In this document: one piece after another, positions 1-54,917 of the stretch
Numbering within the stretch: position 1 is the first letter of the stretch
Layout of the letters: the number at the start of each line of letters is the position of its first letter
NCBI GenBank assembly: GCA_043818055.1
Contig: JBDRGF010000104.1
Location: 1-54,917 of the forward strand
Origin: Pseudomonadota bacterium
Lineage (GTDB): Bacteria > UBA10199 > 2-02-FULL-44-16 > JBDRGF01
Direction of reading: 5' to 3'
DNA: 54,917 nt
Notes under the pieces: model-generated
The model's input: only the letters and a program-made list of their open reading frames with translations
The model's database searches: none
Told to the model about the DNA's origin: nothing
Position numbers and translations under genes: made by a program

Positions 1-759
1 AGGTGCGAGGTTATTGGCAACAAGATGTACGGCCTGTTTGTTCACGAAGATGCAAACCTCTCGATAAAATCGATGAAATCGATGATAGGAAACGGCGATG
101 GAAAGAGCGCTCTCAATGCTTTCACGCCAAATTCAAACATCGGTCTCATAAAGGCAATACAGGATAAAGAGACATTCGTAGTGCCTGAGAGTGCTGTAGG
201 AGGTAGCGCCGCGAGATACATCGAGTTATACAAAGTGAAAGAAAAACTGATTGTTCAACCCGAACAATTATTGGTCAGGCGTGAATTAAACCCAATCGAC
301 CTCGCCCAAAAAGGCGACTCCCTCACGATCACTGATCCAGCTATCCGAGGCCAATATCTCATAGCCATGGTTACAGGTGGCGACGGAAGTACTCTCTCGA
401 TCGACACCCTTCTAGCCAAAGACCGCGTCATCATCACAGCCACCGACACCATATCGCTTCCAACTGCCGGTGGAGAGGGGTTTGGGGGTGTTTCAACAGT
501 TGACCCAGCTTCCCCGTCTTCCATCCCCTCCGATGGTTCAGGCTCAGGTTTAGGGGCTGGAATGGGGGCTGTGAGTGGAATGGGATGCGCGTTGGTGGAA
601 GATGGATGTGACTATAACAGCATAGCAACCTCCACGGCTGTTTTTTGGTTTTTTGTCACATTTATATCGGCAATAAGATCTGTTAGGAAAAAGAAATTGA
701 CCCCCTCTACCTCCCCCTTGTTAAGGGGGAGCATACTCAACTTATTGAAAAGTAAATGA
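1..759 (+). CDS. Surface protein, 5'-truncated, with a Gly-rich linker and a GC + transmembrane + basic C-terminal sorting-like signal
   Basis: Frame is open from base 1. C-terminus reads GSGSGLGAGMGAVSGMGCALV...AVFWFFVTFISAIRSVRKKK, resembling MYXO-CTERM/GlyGly-CTERM-type tails. Confidence 0.6.
   Translation, partial: RCEVIGNKMYGLFVHEDANLSIKSMKSMIGNGDGKSALNAFTPNSNIGLIKAIQDKETFVVPESAVGGSAARYIELYKVKEKLIVQPEQLLVRRELNPIDLAQKGDSLTITDPAIRGQYLIAMVTGGDGSTLSIDTLLAKDRVIITATDTISLPTAGGEGFGGVSTVDPASPSSIPSDGSGSGLGAGMGAVSGMGCALVEDGCDYNSIATSTAVFWFFVTFISAIRSVRKKKLTPSTSPLLRGSILNLLKSK
700..731. repeat. REP-like palindrome CTCCCCCTT-GTT-AAGGGGGAG
   Basis: Perfect 9-bp inverted repeat at 711-731, preceded by CCCCCTCTAC; lies inside the 3' end of the first ORF. 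Confidence 0.55.
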
Positions 760-763
760 ATTT

Positions 764-1627
764 CTAATCTATCAACGTATCTTCCCCTTTGCGGACTTTT
801 TCTAAACGGATGCCCACCTTTTTTTGAGCCTCCTTTTTTGCCAGGCTGATCACATCCACGATCATGGTTGTCGCGTTGTCCTTTGCAATAATCTTTCCTG
901 ACGTGGAAGAGCGTTCAGGAGGTGCGGCCTTGATAGCCTCCATCATCTTTTCGATCGCCTGCTTTGGGCTCTTGATTTTCATAAAAGATTTGATTTCATC
1001 ATCGGTGAGCACCTTCGTTACGCCATCAGTGCATAGAAAGAAGCGGTCGTTTTTATAATATTCCATAACGTGTATGTCAGCACGTGCCAGCTCATATTTG
1101 CCGCCCAGACATCTTGTCACGATGTTTCTATTCGGATGAGTCCTTGCCTCCTTCTTTGAAATTTTTTCATCCCTCACCATCTGATCCACCTTTGAGTGGG
1201 AGCGGGTGATCTGTCTTAAGCTCTCTTCGCTGTACACATAGCAGGGCGAATCTCCTGCATTGACGACATAGGCCTTTTTATCCCTGAACAGCAAAAAGAC
1301 CAGGGTGCATCCCATCTTATCGAATGCGAGCCTTTCGCTCTCATCGACGATACAGTCATGGATTTCTTTTATGGCAGCCCGCAGGATTTTGTCATAGGCA
1401 TTCATTCCTGAGCTATGGGCAAATACAGCATCGATACTATTTACGAACTTATGAGCCAGATGAGAGGCTAATCTGCTCGCAACAGCACCCCCTTCAAAAC
1501 CGCCCATTCCGTCGGCAACGAGATAAAGCCCCGAACTCTCATCCGAAAAGTAAAAATCCTGATTATCCTTTCGCTCCATCTGTTCTGTTGAGGCATAGCA
1601 GCGAATCGATAGATTCTTTACCGTCAT
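764..1627 (-). CDS. PP2C/PPM-family Ser/Thr protein phosphatase
   Basis: Motifs RKDNQD, VADGMGG, NAGDS, HPNRNIVTRCLG, LCTDG, DN; ATG at 1627 follows a GGGGA SD-like sequence. Confidence 0.93.
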   Translation of the reverse strand: MTVKNLSIRCYASTEQMERKDNQDFYFSDESSGLYLVADGMGGFEGGAVASRLASHLAHKFVNSIDAVFAHSSGMNAYDKILRAAIKEIHDCIVDESERLAFDKMGCTLVFLLFRDKKAYVVNAGDSPCYVYSEESLRQITRSHSKVDQMVRDEKISKKEARTHPNRNIVTRCLGGKYELARADIHVMEYYKNDRFFLCTDGVTKVLTDDEIKSFMKIKSPKQAIEKMMEAIKAAPPERSSTSGKIIAKDNATTMIVDVISLAKKEAQKKVGIRLEKVRKGEDTLID

Positions 1628-1689
1628 AAATTTTCCCCTTTTTTTGACCGGATAATTATAGTACAATCGGCCTCGTGTGAAAAGGAAGA

Positions 1690-1904
1690 ATTATACCGTG
1701 TCAGTTTGATTTTTTTACACTGATGATCGGCACAAGTGCTCGTAACAATTTAATATTATCATATTTCCACTGATGGAAATTAAATTGACGAAGCACTAGT
1801 ACCTCATCAATCAAATTTTCTATACTGAGGAAGGGCACAAGTGCTCGTAACAATTTAATATTATCATATTTCCACTGATGGAAATTAAATTGACGAAGCA
1901 CTAG
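1690..1904. mobile_element. Two tandem copies of a ~109-bp MITE-like element
   Basis: Identical 71-bp blocks at 1729-1799 and 1834-1904. Unit 1796-1904 is bounded by CTAG with imperfect terminal inverted repeats. A third copy lies at 19741-19849. Confidence 0.7.
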
Positions 1905-1918
1905 AAAAAGGGGGTAAC

Positions 1919-2962
1919 ATGGCACAGATAGAGGGATTAAAAACAGAGGATGCTGGCGGCGCATTGCAAAATTACGTAGTCATCAGAGACCTTTCTGAAG
2001 ATGAGGAGCCGAGCCATTGGACGATGTCGCAGCTGGCGATGGATATTCGCACGGATGAGAAGGTGCTTATCTCGCGTCTGAACAAGACCAAATTTATAGC
2101 GCACGGTTTTCGCGAGCAATCGGGATCGGAAACGGAAGAGGAGAGGGAAGCTATAAAAGCGCAGGCGATTGCTAAATATCAGGGAGAGCTGAATCACTTT
2201 GTTAACCTGAACAAAAAGGTTGTTGGTCTCTCTCATCCTGCCATTGCAAAGGTGATAGACTTTGGGGTGGATCAGAAGAACATGGAGGCCGTTGTTACGG
2301 TTGAATATGTTGACGGCGCTCCCGTCTTTGACGTAACGAACGGCATGCCAATACTCGGCATGATTCCGATATTCCTGTCTGTCCTTGAGGGGCTCAACTT
2401 CATGCATTTCAGGGATATTCTTCATCTGAATCTGAAGTCGAAGAGGGTGCTGGTCAAAGCCGGATTTCCATCGGTCGCCAAACTCACAGATTATGGATAT
2501 GCGCTGAGCGTAGGAAAAATTCCCGATGGTGTTTTTGGATCGGCCATATATTCGGCCCCAGAGGTGATCAGGGGAGAGAAGGATAAGATCGGGGTTGTTT
2601 CGGATTTGTATTCCTTTGCCGCTCTCGCTTATAGCTGCATGGCAAGAGTCTTTCCATTTCCTGAAAGGGAAAACGCAGAGCATAGTTATGAATTGAAAGA
2701 GATTGTTCATAGGGAAGAGGAACCTCTCAAACCGTCCCTTCGAAATACCCTTATGATTCGGAGGGAGTGTGATAAGGCGGCAGCAGATAAAATAGCCAAA
2801 CTTGAAGACATCATCATGGCTTTGTTAAAAGCGAGTCCTGATGACAGACCACATCGAACAGCTTGGGAGCTAATTTCCAACATCTCAAGCTTATTCAAGG
2901 AAGAGCTGGAGAAGAAGAGGCTTGGGGATGCAACGATTACCAGGAGCGCATCGATAACCTGA
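1919..2962 (+). CDS. Ser/Thr kinase-fold protein, probable pseudokinase
   Basis: HPAIAKVIDFG, VEYVDG, DYG, GSAIYSAPE and SDLYS are present, but the catalytic loop reads HLNLKSKRV. Confidence 0.85.
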   Translation: MAQIEGLKTEDAGGALQNYVVIRDLSEDEEPSHWTMSQLAMDIRTDEKVLISRLNKTKFIAHGFREQSGSETEEEREAIKAQAIAKYQGELNHFVNLNKKVVGLSHPAIAKVIDFGVDQKNMEAVVTVEYVDGAPVFDVTNGMPILGMIPIFLSVLEGLNFMHFRDILHLNLKSKRVLVKAGFPSVAKLTDYGYALSVGKIPDGVFGSAIYSAPEVIRGEKDKIGVVSDLYSFAALAYSCMARVFPFPERENAEHSYELKEIVHREEEPLKPSLRNTLMIRRECDKAAADKIAKLEDIIMALLKASPDDRPHRTAWELISNISSLFKEELEKKRLGDATITRSASIT

Positions 2963-2969
2963 TTATAAT

Positions 2970-5900
2970 ATGGACGTTTCAAAATTATCGCAGGGGACGT
3001 TGATAGGTCACAACCGGATTGAAGATGTTATCGGTCGTGGTGGTTCGGGTATTGTCTATTTGGCCGTGGATTTGGAACATAATCGCGAAGTAGCGCTAAA
3101 GTTTCTGAATAAGGAATTTGCGCGTGCTTCATACAAAACCAAACTTGCGGAAAAAAAATTGTCTCCCGAAAGCTTTGAGGAAGAATTTTCAAAACATTAC
3201 GAATCGATTACAAGCCGCTTCAAAGAGGAATATCAGAAACAGCTGATCGGCGTTCACCACCCAAACATTGCACAGGTTTATCAATTTGGTTTTTTTGAGG
3301 GACACTTTTATTTTACTACTGAATATATCAAAGGATACGACATCTTTGCCTTTACAAGAGGAATGTCGTGCGGGTCGTTGACACCGCTTTTCATCCAAAT
3401 GCTCGAGGGGATTCAGTTCATTCATGATAACGGGTTGTTGCACTACGATATTAAGCCTGAAAACGTTCTCATAAAAGAGCTTGACGGAAGGCCTGTTGTA
3501 AAGATCATCGATTTTGGAATTGCCACTGCTATATCCAGTAGCAAAAAAGAGCAATTCGGTACTCCGATGTTCATTCCTCCTGAGGTGATTCTGGGATGGG
3601 AAGACAGGATCGGCGTATCTTCCGATCTCTTTTCTGCCGCTGCTCTCATGTACTATTGCATTGTAAACACCTATCCCTTTTTAGACAGATATGGGTGGGG
3701 AGAAAATACCAAAAAACTCGCTAAGATCATTGAAAATGAACTCCAGCCGAAAGCGTTGAGAAAACTTAGCACATCCATTCCGGAATACCTTGATACGATA
3801 GTTATGAGGCTTTTGAAAAATAATCCTGAAGAGCGGTTCTACGGCAGTGCCAGGGCAGTGATCAATGCATTGAAAACACGAAGTCCTGATGATTTTAAAG
3901 AGATTGAGGAAATTAAATCTTCTTATCTCATACCGTATAAACACATCGGGATGGACTCCGTTCTCGGTGAAATCAACGACAAAATAACCCTTCTCGCGAA
4001 GGGAGAACAATCTCACTCATATGTCTATTGCATATGTGGAGAGAGGGGAATGGGAAAGAGCCATTTTCTCCAAAAGTTGCGAGAAACGGCAGAGACAAAA
4101 TCGGATGCGATTTCATTATACAATATCAGGTTTCCTGCGGACAGGGAGTGGATCACGATTTGGATAAATTACCTTTCAAACGAACTCTCTGAAAACAGAC
4201 ATCCTCTGATTATTTTGATAGATGATCTTCATCTGTTAAATTCCGGCAATAATTCAGCTGACGATCATGGAACGATACATAAGATGATTTCCAGTTTGAT
4301 CCGTTCTATCGCTGAACGAGTATCGCATCCGGATTTATATGAAATGATAAAACCTGTTCTTTTGTGCTATACAACTCTTCCTGACGACATTCCCAATGAA
4401 AAAGAGGTTTTAAATGTGCAAAGGATTGTTGGGCTTAAATCTCTTTCCGAAAATGGAATAGCGGATTTTCTCAAATCAACTGTCGCGTTTAAAAATAAAG
4501 ATATCAAGTCCGATTGGGTCAAAGACCTCCTGCGTTACACAGATGGTATCCCAGGTGAACTTCAGGAACACTTAATTAAGCGTGACAGCCAGGGTATTCT
4601 TTTCGATCTTGAAGGAAATGTGCATCTTGTGGAATCGAGTGCTGCTAAAAAGCAAACGATTGTCCCGCAGACAACGGAGAATCGCCTTTTAGGTCTGTAC
4701 CATGGTTTGTCAGCCCTAGAAAAAAAGTTGATAGATTTTTTATCAGTTTGGTATTTTAAATGGCTTTCCCCGGATATTTGTCTCTCAGATATTCAACAAT
4801 TGTTCCCGATCGTGGGACTTCATCAGGTTTTGATGAATCTTCGTCAAAAGGAAATCTTATCTCATGATGGTTGTATCTTTCGTAATCCTTATTTTCCCGA
4901 TTTAATATACCGGTCGATTGATGAGAATGAAAAACTAAAGTTCCATGCGATGATCGCCGAATACCCTGGAGGGGAATCCTTGTCACAAGAAGCAGCCCTG
5001 TTACACGCGGGCTTTGGAGGTGATGGCATCGATGCTGTTTCAAAGTTGATAAGGCTGTCGAGAAACCTGATCTTCATACATGGAAATGTATTTTTAGCTC
5101 TGGAGCTTTTGAATAGGGCGTTGAATCTATGTAGGCCAGAAAACAGAACATTGAAGATCATGAGTCTTTATACGCAAACTCTTATGATGCATGCTTTAGG
5201 TTATGCAGGAAAATATAAGGAGGCTTACGATATTTACGATAGGACTCTGAACTTATTCAAGACGGCAAACTATTCACAAATCTGGAAGCTGCGCCTGATC
5301 ATCGCTATCATGCCGTCATATCTTGCTTTGCAAAGATACGATGAAGCATCTGAAATCATCAAAGAGGGTCTCAAAATTGCGGATCTGGGACAATATCCAA
5401 CATATCATATTTTGCTTCTCAATTGGGATGGACGTATCAATTTTAACCGTCGGGCCAAAGATGAAAAATATCTTTTGAAAGCAAAGGAAATTTATGAAAA
5501 AAGTTCCAGATTGGAAAAGAGTTTGTCCAGAGAACTCCTCAGTCGCATAACGAACAACGAACTCGGACAGGTTTTGCTTGCTCTTGGAAAAAACAAGAAA
5601 GCTATAAAGGAGATGCAGAAGAAGCTTGTCAGATGTGAAGCAAGTGGAAATTCGCTTCATATATTGCTGGCGAGACTATCTCTGGCAGAGACTATGCGGA
5701 ATTTACGCAAGTATTCACTCGCTTTTGAATATTGCCAAAGGGCACTGGAAACCGCGAAGAAAATCGATTTCGGTCCCTGGCCTGCCAATATATATTTTGT
5801 CATGGCGGCATCCTATCTCGACTGGAATAAATATGACGATTCAATTGAACAGAGCAATAAATGCCTCTCTGCTTGCTCGTTGATGGAAAACGAAAATGAA

Positions 5901-6290
5901 CGAAACGAGCTCATGGGAAGCGCCTGGGTTAATATCGGTAATTGTTACAACGAAAAAAAAGAATGGGAAAAATCCCAAAAATATTTCGAAGCTGCTTTAG
6001 ATTGCGGAGCTGTTTTATTTATGAAGGTAAGAGCAAAACTTGGTTTGGCAGAAGCAAGTCTGAATACGATGAATTTAGAAAAATCGATGGCGGAGCTTGA
6101 CGAAGTTGACGAGCAGCTTGCACGCCTCCCTGAAATTAAAAGGGGATTTAAATTTGTCAGCAAATTTTTGCGGTATCAGGTTTTAATGAAAATGGAAAAG
6201 GAATCGGATGCAAAGGAACTCTTACCCGAATTAAAAGCACTGGCCAGTGACAATCCGGTTTTTCGAAAGGAATACAAAAGAATTTTATGA
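2970..6290 (+). CDS. Ser/Thr kinase fused to a P-loop NTPase and TPR-like helical repeats
   Basis: GRGGSG, VALK, HYDIKPEN, DFG, GTPMFIPPE; Walker A GERGMGKS; Walker B ILIDD; C-terminal repeats such as AWVNIGNCYNEKKEWEKSQKYFEAAL. Confidence 0.9.
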   Translation: MDVSKLSQGTLIGHNRIEDVIGRGGSGIVYLAVDLEHNREVALKFLNKEFARASYKTKLAEKKLSPESFEEEFSKHYESITSRFKEEYQKQLIGVHHPNIAQVYQFGFFEGHFYFTTEYIKGYDIFAFTRGMSCGSLTPLFIQMLEGIQFIHDNGLLHYDIKPENVLIKELDGRPVVKIIDFGIATAISSSKKEQFGTPMFIPPEVILGWEDRIGVSSDLFSAAALMYYCIVNTYPFLDRYGWGENTKKLAKIIENELQPKALRKLSTSIPEYLDTIVMRLLKNNPEERFYGSARAVINALKTRSPDDFKEIEEIKSSYLIPYKHIGMDSVLGEINDKITLLAKGEQSHSYVYCICGERGMGKSHFLQKLRETAETKSDAISLYNIRFPADREWITIWINYLSNELSENRHPLIILIDDLHLLNSGNNSADDHGTIHKMISSLIRSIAERVSHPDLYEMIKPVLLCYTTLPDDIPNEKEVLNVQRIVGLKSLSENGIADFLKSTVAFKNKDIKSDWVKDLLRYTDGIPGELQEHLIKRDSQGILFDLEGNVHLVESSAAKKQTIVPQTTENRLLGLYHGLSALEKKLIDFLSVWYFKWLSPDICLSDIQQLFPIVGLHQVLMNLRQKEILSHDGCIFRNPYFPDLIYRSIDENEKLKFHAMIAEYPGGESLSQEAALLHAGFGGDGIDAVSKLIRLSRNLIFIHGNVFLALELLNRALNLCRPENRTLKIMSLYTQTLMMHALGYAGKYKEAYDIYDRTLNLFKTANYSQIWKLRLIIAIMPSYLALQRYDEASEIIKEGLKIADLGQYPTYHILLLNWDGRINFNRRAKDEKYLLKAKEIYEKSSRLEKSLSRELLSRITNNELGQVLLALGKNKKAIKEMQKKLVRCEASGNSLHILLARLSLAETMRNLRKYSLAFEYCQRALETAKKIDFGPWPANIYFVMAASYLDWNKYDDSIEQSNKCLSACSLMENENERNELMGSAWVNIGNCYNEKKEWEKSQKYFEAALDCGAVLFMKVRAKLGLAEASLNTMNLEKSMAELDEVDEQLARLPEIKRGFKFVSKFLRYQVLMKMEKESDAKELLPELKALASDNPVFRKEYKRIL

Positions 6291-6296
6291 TTTATT

Positions 6297-6356
6297 AGTA
6301 TGTGGTAAAAAGCCAGTTGTACGAGCCTTTCCCTACATACCACATGCCACATGCGC
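6297..6356. repeat. Heptamer-repeat palindrome, family A
   Basis: AGTATGTGGTA ... CTACATA CCACATG CCACATG CGC, between convergent genes. Confidence 0.65.
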
Positions 6357-6369
6357 TTTTTTCTTTTTC

Positions 6370-7137
6370 TCAGATTCCGATTTTTAGCCAGTCGTTGAGC
6401 AAAAACTGGGTGCGACCGATCAAAAGTGCGATACGTCCCATGACTGTGTAGGCAAATGATGCGCCGAAGGTAACCATCAGCACCCAGATGCCATAGCGGG
6501 AGACTTTACCGAAAACACCTTTGTGTTCTTTGGAATAGAAAAAATATACAAGGCTCGAGAGCACTCCTGTGATCAGAACCAGGGCCGAAAAGCTTGCTCC
6601 CCAGTTGATCGAGCCATTTTCGAATATGATGATAGGCACGATCGAGGAACGGATCTGAGTTGTGAAATCAGATGCCAGATAGCCTAAGAAATTGAGGCCT
6701 GCTGCATAACCGACTGTGAATGCCAGTGCCCATCTGGACAACCAGTTGTGTTTCTTTGAGAGCCTCATGAGAAGTAAAAAGCCGAGAGCTAACGATATGA
6801 GGTATAAATAGTTTTTTTCTGCTGTGATGCCGGGAAGAATTTTTTGCATTGTTTCCGGAAATATCTTGGGCAGGCAGTTTGTCATGATAGTGCTCCAGAA
6901 GCCCATATACATCCAGTATGCCGCGGAAACGCCCACAAATATGTGTTCTGCCAATTTATAAAAGGGATTGTCTTTATAAAGAAAGCTGAAGACTGAAAGT
7001 GTAAAGAAGACGGAGAGCCAAAGCCCCAAGACATCTTTGTTGAGGGATAAAGGCATAGCGCCTGTGGCTACACGATATACCACAAAGCCTACAAATACCA
7101 AAAGAATTGCATACATTATAATTTTTTTTGCACTCAT
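6370..7137 (-). CDS. Polytopic membrane protein of unknown function (GlmL-like cluster)
   Basis: About 7 hydrophobic segments; motifs LYKDNPFYKLAEHIFVG and FGASFAYTVMGR; GGGGA SD. Confidence 0.8.
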   Translation of the reverse strand: MSAKKIIMYAILLVFVGFVVYRVATGAMPLSLNKDVLGLWLSVFFTLSVFSFLYKDNPFYKLAEHIFVGVSAAYWMYMGFWSTIMTNCLPKIFPETMQKILPGITAEKNYLYLISLALGFLLLMRLSKKHNWLSRWALAFTVGYAAGLNFLGYLASDFTTQIRSSIVPIIIFENGSINWGASFSALVLITGVLSSLVYFFYSKEHKGVFGKVSRYGIWVLMVTFGASFAYTVMGRIALLIGRTQFLLNDWLKIGI

Positions 7138-7149
7138 GGTTCTTCCCCT

Positions 7150-8010
7150 TTAAACTAAAGTTTTTCTTTTCCTGTCTATGAAATATGTGATGTTTCCTAT
7201 CAATATAAAGATAACGATCACAATGTGAGCGATTGTCTGTGGTCCCCAACGAAGAATTCCTATATGAAGTTTTGGATCTGCAAAACGCTCAAATTTTTTG
7301 GCTATCAGTGATTCATATTCAGCAGCTCCCTTGATGCCGCCGAGAAGACCGTTGAGCTGTTTAGGATAGTAGGGGAGGTATAGTGTAGTTTGTATTGCGG
7401 TTGTACCTGCGACAAACGGAATGTCCAGTGGATCGGTGCCAAACTGGATCCATTCCTTGATGCCAGGCCAGCCTGCGCTCATTCCAACGACGATATCGAA
7501 GTCGGAGAGATTTTTAACCCCCTGAGTCATCGGAATGTTTCGTATAGAGACGTTGTTGACATCGGTGGGATAGAGTTTTTCAAGATTCGTGGCGATGACA
7601 GGTATCACACCCTGGCGACCCGCTTTATACCCCAGGTTCACGAAATCTGTTCCATATTTTTTGTCGGGAAACTCGGTCTTCAAAAGGTTTTCAATCAGGT
7701 TTGCTATCATCTGCTGTCCTGTTGGCCAGAGTGTGATGAAATAAATTTTGAGATTATTCATCATCGCGTGACGCATTACCGAAATTGCCATAGGGCCGAT
7801 CTCAGGCTCTGATGGCGGATCGTAATCCATTGCGATAAGGACCTTCGAATTCGGCGGTAATTTGTCGATAAGTTCAAACATGTCCTTTGTCATCTTAGTT
7901 GGAAACTCAGGGAATGTGAGCTTGAAGAGGAGCGGTATGATGACAGACAAAGCGATGAAAACGAAAATGATACGCCTGTCGAGATTAATGATTTTGTCGA
8001 GTAACTTCAT
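7150..8010 (-). CDS. Membrane-anchored protein with N- and C-terminal TM helices, related to the C-terminal domain of 8746-9912
   Basis: TM - soluble alpha/beta domain - TM layout; GLLGGIKGAAEYE motif. Confidence 0.8.
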   Translation of the reverse strand: MKLLDKIINLDRRIIFVFIALSVIIPLLFKLTFPEFPTKMTKDMFELIDKLPPNSKVLIAMDYDPPSEPEIGPMAISVMRHAMMNNLKIYFITLWPTGQQMIANLIENLLKTEFPDKKYGTDFVNLGYKAGRQGVIPVIATNLEKLYPTDVNNVSIRNIPMTQGVKNLSDFDIVVGMSAGWPGIKEWIQFGTDPLDIPFVAGTTAIQTTLYLPYYPKQLNGLLGGIKGAAEYESLIAKKFERFADPKLHIGILRWGPQTIAHIVIVIFILIGNITYFIDRKRKTLV

Positions 8011-8022
8011 CTTTATTCCCCT

Positions 8023-8709
8023 TTATTTTTTTTCATCAGTTCCAAGATATGCGGATTCGATCCCAAGTATGAGTTTGAGCGATGTAGAAACAACTCCTAG
8101 TGCTATACCTATCATGATTGCCCTCTGTCCTGCGGTGTTCGGGAAGCTCAAAATCCAATTGAAGAGTTCGGGAATCTGCAGGAAGGAGAGTGATTCAGGG
8201 AGCCAGCTTGTCAGAGCTGTTCCCACAAATGTTCTTCCGAGGAGTATTATAAAAGCGGATACGAGTAGTATCGTTGCTTCCCTGTTTTTGGCCCTGAATG
8301 CCCTGTAGGAGGCGCTGGCTACAAAAAAAGCGAGCAACGAAAACATGGTGGATGCCAGCGGTGTGTATACATAGTCGAAAATGTAGCCGGCAAGAGCGTT
8401 CGGATCAGATATTTCTCCGGCCCATCCCCCAGGATTGCCGATTTTGAACATGCCCGCAGCCATCATAAGTAGGAAGGAAATTATAGCGACAAGGCTGTAT
8501 CCCCATCCCTCGTGTTTCTTGTAGGTTTTGGATATGTGATAGAGTAAGAGGTTGCCACCGCCGAGAATAAATGCGAATGCCTGTAAGACATTAAACCAGA
8601 CCGAAAAATCCTCTCTCAATGAACCAAACGGCTCCCTGGGAATAAATCTTGCGAGTATAAATATAGTGCCGGTTATAAAAGCTATTAACAGTGGAATTTT
8701 CTTTTTCAT
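8023..8709 (-). CDS. Polytopic membrane protein of unknown function
   Basis: About 6 TM segments; motifs MFSLLAFFVASASYRAFR and AGQRAIMIG; GGAG SD. Confidence 0.8.
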   Translation of the reverse strand: MKKKIPLLIAFITGTIFILARFIPREPFGSLREDFSVWFNVLQAFAFILGGGNLLLYHISKTYKKHEGWGYSLVAIISFLLMMAAGMFKIGNPGGWAGEISDPNALAGYIFDYVYTPLASTMFSLLAFFVASASYRAFRAKNREATILLVSAFIILLGRTFVGTALTSWLPESLSFLQIPELFNWILSFPNTAGQRAIMIGIALGVVSTSLKLILGIESAYLGTDEKK

Positions 8710-8745
8710 TTTTACATCTCCCGGATAAGGTGTTTATCGATCAAA

Positions 8746-9912
8746 TCAAACAGTTGTGAAGAATTTGATCACAAAATCAGTTATCTGATTAAAGACCGCA
8801 GAACCGCTGTAACTTGCTATCGTTGCTGATATAGCTCCAAGGCCGATAACAAACATAGCAACAAGCTTGCCTAAATCCTGTCCCTTTAAGCTGCCGATCT
8901 CCTGTGGGCTTTGTGAGAGATAGGCGCTCGCCGCAAAGAGCTCCTCGCCGATCAGCGTATAGTCGCAGGCAGCGATGAAGAAGGGTAACTGTGACGGCAT
9001 AGCAGTGCCGGCAATCTGAATAGCGCCGACAGAGTTTCCAATTTCGGCCAGGATTAGACTTTCTGCAAAGAACGCACCCATATAAAAGCAGGTTGCTGGT
9101 TTGTCCCTGACCATGAGTCCGTTCACATGGGCGACAAAGGCAAATTGCTCGTCGGTGACGTAAAAGATATTTTGCTCGTTATAGGCATCCGGCCTTCCTG
9201 CAGCAAGAAACGCCCCTTTGACTATCTCCCTTGCTGTTGTCATGACTAGAGAGCGGCAGGTCGGTACCATGATCGGGGTGTCATATTCGGCAACCTTTTG
9301 AGATACCATGCTTAAGATGTTCAATCCTGCCATCGTCTGGACATCATCCATATCCTGAATTCCGGGGATATAGAGGATCGGCCTTCCCATCTCTGTTGCG
9401 CGCCCGATAGCCTCTTCTATAGCGTCGAGTCCTGCGATTTTTCTTATATAGTATTTCTTTCCCCTTCGGCTTGTTTCTATATAGTAGAGGATGGCAACGG
9501 TGATGATCAAAGCCAGTATCAGGAAGTAGGTCATCTTCGTATCAAACCACTGAGGTTTGGATATGACGGAGGCATCGGCATCTATAAAGGCCTTTGTTCC
9601 CCATTTGCTGATTAGGGCTATTCTGTAAAAGTATTCAGTTCCATCTATAGTAGTCTTATCTGCATATGTAGTCTCTCCGGGTTCGATAGTTGCAACAGTT
9701 GTAAAAGGTGCATCCTTCGCATCCCCTCTTAAAATCTCTATGGTGACGGGAATGAATTTGGCATCGGTGATATCCCAGGAAAGGGTGACCGATTTCCCCC
9801 CATCATCCGGAGTATCTATGGCCTTAAGCGTACCATTTACTTTCGCAGAAGATACCAGAAAGACAGGAATTGATAGAATTACAACAGCTGAGATTAACAG
9901 GATTTTTTTCAT
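8746..9912 (-). CDS. Signal peptide + FN3-like domain + TM + DUF6754-like domain membrane protein
   Basis: MKKILL signal peptide; DTPDDGGKSVTLSW...YADKT...EYFYRI is FN3-like; IRKIAGLDAIEEAIGRATEMGRP...CDYTLIGEELFAASAY. Alternative in-frame start at 9930. Confidence 0.8.
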   Translation of the reverse strand: MKKILLISAVVILSIPVFLVSSAKVNGTLKAIDTPDDGGKSVTLSWDITDAKFIPVTIEILRGDAKDAPFTTVATIEPGETTYADKTTIDGTEYFYRIALISKWGTKAFIDADASVISKPQWFDTKMTYFLILALIITVAILYYIETSRRGKKYYIRKIAGLDAIEEAIGRATEMGRPILYIPGIQDMDDVQTMAGLNILSMVSQKVAEYDTPIMVPTCRSLVMTTAREIVKGAFLAAGRPDAYNEQNIFYVTDEQFAFVAHVNGLMVRDKPATCFYMGAFFAESLILAEIGNSVGAIQIAGTAMPSQLPFFIAACDYTLIGEELFAASAYLSQSPQEIGSLKGQDLGKLVAMFVIGLGAISATIASYSGSAVFNQITDFVIKFFTTV

Positions 9913-9945
9913 TATTGACCCCCACTGCATTATTGACCCCCACTG
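9910..9945. repeat. Exact 18-bp tandem duplication of SD + start codon
   Basis: CATTATTGACCCCCACTG x2 (minus strand CAGTGGGGGTCAATAATG). Confidence 0.9.
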
Positions 9946-10065
9946 ATTGATCGGTGTGAACTATAATAATTATGAAGAGTTATCAAGATAAAAAACAAAA
10001 AATCGTATGTAACATCTAAGCGCGTAGCGTCGTACGTTAAATATGAAGCGCAATAAAAAGGGGTA

Positions 10066-10107
10066 TTACGTTTCACGCTTCACGCTTCACGGGTGGACGC
10101 TTCACGG
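10066..10107. repeat. Heptamer tandem repeat (TTCACGC)n
   Basis: TTCACGC TTCACGC TTCACGG ... TTCACGG, intergenic. Confidence 0.7.
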
Positions 10108-10112
10108 GTTTT

Positions 10113-11237
10113 TTACGATTCTATAATCTCAATATTCGCCCTTGGTATCACGACTTCGTTGTGGTCGATTTCGACTTTGCAGACTCTTGCCATGGATGAG
10201 CTCTCAAGTCTGACTAGTTCGGATGGTAATTTGGTGACGATGCCGATTTTGCCGAAGTAGGGTTCCCTGATTATTCTTACTGAGCTTCCAACTGTGATTC
10301 CGTTTGTTGAGATGTTGCGGATCTTGAACTCCTCCTGATACATGTCGCCAACAGGTATTATGATCTCAGGTCTCAAAACGCCTGCCCTGATCTGTGTCGC
10401 GCCGTTGATGCATGCAAATTTACCCTCGTTTTTCTTGAGCAGGTTGTAAGTTCTGCTGCTCATCTCAATGCTGCTGAATCCCTCAGTGATGATAACCGAA
10501 ATTCCCAGCTTTTCGGCCCCTGTGATAGCAACCCCGATATCGGCTTTGATGAAGCTTCTTAAATCCTGATCGTCGATTCCGCCGCTGATGATACCTTTTA
10601 CGCCAAGCGATACGGCCTTTCTCAGGGCATCGGCTGTTACTATTGAGCCTCCAACTACTATCTTTCCTCTGTGCTCCGACTTTATCTTTGTGTGATCGAG
10701 CGGTTCATCGGGGGAGTTACATGCGAAGACTATATCGCCATTTGTCTCTCCGCCGATTCCAAATATTCCCTGAATTAAAGCCGCGTGTGTCTGGATCTTA
10801 ACCCCTTCATGGGGAAAGACCTCTGTGATGACCCCGTCGATATAAGCTTTTACCTGGACTGGGGTAGGGGGAGATCTTAAAATAACCTGTCCCGTTATTG
10901 AAGATATACTCTCAATCTTTCCGTCGATCTTCGAGTGAGCCTTTGATTTAAAAAAACCGAAGAAACCTTTAGTCTCGGCGATCAGCTCATTTCTCTTAAC
11001 TTCGTCCCCCTCTTTTTTTAGCATGGCACCCATGACTTCGTCGGGGCTGACATTTAAAATATGTGAGAAATTCATAGGAAAGACATTCCCCGGGAGATAA
11101 GTCTCTGCAACGATGTCATCGGCTTTTACGATATCTCCCTTTTTAACCACTACTTCGCCCTTGATGGGGAGTATCCTGCTTTTTATTATGAGCTGATTCT
11201 CTGCAACTTTGAGCCCTGGGGTATATGCGTGTGCCAT
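10113..11237 (-). CDS. Uncharacterised protein with barrel-sandwich hybrid-like motifs and a C-terminal KOW-like motif
   Basis: VVVKKGDIVKADDIVAE and MLKKEGDEVKRNELIAE; ITVGSSVRIIREPYFGKIGIV. Confidence 0.75.
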   Translation of the reverse strand: MAHAYTPGLKVAENQLIIKSRILPIKGEVVVKKGDIVKADDIVAETYLPGNVFPMNFSHILNVSPDEVMGAMLKKEGDEVKRNELIAETKGFFGFFKSKAHSKIDGKIESISSITGQVILRSPPTPVQVKAYIDGVITEVFPHEGVKIQTHAALIQGIFGIGGETNGDIVFACNSPDEPLDHTKIKSEHRGKIVVGGSIVTADALRKAVSLGVKGIISGGIDDQDLRSFIKADIGVAITGAEKLGISVIITEGFSSIEMSSRTYNLLKKNEGKFACINGATQIRAGVLRPEIIIPVGDMYQEEFKIRNISTNGITVGSSVRIIREPYFGKIGIVTKLPSELVRLESSSMARVCKVEIDHNEVVIPRANIEIIES

Positions 11238-11248
11238 AGTCCTATCCC

Positions 11249-13069
11249 TTATTTTGTTATGTTTTGCTGATAAGCTTCAAACTCTTTTAGCCATGCGGAC
11301 TGTTTTTCAATTCTCTTTCGTTCTTCCGTTGGAATTAAGAGTGGCCGTCCGCGACAATCGAGTATTAAGCCGACTGTGCCGCCTCTGACAGTTGTTTCAA
11401 CGAGCTTGCCCGATCCATTGCCAAGGTCAAATCCGCGAGCAGGGTAAGCTTTGAGTTGAGCAGTTTTGCCATCCGGGATTCTTATCAGTCTGAGACTTCC
11501 AAAGGCCATTTCCTCTTCTATCACCTTCCCATCAGGCATGGTGAGATGGAATTTCAGACATGTCTTTCCCTCTTTTCCGACGCCTGTCGGAGTTACTGAG
11601 GTGCCGAGATAGATCATACAATCTTTTTTGAAAACTTCAGTTGCAGCATTTTTGTGTACCTGAGTTAAAACCCCCAGATGTGGCATCATGAAGATGCTGT
11701 CCTTTGCAAGCAAAGTAATATGCTCGGGCAGGAAGGAATCGATAAGCATCATCGCAGTCTGTTCCATTCTCGGTGCGTGGGAAAGGACTCCGCCCGAAGC
11801 GACCAGTAGATTTAAATGAGGCATTTTTATCAGCGTTGAGGCGGAAGCCTTCTGGTCGAAGACATCCCCGATCGTTCTTTGTTTTTGCACGCCTTTCAAC
11901 TCAGTTGCAAATTCCTTATGTTGTTCAAAGGCGAGTCTCAAAGCCTCTCTTGCGACTGCCTGTTCCATGATCAGATCTTCGATTGTCTGTGGAATCGTTG
12001 TCGGCCTGATCATCTTGTTCTTGATGCAGTTTCTTAAGTTTCTCTCGTCAATTTTGAAGGGAATCCATCTGATGATATTTTCAAGTCCTGCTTCAGCTAG
12101 CACGTTCGAAATAGAATAGCTCATTCCGAGATTGGCCGAGACTGTTCTGTTGAAATTATTGTCGAATACGCTGAAGACGTCGGTGGTTGCTCCGCCGATA
12201 TCTACGCCGACCGCGTTGATGTTGTCCTGTTCTGCAATCGTCTTCAGTATCAATCCAACAGCGGCAGGGGTTGGCATGATCGGCGCATTTGTCCACGACA
12301 TCAGCTTTTGATATCCCGGTGCCTGTGCCATGACATGTTCGAGGAATAGATCGTGGATCTTTTCCCTTGCTGGGCCTAAATTCTCATATTCAAGGACTGG
12401 CCTTAAATTAGCGCATATATAAAGCTTGGTCTTTTTTTCAAGCGATTTTGAAACTTCAGGGATCGCCATCTTGTTGCCAGCGTAGATTACAGGAAGCTTA
12501 TAGGAGCTGCCGAGCCGTGGCGTTGGATCCGCTGCGGATATGAGTTCAGCGAGCTCGACCACATGTGTTTTTGTACCGCCATCTATGCCTCCTGATAGCA
12601 GGATCATATCAGGTCTCAGCTGGCGAATCTTTTCTATCTGCTCATAGGGAAGTCTTTTGTCGTTATGCGCTATGACATCCATGACGATCGCTCCAGCGCC
12701 CAGAGCTGCTCTCTCAGCGCTTTCAGCAGTCATAGACCGCACCACACCGGCCACCATCATCTGTAAGCCTCCTCCCGCGGAGGAAGTGGAAATGTAGATA
12801 TCGCATCCGACGCTTCCCTGAGCTGGTGTGATGATCTTTCCATTTTCGTCGATAAGCTTTCTCTTCGAGAGCTCGCTTATCTCAGCTACGGCATTTAAGA
12901 CTCCGAGCGTGACATCTTCAAAGGGGGCTTCAACGGTAGTTGGAGCCTCTCCTCTGTATGTCTGACGATAAGAACCATCGATCTTTTCGATCAGGATCGC
13001 CTTGGTCGTCGTTGAACCGCAGTCGGTGGCAAGGATAACTCTAATCTCTTTGTTTTTTTTCTGGTTCAT
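11249..13069 (-). CDS. Glutamate mutase L (GlmL/MutL)-like ASKHA-fold ATPase
   Basis: Phosphate-1 DCGSTTTK, SSAGGGL, LLSGGIDGG, phosphate-2 VDIGGATTDV, adenosine SGGVLSHA; start 13069 (ATG) or 13084 (TTG). Confidence 0.85.
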   Translation of the reverse strand: MNQKKNKEIRVILATDCGSTTTKAILIEKIDGSYRQTYRGEAPTTVEAPFEDVTLGVLNAVAEISELSKRKLIDENGKIITPAQGSVGCDIYISTSSAGGGLQMMVAGVVRSMTAESAERAALGAGAIVMDVIAHNDKRLPYEQIEKIRQLRPDMILLSGGIDGGTKTHVVELAELISAADPTPRLGSSYKLPVIYAGNKMAIPEVSKSLEKKTKLYICANLRPVLEYENLGPAREKIHDLFLEHVMAQAPGYQKLMSWTNAPIMPTPAAVGLILKTIAEQDNINAVGVDIGGATTDVFSVFDNNFNRTVSANLGMSYSISNVLAEAGLENIIRWIPFKIDERNLRNCIKNKMIRPTTIPQTIEDLIMEQAVAREALRLAFEQHKEFATELKGVQKQRTIGDVFDQKASASTLIKMPHLNLLVASGGVLSHAPRMEQTAMMLIDSFLPEHITLLAKDSIFMMPHLGVLTQVHKNAATEVFKKDCMIYLGTSVTPTGVGKEGKTCLKFHLTMPDGKVIEEEMAFGSLRLIRIPDGKTAQLKAYPARGFDLGNGSGKLVETTVRGGTVGLILDCRGRPLLIPTEERKRIEKQSAWLKEFEAYQQNITK

Positions 13070-13406
13070 CGTTTTCTCTTTCAATTCTTATTATTAGTTC
13101 TTCAATGCTGTTTCTATGTTCAAGCAGTTTGGAAAAATGATCATATTCGTCGCAGCTCAGTATAGAATCAACAATCGGCCGGAAAAAAACCAATGTCTGA
13201 CTGCCGATGTAATTCAGCGGTTTTACGCTTTCAAGGGCAATCACTGCAGGGATGACAAGCCCTAGTTTGACTATCTTCCGCGCAATTTTATCCATCAATT
13301 CATAATCGTAATCGGTGAAGTGGTATTCACCCTTTTTTTCTATGGCAAAGGCGCGTTTAAAGCCATCCCAAAAATTCTGTTTTTTTTCAGCCGACTCTTT
13401 CATCAC
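13041..13406 (-). CDS. Small hypothetical protein
   Basis: 121 aa; overlaps the start of the GlmL-like gene; motif LESVKPLNYIGSQ. Confidence 0.7.
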   Translation of the reverse strand: MMKESAEKKQNFWDGFKRAFAIEKKGEYHFTDYDYELMDKIARKIVKLGLVIPAVIALESVKPLNYIGSQTLVFFRPIVDSILSCDEYDHFSKLLEHRNSIEELIIRIERENDEPEKKQRD

Positions 13407-13420
13407 CTTGCTTGTTCCCC

Positions 13421-13837
13421 TTAAAGCGTTTTTCTACCTTGATCGATATTTCTCACTATAAAATCAAATGCATCGTCTGGTGTTGTTTCGTTTGTCAAAA
13501 TATACGTACCTCTGAATTTTTCGAGGCGTGAACGAAATGCAAAAGGGGAGAGCAATATGCCATTTCTGTCCCTGTGTGCGCTTTTAAACTCGTTCCAACT
13601 CTTGTTTATGCTTCCTAACGGATAAGTAACTACCAGGCCACTTCCATCAAGACTGACATTTGCAGGGAGGATAAAACGCCTCTGTTCAATGAGTAATATG
13701 ATAAGAATTAAAAATGCTAAGATGTAGCTCCGCATTAACACCAGCGCAAGCGCGATGAAGAGGGTATTCAGCGTGATCATTAAAATTGCTTTATTGATCT
13801 TCTCTTTGAAAGGCCATATGTGCCAGGTGATTTTCAA
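13421..13837 (-). CDS. Two-TM membrane protein with a PH-like C-terminal domain
   Basis: Two TM helices followed by beta-rich LDGSGLVV...KSWNEFKS; TTG start is uncertain. Confidence 0.65.
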   Translation of the reverse strand: MKITWHIWPFKEKINKAILMITLNTLFIALALVLMRSYILAFLILIILLIEQRRFILPANVSLDGSGLVVTYPLGSINKSWNEFKSAHRDRNGILLSPFAFRSRLEKFRGTYILTNETTPDDAFDFIVRNIDQGRKTL

Positions 13838-13882
13838 GTCTTTACTTATCTTTCTCCCCTCAGATATCTATATGAATTCACT

Positions 13883-13912
13883 AATCTATAACGGATTTTG
13901 TGATTAAGTCAA
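13883..13912 (-). promoter_or_regulatory. Putative sigma70 promoter for the GlmL-like cluster
   Basis: TTGACT-N16-TATAGA or N18-TAGATT on the minus strand. Confidence 0.4.
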
Positions 13913-13939
13913 TGGCAAGATTGTTCAAAGATAAAAAAA

Positions 13940-14542
13940 TTATCTTTCGAGTTTTGCCCTTAATGATCCCAGCTCGGAGATAATTTTTTCAACGAAGTGA
14001 ACCAGATTTTTTTGACACTCTAAATCATTATTTGACAGAAAATCTTGTGCTGAAGCGATCAGATCGTCGATTTTTTTCACAGCGACTGAGGGGGATGCTC
14101 TGGTTTCAAGAGGCTCTTTGGCCTTAGGTCTGCTCTGTTTTCTTCTGAAATACTTTGAAATGATATTAGGCAACGCATCAAGGCTCTCAGCCCTCTTGGA
14201 GATGTATTCAGCCGCCCCTTTTTTTGCCAGCTTAGCTGACATCTGGGCATCATCGACACCCGATATGACTATAATTGGAGTGCCACTTGCCATATCGGAA
14301 AGTCTGCTAAAATGATTCAAAAGGGATGTCTCCCCCAGCATGCAGTCGCTCAATATCAAATCATACTGATTCTGTCGTAAAAGCTGGATCGCTTTATCGA
14401 GGTCATCGACCGTATGGATGATTATGGGCGAAAAATGGCGATCAAAAATCTCGGTCAGCAGTTCAGCGTGACTCGCGTTCTCCTCTATGAGGAGAACGAT
14501 TTTTGGTTCTGTCCTTATCGAATGATCATCATTTGTTTTCAT
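13940..14542 (-). CDS. Response regulator receiver protein with a short helical tail
   Basis: [30 protein letters not shown] overlap with the metK stop. Confidence 0.85.
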
Positions 14543-15714
14543 TTGATATTGAGAGCTCTTTTCACCTGATCGACCTTGTCTGTCTTCTCCCATGTGAATT
14601 CCGGTTCATTTCTCCCGAAATGTCCACCTGAAGCAGTCTTTCTGTAGATCGGACGGAGCAGGTTGAGCTCTTTTATGATGCTTGCCGGTTTTAGAGGGAA
14701 GATTTCCTTCACGGCTAACAGTAGCTGGTCGTAATCCCCAGCGAAGGTTCCGAATCCGTTGATTAGAAGGGAAACCGGCTCAGGATAGCCGATCGCATAA
14801 GCAATTTGTACTTCGCATCGTTCCATGGCGCCTGCAGCGACCAGATTCTTTGCGATATATCTAGCGGCATATGATGCGCTTCTGTCGACCTTTGATGGAT
14901 CTTTGCCGGAGAATGCGCCGCCTCCATGGCTTCCCACGCCGCCGTAAGTATCAACTATGATTTTTCTGCCGGTCAGTCCGCAATCGGCCTGTGGGCCACC
15001 CATCACAAATCGTCCGGTTGGATTGATAAAATAATTTGTCTTTTCTGTGACATTCTGATCGGCCATTATCGGATCTATGATTTGTTCTCTCACTGTCTTC
15101 TGTAGCTCTTCATAGCTAACATCAGGATCGTGCTGTGTTGATAATACAATAGTTTCGATTCTGACCGGCTTGTTGTTTTCATAAAGCACTGTCACCTGGG
15201 ATTTGCCGTCAGGTCTTAGGAATTTTACATTGCCATTGTCCCTGGCTTCCGTGAGCCGTCTTGTCAAACGGTGTGCCAGAGTGATTGGAAGGGGCATCAA
15301 CTCAGGAGTTTCATTGCATGCATATCCAAACATGACACCCTGATCGCCGGCTCCCTGCTCTTTGAAGAGGCTCTCAGTTGCTGTGACACCTCTTGAAATA
15401 TCTGGCGATTGTTTGTCCAGAGAGACTACAACCCCGCAAGTCTCCCAGTCAAAACCCATATCGCTGTGGTTGTATCCGATATCCTTGATGGTATTTCTCA
15501 CGACTTTGGGATATTCAACAACTGCTTTTGTAGTGATTTCACCGGCTAGAACTGCCATGCCTGTTGTTACCATAGTTTCACATGCTACTCTGGATGTCGG
15601 ATCCTGTTCGAGGATCGCATCCAGGATTGAATCAGAGATCTGGTCAGCAACTTTATCAGGGTGACCTGCAGTGACTGATTCCGAAGTGAAAAGATAATAA
15701 GGTAAACTTCTCAT
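14539..15714 (-). CDS. metK: S-adenosylmethionine synthetase
   Basis: [28 protein letters not shown]. Confidence 0.98.
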
Positions 15715-15758
15715 AATGACCCCACCTTTCTTTATGTTTAATCGTTTAAGTCCGGGAA

Positions 15759-15786
15759 TTTATATTAATTGTTTAAGTGATGTCAA
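15759..15786 (-). promoter_or_regulatory. Putative sigma70 promoter for metK
   Basis: TTGACA-N16-TATAAA on the minus strand. Confidence 0.45.
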
Positions 15787-15819
15787 ATGTTATGTTGGCC
15801 TTCTAGAGGGGCTGTTTGC

Positions 15820-17592
15820 TTATGTAGTGCCAAATTTTTGTAGATTAGCGGGTATGAAGGATTCAAATTCCTTTTTAAGATATTCTTCCACCTCAGACGC
15901 AGTAGAGTAGGTCATGGCATTTTCTACAACATTCTGAATTTTCTTTATGTCAATCGAACGGATGATTTTTTTTGCAAAAGGGATCGAGGCTGGATTCATC
16001 GATAAAGAATCGAACCCGAGTCCCAGCAGCAACGGTATGAAGAAAGGATCGGCAGCAAGCTCTCCGCAAAGTGAGAAAGGAATGTTGTGTTCCTTAGCAA
16101 CATTTGCAACCTGTTTTACCATTCTTATAATAGATGGGTGAAATGGTGTGTAAAGATAACTCACCAGTTCGTTGACCCTGTCGATTGCGAGGCCGTATTG
16201 GATGAGGTCATTTGTCCCGATCGAGAAAAAATCGCTCTCCTTTGCAAGTAGATCAGCTATGAAAACCGCAGCAGGAACTTCTATCATGATTCCCAAAGGG
16301 ATATTTTCGACAAATGTCTTATTCTGCGCAATGAGTTCGTTTTTGACTTCTGCAATGATCTTTTTGACAGCTCTTACCTCTTCAACATTGGATATCAGCG
16401 GCAAGAGTATTTTAAGATTTCCATGTGGGCTGGCCTGATAAAGAGCTCTCAGCTGCCTCTTGAACATAGGCCTTTCCCTCAGGCAGAGCCTGATGGAGCG
16501 AAGTCCCAACGCGGGGTTGGTCTGTTTGTTATAGCGGCTGCTCTTAGGCAGTTTGTCTCCGCCTAGATCTACGGTTCTTATGACTACCGGTTTTGGATTT
16601 AGCGCTTTTAAGACTAATGAATAGTTTTCAATCTGTTCATCCTCAGAAGGCTCTTCGACCCGGTTGAGGAATAGATATTCCGTCCTGTACAGTCCCACCC
16701 CTTCAGCTCCATGTTGGATAACGGATGGTATCTCATCGACGAGCTCGATATTTGCAAATATGCTGATAGTCTTTCCATCTTTTGTCTCAGCAGCGAGTTT
16801 GGTATCCTGCATCAGGAGACTCTCCAGCGCCTGATATTTGTTTTGAGCGGCTTTATAGCTGTTAAGCTCCGCTGGGGTAGGATTGGCTATAGCTATTCCC
16901 TTGAGACCGTCCAAAATTATTTTGTCGTTCTCGTCAAAAGCCGCAAGGGCGTTTTCGATGCTGAAGAGGGCAGGGATTCCGAGCGATCTTGCGATGATTG
17001 CGCTATGAGATGTTTTCCCTCCAACTTCCATTATAAAGCCTTTGACTCTTTCGTGTGGAAAAGTGGCAATATCTGCCGGTGAGATGTCGCGAGCTATCAG
17101 AATCCATTCCCCTTCCGGAACAGTTTCTATGTGAGAATCTGTTTCGCCGCTCAAATTTGAGATCAGTTGTTTTCCAATATATTCCAGATCCTGTTTTTTT
17201 TCTTTGAAGAAGTCTTCATCGAGATTCATAAATGAGAGTTTGATCTGGGAAAGGGTCTTGTCCAGAGCCCATTCAGCGTTGATCTTCTCGGCAGTGATAT
17301 GTTCGATAGTCGTTTTTATGAGCATGTCATCCTGAAGGAGAAGGCGCTGGGACTCAAGAATCCCAAGTTGGTCGGTTTTTTGAAACTGGCTCAGTTTCGA
17401 TTGAACATTCAAAAGTTGTCTTATAGAAAGATTGAGTGCTTGTTTGAATCTCTCAATTTCACTGTTGACATCCTCGTCCCGAATCCAGGTCTTTGTGGGT
17501 AATAATTTTGGGGGATTTATTCTTCTCACCTGGCCTATGGCAATTCCGGGAGATGTAGTATGAGTGTGAAGCCTCTTGTGTTTATCCCTCAT
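15820..17592 (-). CDS. ptsI: PTS enzyme I (no GAF domain)
   Basis: GGKTSHSAI, GVGLYRTE, NPALGLRSIR, FSIGTNDLIQY, CGE. Confidence 0.96.
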   Translation of the reverse strand: MRDKHKRLHTHTTSPGIAIGQVRRINPPKLLPTKTWIRDEDVNSEIERFKQALNLSIRQLLNVQSKLSQFQKTDQLGILESQRLLLQDDMLIKTTIEHITAEKINAEWALDKTLSQIKLSFMNLDEDFFKEKKQDLEYIGKQLISNLSGETDSHIETVPEGEWILIARDISPADIATFPHERVKGFIMEVGGKTSHSAIIARSLGIPALFSIENALAAFDENDKIILDGLKGIAIANPTPAELNSYKAAQNKYQALESLLMQDTKLAAETKDGKTISIFANIELVDEIPSVIQHGAEGVGLYRTEYLFLNRVEEPSEDEQIENYSLVLKALNPKPVVIRTVDLGGDKLPKSSRYNKQTNPALGLRSIRLCLRERPMFKRQLRALYQASPHGNLKILLPLISNVEEVRAVKKIIAEVKNELIAQNKTFVENIPLGIMIEVPAAVFIADLLAKESDFFSIGTNDLIQYGLAIDRVNELVSYLYTPFHPSIIRMVKQVANVAKEHNIPFSLCGELAADPFFIPLLLGLGFDSLSMNPASIPFAKKIIRSIDIKKIQNVVENAMTYSTASEVEEYLKKEFESFIPANLQKFGTT

Positions 17593-17873
17593 TGTAGCTC
17601 TCCAAATTTGCTTTTTATCAATTCTCCCAGAGCAAGAAGCGCTTCTTCTGCGTCGTGTCCGATCGATGTTATTTCAATCACGGAACCTTTGCTCGCAGCA
17701 AGCATAAGAACTCCCATGATGCTTTTGCCGTTAACCTCGATGTTGTTTTTTTTCACAACGATCTCGGATGCGAACCTGTTCGCAATCTTCACAAAATTTG
17801 CAGCTGCTCTTGCGTGCAGGCCGAGCTTGTTAATAATTTTAAAATTACGTGTTAATTTCTGGTTTTCTTTCAT
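17589..17873 (-). CDS. ptsH: Phosphocarrier HPr
   Basis: GLHARAA (His15) and KSIMGV (Ser46). Confidence 0.96.
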   Translation of the reverse strand: MKENQKLTRNFKIINKLGLHARAAANFVKIANRFASEIVVKKNNIEVNGKSIMGVLMLAASKGSVIEITSIGHDAEEALLALGELIKSKFGELQ

Positions 17874-18285
17874 TTTTCGTCTTCTGTTCGCTATGCAATA
17901 TCTGGTTTGCGATTATAATGTTTTTTTGTCCATATTCCCTGATGAAGGGAACAACCTCTTCCAGTTTCGAATCGGATGAGATACATACCAGCTTCACCAG
18001 CATTGGAAGGTTGAAGCCGGATATAACTTCGATCTTTTTGTCCGATAAACATGACAGACAGATGTTAGATGGAGTGCCGCCAAACATGTCGGTGAGGATG
18101 ATTATACCATCTCCATCATCCACCTGTTTTACCGCATCTGAGATCTGTTCGCGGATGAACTCGGTAGGCTTGTCCGAATCGATATCGACACCGATTATAT
18201 GTTTTGCGGATGGCATGATATGTTTTGCTGCTTTGACCATCTCGGTGCCTATTGCTGCGTGTGCTACGACTATAATTCCAATCAT
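17845..18285 (-). CDS. PTS mannose-family EIIA
   Basis: IIVVAH, LTDMFGGTPSN, GFNLPML. Confidence 0.93.
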   Translation of the reverse strand: MIGIIVVAHAAIGTEMVKAAKHIMPSAKHIIGVDIDSDKPTEFIREQISDAVKQVDDGDGIIILTDMFGGTPSNICLSCLSDKKIEVISGFNLPMLVKLVCISSDSKLEEVVPFIREYGQKNIIIANQILHSEQKTKNERKPEINT

Positions 18286-19250
18286 TCTACCTCCTCCCTT
18301 GTTGTTACATCCTTTGATGCGCGGGATAATATCATACTGTCGAGTTTCTCCTGAAACTCACGGGCAGAATGATGTCCCTCCTGTTTTAAAAGTTGATTTC
18401 TTGACGCGATTTCAATTATCGCCGCTATATTTCTTCCGGGTCTAACAGGTATTTGGACGAACGGCAGTGCGACATCCAGCATTGTATAGTTTGAATCTTC
18501 GACCCCAAGACGGTCATATTCAATAGAGGGATTCCAGTCAGTGAGTTCTATTACAAGTTCAATTAATTTTCGGTCTCTCACTGCCGAGATACCGAATAGA
18601 TCTCTGATATTGATTATCCCAAGCCCTCTGATCTCCATATGGTAACGGATTATTTCGGATCCCGAACCATATAATGTGGAAGGGGGGTGCCTTTTTACGT
18701 TTACAATATCGTCGGCGACAAGGCGGTGCCCTCTTAGGATGAGTTCAAGTGCACACTCGCTTTTTCCAATCCCGCTGTGACCGACTAAAAGCACGCCGAT
18801 TCCAAAGACATCCAGCAAAACGCCGTGAATAGTGGTTGTTGCTGTAAGATGTTCGTCCAGAAACTGCGCGCAGCGATTGACAAAGGTCGACGTGAGCAGG
18901 TGAGTTTTTAAGAGAGGGACATTGAATTGTTCGCATATCTTTTTTAAAGGTTGGGGCGGATCGTTGTCTCTTGTTATAACAAAGCTGGCGATGTCTATCT
19001 GGCACATCGCGGTGAAGATTTTTTTTCGTTCCTCAAGAGACAAAGAATTTAAAAAGTTGATTTCAGATTTGCCCAACACCTGAATTCTTCCCGGATGCAA
19101 ATTCGAAATGTTTCCAACAAGCGCGAGTCCCGGCTTCTGAATTCTCGGTATGTGGATTCTTTTGGTCAATCCCCGTTTTCCGGCCAAAAGGGTCAAATGC
19201 ATATGAAGCTTTCCGGCTTGTAAAAGGCTTGAAACGGGTATGGATAACAT
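18282..19250 (-). CDS. hprK: HPr kinase/phosphorylase
   Basis: HGVLLDVFGIG, GHSGIGKSE, LVADD, EIRGLGII, PGRN. Confidence 0.97.
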   Translation of the reverse strand: MLSIPVSSLLQAGKLHMHLTLLAGKRGLTKRIHIPRIQKPGLALVGNISNLHPGRIQVLGKSEINFLNSLSLEERKKIFTAMCQIDIASFVITRDNDPPQPLKKICEQFNVPLLKTHLLTSTFVNRCAQFLDEHLTATTTIHGVLLDVFGIGVLLVGHSGIGKSECALELILRGHRLVADDIVNVKRHPPSTLYGSGSEIIRYHMEIRGLGIINIRDLFGISAVRDRKLIELVIELTDWNPSIEYDRLGVEDSNYTMLDVALPFVQIPVRPGRNIAAIIEIASRNQLLKQEGHHSAREFQEKLDSMILSRASKDVTTREEVE

Positions 19251-19252
19251 AT

Positions 19253-19711
19253 TTAGGGGGTCTCCTCATGAACAATCGTTTCGTATATGCTCTTGGGATT
19301 GTTAGCATCGAGAAGTTTCTTTCTGAATTGATCGTTCTTAAGAAGACGGGAGAGTCTTGCTAAAACTTTCAGGTGCATGGCTGAAGAGTTTTCAGGGGCT
19401 AAAAGTACAAAGAAGAGATTGCTCGGTTTCCCATCGTGTGCATCGAAGGCCACGCCATCTTTTTTTCTTCCAAAGGCGACTAGTATGTTTTTCAGCCCTG
19501 ATATTTTGCCGTGCGGAATTGCAATACCATCTTCAATTCCTGTGGATCCCAGCTTCTCACGTTCCAGCAATACGTTTGTGACTGTATTGGTATTCAAATC
19601 GTGTCGGGCGCGGCAGATCAGGTCGGCCAGCTCCCTGATGACATTCTGCTTGTTGGCTGATTTTAGAGCCTCAAATACTAAATCCTGCTGTATGAAATCT
19701 GATAGTAGCAT
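19253..19711 (-). CDS. ptsN: PTS EIIA-Ntr (fructose-type EIIA)
   Basis: EREKLGSTGIEDGIAIPH, HLKVLARLSR; lies downstream of rpoN. Confidence 0.92.
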   Translation of the reverse strand: MLLSDFIQQDLVFEALKSANKQNVIRELADLICRARHDLNTNTVTNVLLEREKLGSTGIEDGIAIPHGKISGLKNILVAFGRKKDGVAFDAHDGKPSNLFFVLLAPENSSAMHLKVLARLSRLLKNDQFRKKLLDANNPKSIYETIVHEETP

Positions 19712-19740
19712 ATAAACCTTTATTAATAGATAAATGGGTT

Positions 19741-19849
19741 CTAGTGCTTCGTCAATTTAACAACCGTTGATTTTATACAATAAATATTAAATTGTTACGA
19801 ACACTTGCGCCGCGCCGTAGCGGCAAAAAATAAATTATCACGGTACTAG
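19741..19849 (-). mobile_element. Third, inverted copy of the 109-bp MITE-like element
   Basis: CTAGTGCTTCGTCAATTTAA...AATATTAAATTGTTACGAACACTTGCGCC...CACGGTACTAG matches the reverse complement of 1796-1904 at both ends and has the same length. Confidence 0.7.
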
Positions 19850-19881
19850 AATAATTTATCCCTAAAAATCAAGTCCTATTA

Positions 19882-20181
19882 TCAGGCGTGAGTTTTGTGG
19901 TCTTTAAGGCGCTCCTTGCTCTTTTTGACCTGTTTTTCAATTTTATTGAGGGCGCCGTTCAGGGATACGTACATATCCGGAGTTCTTTCATGGCCGATAT
20001 ATTGAATACCGTTTGAATTGAGAGTTATTTCGACCAGATGGTCATGGCCATCAACGCTGAAAATCACATGAACATTTCCGGGCTTTATCAGGTATTTTTT
20101 TAATTTCAAAATACGTGTATTTGCCCTCTCTTTTAGGGCTTCCGTAGGTTCAATGTTGCGAAATGTGTAATTTGTTTCCAT
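19882..20181 (-). CDS. hpf: Ribosome hibernation factor, short form
   Basis: YTFRNIEPTEALK...DMYVSLNGALNKIEKQV; AGGAGG SD; follows rpoN. Confidence 0.9.
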   Translation of the reverse strand: METNYTFRNIEPTEALKERANTRILKLKKYLIKPGNVHVIFSVDGHDHLVEITLNSNGIQYIGHERTPDMYVSLNGALNKIEKQVKKSKERLKDHKTHA

Positions 20182-20203
20182 AAAATTGGTTTCCTCCTTG
20201 GAT

Positions 20204-21679
20204 TTATTTGTATCGTTTTCGTTTGGAAGAGGGCGGGATGTTGAGGATTTCACGGTACTTTGCGACTGTCCGGCGTGCTATGTCGATGTTGGCTTCTCTT
20301 AGCAGATCAGTCAATTTTCTGTCTGAAAGTGGTTTTTTTGAGTCTTCGCCTTCAACCAGCTTCTGGATCTTTGCTTTAACCGCCTCTGAAGCGACTCCTT
20401 CTCCTTCGATGCGCTGGATTCCTGTATTGAAGAAAAATTTCAGTTCAAAAATCCCTCTTGGAGTATGCATATACTTATTGCTGGTTACGCGGCTGACTGT
20501 CGATTCATGCATCTCGATATCTTCGGCGACCTCTTTTAAAACAAGTGGTTTTAAGTGTGAAATTCCGTTATCGAAAAAGTCCTTTTGAAATTTGACGATG
20601 CTGGTTCCAACTTTATAGATCGTTCGTTGGCGCTGATAGATGCTTCTGATCAGCCACATTGCAGCCTTGAAACGTTCCTGTATGTATTCCTTCGCCTTGC
20701 CTTCTACATTAGATCCCTTGAGCATAGCGGATCGATATAGCCTGTTTATCTGTAGCTTGGGAAGTCCATCATCATTCAGTGAGACGACATACTCATCGCC
20801 GACCTTATACACGAAAACGTCAGGGATGATATATTGTGGAGATTCTCCTCCATAGGGACGTCCCGGTTTTGGTTCCAGCATGCTGATCAATCGACTCGCC
20901 TCTTCGATATCCTGAAGTTTTACTCCGAGCTCTTTTGCAATTTTGGGATGGTTGTGCGTTTCAAGGTCCCCCAGGTGTTTATTGATGATCTCGTACATGA
21001 GAGGTTTTTTTTCTGGAAGGGCTTCTATTTGAAGGAGCAAGCATTCTTTGAGATCCCTGGCTCCAACACCTATCGGATCGAAGTCCTGAATTTTTTTCAA
21101 AACCTTTTTCAAAGCGCTCAAATTCATGTTGTTGTTAGCTGCCATCTCATCAAGGGATATCGTCAGATAACCGTCATCATTTATATTTCCGATGATCCTC
21201 TCGCCAATATTATGTTCTTCAGCGTTTAAGTTGTTCATCTGAAGTTGCCAGAGTAGATGATCCTGAAGCGATTCGGATTGTGTGACCGTGCTTTCAAATG
21301 TCACAGGTTCTTTTAAAGGGGATAATCGATCGTCGCCAGCGGGGAGTGAGTTGTACGTGTTGATGTAATTTTCCCAATCAAAGTCATGGGGCTCCTTAAA
21401 ATCTTCCCCCTTTGCCTCTACAGCATCAACCTCCTGCATTCCTTCATCATGATCTTTCTCAGGTGCCTCGTCGCGTTTCTCGACTTCAGATTTTTCTTCA
21501 TCATCCGGAGCCTGGGAAGGATCCTCCTCTTCGAGGACAGGATTCTCTAAAATCTCCTTTTGAATCATCTGGTTGAGCTCGAGCCTTGATAGCTGAAGCA
21601 GTTTGATAGCTTGTTGAAGCTGTGGAGTTACTACAAGCTGTTGGGATAACCTCGTCGATTGTTTAATTTCTAGTACCAT
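20204..21679 (-). CDS. rpoN: RNA polymerase sigma-54 factor
   Basis: TPQLQQAIKLLQL, HESTVSR, RpoN box ARRTVAKYR. Confidence 0.98.
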   Translation of the reverse strand: MVLEIKQSTRLSQQLVVTPQLQQAIKLLQLSRLELNQMIQKEILENPVLEEEDPSQAPDDEEKSEVEKRDEAPEKDHDEGMQEVDAVEAKGEDFKEPHDFDWENYINTYNSLPAGDDRLSPLKEPVTFESTVTQSESLQDHLLWQLQMNNLNAEEHNIGERIIGNINDDGYLTISLDEMAANNNMNLSALKKVLKKIQDFDPIGVGARDLKECLLLQIEALPEKKPLMYEIINKHLGDLETHNHPKIAKELGVKLQDIEEASRLISMLEPKPGRPYGGESPQYIIPDVFVYKVGDEYVVSLNDDGLPKLQINRLYRSAMLKGSNVEGKAKEYIQERFKAAMWLIRSIYQRQRTIYKVGTSIVKFQKDFFDNGISHLKPLVLKEVAEDIEMHESTVSRVTSNKYMHTPRGIFELKFFFNTGIQRIEGEGVASEAVKAKIQKLVEGEDSKKPLSDRKLTDLLREANIDIARRTVAKYREILNIPPSSKRKRYK

Positions 21680-21729
21680 AGTTTTATATTATGCTTTGTC
21701 GTTATTATAGTCAACGAAGAAGAGAAAAA

Positions 21730-23477
<1,748 letters not shown>

Positions 23478-23610
23478 AACACTCCTGCAAATAACTCAGC
23501 AGTGACTGCCGACATTTATTAAGCATTGATATTCTCATGTCAAGAAAAGGAAAAAAGATTTCGTGAAATTATTGAATGATGAAGATTTCTCGATAGAGGA
23601 AAAAAACGAA

Positions 23611-24021
23611 TTAACGTTTTGAGTACTGTGGACGGCGCCTGGCCTTGCGGCAACCAACTTTGCGACGTTCCTTCTCTCTTGGGTCGCGTGTCAAAAGACC
23701 TGCCCCCCTGAGAGGCTTTCTCAAATCGGGATTCATGGCGAGCAGAGCTCTCGAGATGCCGTGCCTTAAAGCTTCACATTGTCCGGAAGGTCCGCCACCA
23801 GTGATATTAGCTGTGATATCGAATTTAGCTTCAGTTCCTGTAGCCTCGAATGGCTGATTGATGATAATCTGCAGAACATCTCTGCCGAAGTATTTTGTGG
23901 CTTCCTTGGAGTTTACAGTCACTTTTCCAGATCCGGGAGTGAGTTTAACTCTGGCTATCGCAGTCTTGCGTTTTCCGGTTGCCCAAAACTCTGTAGACTC
24001 TTTGTTCTTTTTTTGTGCCAT
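23611..24021 (-). CDS. rpsI: 30S ribosomal protein S9
   Basis: TGKRKTAIARV, GGGPSGQ, TRDPREKERRK, PQYSKR. Confidence 0.98.
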   Translation of the reverse strand: MAQKKNKESTEFWATGKRKTAIARVKLTPGSGKVTVNSKEATKYFGRDVLQIIINQPFEATGTEAKFDITANITGGGPSGQCEALRHGISRALLAMNPDLRKPLRGAGLLTRDPREKERRKVGCRKARRRPQYSKR

Positions 24022-24039
24022 GATCTGTTTCCTATTAAA

Positions 24040-24489
24040 TTAGTTTGTAGGTATCTGTGCTGCGTGCGGATGCTCATTGCCAGCATAGACTTTTAATTTT
24101 TTCATCAGATGTTTGGAGAGGGTGTTCTTTGGCATCATCCCCCATACTGTATCGTGAATAAGCTTCTCTGGGTTTCTCGCAATACGTTCCCTTGCAGTAC
24201 TCTCTTTCAGTCCTCCAAAGTAGCCTGTGTGACGATAGTATATTTTGTCATCCATCTTTTTTCCCGTGAATTTTATCTTGGCAGCATTGATGACGACTAC
24301 GAATTCACCCTTGTCGAGGTGGGGTATGAATGTGGCTTTGTGTTTTCCCCTGAGCCTTAAGGCTATCTCAGTAGCTGCGCGGCCAAGCACCCGGTTTTCA
24401 AGATCGATCAACACCCATTGTCTGGTGTCGGCCGGTGTTTGCTTTTCGATCTTTTTTGTACTCTTTTTTTCAGTTGTTTTCTTTTCCAT
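24040..24489 (-). CDS. rplM: 50S ribosomal protein L13
   Basis: WVLID, LGRAAT, LRGKHK, YYRHTGYFGGLK. Confidence 0.97.
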   Translation of the reverse strand: MEKKTTEKKSTKKIEKQTPADTRQWVLIDLENRVLGRAATEIALRLRGKHKATFIPHLDKGEFVVVINAAKIKFTGKKMDDKIYYRHTGYFGGLKESTARERIARNPEKLIHDTVWGMMPKNTLSKHLMKKLKVYAGNEHPHAAQIPTN

Positions 24490-24608
24490 TTTATTCTCGC
24501 TATGTTTAATTCGTTGTTTTTATAAGGGATATCTCTCAATAAACCCAAATTAACCCATTTGAAGGCGCCAATCTTTATTAAAATCCCTTGGATTAGTCAA
24601 GCTTTTGT

Positions 24609-25769
24609 TTAAAAAGGAATAGGGGAGAGGTCTCTGAGCCTTTTTACGACCTCTTCAACTTTCGAAATAGTAAAATCGATCTCCTTTTCATCATTATATA
24701 TGGAGAGGCTGAATCGTATTGAGCTGTGCTTTCTCTTGTCGGGGAGCCCCATGGCAGTTAGCACATGGGATGGCTCGAGCGAGTCGGAGCTGCAGGCAGA
24801 CCCGGAAGAGAGGCAGATGCCAGATTCGTTGAGCAGCAGGATTATGGCCTCCCCCTCGATTCCGTCGAAGGAGATGTTCGTAGTGTTCGGAAGTCTCATC
24901 TCACGATCGCCGTTCACATGCGCATGGGCGACATTTTCGATGATTCCTTTTTCCAAACGATCACGAAGCTTTTTTACATGGGATGTCTCCTTGTCCATGT
25001 TCTTCATGACGAATTCGCAGGCTTTACCCAGTCCTACTATCGACGCTACGTTCTCTGTGCCCGCCCGCCTCGATCTCTCGTGGTGTCCGCCAATCAGATA
25101 TGGATGAAACGGCGTGCCGCTTTTTATATAAAGAGCTCCAACGCCCTTAGGGGCGTGCAACTTGTGCCCGGAGATGGAAAGAAAATTTATCGGAATATCT
25201 TTTAAGCTCATCGATATCTTTCCCGCCGCCTGAACCGCGTCCGTGTGAAAGAGTACCCCTCGCTCCGCGCAGATCTTTGCTATCTTATCGATGGGGAATA
25301 TCACGCCGGTTTCGTTGTTCGCCCACATGACGCTCACCAATGCTGTGTCATCCTTTATTGCATCTCTCAGTTCATCGAGATTTAAGTGTCCCGGCTCGTT
25401 GACGGAAAGATATGTGACCCTGTAGCCTGACTTTTCCAAAGCCTTGGCCACGTTCAGCACGGCCGGATGTTCAACTCTCGTTGTGATGATGTGTTTCTTG
25501 TTGGGGTGTGTTTTTAATGCTGAGAAAATCGCCGTGTTGTTGCTCTCTGTGCCGCAGCTCGTGAATACGATCTCCTTTGGATTCTGGCAGTTGAGTAACT
25601 TAGCGACCTGAGATCTCGCGGTTTCGATATAAGCGGCGACCTGACCGCCGAATGTATGAAGGCTTGATGGGTTTCCCCACATCTTTGTCAGAAAGGGGAA
25701 CATCGCCTCTACAACTTCCGGCGCTGGTTTTGTCGTGGCATTATTGTCGAGGTATATTATTTTACTCAT
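24609..25769 (-). CDS. nifS: Cysteine desulfurase
   Basis: YLDNNATT, HTDAVQ, SGHKLHAPKG, SSGSACSS. Confidence 0.95.
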   Translation of the reverse strand: MSKIIYLDNNATTKPAPEVVEAMFPFLTKMWGNPSSLHTFGGQVAAYIETARSQVAKLLNCQNPKEIVFTSCGTESNNTAIFSALKTHPNKKHIITTRVEHPAVLNVAKALEKSGYRVTYLSVNEPGHLNLDELRDAIKDDTALVSVMWANNETGVIFPIDKIAKICAERGVLFHTDAVQAAGKISMSLKDIPINFLSISGHKLHAPKGVGALYIKSGTPFHPYLIGGHHERSRRAGTENVASIVGLGKACEFVMKNMDKETSHVKKLRDRLEKGIIENVAHAHVNGDREMRLPNTTNISFDGIEGEAIILLLNESGICLSSGSACSSDSLEPSHVLTAMGLPDKRKHSSIRFSLSIYNDEKEIDFTISKVEEVVKRLRDLSPIPF

Positions 25770-26346
25770 TTTTTTTCTTGCAGCTGGAACATTTTATACA
25801 ACCGAGAATCTTTTTGATCTCTTCGTGACATTCGCCGCAGGCCCCACCGGCCTTTGTGTAATTTGTGACCTCTTCGACGGTCGTGAGGTTGTTCTCTTTG
25901 GCGACACGCTCAATCTCTTTATCGGTGACGCCGAAGCATTTGCAGACGACTCTCCCTTCGAGATCCTTGTGTGGGGCGCTCACCCCTCTAAAGTTATTGA
26001 TCGCAGCTTCGAGCGCCTCTCTGCCAAGCACGGAGCAGTGCATCTTCTGATTCGGAAGCCCCCCCAAATATTCAGCTATATCCTTGTTTGTGATCTTCAT
26101 AGCCTCGTCGAGGCTCTTCCCCTTGACCATCTCGGTCATGGCGGAGCTCGACGCGATGGCGGATGCGCAGCCGAAGGTCTTGAACTTTATATCTGCGATC
26201 CGATCATCCTTGACCTTGATCGTAACTTTTAGCATATCCCCGCAGGCGAGCGATCCGACCTCGCCCACACCGTCCGGATCTTTGATCTCGCCGACGTTTC
26301 TCGGGTGCAAAAAGTGATCGACAACTTTTTTAGAATAGTCCCACAT
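25762..26346 (-). CDS. nifU: NifU-type Fe-S scaffold (IscU + BFD-like domains, no C-terminal Nfu domain)
   Basis: MWDYSKKV, ACGD, FGCASAIAS, KMHCS, VCKCFGV, GGACGEC. Confidence 0.9.
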   Translation of the reverse strand: MWDYSKKVVDHFLHPRNVGEIKDPDGVGEVGSLACGDMLKVTIKVKDDRIADIKFKTFGCASAIASSSAMTEMVKGKSLDEAMKITNKDIAEYLGGLPNQKMHCSVLGREALEAAINNFRGVSAPHKDLEGRVVCKCFGVTDKEIERVAKENNLTTVEEVTNYTKAGGACGECHEEIKKILGCIKCSSCKKKNE

Positions 26347-26394
26347 GACGCGTTGGGATAAACCCAACTCATTAGAAGGTCAAGGGGTTTTTAG

Positions 26395-26427
26395 AAGAGC
26401 TTGGGAGCTTGAGAACTTAAGAGCTTA
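26395..26427. repeat. Octamer tandem repeat
   Basis: AGAGCTTG GGAGCTTG AGAACTTA AGAGCTTA. Confidence 0.55.
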
Positions 26428-26604
26428 AGTGAGTAACTTTTTTTTGATTTGAACGATAATGACATCGAATCTCGGTTGAATTGAAAAGGATTGGATTGTA
26501 ATAGATAGTATATTTGCTGCATTGAAGCGGGTAGATGACAAAACAACACGTGATCATGCAAACGCTGCGATAATACTATTAAATATCAAATAAGGAGGAA
26601 TATT

Positions 26605-27489
26605 ATGTTGGTCACCAGAAATTATCAAAATAGCCTTTTTCGCTTTAGCGGTATGAATATTTATGATCCTCGATTCTCATTTATGCCCAAAGGGCAACAG
26701 TCAATTTCTGCTAGCGAACTCAATGCGCTTCCTCCTGAAGTTCGATCATACATTTTTGAACATGATGAACTTCCTAAGGATGTCGCAGCTGAGTTTCAGG
26801 AAAAGTTTGGGAAAGAGCTGATAGAAAGATTTCGTTTAAGCGTCTGTTCCTGCCATAGGTCGTATGATGTGGAAAACGTCGCTCGCGATCATTCTCATAA
26901 GGCAAGGCAATCAGATGTAATGAGTGGAGCCGCTAAAATTTCAGGATATGCATTGCTTGGTCTCTCTATGCTGGGTTTATATCAATATTGTCCTTCCAAT
27001 TGTAATTTCAATTTTCCCGATAAACAGCTTATTGACGCTTTGACTATGAGCCTCTATTTCTATGGATCATTGGGAGTAGGTGGTGCTTCGTTATTGTTAG
27101 GGAGGTTTTTTGAGAGAAAAAAAGTGAGGGTGATATCATATCAGCAACCTAAATTTAGCGAGACCTTTTATAAATCAACAAAAAAACCTGTGTCGATCGA
27201 AGAGGCAAGAGAACATACTGATTTTTATAAAAAGCTCGATGAATATTACCCGGCGATTGGGGCCCATATTGACAACCGTGATTGGAGTGCAGTTGCGGAA
27301 AACAGTTTAAGCTTTTTGCATGCATCGAATCTCGAATTTAGACAAGTCATGGGATTTGCCCTTGGAGAAGAGAGTGCGGATCGTGCAGGTCTTAATAATA
27401 TGACAGCTTCTGCAGCCTTGGGTGCGGTGATCTATATTCTATGTGCGATTGATAGAAGCGATTATAAGCTGCCACGTAATTATCGCTGA
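26605..27489 (+). CDS. Hypothetical protein with 2-3 hydrophobic segments
   Basis: 294-aa ORF with a strong AAGGAGG SD; no recognisable family. Confidence 0.65.
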   Translation: MLVTRNYQNSLFRFSGMNIYDPRFSFMPKGQQSISASELNALPPEVRSYIFEHDELPKDVAAEFQEKFGKELIERFRLSVCSCHRSYDVENVARDHSHKARQSDVMSGAAKISGYALLGLSMLGLYQYCPSNCNFNFPDKQLIDALTMSLYFYGSLGVGGASLLLGRFFERKKVRVISYQQPKFSETFYKSTKKPVSIEEAREHTDFYKKLDEYYPAIGAHIDNRDWSAVAENSLSFLHASNLEFRQVMGFALGEESADRAGLNNMTASAALGAVIYILCAIDRSDYKLPRNYR

Positions 27490-27497
27490 AGTTCGAA

Positions 27498-28256
27498 TCA
27501 AATCCCATCTGTTGGATTATCTATAAAAAGGGTCGAAATTCCGAAGTGAGATTCAATGAGAGGTATGAGCGCTTTGACGCCTACAGTCTCGGTCTCATAG
27601 TGGCCTGCGAGTATGACATTCTGATGCAGATCTTTTGCGGCGTGGTAGAGCATGTGAGAAGCTTCTCCCGTGATAAAGCAATCGAGGTTCTTTTGAAAAG
27701 CCTCAGTAAATGCACTACTCCCTCCGCCGCTCACTATGCCGATCATTTTGATTTTGCGCTTTCCAAACGCTAGATTTATGCATTTTGATTTGATCTTACG
27801 ATTTATTTTTTTTGCAAGGGCATCAATTGTGAGAGGGGTTTGAAGCTCGCCCTGATAACCGATGCTTTTTCCGTGATATCTGCCGAATTTTTTTATCTTC
27901 GCAAGGTCGAGTAGCTGTGCGAGCTGAATATTGTTCCCATATTTTTCATGCATATCGAGAGGGAGGTGACAGGCGTAGAGGCTTATTTTATTTTTCTGCA
28001 AAAACATAATCCATCTTTTGATCAACCCTGTTTTGTCACGAAAGCCTTTCCACAAGATGCCATGATGAACGATGATGAGATCGACATTTGCAGCTTTGGC
28101 CTTTTTGAAAGTGGAGAGAGAGGCATCAACCGCAAAACCTATCTTACGAATCCTCTTATTACACCTCACCTGCAGCCCATTTCGAGAGCTGTCTTTGATC
28201 GATCTGACACGAAGCGTTTTATTTAAAAATTTTACGATGGAATTGATATCAGTCAT
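27498..28256 (-). CDS. Nif3/YbgI-family dinuclear metal protein
   Basis: NGLQV, VHHG, HLPLDMH, GHYETE. Confidence 0.93.
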   Translation of the reverse strand: MTDINSIVKFLNKTLRVRSIKDSSRNGLQVRCNKRIRKIGFAVDASLSTFKKAKAANVDLIIVHHGILWKGFRDKTGLIKRWIMFLQKNKISLYACHLPLDMHEKYGNNIQLAQLLDLAKIKKFGRYHGKSIGYQGELQTPLTIDALAKKINRKIKSKCINLAFGKRKIKMIGIVSGGGSSAFTEAFQKNLDCFITGEASHMLYHAAKDLHQNVILAGHYETETVGVKALIPLIESHFGISTLFIDNPTDGI

Positions 28257-28358
28257 AGAAACTCTCCATTTCTAAATAGACATATATCCCTCAATCGCCG
28301 TAATTTCAATTTATAATTTTAGCTGATAAATGAGAAAGGTTAACACATGCTGATTTTT

Positions 28359-28994
28359 TCACACTCTTCTCGCCCCCGGTGGTACTTCTGTTGTGGGTTT
28401 TAATGCCATGAAGATATTGATCATGCTCTGGGTGTATCCGAGCACGGCGGGGACATATTTTTGAGTCTCTTTGAATGGGGGAATGCGATTGCCGTGTTTT
28501 TTTACGTTTCCCTCTCCTGAGTTGTACGCAGCTACTACAAGCTCTATGTCACCGTTGAACTCTTTGAGCAGGAATTTGACGTATTTCGTTCCACCGTTGA
28601 TGTTCTGAGCCGGGTCGAAGATATTTTTAACTCCAAATCTTCTCGCTGTGGCCGGCATCAGCTGCATCAGTCCACTCGCGCCGACTGGAGATACCGCATT
28701 GGGATTCCCCCCCGACTCCTGCAGCATAATTCCGCATATGAGTTCCACAGGTACCTGATGCCTTTTTGCCGCATCTTCGATCAGCGGCGCGTATTTAGCC
28801 AACTTCTTTGCCTGCCTAAGCGTTATCTCCTTTGGAGGTGCTAAATTGGGAGGGGTGGAGGATGATGAGCTTCTCTTCTTGTGAAGGACTTTGTCGAAGG
28901 ATCTGTCTTTTACGATCTCTTTTTTCTGGATCTCGTAGGACTTCGTCGCCCCGATTTGCGCAGTCAAATTTTTGTTCTCTATCTTTCTATGCAT
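28359..28994 (-). CDS. Lytic transglycosylase (SLT domain)
   Basis: QESGGNPNAVS, GLMQLMP, AAYNSG, ETQKYV. Confidence 0.93.
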   Translation of the reverse strand: MHRKIENKNLTAQIGATKSYEIQKKEIVKDRSFDKVLHKKRSSSSSTPPNLAPPKEITLRQAKKLAKYAPLIEDAAKRHQVPVELICGIMLQESGGNPNAVSPVGASGLMQLMPATARRFGVKNIFDPAQNINGGTKYVKFLLKEFNGDIELVVAAYNSGEGNVKKHGNRIPPFKETQKYVPAVLGYTQSMINIFMALKPTTEVPPGARRV

Positions 28995-29018
28995 AGAAAA
29001 GAGCTCTCCCTATATCTA

Positions 29019-29047
29019 TTATCGGCAAAAAGGGTAGCTGAAGTTGC
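29019..29047 (-). promoter_or_regulatory. Sigma28-like promoter
   Basis: GCAAC-N16-GCCGATAA upstream of the SLT gene. Confidence 0.5.
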
Positions 29048-29060
29048 GTATTCATAAAAA

Positions 29061-30767
29061 TCAATTGTTGCCCTGAAAACGGTTTAAAACCGGCACCTTA
29101 GGGTTAGAGGGCATTATGGGCTCACTCTTTAGTTGGGGAGCATCTCTCTCCACAGGTTGATTTTGCACAGGTGAACCCCCCGGAGCCGGCGTATTGTTAT
29201 TAATGGAGGATGTGTTGCTATCCGTCGAAGTGACGTAGAAATATCCGATCTTTTGCGTGCTGTCCCCCTTTATCATATCGCGAAGAGTTACAGTTATACC
29301 ATATCTGCCGGGGGGGGATTTCGAGTTCAACTGTATGCTGTTTTCAACCTTAAGTGGTATTTTGGGATTAGCCCGTTCTTTTACTTCCAGAAAGTTTTCC
29401 AGTTTCAGGTTATCTTCCGACGGATATACGATATCGATATCCTCCTTGAGCCATGTCCTTCCATCTTTGATATTGAAGTTGATGAGCTCAAAGATGAAAT
29501 AGATCTCCTCTCCGGGATCGTAGATCGGTTCCCGTTCAACATCGGAGCCTGAGCTCGAAACGAATTTAAGCTTGGGGATGAAGAGCCTCATACTTCTCTG
29601 TTCCTGTGAACGCCATTGATTGAGGCCTGACGAAGAAAATTTAGGAAAGAGATTTTTTGGTATGCCTTCTTCAAGTATGTTGTCGGAATTTTGAAAGCCG
29701 AATGAGAGCATTGCCAGCAGGATGATCACGAGCGCGAGATTTCCGATGAGGGGGACAAAGCTTCTCTTATGTTTTATCACGATCGTCCCGGCGGCCGCAT
29801 CTCCAGGCCTTTGCTTTCTCAGAGATGTGAGCATAGAGATATATCCAAAAGGATTGGTATCGACGAGCCGCATAATCGTCCGGATGACAGCTGAAGCGGG
29901 TGCAACTGACGAACCATCTTCGTTGCAAATGCGAATGCCGAAGAGAAATTTTCCGAAGCTGCAACCGAATACCATCTCCGGCAGAAAGAAGATTGAAAAT
30001 AAGATCACGGGCAGCAAGACGATTATGATTTGATTCATGGTCGGCTTGTTTGCTGAGATCAAAAGGATTAAGCCGAATATTCCAACTGCCGCGATTGTAA
30101 GATCGATCAGAAAAGCCAAACTTCTTGATGTTGCTGAAGCCAGAAGATGTTCATTGGGAACGGCTATTTTTTGTCTTTCCCTTTGTGGCTTCACGACGAC
30201 TGTCTTTGAAACGAGATCGCCGAGTCGCTGTCTCAACGCCATCTTTTCAAACATGAGGCCGGTGATCAGTAGAGGGAAAAGTATCAGATCGACGGGTTTG
30301 AAGATGTTTCTCAAAAGGATAGAAGAAAAAGAGGGGAGTCTCCCATCCTTGGTCCTGATTCTGATGCTAGAGAGCATCTTTCCAATCGTCGCAGTAAGTG
30401 TGAATTCAAAGATAAGGAAGTAGATGAAGGTAATGAGGATGAATATAGAGTGCAATATGATGCTGTGAAGTCCTAAAACAGGAATTGGGACTGATCCATT
30501 GCCAAAGACTATTGCTCTGTAGATGAACGCCACTGTCCAGTATATCAGATATACGACGATCAAATCGATTGAGATTGCCGCGATGCGGTTGACGAGTGGG
30601 GCGGTATGAAATATATCGCGCTTTGAACGTTTTTTCTTGCCGATGGGCTTCAATTCCCGCTCACTCTCTTCGGGATCGAACGAGAAATCGTCCGATTTCA
30701 TGAGATCATCATCGGCCTGTTGTGTTATTTCCTCTTCATAGTCATGCATGGTCGGCGATGTTATCAC
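29061..30767 (-). CDS. Double-RDD-domain membrane protein with a C-terminal beta-sandwich-like domain
   Basis: RIAAISID...TIGK...RQRLGD and RSLAFLID...SFGK...KQRPGD. Confidence 0.85.
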   Translation of the reverse strand: MITSPTMHDYEEEITQQADDDLMKSDDFSFDPEESERELKPIGKKKRSKRDIFHTAPLVNRIAAISIDLIVVYLIYWTVAFIYRAIVFGNGSVPIPVLGLHSIILHSIFILITFIYFLIFEFTLTATIGKMLSSIRIRTKDGRLPSFSSILLRNIFKPVDLILFPLLITGLMFEKMALRQRLGDLVSKTVVVKPQRERQKIAVPNEHLLASATSRSLAFLIDLTIAAVGIFGLILLISANKPTMNQIIIVLLPVILFSIFFLPEMVFGCSFGKFLFGIRICNEDGSSVAPASAVIRTIMRLVDTNPFGYISMLTSLRKQRPGDAAAGTIVIKHKRSFVPLIGNLALVIILLAMLSFGFQNSDNILEEGIPKNLFPKFSSSGLNQWRSQEQRSMRLFIPKLKFVSSSGSDVEREPIYDPGEEIYFIFELINFNIKDGRTWLKEDIDIVYPSEDNLKLENFLEVKERANPKIPLKVENSIQLNSKSPPGRYGITVTLRDMIKGDSTQKIGYFYVTSTDSNTSSINNNTPAPGGSPVQNQPVERDAPQLKSEPIMPSNPKVPVLNRFQGNN

Positions 30768-30849
30768 ACATTTCAGAAATTCAAAATGATTTTCGAAGTT
30801 GATTAGCTGTGAGCGTTAAGATAGTCATATTATAATAAGGAGCGTTTTT

Positions 30850-31611
30850 ATGCTATTAGCGATCGACATGGGAAATACAAGGGTGAATGCCGCCGTATAC
30901 GAAGGCGCTAACCTAATCGGTCATTGGGGAATGCCTGCTCAGAGGAACCTGGATCTTAGTTCATTTGCAGTGGTATTTGGGGATATGCTCTCTTCATTTC
31001 GACTCGGTTTCAAAAATATCGACAGCGTCATCATCTCAAGCGTGGTCCCTTCAAACGATGATGGCCTGAAAAATTTTTGCACTCAATATTTAAACTGCAA
31101 GCCTCTTTTTATAAATCACACGAATATAGGTATGAAGATCGCAGTTGATAATCCCCCGGAAGTCGGAGCTGATCGCCTTGTGGTCAGTTTTGCAGCGTAT
31201 AAAAAGTACAAGAGGTCGCTGATAGTGATCGACCTTGGAACGGCGATCACCTTTGACTGTATCGATAACGATGGTGTCTATCTTGGCGGTCCCATTGCTC
31301 CCGGAATTGGAATATCGAGCGATGCCTTATTCTACAGGGCGGAGAAGCTTTTTTCCATCGAGATACAGAAGCCAGAGAGGGTGATAGGCAGGAATACTAC
31401 CGAGTGTGTACAATCGGGGATTTTTCACGGCTATGTCGGTTTAATCGATCACGTTGTAGCCGGAATAAAGCAGGAGATGAATTCCGACCCTTATATTCTT
31501 GCTACAGGTGGCTGGGCATCCCTCCTGAGCGGGGAGTCAAAATGTATCCACTCTGTCGATGAGATGCTTCTTCTCGATGGTCTTAGGGATATTTATTCGG
31601 AGATCAGATAA
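30850..31611 (+). CDS. coaX: Type III pantothenate kinase
   Basis: LAIDMGNT, SSVVP, GADR, DLGTAITFD, ATGG. Confidence 0.95.
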   Translation: MLLAIDMGNTRVNAAVYEGANLIGHWGMPAQRNLDLSSFAVVFGDMLSSFRLGFKNIDSVIISSVVPSNDDGLKNFCTQYLNCKPLFINHTNIGMKIAVDNPPEVGADRLVVSFAAYKKYKRSLIVIDLGTAITFDCIDNDGVYLGGPIAPGIGISSDALFYRAEKLFSIEIQKPERVIGRNTTECVQSGIFHGYVGLIDHVVAGIKQEMNSDPYILATGGWASLLSGESKCIHSVDEMLLLDGLRDIYSEIR

Positions 31612-31701
31612 CAAATCTATTGATATTTCAATAAGGCTTTGATACCCGTATACAGGTTTCGAAGTGGGGAATAAAACAACAAAGAATCAATCGTTTAATA
31701 A

Positions 31702-32748
<1,047 letters not shown>

Positions 32749-32779
32749 TAGCTGATGGCTAATTACTGAGAGCTAATAT

Positions 32780-33634
32780 ATGGTTTATGAGATGAAGCGC
32801 AGAGGTATGATCAGAATTTTGTTGCCCATTATTTTGGCCTTTTTCTATTTTTCTATAATCACCGAATCACCAAGAAGAATTCCATGGTATCAAGAAATTT
32901 TTTATAACGCGCTTTATCCCTTTGAATGGGTTCTTAACAATTCAGCAGGTTCAGTAAAAAATATCTGGAGCAATTACATTTCACTCATCGATGTTCACAA
33001 GGATAATGAAGCTCTCAAGATGGAGAATGCAGGGCTGAAGGGGAGGTTGATTCAGCTGCAGGAGACCGAGCGCGAGAATGAGAGGCTCGCTTCACTGCTT
33101 GCCTATAAAAATCAGCTGAAGATTCCGACCATAGCCGCAAAAGTTCTTACGAACGATCCCAGAGCTGAATTTAAAAGTATCACGATAAACAAAGGTTTCA
33201 AAGATGGCGTCGATATTCTGATGCCTGTTGTCGGCTCGTTCGGACTCGTGGGAAGAACAGAGCGCGTCTTCGCGCATCGTTCACATGTCTTGCTCATCAT
33301 CGATCCGAACAGCGCGATCGACGTGCAGGTGCTGCGCTCAGGCGCTCGTGCCATACTTGTCGGGATGATGAGATATGCTGAACTTCGTCCTCTTCAATAT
33401 CTGACAAGGCTCGAGTATCTCGATGGCAGAAGCGATATACGTGAGAACGATCTGATGATCACATCCGGCTTTGACGGCATCTATCCCGCAGGGCTACCCG
33501 TCGGCGAAGTGAAGAATCTCAAATATCAGACAGACGCTATTTTTAAATCTGCCGAGATCGTTCCTATGGAAGAGCTATCCCAGATAAAAGAGGTTTTAGT
33601 TTTGCAGAGCACAAGTGATAAGGAGGAGAGTTAA
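32780..33634 (+). CDS. mreC: Rod shape protein MreC
   Basis: Coiled coil ENERL, INKG, GLVGR, TSG..GIYPAGLPVG; position after mreB. Confidence 0.93.
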   Translation: MVYEMKRRGMIRILLPIILAFFYFSIITESPRRIPWYQEIFYNALYPFEWVLNNSAGSVKNIWSNYISLIDVHKDNEALKMENAGLKGRLIQLQETERENERLASLLAYKNQLKIPTIAAKVLTNDPRAEFKSITINKGFKDGVDILMPVVGSFGLVGRTERVFAHRSHVLLIIDPNSAIDVQVLRSGARAILVGMMRYAELRPLQYLTRLEYLDGRSDIRENDLMITSGFDGIYPAGLPVGEVKNLKYQTDAIFKSAEIVPMEELSQIKEVLVLQSTSDKEES

Positions 33635-34129
33635 ATGCGCTCTTTTCTTTTCTTCGCCCTCTACGGATTGATCGCTACTGCTCTACAGAACACCTGGTTA
33701 TCGGGTGATTTTTTTTTCGGCGTTCATATCAATTTGCTCCTTCCTGTAGTTCTCTTTGCAGGGTTAAACATGCAATGGTCGAGGGCGATTCCCATACTCA
33801 TTTTTTTGGGACTTCTCACAGATCTTTCCACGCATAGCCCGCTAGGAATCTCTTCATTCACATATTGTATAATCTATTCCTTTATAACTCTTATGAGTTC
33901 TTTTATCACGATAGATACATTCGTATCCCGCTTCGTTTGGCTTGCGGTTGTGAGCTTCATGGATAAATTTTTTAGAGGGCTTTTTTTATATCTCCTTCGC
34001 GGAGATGAAAAATGGTTTGCCTTTGTTTTTAAAAATGCCCCTTTTCAGGCAATCGCTGATGCCTTGCTTGGCGTCTTTATCGTAGGGCTTTTTATCAAAC
34101 TCTCTTCGAGTCTTGAGGAGGCAAATTGA
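33635..34129 (+). CDS. mreD: Rod shape protein MreD
   Basis: Hydrophobic 164 aa with GLLTD, between mreC and mrdA. Confidence 0.8.
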   Translation: MRSFLFFALYGLIATALQNTWLSGDFFFGVHINLLLPVVLFAGLNMQWSRAIPILIFLGLLTDLSTHSPLGISSFTYCIIYSFITLMSSFITIDTFVSRFVWLAVVSFMDKFFRGLFLYLLRGDEKWFAFVFKNAPFQAIADALLGVFIVGLFIKLSSSLEEAN

Positions 34130-36021
34130 GTCGGGGGTCGTTAGGCATATCGCATGATTATACTGCCGATGTGGAGGGCAAGTTCAAATATCTCACAATT
34201 GCTGTCCTCCTCCTCTGTGGCATAGTGCTGATCCGTCTTTATCATCTCCAGATCGTAAAGGGAAACTATTATCGTTTCTTCTCCGAGGAGAACAGCATCA
34301 AGGAATTGCCGATCCCTTCACCGCGAGGCGAGATACTAGATAGAAGGGGAAATGTGCTTGTCTCGAACAGGGCATCCTTCGATATCATTTTGATACCGCA
34401 ATATGTAAAGGATCCTGCGAAGGCAATGGATTCTCTTCACACGCTGCTCAATATAGATATGGATGATTTGAAAAAAGTATGGGCGAGTCGAGATAAATTT
34501 CCCTCTTATGCTCCACTCGTCGTAAGGAGGGATGCGAGCCTCTCCGATGTTGCGATAATACGTTCCAGAAAAGGACCATGGCTGACCGACAGACACGGCT
34601 ACGATCTCAGGGGTGTCGATGTCGTTGTGAATTACGTTCGAAGATATCCTCAGGGAAATATGGCGACTCACCTTCTTGGGTATTTGAGGGAAGTGGATGC
34701 CGGGCGACTGAAACATCTCAATGAAAAATATCCGGGAAGATATGAGAGCGGAGATGTGATCGGAATAAGGGGAGTTGAAGCCCTGTACGACAATGTTCTA
34801 AGAGGCGAAGATGGTTATGACCAGTATGTGGTGAACGCCGTCGGACAGAGAATCGATTATGAAGGTATCGCAGACAGATTAAAAAGAGTCGAGGCAAGAA
34901 GCGGTCATGAGATCAGTCTTACAGTGGATGTGGAGCTGCAAAAAATGGCCTCGGAACTCTTGAAGGATTATGCGGGGGCCGCCGTGATGGTCGATGTGAA
35001 TACCGGCGCCATTTTGTTGTGGTACAGCTCTCCATCCTACGATCTCACAGAGATGGCAGGTCCGGATGGAAGTAAATACTGGTCGATGCTCTCGCAGGAT
35101 AAAGACAAGGCACTGCTCGACAGAGTGGTGCAGGGTGCCTATCCACCCGCATCTACTTTTAAAATCGTGACGGGGCTCGCCGGTCTCGAGTCGGGGAAGA
35201 TCAACGAGAATACGAGGCAATCGTGCGGCGGTGTGATGATGTTCGGAAACAGGGGTTTTCACTGTTGGAACAAGTACGGTCACGGCTCTATCGATTTCAA
35301 CACATCGCTCGTTCAGTCGTGTGATATTTACTATTATCTGACAGGTCTCAAAGTGGGTGTTGACGGTATTGTGGATGTCGCGACAAAATTGGGAATGGGG
35401 AAGAGCTATGATCTTGGGTTAACCGATGAGCGAAGCGGTGTCATGCCGACATTAGCGTGGCAGAAGAAAAATCTGAAACGCGGATGGCAAAAGGGTGATA
35501 CTGTATCCTTCTCAGTTGGACAGGGGTATAACACTGTCACACCGCTACAAAATTCCATGATGTTAGCACAGATAGTCAACGGCGGTGTTAAGCTAGCTCC
35601 GCATTTTGTCAATACGATCACTGATGTCGAAGGGAAGGTCATATACACCTGGAAGATGGATGAAAAAACGGAGATGATCGGACTCTCAAAAAAGAATCTC
35701 ATGCTGATCAAAAAGGCGCTATCCGAGGTCGTCTCCTCACCCAGCGGCACAGGCCATCGTCTTTCAAGACTGGCTTATCCGATGGGAGGAAAGACAGGCA
35801 CAGCACAGGTTGTGAGCCTTGATAGGGAATGTCATTCGAAGGAATGCAGAGATCATGGCTGGTTTGTCGGCTTTGCACCAACAGACAAGCCACAGGTTGC
35901 GGTGGCTGTGATTTCTGAACATAGCGGTTTTGGAGCGACTGTCTCAGCCCCAACAGCAGGCGCTTTACTAGAACTCTATTTGAAGATAGAGGATGAGGTG
36001 AAGAAAGGGGAGAAGAAATGA
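34126..36021 (+). CDS. mrdA: Penicillin-binding protein 2
   Basis: RGEILDR, STFK, SCD, KTGT. Confidence 0.95.
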   Translation: MSRGSLGISHDYTADVEGKFKYLTIAVLLLCGIVLIRLYHLQIVKGNYYRFFSEENSIKELPIPSPRGEILDRRGNVLVSNRASFDIILIPQYVKDPAKAMDSLHTLLNIDMDDLKKVWASRDKFPSYAPLVVRRDASLSDVAIIRSRKGPWLTDRHGYDLRGVDVVVNYVRRYPQGNMATHLLGYLREVDAGRLKHLNEKYPGRYESGDVIGIRGVEALYDNVLRGEDGYDQYVVNAVGQRIDYEGIADRLKRVEARSGHEISLTVDVELQKMASELLKDYAGAAVMVDVNTGAILLWYSSPSYDLTEMAGPDGSKYWSMLSQDKDKALLDRVVQGAYPPASTFKIVTGLAGLESGKINENTRQSCGGVMMFGNRGFHCWNKYGHGSIDFNTSLVQSCDIYYYLTGLKVGVDGIVDVATKLGMGKSYDLGLTDERSGVMPTLAWQKKNLKRGWQKGDTVSFSVGQGYNTVTPLQNSMMLAQIVNGGVKLAPHFVNTITDVEGKVIYTWKMDEKTEMIGLSKKNLMLIKKALSEVVSSPSGTGHRLSRLAYPMGGKTGTAQVVSLDRECHSKECRDHGWFVGFAPTDKPQVAVAVISEHSGFGATVSAPTAGALLELYLKIEDEVKKGEKK

Positions 36022-36024
36022 GAG

Positions 36025-36110
36025 GCGTATATGGCATATAGTATATGGTATATAGAAAAAACATTTTAAGAAGTTTTTACCATATGCTATATGCCACATG
36101 CTATATGCGC
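36025..36110. repeat. Heptamer-repeat palindrome, family A
   Basis: GCGTATAT GGCATAT AGTATAT GGTATAT ... CCATATG CTATATG CCACATG CTATATG CGC. Confidence 0.8.
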
Positions 36111-36125
36111 TTTTAAAGGTTTATT

Positions 36126-37226
36126 ATGGAACTACTGAAAAAATTCAAAATCAACGGGGTGTTGTTCGGTGCTGTGATGTTGCTCATCATCATCGGGCTC
36201 GTCAATCTCTATAGCGCCGTCTATAACTGGGAAGCAGGTGGTACGCAGTCCATCTTCTGGTCTCAGCTGATCTGGGTTCTGATAGGTTTGGTTTTAATGG
36301 CCGTGACGATAATAATCGACTATCATCTCTTTGAGAGCATATCCATCTGGTTTTATATCCTCATCATTTCACTCCTTGCCGCTGCTGTCTTTTTTGGTGT
36401 GGAGGTCAATGGCACAAGGGGATGGCTCAAATTGGGGCCGTTTTCGATACAGCCTGCCGAGTTTTCAAAGCTCGCCTATGTGCTCATAGCCGCACGCTAC
36501 TTCGGAAGGCACTCATTTCCGGAAGGCATCGGTTTTTGGGAACTCTGGAAGCCGGCCCTTCTCGTAGTCATACCATTCGGTTTGATAATTGCTCAGGGAG
36601 ATCTTGGTTCAGCGGCATTTTTAGTCATGATTTTTGGGACATTTGCCCTGTTTGGAGGGATGAAGAAGAAGGCCTTGATCTTTCTCGTAGTCTTTGCGCT
36701 TGTCGGCGCTATCGTTGTTTCGACATTCTTTTTGAAGGGGTATCAGAGATCGAGAATTTTTAACTTTCTCCATCCCGAATCTGACATGAGGGGGTCTGGT
36801 TATCATCTTGTTCAGTCGAAGATCGCTGTCGGATCAGGCAAGTTTTTCGGCAAGGGATATCTAAAGGGAAATATCAATAAGTTGAGATATCTTCCCGAAA
36901 GACATACAGATTTTATATTCCCCGTCTTAGCTGAGGAGTGGGGCTTCTTAGGTTCGACCGTATTGATAGCGATGTATTTGATCATCATGCTGAGCGCAGT
37001 AGAAATCGCAAAAAGGGCAAGAGACAGGTTTGCAACTTTTCTCGCGGTGGGAGTTACAGCGATCTTATTCTGGCAGGTACTCGTGAATCTCTATGGGGTT
37101 TTGGGATTGATGCCGCTTACGGGGGTTCCGCTTCCATTTATGAGCTATGGCGGATCATCGATGATAGCGCTCCTTGTCTCGATGGGGATACTATTTAATC
37201 TGGACAGCAAAAGATTTAAATTTTGA
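36126..37226 (+). CDS. rodA: SEDS glycosyltransferase RodA
   Basis: IQPAEFSK, LPERHTDFIF, GVPLPFMSYGGSS. Confidence 0.96.
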   Translation: MELLKKFKINGVLFGAVMLLIIIGLVNLYSAVYNWEAGGTQSIFWSQLIWVLIGLVLMAVTIIIDYHLFESISIWFYILIISLLAAAVFFGVEVNGTRGWLKLGPFSIQPAEFSKLAYVLIAARYFGRHSFPEGIGFWELWKPALLVVIPFGLIIAQGDLGSAAFLVMIFGTFALFGGMKKKALIFLVVFALVGAIVVSTFFLKGYQRSRIFNFLHPESDMRGSGYHLVQSKIAVGSGKFFGKGYLKGNINKLRYLPERHTDFIFPVLAEEWGFLGSTVLIAMYLIIMLSAVEIAKRARDRFATFLAVGVTAILFWQVLVNLYGVLGLMPLTGVPLPFMSYGGSSMIALLVSMGILFNLDSKRFKF

Positions 37227-37264
37227 TGTAGTGTGTGAGCATTTTTGATAAAATATCGATTCTC

Positions 37265-37289
37265 GTAGGGGCAGGTTTTAAACCTGCCC
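37265..37289 (+). repeat. GTAG-type REP-like palindrome
   Basis: GTAG GGGCAGGTTT T AAACCTGCCC, perfect 10-bp stem. Confidence 0.7.
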
Positions 37290-37351
37290 GAGTTAAATTT
37301 TAACAAAATTCTTGCAAATTTGTTAAAAAAATAGTTATAGATCTATAAAGA

Positions 37352-37687
37352 ATGCTTATGGGGGGGCGATTGATAAAAGTAACGGACAAAGATTTTGAAA
37401 AGAGGGTAATCAAATCGAAGATGCCCGTTCTGGTCGACTTCTGGGCGCCATGGTGTGGGCCCTGTCATGCACTGAATCCGACATTGCAGGAGATTGCTGA
37501 TGCATACGGTCAGAAGGTGCTGGTCTGCACGATCAACGTCGAGGAGAACAAGACCATTCCGACCCAGTTCTCAATCCGCTCAGTTCCAACTTTGCTTCTG
37601 TTCAAGCAGGGAAAGAACATCGGACAGCTGGTCGGCAACGTTCCAAAAGGTGTTATCGAGGAGCTGTTAAAGGCTACTTTGAAATAA
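37352..37687 (+). CDS. trxA: Thioredoxin
   Basis: VDFWAPWCGPC; the start may be TTG at 37370. Confidence 0.95.
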   Translation: MLMGGRLIKVTDKDFEKRVIKSKMPVLVDFWAPWCGPCHALNPTLQEIADAYGQKVLVCTINVEENKTIPTQFSIRSVPTLLLFKQGKNIGQLVGNVPKGVIEELLKATLK

Positions 37688-37696
37688 AGGCAATGG

Positions 37697-37727
37697 GCGC
37701 ATGTGACATGTAGTATGTGACATGTAG
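37697..37727. repeat. Heptamer repeat, family A (single arm)
   Basis: GCGCATGT GACATGT AGTATGT GACATGT AG. Confidence 0.65.
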
Positions 37728-37880
37728 GGAGAATCCAGCGAAAGATGACATATCTTCTGTGCGCTTTTTTCCCATCACAAAAAAAATCCTTTAAATATCA
37801 TATTACTTGACAAAATCGCGTTCTTCTGATTATTGGGAAAACCAATATTTTTCGTGTGGTTAACTGGCGATTACTTTTTT

Positions 37881-37954
<74 letters not shown>

Positions 37955-37969
37955 CAAATGGAGGAAGTT

Positions 37970-39703
37970 GTGGTTGACGCTGAAAGTTTGTCCCGTCTCA
38001 GACATTCCGCTGCTCATGTCATGGCTGATGCAGTGTTGAAGCTCTTTCCGGGAACTAAAATTGCGATCGGTCCTGCTATCGAAGATGGATTTTATTACGA
38101 CTTCGATGCGGAGGTCTCTTTCTCTTCAGATGATCTCATAAAGATCGAAAAGGAGATGGAGAAGATCGTTGCGTCCAATCAGGAATTTGTTTGCGAGGAG
38201 ATTACGAGGGAAGAGGCAAAAAAGTTCTTTGAAAAGGAACCTTATAAACTTGAGCTCATCGATGAATTGCCCGAGGGTGAATCGATCACGATATACAGGC
38301 ATGGCGACTTTGTCGATCTTTGCAAGGGACCGCATGTCGAGAGGACAGGCCAGATCAAGGTTTTCAAACTTTTAAAGGTGGCTGGCGCATACTGGAGAGG
38401 CTCTGAAAAAAATAAGCAGCTGCAGAGGATATACGGCACGGCTTTTCTAACGAAGGATGAGTTGAAAAAACATCTAGCATTTCTTGAGGAGGCAGCACAG
38501 AGGGATCATCGTCGTATTGGAAAGGATCTCGATCTCTATTCCAGCCTCGATGAATTTGGAGCAGGACTGATACTGTGGCATCCTATGGGGAGCAGGATAA
38601 GGATGTCGATGGAGAATTTCTGGCGCGAGACCCATGTAAAACATGGTTACGATCTCCTCTTCACACCGCACATCGCAAAGCTTGATCTCTGGAAGAAATC
38701 CGGGCATTGGGATTTTTATCGCGAGAATATGTATTCCCCTATGGATGTCGATAATGTCCAATATGAGTTGAAGCCGATGAACTGCCCATTTCATATTCTC
38801 ATCTACCAGAGCCGGCTGCGCACTTATCGCGAATTTCCGCTCAGGTGGGCGGAGCTCGGAACGGTTTACAGATACGAGAGATCAGGCGTGCTGCATGGTC
38901 TGATGAGAGTGCGCGGTTTTACTCAGGATGACGCGCATATATTTTGTCGCCCTGATCAACTCTCCGCCGAAATCGAGAGGGTGATAGGTTTTTGCCTGTA
39001 TGTGCTTAAACGATTTGGCTTCAGCGAGTACGATATCTATCTCTCAACCAAGCCTGAAAAGTATGTCGGCGAGGATTCAGATTGGGAGTTGGCAACGAAG
39101 GCGCTTGAGGGCGCGCTCAATAAATTGGGCATAAAATTTACTGTCGATCCGGGTGAAGGGGTTTTTTATGGCCCCAAGATCGATATCAAGATCAAGGATT
39201 CGCTGGGTAGGGCGTGGCAATGTTCGACGATTCAGGTCGATTTCAATCTGCCGGCGCGATATAAAATGGAATTTGCATCAAGTGATGGCGGCAGAGAGAG
39301 ACCAATCATGATTCACCGTGCGCTGATGGGCTCACTGGAGAGGTTCTTCGGAATTTTAATAGAACATTATAAAGGTGCTTTTCCTGTCTGGCTGGCACCT
39401 CAACAGGTTGCGGTTCTCTCTATTTCGGAGAATCAATTTGACTATGCGAATGAGGTGAAGGATGCTTTACTCAGGGCCGGTGTCAGAGCAGAATTAGATG
39501 ACAGAAATGAAAAATTAGGATATAAGATCCGCGAAGCTACTATGAAAAAGATTCCGTATATAGTAGTTATCGGAGAAAAAGAAGTCACAGAAAAAGTTTT
39601 GTCGGTGCGTTCTCGCGATGCAGGTCAATTGGGAAATCTCCCGATAGATAAGCTCATCGAAAGAATTGAAGAAGAATCTAGAACGCCTGTTTATAATTTT
39701 TAA
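37970..39703 (+). CDS. thrS: Threonyl-tRNA synthetase lacking the N-terminal TGS domain
   Basis: RHSAAH, DLCKGPH, KPMNCP, RVRGFTQDD, IHRA. GTG 37970 follows GGAGG; ATG 37958 is an alternative. Confidence 0.96.
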   Translation: MVDAESLSRLRHSAAHVMADAVLKLFPGTKIAIGPAIEDGFYYDFDAEVSFSSDDLIKIEKEMEKIVASNQEFVCEEITREEAKKFFEKEPYKLELIDELPEGESITIYRHGDFVDLCKGPHVERTGQIKVFKLLKVAGAYWRGSEKNKQLQRIYGTAFLTKDELKKHLAFLEEAAQRDHRRIGKDLDLYSSLDEFGAGLILWHPMGSRIRMSMENFWRETHVKHGYDLLFTPHIAKLDLWKKSGHWDFYRENMYSPMDVDNVQYELKPMNCPFHILIYQSRLRTYREFPLRWAELGTVYRYERSGVLHGLMRVRGFTQDDAHIFCRPDQLSAEIERVIGFCLYVLKRFGFSEYDIYLSTKPEKYVGEDSDWELATKALEGALNKLGIKFTVDPGEGVFYGPKIDIKIKDSLGRAWQCSTIQVDFNLPARYKMEFASSDGGRERPIMIHRALMGSLERFFGILIEHYKGAFPVWLAPQQVAVLSISENQFDYANEVKDALLRAGVRAELDDRNEKLGYKIREATMKKIPYIVVIGEKEVTEKVLSVRSRDAGQLGNLPIDKLIERIEEESRTPVYNF

Positions 39704-39720
39704 ACCAAGGAGGTGTTTTT

Positions 39721-40275
39721 ATCAGTACGGGAAGATCAAATTTTAGAGGAGGCAGGGAGCGGGGTTTAAGGATCAATCGCCAGATCAGGGTGCCTGAGGT
39801 GAGATTGATAGGTGCTGAGGGGGAACAGCTGGGAGTTTTTATCACCTCTGAGGCGTTTAGAAGGGCAGAAGATTTGGGACTTGATCTTGTGGAAATATGC
39901 CCCACATCGCGACCTCCGGTTTGTAAAATTATAGATTATGGTAAATATAAATATGAGCAGGACAAGAAAAAACATGAGCAGAAAAAACATCAGGTCGTAG
40001 TTAAGCTCAAAGAGATAAAACTAAGGCCAGTGACAGATGAACATGATTTCCAGACCAAGTTGAAACATGTGAGACGCTTTTTGGAAGAGGGAGATAAGGT
40101 CAAGATTACTATGCGTTTCAGGGGTCGGGAAATGGCTCATCTCGAGATCGGAAGAAAGCTCATGGATGAGCTGAAACAGAGGGTGCAGGATATATGTAAA
40201 ATTGAACAGGATGCCAAGGTGGAAGGTCGACAGATGTTTATGTTGCTCGTCCCTCTGAAAAGTCCAAAAAAATAA
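39721..40275 (+). CDS. infC: Translation initiation factor IF-3, ATC start
   Basis: AGGAGGT (39708-39714), 6 nt, then in-frame ATC; restores RINRQIRVPEVRLI; DYGKYKY, MRFRGRE. Confidence 0.93.
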   Translation: MSTGRSNFRGGRERGLRINRQIRVPEVRLIGAEGEQLGVFITSEAFRRAEDLGLDLVEICPTSRPPVCKIIDYGKYKYEQDKKKHEQKKHQVVVKLKEIKLRPVTDEHDFQTKLKHVRRFLEEGDKVKITMRFRGREMAHLEIGRKLMDELKQRVQDICKIEQDAKVEGRQMFMLLVPLKSPKK

Positions 40276-40304
40276 TTAGGAATTAAAACAAGGAGAGTAG
40301 TATC

Positions 40305-40568
40305 ATGCAAAAGAAAAAGAGGGTTGGAAAGGGTGCCAGAAAGCGCGTGGCAGTGAAGAGTAAGAAAAAATATAAATTAAAAACAAGAAGAGGCGCTGCG
40401 AAAAGAATGAAAGCAAACGCTGCAGGTAAATTCAAGAGGAAGCGCTCGAATTTGAGGCATATCCTCACCTCGAAGAGCACGACCCAGAAGCGAAGGCTTC
40501 GTTCCGGCGCATATGTTGACAAGGCCGATGAGGGAAGGATCAAACAGCTTTTACCGTATCAGGTTTAA
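40305..40568 (+). CDS. rpmI: 50S ribosomal protein L35 with a basic N-terminal extension
   Basis: KLKTRRGAAKR, HILTSKS, LLPY. Confidence 0.93.
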   Translation: MQKKKRVGKGARKRVAVKSKKKYKLKTRRGAAKRMKANAAGKFKRKRSNLRHILTSKSTTQKRRLRSGAYVDKADEGRIKQLLPYQV

Positions 40569-40600
40569 AATTTTAATGTAATGGTTGTATAAATTTAGCC

Positions 40601-40616
40601 GCGGGCTTTAGCCCGC
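40601..40616. repeat. REP-like hairpin
   Basis: TTAGCC followed by GCGGGCT-TT-AGCCCGC. Confidence 0.45.
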
Positions 40617-40644
40617 ACTGGGTTTTTTGAAAGGAGTATGAGTT

Positions 40645-40995
40645 ATGCCAAGGAGTAAAAAGGGAACAGTAAACAGAAGAAGACATAATAAGTTGTTGAA
40701 AAAGGCGAAGGGGTATTTCAGTGCCCGTCATCGCCTGGTCAGGACAGCTCTCAATGCCGTTGATAAGGCTTTGAAATATGCCTATGTCGGTCGCAAACTT
40801 AAAAAACGCGATTTCAGGGCATTGTGGAATGTGAGGATCGGCGCTGCTGCAAAGGAGCTTGGTTTCTCCTACAGTCGTTTGATCGGAGGTCTGAAGAAGA
40901 AGAATATCGAAATCAACAGGAAGATGCTCGCAGAACTTGCAATGAATAATCCCGATGATTTCAAGACGCTGGTAGAAACGGCTTGCGCACAGTAA
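40645..40995 (+). CDS. rplT: 50S ribosomal protein L20
   Basis: AKGY, KKRDFRALW, NRKMLAELA. Confidence 0.97.
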   Translation: MPRSKKGTVNRRRHNKLLKKAKGYFSARHRLVRTALNAVDKALKYAYVGRKLKKRDFRALWNVRIGAAAKELGFSYSRLIGGLKKKNIEINRKMLAELAMNNPDDFKTLVETACAQ

Positions 40996-41000
40996 AAAAA

Positions 41001-42026
41001 ATGAATGAAGTGCTCGAAAAAATCAAAGGCCTTGATGAAGCAGCAAAGAAGGAACTCGATGCTGTTGTTGATCTCAGTGGGTTACAGCATTTAAAAGTAA
41101 AGTATCTTGGCCGGAAGGGTGAGCTCACAACGATACTGAAATCGATGGGCTCCCTTACGCCCGATGAAAAACCGGTTATCGGCAAAGTGATCAACGATCT
41201 GAAGGTGAGCCTCACTGCTCTAATCGAAGATAAATCAAAAGTGCTGTCTGAGAGCGAGCTTCAGAATCAACTCTCACAGGAAAAAATCGATGTCACAGTT
41301 CCTGCCAGAGGGATACTTCCCGGGCATTCTCACCCCCTCACAATGATGAACGATGAGATAGTCAGAGTTTTCAAGGGCCTTGGATTTTCCACTTATGAAG
41401 GACCTGAGGTCGAGACCGACTACTATAATTTCGAAGCACTCAATATGCCGGCAAATCACCCCGCGAGGGATATGCATGACACCTTTTACGTCAAGGGTGG
41501 CAAATTGCTTCGCACCCACACCTCCACAGTGCAGATACATGTGATGAAGAATCAATCCCCACCGGTCTATATGATCGCCCCGGGGGCGGTCTATCGCAGG
41601 GACAACGATCTCTCCCATTCCCCTATGTTCTATCAGGTTGAGGGGTTGATGGTGGATCGAAACATCTCGTTTGGAGATCTCAAAGGGATCTTAAGCACAT
41701 TTTGCAGGGAGGTTTTCGGCACGAAACTCAAAGTCAGATTCAGGCCGAGTTTTTTTCCTTTCACCGAGCCCTCTGCAGAACTCGACATTAGCTGTGTAAT
41801 CTGTGACGGGAAGGGGTGTCAGGTCTGCAAACAGAGCGGATGGATTGAGGTTCTGGGATGCGGTATGGTCGATCCCGAGGTCTTCAAGGCAGTTGGATAC
41901 GATTCCAATATGGTTCAGGGTTTTGCATTTGGTATGGGTGTGGATAGGTTCGCAATGTTAAAGTACAAAATTAATAATATTCGTTTATTTTATGAGAATG
42001 ATCTTAGATTTTTGGAGCAGTTCTGA
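41001..42026 (+). CDS. pheS: Phenylalanyl-tRNA synthetase alpha subunit
   Basis: HPARDMHDTFY, LRTHTS, FPFTEPS, GFAFGMG. Confidence 0.97.
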   Translation: MNEVLEKIKGLDEAAKKELDAVVDLSGLQHLKVKYLGRKGELTTILKSMGSLTPDEKPVIGKVINDLKVSLTALIEDKSKVLSESELQNQLSQEKIDVTVPARGILPGHSHPLTMMNDEIVRVFKGLGFSTYEGPEVETDYYNFEALNMPANHPARDMHDTFYVKGGKLLRTHTSTVQIHVMKNQSPPVYMIAPGAVYRRDNDLSHSPMFYQVEGLMVDRNISFGDLKGILSTFCREVFGTKLKVRFRPSFFPFTEPSAELDISCVICDGKGCQVCKQSGWIEVLGCGMVDPEVFKAVGYDSNMVQGFAFGMGVDRFAMLKYKINNIRLFYENDLRFLEQF

Positions 42027-44065
42027 TGAAAGTCCCTTTGAGCTGGATTAAAAAATTTACTGATTACAAGGGCTCTGCCGAAGATCTCGCCGATAAGCTC
42101 ACCTTCGGAGGACTCGAAGTTGAAGATATGCATGCTATTTCGGACGATGTCGTTTTTGATATCAATGTCACCGCAAATCGCGCCGATTGTCTTTCAGTGA
42201 TAGGAATATCGAGAGAGGCCGCCGCATTAACAGGTTCGAGGTTTAGCGATATTTCTATTAAACCCTCTATCGGAAGGGTGAGGATAAGCGCCGAGTTGAT
42301 CGTTGAGGTTAAGAATGATGCCGCATGTCCTCGTTATATGACCAGAATCATTCAGGGCGTGAAGATTGCACCATCACCCGATTGGCTGGTGAAGGCCCTC
42401 GGATTAGTCGGCATCAGGCCTATAAATAACGTCGTTGATGCGACAAACTATGTCATGTGGGAGATCGGTCAACCTCTCCACGCCTTCGACCGACGCTATA
42501 TCAGCGATAACAAAATCGTTATAAGAAACGCTTCTGATAACGAGGTGTTTGTGACCCTCGATGGCGTCGAGAGGAAGCTCACCCAGGATGATCTGCTGAT
42601 TGCAGACAACGAAAGGGGTATCGCACTCGCAGGTGTCATGGGGGGGAAGAATTCTGAAGTGAGGGATGATACGACCGAAGTTGTGCTCGAGAGCGCCTAT
42701 TTTCATCCCACGAACATAGCTAAGACATCCAAACGATTGGGGCTGGTTTCCGAGTCATCGCGTCGTTTCGAAAGGGGTGTCGATCCCAACCGTGTGAACC
42801 TTGGATTGCATCGCCTGACGGAGTTGATTCTTGAGCTAGCAGGGGGAGAGGCGACGCTCGATTGGATCGATGCATCCGCAAAGACTCACCCACCTTCTAA
42901 GGTCAATCTTTCATTGAAAAGACTGAGTTCAATTTTAGGGATTGAAATCTCACCCGACAGAACGAAGAAACTTTTGAATTCGATTGGACTCAAGCTTGTG
43001 AGAAAGGGTCGCGAAGAGCTGGTATTTGAAGTCCCGACTTTCAGAGGGGATTTGACGAGGGATATCGATCTGATCGAGGAGATCGCCCGTTTACACGGCT
43101 ATGAAAATATTCCTGAGACGATGCCGACTATCGCGATCAAGATGCCAGCCGAACCTGCCAACATGAATTATATTTCAAAGGCGAAGGGTGCTCTAAAAAT
43201 TGCAGGGATGACCGAGGCGAGACTGCTTTCATTTACAAGCCTTGAAAAACTTTCCCGTTTGGGTGCAGGGGCAGATGTCGTTGAACTTGCTAACCCTTTT
43301 TCAAACGAGGATGCGGCATTAAGTACAACTTTGATTCCGGGACTGCTCGACCTTGCTGCCCTCAATTTCAACCGTCAGAAGAGGGATATCTCGGTCTTTA
43401 CAATACAAAATGTTTACAGAGGCGATAAAGAGGAGCTCTCTCTTGCAGGTTTCGTATCAGGGAGAAATTCACCTTATGACTGGTCTAATGACAGAGTGGT
43501 CGATTTTTACGATCTGAAAAGAATTGTTGAGACCGTTTTTCTTTCATTGGGGCTTAAAAAAGATGTTGAATACCTCATAGATAATCTCCCCCCGTTTTTA
43601 CACCCGGGAGAAGGGGCAAATATTTCATATCAGGGGGAGTCTCTGGGGTGTCTCGGAAAGATGAACCCAAAGACATCAAAATTATGGGATATAGAGGCTC
43701 CGATTTACATATTTGAGATGAATTTTAGTAAAATTGCTGAGATATCCAGATTAATTACTCCTGAATATGCTGAAATCTCAAAATTTCCCAGTGTCGAGAG
43801 GGATTTTGCCATTTTGGTCTCCGATGATGTCACGGTCGATCAGATTATGAAGGAAATTTTAAGTTTGAAGGTCAATTTCCTTAAAAATATGCACCTTTTT
43901 GACATTTATAAGGGAAAAAGTGTTCCTGATGGCCAAAAAAGCCTTGCATTTCGTCTGAATTATGGACTTATTGACAGGACATTGACCGATGAGGAAGTAA
44001 ATAGCGCTCAGGAAAAAATTATTGAGATTCTTAATAAAAATTGCAATGCTCAGTTGCGCACATGA
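42026..44065 (+). CDS. pheT: Phenylalanyl-tRNA synthetase beta subunit, short form
   Basis: NRADCLS, INNVVDATNY, RFERGVD, DLIEEIAR, ERDFA. Confidence 0.96.
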   Translation: MKVPLSWIKKFTDYKGSAEDLADKLTFGGLEVEDMHAISDDVVFDINVTANRADCLSVIGISREAAALTGSRFSDISIKPSIGRVRISAELIVEVKNDAACPRYMTRIIQGVKIAPSPDWLVKALGLVGIRPINNVVDATNYVMWEIGQPLHAFDRRYISDNKIVIRNASDNEVFVTLDGVERKLTQDDLLIADNERGIALAGVMGGKNSEVRDDTTEVVLESAYFHPTNIAKTSKRLGLVSESSRRFERGVDPNRVNLGLHRLTELILELAGGEATLDWIDASAKTHPPSKVNLSLKRLSSILGIEISPDRTKKLLNSIGLKLVRKGREELVFEVPTFRGDLTRDIDLIEEIARLHGYENIPETMPTIAIKMPAEPANMNYISKAKGALKIAGMTEARLLSFTSLEKLSRLGAGADVVELANPFSNEDAALSTTLIPGLLDLAALNFNRQKRDISVFTIQNVYRGDKEELSLAGFVSGRNSPYDWSNDRVVDFYDLKRIVETVFLSLGLKKDVEYLIDNLPPFLHPGEGANISYQGESLGCLGKMNPKTSKLWDIEAPIYIFEMNFSKIAEISRLITPEYAEISKFPSVERDFAILVSDDVTVDQIMKEILSLKVNFLKNMHLFDIYKGKSVPDGQKSLAFRLNYGLIDRTLTDEEVNSAQEKIIEILNKNCNAQLRT

Positions 44066-44132
44066 GTTTTTTAGTGTATGTTACAACAACGGCTTGAGGT
44101 AATTTATTTAAGTTGTTGAAAAGGAGGGTGTT

Positions 44133-44450
44133 ATGACGAAAGCTGATATAATCGAACGCATCTACGAGAAGATCGGTTTCTCGAAAAAGGAATCAGCGGA
44201 GATTGTGGAGATGGTTTTTGATACCATGAAAGAGACTCTGGAAAAGGGAGAGAAGATAAAAATTTCCGGATTCGGAAATTTTGTGGTCCGCCAAAAACGT
44301 CCAAGGGTTGGAAGAAATCCCCAGACCGGTGAAGAGATTGAGATTTCCGCAAGGAAAGTTTTGACCTTCAGGCCGAGTCAGGTGCTGAAATCGGTGCTTA
44401 ATCAGGAAGAGGAAGCTACTTTAAAAACGCCGCCAGTTGATATGTTATAA
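44133..44450 (+). CDS. ihfA: Integration host factor alpha
   Basis: MTKAD, ISGFGNF, GRNPQTG; follows pheT. Confidence 0.95.
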
Positions 44451-44476
44451 ATCGTAATTTCTTTCATGGAGGCTTA

Positions 44477-44992
44477 GTGGAAAGAGCTATACCCAACAAA
44501 TTATATTTTCGCATCGGTGAGGTGAGCGATCTCGTCGGAGTAAAGCCCTATGTGCTGAGATATTGGGAAACCGAGTTTGGCGATATCAAACCTACAAAAT
44601 CTAAGTCTGGACAGCGACTCTATAAGCGCCGCGATGTCGAAATGCTGATGAAGATCAAAGAGCTCCTCTATAATGAGCGTTTCACAATTGATGGTGCCAG
44701 AAAACGTCTCAAAGATGATGATCACGGAGGACCAAGAACAGACGAAGAGGCCGCTTTAGGTGCAGTGAACAGAATATCGGCCACCGCTCTCAAGGGACAG
44801 GTAGCAGGACAGTTGGATGCCTTCACATCTGTCGATGATTCAAGTTATTCAGAGATAACCGATGAGACCGATTGTGCACCCTCTGTCGCAACCCGGTCAA
44901 AATATATCAAGGTTGCAAACGAAGATAACAGAAAGTTGCTAACAAAGATCAAAACAGACTTAAGCGCTCTTTTAGAATTAGTCAGGGAATAA
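44477..44992 (+). CDS. MerR-family transcriptional regulator
   Basis: [25 protein letters not shown]; usual position after ihfA. Confidence 0.92.
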
Positions 44993-45017
44993 CAGCTAAA
45001 ACGGAAGTGAAATAAAA

Positions 45018-45052
45018 GTCACTGATGCGTCAAAAGTCAGTGACATTTTTTT
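45018..45052 (+). terminator. Possible intrinsic terminator
   Basis: GTCACTGA...TCAGTGAC stem followed by A and T7. Confidence 0.5.
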
Positions 45053-45092
45053 ATAATGAAGTAACTGGCTCTTTTAAATCGTGAATTCAGTT

Positions 45093-45169
<77 letters not shown>

Positions 45170-45324
45170 TGGATTCATGAAAAGTTTAGCGATGAAAAAT
45201 ATAAAAACAAAAAATCCGTAGGGCTACTTGCTTATTTACCAGTTTTAACTTGCGAGAATTAGTGCAGAATTCAATTGTTGCAAAAATTGCAACAGTTCAA
45301 AAAATACTTAATTAGTAAAGTGTT

Positions 45325-46182
45325 ATGAGCAATGAAAACAACAAAATAGTTCTTTTTAAAAACCGGAAAATACGGCGTATTTGGTATGAAGACAAATGGT
45401 TCTATTCAGTGGTGGATATCGTGGAGGCTTTGACTGAGAGTCCGACTCCTCGTCAATACTGGGGGAAGGTAAAACAGAGGGAGTTTATTGATCTTCAGCT
45501 GTCCCCAATTTGGGTACAACTAAAATTAGAGAGCTCGGATGGTAAAAAATACACTACCGATTGTGTCAATACCAAAAGCGCATTGCGTCTTATTCAGTCA
45601 ATTCCTAGTAAAAAAGCTGAGCCGTTTAAGCGTTGGTTGGCGCAGGTGGGAAAAGAGCGATTGGACGAGATAGAAAATCCGGAACTGGCGCAAGAGAGAA
45701 TGAAAACGCTCTATGAACAAAAAGGCTATCCCAAAGTATGGATAGATAAGCGCCTGCGAGGTATTGCTATTCGGCAAAACCTGACCGACGAATGGAAAGA
45801 GCGAGGAATTATTACTCAAAAAGAATACGCGATTTTAACCGCGGAAATTTCCCAAGCCACTTTTGGCATGACGCCGAGCGAGTATAAAAAAATAAAAAAT
45901 ATTCCGCCAAAATCCAAAGCCAATTTACGAGACAATATGACCGATCTGGAGCTTATTTTCACCATGTTGGGTGAGAAGGTAACCACCGAGATTTCTTACA
46001 AAGAAAAGCCCAAAGGCATGCCGGCCAATAAAAAAGTTGCCAAACGCGGCGGAGACGTGGCAGGGAAAGCGCGGAAAGAAACGGAAAAGGAACTGGGAAG
46101 AAGCGTTATTTCAAATGAAAATTATTTAGAATTAGAAAGTGTTGAAGAAAGACCAAAATTATCTGATAAAAAGCAAGATTGA
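45325..46182 (+). CDS. BRO-N domain protein (antirepressor-like)
   Basis: IRRIW..WFYSVVDIV, LIQSIPSKKAEPFKRWLA, NLRDNMTDLEL. Confidence 0.85.
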   Translation: MSNENNKIVLFKNRKIRRIWYEDKWFYSVVDIVEALTESPTPRQYWGKVKQREFIDLQLSPIWVQLKLESSDGKKYTTDCVNTKSALRLIQSIPSKKAEPFKRWLAQVGKERLDEIENPELAQERMKTLYEQKGYPKVWIDKRLRGIAIRQNLTDEWKERGIITQKEYAILTAEISQATFGMTPSEYKKIKNIPPKSKANLRDNMTDLELIFTMLGEKVTTEISYKEKPKGMPANKKVAKRGGDVAGKARKETEKELGRSVISNENYLELESVEERPKLSDKKQD

Positions 46183-46279
46183 TTATGAGTGAAACAGGTG
46201 GAGTCTAAATAACAGGAAAAGAGGGACGTTAAAAAAATGAAAGTTTTTTTGCTTTAATTGCGACCTGAATTCATATTTT

Positions 46280-46945
46280 ATGCTTCTTCAATCAAAAATC
46301 CTCTCTCAAATTCCAAACCTCTCCCACGGCTTTGGAACGGGGGAATTCGCCTTTGAAGATTATTTTTCCACGAGAGATATATCGATACCTCAAACACATC
46401 AAATCCACAGCGATATAGTAATAAATCTGGCTCATACTGCGCAGACTGAAATTCTTGAAGGAGACGCCTTCATAACTGATCAGCCGGGTAGTCTCTGCTA
46501 TATTCGAACTGCGGATTGTGTTCCGATTCTCATTGCCGATAAAAAACGGATGGCAATCGCGGCAGTTCATGCCGGATGGAAGGGGACTCATCAGAATATC
46601 GTTTCAAAGACGCTCATAGCTATGAAGGAATCTTTTGGAACGAATGCAGGTGATTGCATGGCAGCGATCGGTCCCGCGATTTGTTCTTCATGTTATGAGG
46701 TCGGTGATGAAGTGATCGATGCGCTTTCACAGCTTCCTATAGCCATTGATGAACATCTTACCGGCATGAATATCGATCTCTCAGGAATAAATGCTTCATT
46801 GCTTGAAAAAGCTGGAGTGAATAAAGAGAATATCGAGCAACTAGGTCTTTGTACCAAGTGCGATGAGCGATTTAATTCGTATCGAAAAAACAGAACCGCA
46901 GGGAGGCAGATAAGTTTTATCATCAAGACTGAAGAGCGCATATAG
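46280..46945 (+). CDS. pgeF: YfiH/PgeF-family protein
   Basis: QIHS, TADCVP, HAGWKG, GPAI...CYEVG, SYR. Confidence 0.93.
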   Translation: MLLQSKILSQIPNLSHGFGTGEFAFEDYFSTRDISIPQTHQIHSDIVINLAHTAQTEILEGDAFITDQPGSLCYIRTADCVPILIADKKRMAIAAVHAGWKGTHQNIVSKTLIAMKESFGTNAGDCMAAIGPAICSSCYEVGDEVIDALSQLPIAIDEHLTGMNIDLSGINASLLEKAGVNKENIEQLGLCTKCDERFNSYRKNRTAGRQISFIIKTEERI

Positions 46946-47023
46946 CATATGGCATATAGTATATGGTGAAAAGCTCTGACATCGAGTTCGTAACCATATG
47001 CTATATACAATATGCCATATACG
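46936..47023. repeat. Heptamer-repeat palindrome, family A, overlapping the pgeF stop
   Basis: GCGCATAT AGCATAT GGCATAT AGTATAT GGT ... ACCATATG CTATATA CAATATG CCATATA CG. Confidence 0.8.
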
Positions 47024-47093
47024 TTTTTGCTTTTTTATGTTTCTTGTCACCGTTTCTTCTAGCTGATATACTCCAAAAAAATCTGGAGGAATA

Positions 47094-48134
47094 ATGAAAC
47101 TTCTAAAAGAACTCATCTGTGCATTTGGTATTAGCGGGTACGAGGTCGAAGTCAGAAACATTATCAAACGTGAGATCAAGGATTATGTGGATGAGGTGAA
47201 GATCGACAAGATGGGGAATCTTATTGCATATAAAAAGGGAAAACCGCCGCGTGGGATGTTGGCCGCTCACATGGACGAAGTCGGTCTCATGATAAAATCG
47301 ATAAATGATAAGGGATTGATAAAATGTTCTACCGTTGGCAGCCTTGAAGCCGTGAGTCTTATCGGTGCACATGTTCAGATTATGACAAAGACCGGTAAGA
47401 TATACGGTATAGTCACCACGAAGGAGATGAGCAATTGTGAGGAGATAACTGAACTGCCGTTTATTAGTGATATCATTGTCGATACAGGTTTGAAAAAGGC
47501 AGAGCTTAAGAAAAAGGGTGTCGATGTAGGCTCTTACATTGAACTTGAAGCCCCCACCTATTTTCACTTCGGAAAGAAGTTGGTGGGAAAGAGCCTCGAC
47601 GATCGTATCGGGTGCTATATTTTGTGTGAGGTGATCAAGAGATGCAGGAAAAATCCCTTTGAGTATTATTTTGTCTTCACTGTGCAGGAGGAGATAGGTC
47701 TGCATGGTGCCAGAACCTCCGCGTATTCGATCATGCCCGACTGGGGCCTTGCCGTTGATGTCTGTGTCGCCAACGATCTGATGAAAGAGCCAGGCGAGGA
47801 TGCGATATCGTTGGGAGAGGGTCCAACACTTACTGTCATGGACAACTCGATGATTGCAAGTCGACGCATAAATACGCATATCAAATCGATAGCCAAAACC
47901 AAAAAGATCCTCCTGCAATTCGAAGTGAGCGATGTCGGTACGACCGACGCCAGCACGATTTTGACCTCTCGAGGAGGTGTTCCTGCCTCCGTTCTCAGCA
48001 TACCTGTGAGAAACCTGCACACGACCTGCAGCATGGCCCATCAGCGCGATATCAATAACTGCATCCTGCTCTTGCAGGCTTTGATAAACAAACCTCCAAA
48101 GATCGAAGTGCTAAAGAATATATCGAGAATGTGA
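47094..48134 (+). CDS. M42-family metallo-aminopeptidase
   Basis: AHMDEVG, LDDRIG, QEEIGLHGA, GTTDA, RNLH. Confidence 0.93.
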   Translation: MKLLKELICAFGISGYEVEVRNIIKREIKDYVDEVKIDKMGNLIAYKKGKPPRGMLAAHMDEVGLMIKSINDKGLIKCSTVGSLEAVSLIGAHVQIMTKTGKIYGIVTTKEMSNCEEITELPFISDIIVDTGLKKAELKKKGVDVGSYIELEAPTYFHFGKKLVGKSLDDRIGCYILCEVIKRCRKNPFEYYFVFTVQEEIGLHGARTSAYSIMPDWGLAVDVCVANDLMKEPGEDAISLGEGPTLTVMDNSMIASRRINTHIKSIAKTKKILLQFEVSDVGTTDASTILTSRGGVPASVLSIPVRNLHTTCSMAHQRDINNCILLLQALINKPPKIEVLKNISRM

Positions 48135-48135
48135 T

Positions 48136-48257
48136 AAAATCAGTCGCTGGTCGCTAGTTTCTGGTCGCCGGTGGGTTACTGGCAAGAATGGTTGGCTAGT
48201 AACCCAAAAGCTAGCAACCAGCCAGCGACAAGTAACCAGCGACTAGCGACTGATTTT
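48136..48257. repeat. Long heptamer-based palindrome, family B
   Basis: AAAATCAGTCGCT...AGCGACTGATTTT termini; arms built from GTCGCTR units. Confidence 0.8.
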
Positions 48258-48297
48258 TAGTTTGACCTCCCCCCATTAGTTATCTATTTTCCCGCAA

Positions 48298-49344
48298 ATG
48301 AAGAAGAGTGTGTTGATAGGGATTTCCGGCGGAGTTGACAGCTCGGTGGCCGCGTATCTTTTGAAAGAGTCGGGCTATGAGGTCATTGGTGCGACTTTGA
48401 GCCTCTTCAACTGCGATAGGGTGAGCGATAAAAGCTGCTGTAGAAGAGAGGATAAGCTTCTTGCTCAAAAAATTTGTGAACAGTTGGGCATAAAACATCA
48501 CATGATTCATGCCGAAGAGAGGTTTAAGGAGCTTGTGATCGATCCCTTTGTCGAAGAATACCTGAACGGCCGCACACCCAGCCCCTGTATAATTTGCAAC
48601 CGAAAGCTCAAGTTCGAAGCTCTCATGAAAAAAGCGGATGAACTCGGCTGCGAATTTATATCAACAGGTCACTATTGCAGAATAATCGATGGCAGACTTG
48701 TAAGAGGGTTGGATGACAAAAAGGATCAGTCCTATTTTCTCTTCATGCTTGATAAAAGTATGCTGGGGAGGGTTATCTTTCCCCTCGGTGATCACTGTAA
48801 AAAGGATGTAAGAGAAATTGCCACGAAATTAAACCTTCCGACTTCGTCGAAGCGTGAGAGTCAGGAGGTCTGTTTTGTTCCGGATGATGATTATGTCGCT
48901 TATATCGAAGAGGTTGCAAACAATCGTTTGAAAGGGAGCGGCGATTATGTCGATGTTGAGGGAAACGTAATTGGAAAGCACAAAGGAATTCACGCCTATA
49001 CTATAGGTAAAAGAAGAGCTCTGAATTTAAGCCTTGGGAAGAGAAAATACGTTGTGAGAATAGATGCCCCTCAAAACAAGATAGTCATCGGGGATGAAAA
49101 AGATCTGATGAGTAGCAGCATGGTAGTCGAGAAATTGAATTGGTTGGAGATTCCTGATTTTGATAAAAAATATCTTGTTAAGATAAGATATAATCATAAA
49201 GGTGTCATTTCAAAGTTAGAAGCGTCTGGTGATAAAATCAAAGTGAAATTTGATCTTCCGCAAAAAGCAGTCACGCCGGGACAGGCCGCGGTTTTTTACG
49301 ATGGCGATGTGGTTGTGGGTGGAGGGTGGATAGCCCAAGTGTAG
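48298..49344 (+). CDS. mnmA: tRNA 2-thiouridylase
   Basis: SGGVDS, TPSPCIICN, TGHY, KDQSYFL, SQEVCF, PGQ. Confidence 0.96.
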   Translation: MKKSVLIGISGGVDSSVAAYLLKESGYEVIGATLSLFNCDRVSDKSCCRREDKLLAQKICEQLGIKHHMIHAEERFKELVIDPFVEEYLNGRTPSPCIICNRKLKFEALMKKADELGCEFISTGHYCRIIDGRLVRGLDDKKDQSYFLFMLDKSMLGRVIFPLGDHCKKDVREIATKLNLPTSSKRESQEVCFVPDDDYVAYIEEVANNRLKGSGDYVDVEGNVIGKHKGIHAYTIGKRRALNLSLGKRKYVVRIDAPQNKIVIGDEKDLMSSSMVVEKLNWLEIPDFDKKYLVKIRYNHKGVISKLEASGDKIKVKFDLPQKAVTPGQAAVFYDGDVVVGGGWIAQV

Positions 49345-49376
49345 GAGTGTTTAAGTGTAGAAGTATAGAAGTGGAT

Positions 49377-50621
49377 ATGGAAAGAAAACATATAACAGCA
49401 ATCACATTCGGATGTAAGGTGAATCAGTATGACAGTGCTGAGATCGTATCGCTTTGTGTAGGATCGGGATATGAATATGTCGATGATTCTGACGCTGCTG
49501 ATATTGTAATTGTTCATACCTGCGCTGTTACAGCGGAAGCTGTGAGACAGGCGCGGCAGAAGATCAACGCCCTTCATCGCACATATCCTCACTTGAAAAT
49601 TATAATCGCAGGTTGTGCTACAGAGCTTGATTCAAAAGGATGGATGGCGATCGACGGTGTTGTTTTTGTGTGCGGTGTGAGCGACACCGACAGACTAAAA
49701 ACTTATCTAAAATTACCCTCTACAAAAGATGCAGCGTTTAAACAAAAGCGCGCGCGATATTTTATGAAGGTTCAGGATGGATGCGATCACGCATGCAGCT
49801 ACTGTGTCATAAGGCTTGCAAGGGGGAAATCAAGAAGTCGTGATGAAGATTCGATTTTAAAAGAGTATCGCCGCATAAAAGAGCTTGGCGTCAATGAGGT
49901 TGTGCTCACCGGCATCCATCTTGGAGATTATGGCCGCGATCTGAAAGGTTGTTTTGATCTAACGCGCCTGGTAGCGCGCCTCGTAAAAGAAGAGAATTCC
50001 CCCCGCATCAGGCTCTCATCGTTGCATCCAAATGAAATAACAGATGACCTGATATCCATGATGAAAGAGAATAAAAAAATATGCAGACATATTCATCTCT
50101 CAGTGCAGAGCCTCTCAGGTCCTGTTCTTCGCGCCATGAACCGAGATTACGATGCCGCTCTGGTTATTAATCTCATAGAAAGACTAGCGAAAGAGGTCGA
50201 TGGCATCTTCATCGCTGCTGACATAATCACAGGCTTTCCAAACGAATCGGATGAATATTTTTCGCAAACCTATGATGCTTTATGCTCACTTCCGATCTCA
50301 TCTCTCCATGTCTTTCCCTTTTCATCGCGTCCCCGCACTCCCGCAGCTAAGTTACAAAATATCAATACTAAGAGCGCTATAAAGGGGAGGGTTGCCGATT
50401 TAAGAAATTTGTCAGCTAAGAAATGGCAAGAATTTGCAAAGAGTCAGATTGGCAAGGGACTTGAAGTCATAGTGACAAGTGAGGATGATAAAACTGCTAC
50501 TTGCATGAGCGACAACTACTTAAACATAAAATTACCCTCTTCTGTAGTTAAATATGGCGATATTGGAAAAGCTATGATAGGATCCATCGCCGAAATGGAG
50601 GTCTTGGGCAAATGGGTATAG
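49377..50621 (+). CDS. mtaB: tRNA methylthiotransferase (radical SAM)
   Basis: GCKVNQYDS, HTCAVT, KVQDGCDHACSYC, VLTGIHLG. Confidence 0.88.
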   Translation: MERKHITAITFGCKVNQYDSAEIVSLCVGSGYEYVDDSDAADIVIVHTCAVTAEAVRQARQKINALHRTYPHLKIIIAGCATELDSKGWMAIDGVVFVCGVSDTDRLKTYLKLPSTKDAAFKQKRARYFMKVQDGCDHACSYCVIRLARGKSRSRDEDSILKEYRRIKELGVNEVVLTGIHLGDYGRDLKGCFDLTRLVARLVKEENSPRIRLSSLHPNEITDDLISMMKENKKICRHIHLSVQSLSGPVLRAMNRDYDAALVINLIERLAKEVDGIFIAADIITGFPNESDEYFSQTYDALCSLPISSLHVFPFSSRPRTPAAKLQNINTKSAIKGRVADLRNLSAKKWQEFAKSQIGKGLEVIVTSEDDKTATCMSDNYLNIKLPSSVVKYGDIGKAMIGSIAEMEVLGKWV

Positions 50622-51334
50622 ACAAAGAGATATTAAAACAGTTGAAGAAGTTCGAGAAGGTAATCGGATATCGTTTTAAGAATAAAGCCCTTCTCAAAAG
50701 AGCGCTCAGCCATAAATCTTATGTGAATGAACTCGGCCTTCCTGCATTCGAGAGCAATGAGCGCCTCGAGTATCTTGGGGATGCCGTTTTGGAACTTTCG
50801 ATAAGCCATCTCCTCATCAATAAATTTAAAGAGAAGCCAGAGGGTGAGCTTTCAAAGATGCGGGCAGCCGTTGTGAACGAGGAGATTCTTGCGAATTTAG
50901 CAAGAGAGATCAGTCTGGGGCAGATGCTCTTTTTGGGAAGAGGCGAGGACAATACGGGCGGACGCGAAAAGCCCTCCATTCTCTCAGATGCTTTCGAAGC
51001 CGTACTCGGCGCGATCTATCTTGATCGCAATTATGAGAAGGCCAAGAAGGTTGTTGAAAGATTATGGTGCGATCTTCTCGAGGAGACAGGTGCAGAGGGA
51101 TTTATAAGGGATTACAAGACGCGCGCGCAGGAGGTCTTTCAGAGCAAATTCAGAAGTGTGCCTCACTATAAACTGGTCAAACAGAGCGGGCCGGATCATT
51201 CCAAGACCTTCGAGGTGGAGCTCTTTGTTCAGGAGAGACTGATGGGAAAAGGTGCAGGTAAGAGCAAAAAATCTGCAGAGCAGGAAGCCGCGAGAGCTGC
51301 ATTGGAAAAACTCGAAGGGGGTAAGAATGAATAG
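50612..51334 (+). CDS. rnc: Ribonuclease III
   Basis: NERLEYLGDAVL; C-terminal dsRBD. Confidence 0.97.
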   Translation: MGIDKEILKQLKKFEKVIGYRFKNKALLKRALSHKSYVNELGLPAFESNERLEYLGDAVLELSISHLLINKFKEKPEGELSKMRAAVVNEEILANLAREISLGQMLFLGRGEDNTGGREKPSILSDAFEAVLGAIYLDRNYEKAKKVVERLWCDLLEETGAEGFIRDYKTRAQEVFQSKFRSVPHYKLVKQSGPDHSKTFEVELFVQERLMGKGAGKSKKSAEQEAARAALEKLEGGKNE

Positions 51335-52202
51335 ATTCGGTTATGTTTCTATAGTAGGCAGGCCAAATGTCGGCAAATCGACCCTCTTGAATGCCATTCT
51401 GGGTGAAAAGGTTGCGATCGTCACGCATAAGCCGCAGACGACGCGCCGACATTTATCGGGCATCTATTCCGACGACGATTCCCAGATCGTTTTTCTCGAC
51501 AGTCCGGGCTTTCATGAATCGGGAAAACCGCTCAATCAGGCGATGATAGATGAGGTTGCAAAGGTGATATCCGATGCGGATGTCATTTGCGTAATGTTCG
51601 AGGCGGGTATCTTTCCGACAGATCAAGATGAAAAACTCTGGGAGATTGCTACACGCAAGGAGACGATATGCCTTGTCAACAAGGCCGATCTTCTGAACAA
51701 GGATGAGGTTGGTCAGTTTGCGAAACGGTTAAAAGAACTGCTAAACCCGAGCGACATTCTTTTTATATCGGCCAAAAATAATGATGGTGTCAAAGAACTA
51801 GTCGCGTTTCTCAAAACCCGTATCCCCGAGGGCGAAGCTCATTTTCCAAAGGATGAATATGCGCGCCACTCGGTGCGTTTTTTGACGTCGGAATTAATTC
51901 GCGAGCAGCTTTTTTTAGAGGTGCATCAGGAGCTCCCTTATTCAATCGCCGTTCAGATCGATGAATTCAAAGAGCCTCAGGAGGCGAATGGGCTGACTGT
52001 CATCAAGGCGACGATATTTGTGGAGAGGGAATCCCAGAAGCCGATGATCATCGGAAAAGGGGGCAAGAAGATAAAGGAGATCGGAACGAGATCGCGCGGA
52101 GAGATCGAAAAACTGGTCGGCACAAAGGTCTTTTTGGATCTGCACGTCAAGGTACGAAAAGACTGGACGAAAGATCCAAGGGCTGTGAAGGAGTTGTTGT
52201 AA
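51327..52202 (+). CDS. era: GTPase Era
   Basis: GRPNVGKSTL, PQTTR, NKAD, KH domain IIGKGG. Confidence 0.97.
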   Translation: MNRFGYVSIVGRPNVGKSTLLNAILGEKVAIVTHKPQTTRRHLSGIYSDDDSQIVFLDSPGFHESGKPLNQAMIDEVAKVISDADVICVMFEAGIFPTDQDEKLWEIATRKETICLVNKADLLNKDEVGQFAKRLKELLNPSDILFISAKNNDGVKELVAFLKTRIPEGEAHFPKDEYARHSVRFLTSELIREQLFLEVHQELPYSIAVQIDEFKEPQEANGLTVIKATIFVERESQKPMIIGKGGKKIKEIGTRSRGEIEKLVGTKVFLDLHVKVRKDWTKDPRAVKELL

Positions 52203-53192
52203 ATGCGACATGTGAAATTTCTCATCGCAATCGTCGCCTGTTTTCTTTTTGTGGGGACGGCCTTTTCCAAGGAAAAACCATCCTATGAAAAGATCGGCAC
52301 GACGATCGATCTCGACATCTGGGGGATAGCGCGCGCAGACATGGAAGGTGATGGAAATTCGAGCACCTATCTCATCGATCGCAGTTCGCTCTACCTATAT
52401 GAGAACGACACTAAGACTAAAAAGATTCACGATTTTGGCCCAAATATCAAAGCATACAGGATCTATAGCTTCGATCTCGAAGGGGATGGCAAGGATGAAC
52501 TCGTCGTCACTGCGCAATCGCCATATTCGTGGCAGTCGTATCTCTTTAAAAAGAGTGACGATGGTTATGTTGCTATAAACGCGCCGCAGTCGTGGATGCT
52601 GAGGGTAGTTTGTAAGCCGGGTGAGAACTGCGCTCTGATCGGTAAAAGGGACGACAAGATCTACGAGTTTAAATACGAAGATGGAAAGCTCAAGCCCTCA
52701 AAGGTTTACGTCAAATGCAGAAATTGCGATCTCTATAGTTTTAGCTTTCTCAATAATGACGAGATGGCAAAGCTGGCAGATGATAACCGCTTTGAGATCT
52801 GGGAGTTGAAGGGTGAGCGCTTTAAAAAGTCGTGGCGGGGCGGCCCCCATCTCGGCCGAAGCTTGAATATTCTGGATCAAAAGGATATCCCCCTTGCCCC
52901 ACTGGTGGTGAATCAGAATGAAGTCGTGGTCGCGAATTTCAAGCAGCCGATGGCGCAGGTGATCGGCAACAAGCCCTACACATCCGCAAGCCAGCTGATG
53001 ATCCTGAAAAGGGACAACGAACTCGGCTTTGTTGAGAGTAAAACCTCTCCACAGTGGCCAGCCGTTATCACTGACTACCTTCTTGACAAAAAGGCCGATG
53101 GTGAGGCAAAAGGTGTTTTCGTCGTGCTTCAACTTGGCAATTCGTTATTCCATAACGCCAAAAAAAGCGTTTTGGCATATTATGCTCTTTAA
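52203..53192 (+). CDS. Secreted protein with FG-GAP/VCBS-like motifs
   Basis: Signal peptide; DMEGDG and DLEGDGKDELVV. Confidence 0.65.
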   Translation: MRHVKFLIAIVACFLFVGTAFSKEKPSYEKIGTTIDLDIWGIARADMEGDGNSSTYLIDRSSLYLYENDTKTKKIHDFGPNIKAYRIYSFDLEGDGKDELVVTAQSPYSWQSYLFKKSDDGYVAINAPQSWMLRVVCKPGENCALIGKRDDKIYEFKYEDGKLKPSKVYVKCRNCDLYSFSFLNNDEMAKLADDNRFEIWELKGERFKKSWRGGPHLGRSLNILDQKDIPLAPLVVNQNEVVVANFKQPMAQVIGNKPYTSASQLMILKRDNELGFVESKTSPQWPAVITDYLLDKKADGEAKGVFVVLQLGNSLFHNAKKSVLAYYAL

Positions 53193-53245
53193 AAATGAAT
53201 CAACCATGTCTTAGGTTTTTCTAACACCTATGACCTGATTTTTAT

Positions 53246-53322
53246 GGCAGGGTAGCTCAGTTGGTGAGAGCACGGGATTCATAACCCCGGGGTCGGCGGT
53301 TCAAACCCGCCCTCTGCTACCA
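53246..53322 (+). tRNA. tRNA-Met(CAT), probably elongator
   Basis: GGCAGGG acceptor, TTCATAA loop, encoded CCA; lacks the initiator C1 mismatch. Confidence 0.92.
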
Positions 53323-53327
53323 ACCAC

Positions 53328-53357
53328 CCCGGAGGTGGAAGGCTTTCCTCCTCCGGG
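53328..53357 (+). terminator. Hairpin downstream of tRNA-Met
   Basis: CCCGGAGG...CCTCCGGG; weak U-tract. Confidence 0.45.
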
Positions 53358-53417
53358 CTGTGGCGTTTTTCAATAAAAATTACCGTTACAATTTTTCTTA
53401 CTTTCTCTCCAATTTTA

Positions 53418-53444
53418 GCAACATATTTTGATAATCGCCGATAA
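53418..53444 (+). promoter_or_regulatory. Sigma28-like promoter
   Basis: GCAAC-N14-GCCGATAA upstream of an AGGAGG SD. Confidence 0.5.
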
Positions 53445-53465
53445 ACAAGTCACAGGAGGATGTTT

Positions 53466-54737
53466 ATGGGCAACGATAATAATCCAATATGCCGTCTCAA
53501 GAAGCCCCGTTGGTTTGACTTTAATAGGCTCTATACTAATTTTCGCAAAATCAAACTGAAAAGTGGCATCGGTGGCATAGCGCATGGTCAGTACATTGCA
53601 CCAAACGAACATCATGATCATCTTTATGCACGCTGTATTCAAAGAAAACCGTTGGGAGGCATTGTTGGTGTCGGAACATTCAGGATGCTCAACAGGCTTG
53701 TTCATGGCAACTATCCATTCCTCATCATGTTTGACTACGACTACGGAGTTGCTGCCTTCAATAGATTTCTCATAAAGCTCATTAAAATTGCAAAGAACCG
53801 GCGCGAGTTTTTGAGCATCCTCTTCACTGGCGGGATAAAGCGGGAACATATAGAAATGGCAAAGCTAAATAAGTGGTCATCGGTTCGTTTTATACAGCAA
53901 CTGGCTTATCCTGATGCAAAACATCCGATTTTAAAACTAAACTTTTATGACGATTGTGAAAAATTGTTGAGAGGTAATATCAATGCTCGTATCAAAGGGT
54001 GGCAGCATTTTGGTTTAGGCCGTGGATTCAAATCCTATTCAAATAAAAGCAAGGATTTGATCGTATCTCTTCTGTTAAAAAATAAAGCTTTTAGCGATAA
54101 CAAAAAAGATATACTTCATATCAACACCGGATTCGATCTGGTCAGACTGATTTCAAAGAGTAGATATTTTTTGACCGAACCTATTTCCAAAATGAGCTCA
54201 AGTGTAGGTTTTAGATTGAGTCTTGGGGACTACCATAGATCTCGTTCATTTCATAATACATTCGCAGGATCAGATCGATTGTACAAAATGGTGCGTCAAA
54301 AGGCAATATCCGGGCGGATTAAAGTAGTCGTTGGTGATCTGACATCCCCAAAGCACATGCGATCTATTGGAGAGATTTTAAGAACACATAGATATTACAT
54401 TTCGGCTGTTGATATTTCAAATGTCCCGGATTATTTGAACAGGTCGATGCGCATCAGAATGGCTGAAGGCATCAGACAACTTCCACTCACCGTTGGTGCA
54501 AGGCTGTTTTTTACAACGAATATGTTTGCCAACCGATTCTTCATCTATTTTCGAAACGACGGTTGGTTTTACGGCGTAGCTCTTGCTTCAGATGCAAAAA
54601 GAGTTGTTGATTACTGGCAGGATAAAAAGGATCAGAAAGCAGAATTTATGGTAAAGAAAGCAAGGGTCAGGCTTTATACAAGAAAAGATGGCTCAAACAC
54701 CAACCTTCAACCCTATCCATATAATCTTTGCAGATGA
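53466..54737 (+). CDS. Basic hypothetical protein, possibly a SAM-binding Rossmann fold
   Basis: GGIVGVG, IMFDYD, VVGDL, VDISNVPDY; AGGAGG 6 nt before ATG 53466. Confidence 0.6.
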   Translation: MGNDNNPICRLKKPRWFDFNRLYTNFRKIKLKSGIGGIAHGQYIAPNEHHDHLYARCIQRKPLGGIVGVGTFRMLNRLVHGNYPFLIMFDYDYGVAAFNRFLIKLIKIAKNRREFLSILFTGGIKREHIEMAKLNKWSSVRFIQQLAYPDAKHPILKLNFYDDCEKLLRGNINARIKGWQHFGLGRGFKSYSNKSKDLIVSLLLKNKAFSDNKKDILHINTGFDLVRLISKSRYFLTEPISKMSSSVGFRLSLGDYHRSRSFHNTFAGSDRLYKMVRQKAISGRIKVVVGDLTSPKHMRSIGEILRTHRYYISAVDISNVPDYLNRSMRIRMAEGIRQLPLTVGARLFFTTNMFANRFFIYFRNDGWFYGVALASDAKRVVDYWQDKKDQKAEFMVKKARVRLYTRKDGSNTNLQPYPYNLCR

Positions 54738-54917
54738 GGGTATGTTGAAGATAAATTTTAACACCGTAAAAAACATCGCAATTAACCGGCCAATCGGGTC
54801 AGGGATTTTGTGTAGGGAGGATGGGGAAATTGGTTGGGAGATTGTTTTTTTGGATTTCGATGGCAAGCCTTGTCAACCTTCTGACGAGGTTTTTCTGATT
54901 AGAGGGTTGTTTTTTGA

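What the first reader, a model, noticed from the sequence alone, without database searches (positions are those of the whole stretch)
6370..13837. Eight-gene cluster around an orphan GlmL-like ATPase: candidate undescribed membrane transport or energy complex
Seen: eight co-directional, mostly tightly spaced genes behind a possible sigma70 promoter. They encode a 2-TM protein, a 121-aa protein, a ~606-aa ASKHA ATPase with intact phosphate-1, phosphate-2 and adenosine motifs, a 374-aa hybrid-motif/KOW protein, an FN3 + DUF6754-like protein, a related 2-TM protein and two polytopic membrane proteins. Established: characterised GlmL/MutL proteins are thought to be reactivating factors of B12-dependent mutases and are encoded beside them. 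No mutase or B12-binding gene is present in this window. Inference: the ATPase has been recruited to a multi-subunit membrane machine (uptake, export or envelope modification) that is neither ABC nor PTS type. I know of no functional description.
Basis: partly seen in the sequence, partly recalled or inferred. Interest (0 to 1): 0.88.

Follow-up and report, generated by a model that had tools for sequence, protein, structure and literature searches.

The report
Unstudied eight-gene ATPase membrane machine
Eight genes that stay together across many uncultured bacterial phyla pair an actin-fold ATPase, related to the helpers of vitamin-B12 enzymes but found mostly without those enzymes, with a four-protein membrane module, and they likely form an undescribed kind of ATP-driven importer.

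Summary
The eight genes are real and form one conserved system. The membrane genes g5-g8 keep their order in 59 of 59 loci with enough flank. All 50 module-bearing genomes tested carry the MutL-family ATPase; 1 has lysine/ornithine aminomutase, 1 has glutamate mutase E, and 14 have none of three mutase families. In an even sample of 90 genomes of one phylum, 24 have both ATPase and DUF6754 and 63 have neither. ATPase and 374-aa partner are naturally fused elsewhere. The partner is predicted to hold a swivel domain without a conserved histidine, so the pair resembles a split dehydratase-reactivase motor. One ATPase pair can accompany three module copies whose cytoplasmic domain is conserved (63%) and whose outer domain is not (35%). 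Best reading (0.45): an ATP-driven importer of a new kind; coupling and substrate are inferred. Corrections: this genome does encode kamDE on another contig; the promoter match is at chance level; g5-g7 kinship was not detectable in sequence; a redox complex is unlikely. No paper was found in eight searches. This scan has reported the same system many times on other DNA.

The parts
13883..13912 (-). sigma-70-like site upstream of g1 (9 of 12 matches; chance level)
   Evidence: 14 sites found, 13.8 expected
13421..13837 (-). g1, 138 aa: two hydrophobic helices plus a small domain with weak bacterial-PH similarity; accessory
   Evidence: bPH_6 in 6 of 23 homologues, best E 3.4e-4
13041..13406 (-). 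g2, 121 aa, no transmembrane segment predicted, no family; accessory
11249..13084 (-). g3, MutL/GlmL-family ASKHA ATPase (606-611 aa) with a C-terminal extension of about 110 aa beyond the Pfam domain
10113..11237 (-). g4, 374 aa: hybrid-motif beta domains, swivel beta/beta/alpha domain (about 152-296), KOW domain (about 311-374); fused to g3 in other genomes
10071..10112 (.). dispersed repeat of about 30 bp in the g4-g5 gap, also on 25 other contigs of this genome; not part of the system
8746..9930 (-). g5, 394 aa: signal-like N terminus, FN3 domain (outside), TM, DUF6754 alpha/beta domain (predicted cytoplasmic), TM
8023..8709 (-). g6, 228 aa, six predicted TM helices, no family, no look-alike in the ESM Atlas outside its own family
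7150..8010 (-). g7, 286 aa: TM, Rossmann-like alpha/beta domain (predicted outside), TM
6370..7137 (-). g8, 255 aa, five or more predicted TM helices with conserved Glu, Arg and His; fused to g7 in one natural protein

Best explanation
The eight genes are one conserved system that likely works as an ATP-driven importer of a kind not yet described, in which a cytoplasmic actin-fold ATPase and its swivel-domain partner would drive a four-protein membrane module. Shown: g3 and g4 are one unit (natural fusions); g5-g8 are a second unit that can be copied up to three times beside one g3-g4 pair; the two units are kept and lost together even when unlinked. Predicted: g4 holds a swivel domain, g7 a Rossmann-like domain outside the membrane, g5 its alpha/beta domain inside. 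Inferred: ATP turnover by g3 moves the g4 swivel domain, as in the ATPase-plus-swivel subunit of glycerol dehydratase reactivase; this acts on the conserved cytoplasmic DUF6754 domain and opens a path through g6, g8 and the helices of g5 and g7; the variable outer domain of g7 selects the solute. The solute is most likely a small charged organic nutrient such as an amino acid or short peptide (weakest step). g1 and g2 are likely accessory.
For: Order g5-g6-g7-g8 in 59 of 59 loci with at least 4 kb downstream; 16 of 80 loci have two or more g5 copies, 7 have three. Even sample of the phylum of G034, centre left out: 24 both, 2 DUF6754 only, 1 MutL only, 63 neither; the MutL-only genome has a mutase S-E-L locus; in G148 and G157 the two genes lie 0.28 and 0.5 Mb apart on one contig. 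Neither family reaches its cut-off in 72 relatives of this genome. g3-g4 fusions: L053, L075, P0127, P0206; g7-g8 fusion P0121. All eight genes together in another order in L198 and L200. Between copies in one locus: cytoplasmic DUF6754 63% identical, g7 outer domain 35%, FN3 32%; the ATPase core is 78% identical across loci. g4 swivel domain: Z 9.1 (rmsd 2.7, 107 aligned) to PTS enzyme I, Z 9.3 (3.2, 128) to RraA. The reactivase alpha subunit has an ATPase and a swiveling domain (PMC7674605, passage). Conserved polar residues in predicted helices: g8 E64, R125, R135, R235, R242; g6 R196; g7 Q258, H262, N273.
Against: No membrane protein among the 50 rows of either fold search with the g7-g8 model, whose g8 half is of low confidence (pLDDT mostly 40-60), and no Atlas look-alike for g6, so no known transporter fold backs the reading. 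The g7 domain is a generic Rossmann-like fold (best Z 10.0 to MTH777, RCK/KTN domains 8.4-9.2), not a classical binding protein. Neighbouring genes give no steady substrate clue: glycine cleavage, OPT transporter, fatty-acid synthesis, Tol-Pal and housekeeping genes differ by lineage. g4 has g3 nearby in only 35 of 50 metagenome loci with 2 kb upstream. MutL plus g4-like proteins also occur with no module in the fetched stretch (L097-L100, L201, L202, L204). Import versus export cannot be told from these data.
Confidence: 0.45

Rival explanations
1. The same machine, but it exports or remodels something in the envelope, or passes a signal across the membrane (outer sensor domain, inner output domain, ATPase as switch) and imports nothing.
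For: Alpha/beta domains are predicted on both faces; the g7 domain ties with RCK/KTN gating domains (Z 8.4-9.2); g5 ectodomains range from absent to about 1000 aa and some g6 proteins carry large insertions.
Against: No regulator or biosynthetic gene is a steady neighbour; several diverged modules per genome with one ATPase fit solute-specific modules better.
Confidence: 0.17
2. Group translocation: g3 is a kinase, g4's swivel domain carries the phosphoryl group to DUF6754 or to the incoming solute, like a PTS run on ATP.
For: The best swivel matches include phosphohistidine domains (PTS enzyme I Z 9.1, rifampin phosphotransferase Z 8.8-9.1); hybrid motifs are present; g3 has a weak Hydantoinase_A match, a family that activates substrates with ATP (own knowledge).
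Against: No histidine column above 35% in 117 diverse g4 sequences; RraA and aconitase X, which carry no phosphate (own knowledge), tie in Z. A carrier role would need one of the conserved Thr or Glu residues (T239, T251, T281, E242, E252).
Confidence: 0.13
3. A corrinoid (B12) importer: the ATPase keeps its ancestral job of prising cobalamin out of a Rossmann-like domain, here DUF6754.
For: GlmL/MutL is described as a chaperone for reactivating glutamate mutase (PMC4682846, figure legend); 49 of 50 module genomes have methylmalonyl-CoA mutase or a B12 cap domain.
Against: B12 use is common (12 of 14 control genomes have PF02310), so the count does not discriminate; no DxHxxG motif in g5 or g7; three modules at 35% outer identity suggest several different solutes; no B12 gene is a recurring neighbour.
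Confidence: 0.12
4. g3 is an ordinary reactivase acting in trans on a B12 mutase (here KamDE), and its place beside the membrane genes is incidental.
For: This genome has kdd-kamA-kamD-kamE-kce on C153 with no reactivase gene in that run and g3 is its only MutL; 36 of 50 module genomes have methylmalonyl-CoA mutase.
Against: Aminomutase alpha in 1 of 50, glutamate mutase E over cut-off in 1 of 50, none of the three families in 14 of 50, among them the chromosome record behind L059; the one aminomutase genome of 91 has no MutL; g3 is 25-32% identical to mutase-linked proteins, 68-75% to module-linked ones, and groups apart from the former (quick tree, long branches).
Confidence: 0.06
5. A redox or ion-pumping energy complex of the Rnf/Nqr kind.
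For: g4's hybrid domain matches RnfC and NqrA (Z 7.3-7.5 over about 65 residues); Mrp/complex-I-type genes lie upstream in 7 loci.
Against: The match is to the barrel only; conserved Cys/His columns in the membrane proteins are limited to g5 C322, g7 H262 and g8 H205; no Fe-S or flavin-binding family was hit.
Confidence: 0.05

Closest known systems
GlmL/MutL (NF040745, TIGR01319) and Or-4 (NF040744), Pfam PF13941
   Same: ASKHA motifs and Pfam family.
   Different: Below all three NCBIfam cut-offs; 25-32% identity; about 110 aa longer; paired or fused with g4; not beside a mutase, whereas the reference proteins lie between glmS and glmE.
Glycerol/diol dehydratase reactivase alpha subunit (PDB 1NBW; PMC7674605, passage read)
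   Same: An Hsp70-like ATPase domain working with a swiveling domain that binds and releases a partner domain; g3+g4 give the same domain pair.
   Different: Here split over two genes, with hybrid and KOW domains, and linked to membrane proteins; the reactivase was not among the listed fold matches, so the likeness is architectural.
ECF and other ABC importers (recalled)
   Same: One shared energising unit serving several substrate-specific membrane parts.
   Different: The ATPase is actin-fold, not P-loop ABC; no Pfam or NCBIfam match for g6-g8.
PTS group translocation (recalled)
   Same: Swivel and hybrid-motif folds in a soluble partner of a membrane module.
   Different: No conserved His in g4; the energy source would be ATP; no EII family hits.
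Pfam DUF6754 (PF20539)
   Same: g5 is a member (E 2.7e-121).
   Different: No function; no paper found.

Membership tests
GlmL / Or-4 mutase accessory proteins | ASKHA phosphate-1, phosphate-2 and adenosine motifs, PF13941 | tested here: met
GlmL / Or-4 mutase accessory proteins | score above NF040745, NF040744 or TIGR01319 cut-off | tested here: not met
   230/475, 209/600, 170/204 bits
GlmL / Or-4 mutase accessory proteins | encoded with, and dependent on, glutamate mutase or an aminomutase | tested here: not met
   1 of 50 and 1 of 50 genomes; none on this contig; kamDE present elsewhere in this genome
GlmL / Or-4 mutase accessory proteins | ATP-dependent reactivation of a B12 enzyme | not testable with these tools
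   needs an assay
Dehydratase reactivase (GdrAB/DdrAB) | ATPase domain plus swiveling domain | tested here: met
   g3 plus the g4 model; natural fusions
Dehydratase reactivase (GdrAB/DdrAB) | direct fold match to the reactivase chains | tested here: inconclusive
   not among the 50 listed rows; g3 and g5 were not folded
ABC / ECF importers | P-loop ABC ATPase in the system | tested here: not met
   no ABC family hit on the eight proteins
PTS | conserved phospho-accepting His in the swivel or hybrid domain | tested here: not met
   no His column above 35% in 117 sequences
Rnf / Nqr redox pumps | conserved Cys or flavin-attachment sites in the subunits | tested here: not met
Known secondary-transporter or channel folds | fold match of g6 or g8 | tested here: inconclusive
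   g8 half of the model is low-confidence and barely tested; g6 tested only in the Atlas
DUF6754 (PF20539) | Pfam score above cut-off | tested here: met
   404 bits against 27

The most novel reading that the evidence does not exclude
A new class of primary active transporter: an actin-fold ATPase plus swivel domain, descended from or ancestral to B12-enzyme chaperones, mechanically drives interchangeable membrane modules that hold alpha/beta domains on both faces of the membrane.
Probability: 0.4. Interest if true: 0.92.

Novelty: categorically new. Interest (0 to 1): 0.76.

Why it matters
Known primary importers use P-loop ATPases, P-type ATPases or PEP (own knowledge). A transporter powered by an actin/Hsp70-fold ATPase would be a new class. 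The system is common in poorly cultured phyla (27 of 91 genomes in one phylum sample), and its ATPase is as conserved as a housekeeping gene (78% core identity). Databases name at least some of these proteins 'glutamate mutase L', which wrongly implies a B12 mutase. Solving it would also show what the GlmL family does, for which no solved relative was found by sequence.

Tried and rejected
Complex prediction of g4 against g5 (residues 121-394) plus g6: no verdict, score 0.11 against a mark of 0.32, controls not folded; it is no evidence either way. g3 with g5 and the four membrane proteins together were not tested. Kinship of g5 and g7: profile comparisons matched only one membrane helix (probability 18.7 and 10.2); with the soluble domains alone the score was 14.0, inside the 9.2-19.2 of shuffled columns; g5 was not folded, so likeness of fold was not tested here. 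Internal repeats in g6 or g8 and g6-g8 kinship: nothing. Sequence searches of solved structures with g1, g3, g4 and g7: nothing significant. Dehydratase reactivase, B12-binding domains and transporter folds are absent from the listed fold matches, which does not exclude them. Promoter and terminator scans: chance level. Expression: contigs of one RNA run cover 28 of 30 bins of window 1000-20000, cluster and flanks alike, so DNA carry-over cannot be excluded. Glycine cleavage as a partner: gcvT-H-PA-PB precede g1 in L101 (named) and similar genes lie there in four more loci, but not in this window and not in most loci; treated as lineage context. Recent foreign origin or misbinning of the cluster: GC 0.45 against 0.43, tetranucleotide distance at the 33rd percentile, and a genome-wide repeat sits inside it. 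Longer g7 forms: one fusion found; the long Chloroflexota proteins seen in the Atlas were not retrieved. kamB/kamC elsewhere in this genome, diol dehydratase, ethanolamine ammonia-lyase and class II reductases were not searched.
Full report
Observation. The eight ORFs are on the minus strand at the stated place, with the stated sizes and gaps of 11-36 bp except one overlap and a 182-bp gap between g4 and g5. I number them g1 (13421-13837) to g8 (6370-7137). g3 is a PF13941 MutL protein below the cut-offs for GlmL, Or-4 and TIGR01319; g5 is DUF6754 with an FN3 domain; g1, g2, g6, g7 and g8 have no family above cut-off. The promoter-like site is at chance level. Composition is ordinary for this genome.

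Conservation. A search with g5 kept the best 80 of 155 loci, from records named Zixibacteria, Ignavibacteria, Eisenbacteria, Planctomycetota, Calditrichota, Marinimicrobia, Acidobacteriota and others. g6, g7 and g8 follow g5 in order in 59 of 59 loci with 4 kb downstream; g3 and g4 are in the locus in 36 of 52 with 4 kb upstream; 16 of 80 loci have two or more g5 copies and 7 have three. Where g3-g4 are unlinked, g1 and g2 often stay with them. In L198 and L200 all eight genes stand together in the order g1-g2-g5-g6-g7-g8-g3-g4, with a g5 that lacks FN3. g3 and g4 are one protein in L053, L075, P0127 and P0206, g7 and g8 in P0121. In 80 metagenome loci found with g4, g3 lies nearby in 35 of 50 with 2 kb upstream and g5 in 20 of 58 with 2 kb downstream, so linkage is common but not the rule. 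The g4 profile finds 1034 clusters at E 1e-30 or better.

Independence from mutases. I searched the genomes behind 50 of the 80 loci. All 50 have MutL; 1 has the aminomutase alpha family; 1 has glutamate mutase E over the cut-off; 36 have methylmalonyl-CoA mutase; 14 have none of the three. These are mostly incomplete assemblies, but the 14 include the chromosome record behind L059. In an even sample of the phylum of G034 (named Planctomycetaceae), leaving out the centre, 24 of 90 genomes have both DUF6754 and MutL, 2 DUF6754 only, 1 MutL only and 63 neither. The Fisher value of 2e-18 overstates, because kin are not independent. The MutL-only genome has a true mutase locus, and the one aminomutase genome has no MutL. 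In this genome's own phylum only this genome has the system (1 of 73). g3 is 68-75% identical to module-linked proteins and 25-32% to mutase-linked ones, and a quick tree with long branches sets the g4-linked proteins apart.

Anatomy. The g4 model (pLDDT 85.9) has hybrid-motif beta domains, a swivel beta/beta/alpha domain and a KOW domain. The swivel domain ties between PTS enzyme I (Z 9.1, rmsd 2.7, 107 aligned), rifampin phosphotransferase and RraA (Z 9.3, 3.2, 128). In 117 diverse sequences no His or Lys column is conserved, so it is neither a phosphohistidine nor a biotin or lipoyl carrier; conserved are QG.fG.GgE, TG.E, TEGFG, TQ.RAG..RPE and KOW arginines. The review PMC7674605 (one passage read) describes the glycerol dehydratase reactivase alpha subunit as ATPase plus swiveling domain, with ATP hydrolysis releasing the partner from the swiveling domain. 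g3 plus g4 give that same pair of domains; the reactivase itself was not among the listed matches. Hydropathy and charge bias over the alignments put the DUF6754 domain inside and, less strongly, the g7 domain outside. The g7 domain, folded in the natural g7-g8 fusion, is Rossmann-like, with best Z 10.0 (rmsd 3.2, 138 aligned) to MTH777 and 8.4-9.2 to RCK/KTN domains. The g8 half is of low confidence and g6 has no Atlas look-alike. Between module copies in one locus the cytoplasmic DUF6754 domain keeps 63% identity, the g7 outer domain 35% and FN3 32%; distances among the four subunits correlate across 74 modules (rho 0.81-0.87; shared descent alone gives much of this). The membrane proteins have conserved Arg, Glu, His, Asn and Thr but almost no Cys.

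Mechanism. Shown: two genetic units, kept and lost together, one g3-g4 pair beside up to three modules, conserved inner face and variable outer face. Predicted: domain folds and topology. Inferred: that g3-g4 docks on DUF6754, that ATP turnover moves the swivel domain and opens a path through g6 and g8, that g7 selects the solute, and that the direction is import. An amino acid or peptide as solute rests on charged residues in the helices, on glycine cleavage and OPT genes beside some loci and on earlier notes of this scan; it is the weakest step. I give the importer reading 0.45; rivals are export, envelope work or signalling (0.17), ATP-run group translocation (0.13), corrinoid import (0.12), reactivase in trans (0.06) and a redox complex (0.05).

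Literature. No paper held DUF6754 or the family accessions. 'glutamate mutase L' as whole words gave one listing, on ThiC; the broader GlmL search gave 870 papers, of which the 30 listed were unrelated; ASKHA with transporter and planctomycetes gave none; some searches gave background only. I read passages of PMC4682846 (MutL/GlmL called a chaperone in a figure legend) and PMC7674605; all others were seen as listings. Supplements were not searched, and tables in genome or proteome papers, or subscription journals, may mention these genes.

Earlier notes. This scan has described the same system many times on other DNA, including the shared-motor importer reading, the look-alike domains on opposite faces and the glycine cleavage link. 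These are not independent evidence. I confirmed synteny, triplication and mutase independence myself; I could not confirm the g5-g7 likeness by sequence. Added here, as far as the notes shown to me go: the even-sample co-occurrence with unlinked cases and an internal mutase control, the reactivase-like reading of g3 plus the g4 swivel domain, and kamDE in this genome.

Verdict. A real, widespread, apparently undescribed eight-gene system that is not a member of the GlmL accessory, ABC, PTS or Rnf/Nqr families by the features tested. It is filed as categorically new as a system, with its function untested. Interest 0.76.

Noticed in passing
window 10071-10112: A repeat of about 30 bp in the g4-g5 gap recurs in 42 further hits on 25 other contigs of this genome; looks like a REP-type intergenic element.
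   Followed up: partly
window 9910-9945: An 18-bp direct duplication covers the ribosome-binding site and start of g5, giving two in-frame ATGs.
   Followed up: no
L081:8259-13949 (contig C153): Lysine fermentation run kdd-kamA-kamD-kamE-kce with no kamB/kamC-type gene inside it, between hopanoid genes and a NuoEF-like gene.
   Followed up: partly
L097:4008-6611, L098:2918-5497, L099:7963-10998, L100:4779-7403: Stand-alone MutL + g4-like fusion proteins (859-1011 aa) whose match to g4 ends before the KOW domain, with no membrane module in the stretch; an AmmeMemoRadiSam-type radical SAM gene lies beside L097, and a similar ORF plus yjbQ beside L100.
   Followed up: partly
L201, L202, L204: A further MutL paralogue paired with a strongly diverged g4-like gene of about 390 aa, without module genes nearby.
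   Followed up: no
L207:7394-11212; L048:11239-13089; L066:11187-13136: g5 with an ectodomain of about 1000 aa and g6 with insertions of 300-400 aa, none with a Pfam family: possible capture domains.
   Followed up: no
L206:7221-10300: Glutamate mutase genes in the order S-E-L in a genome of the phylum of G034, unlike the S-L-E order of the reference loci.
   Followed up: partly
window 764-6290: A phosphatase-like gene, a kinase-like gene and a kinase-AAA-TPR protein of 1106 aa lie next to the cluster, with a short duplicated stretch near 1750-1950.
   Followed up: no
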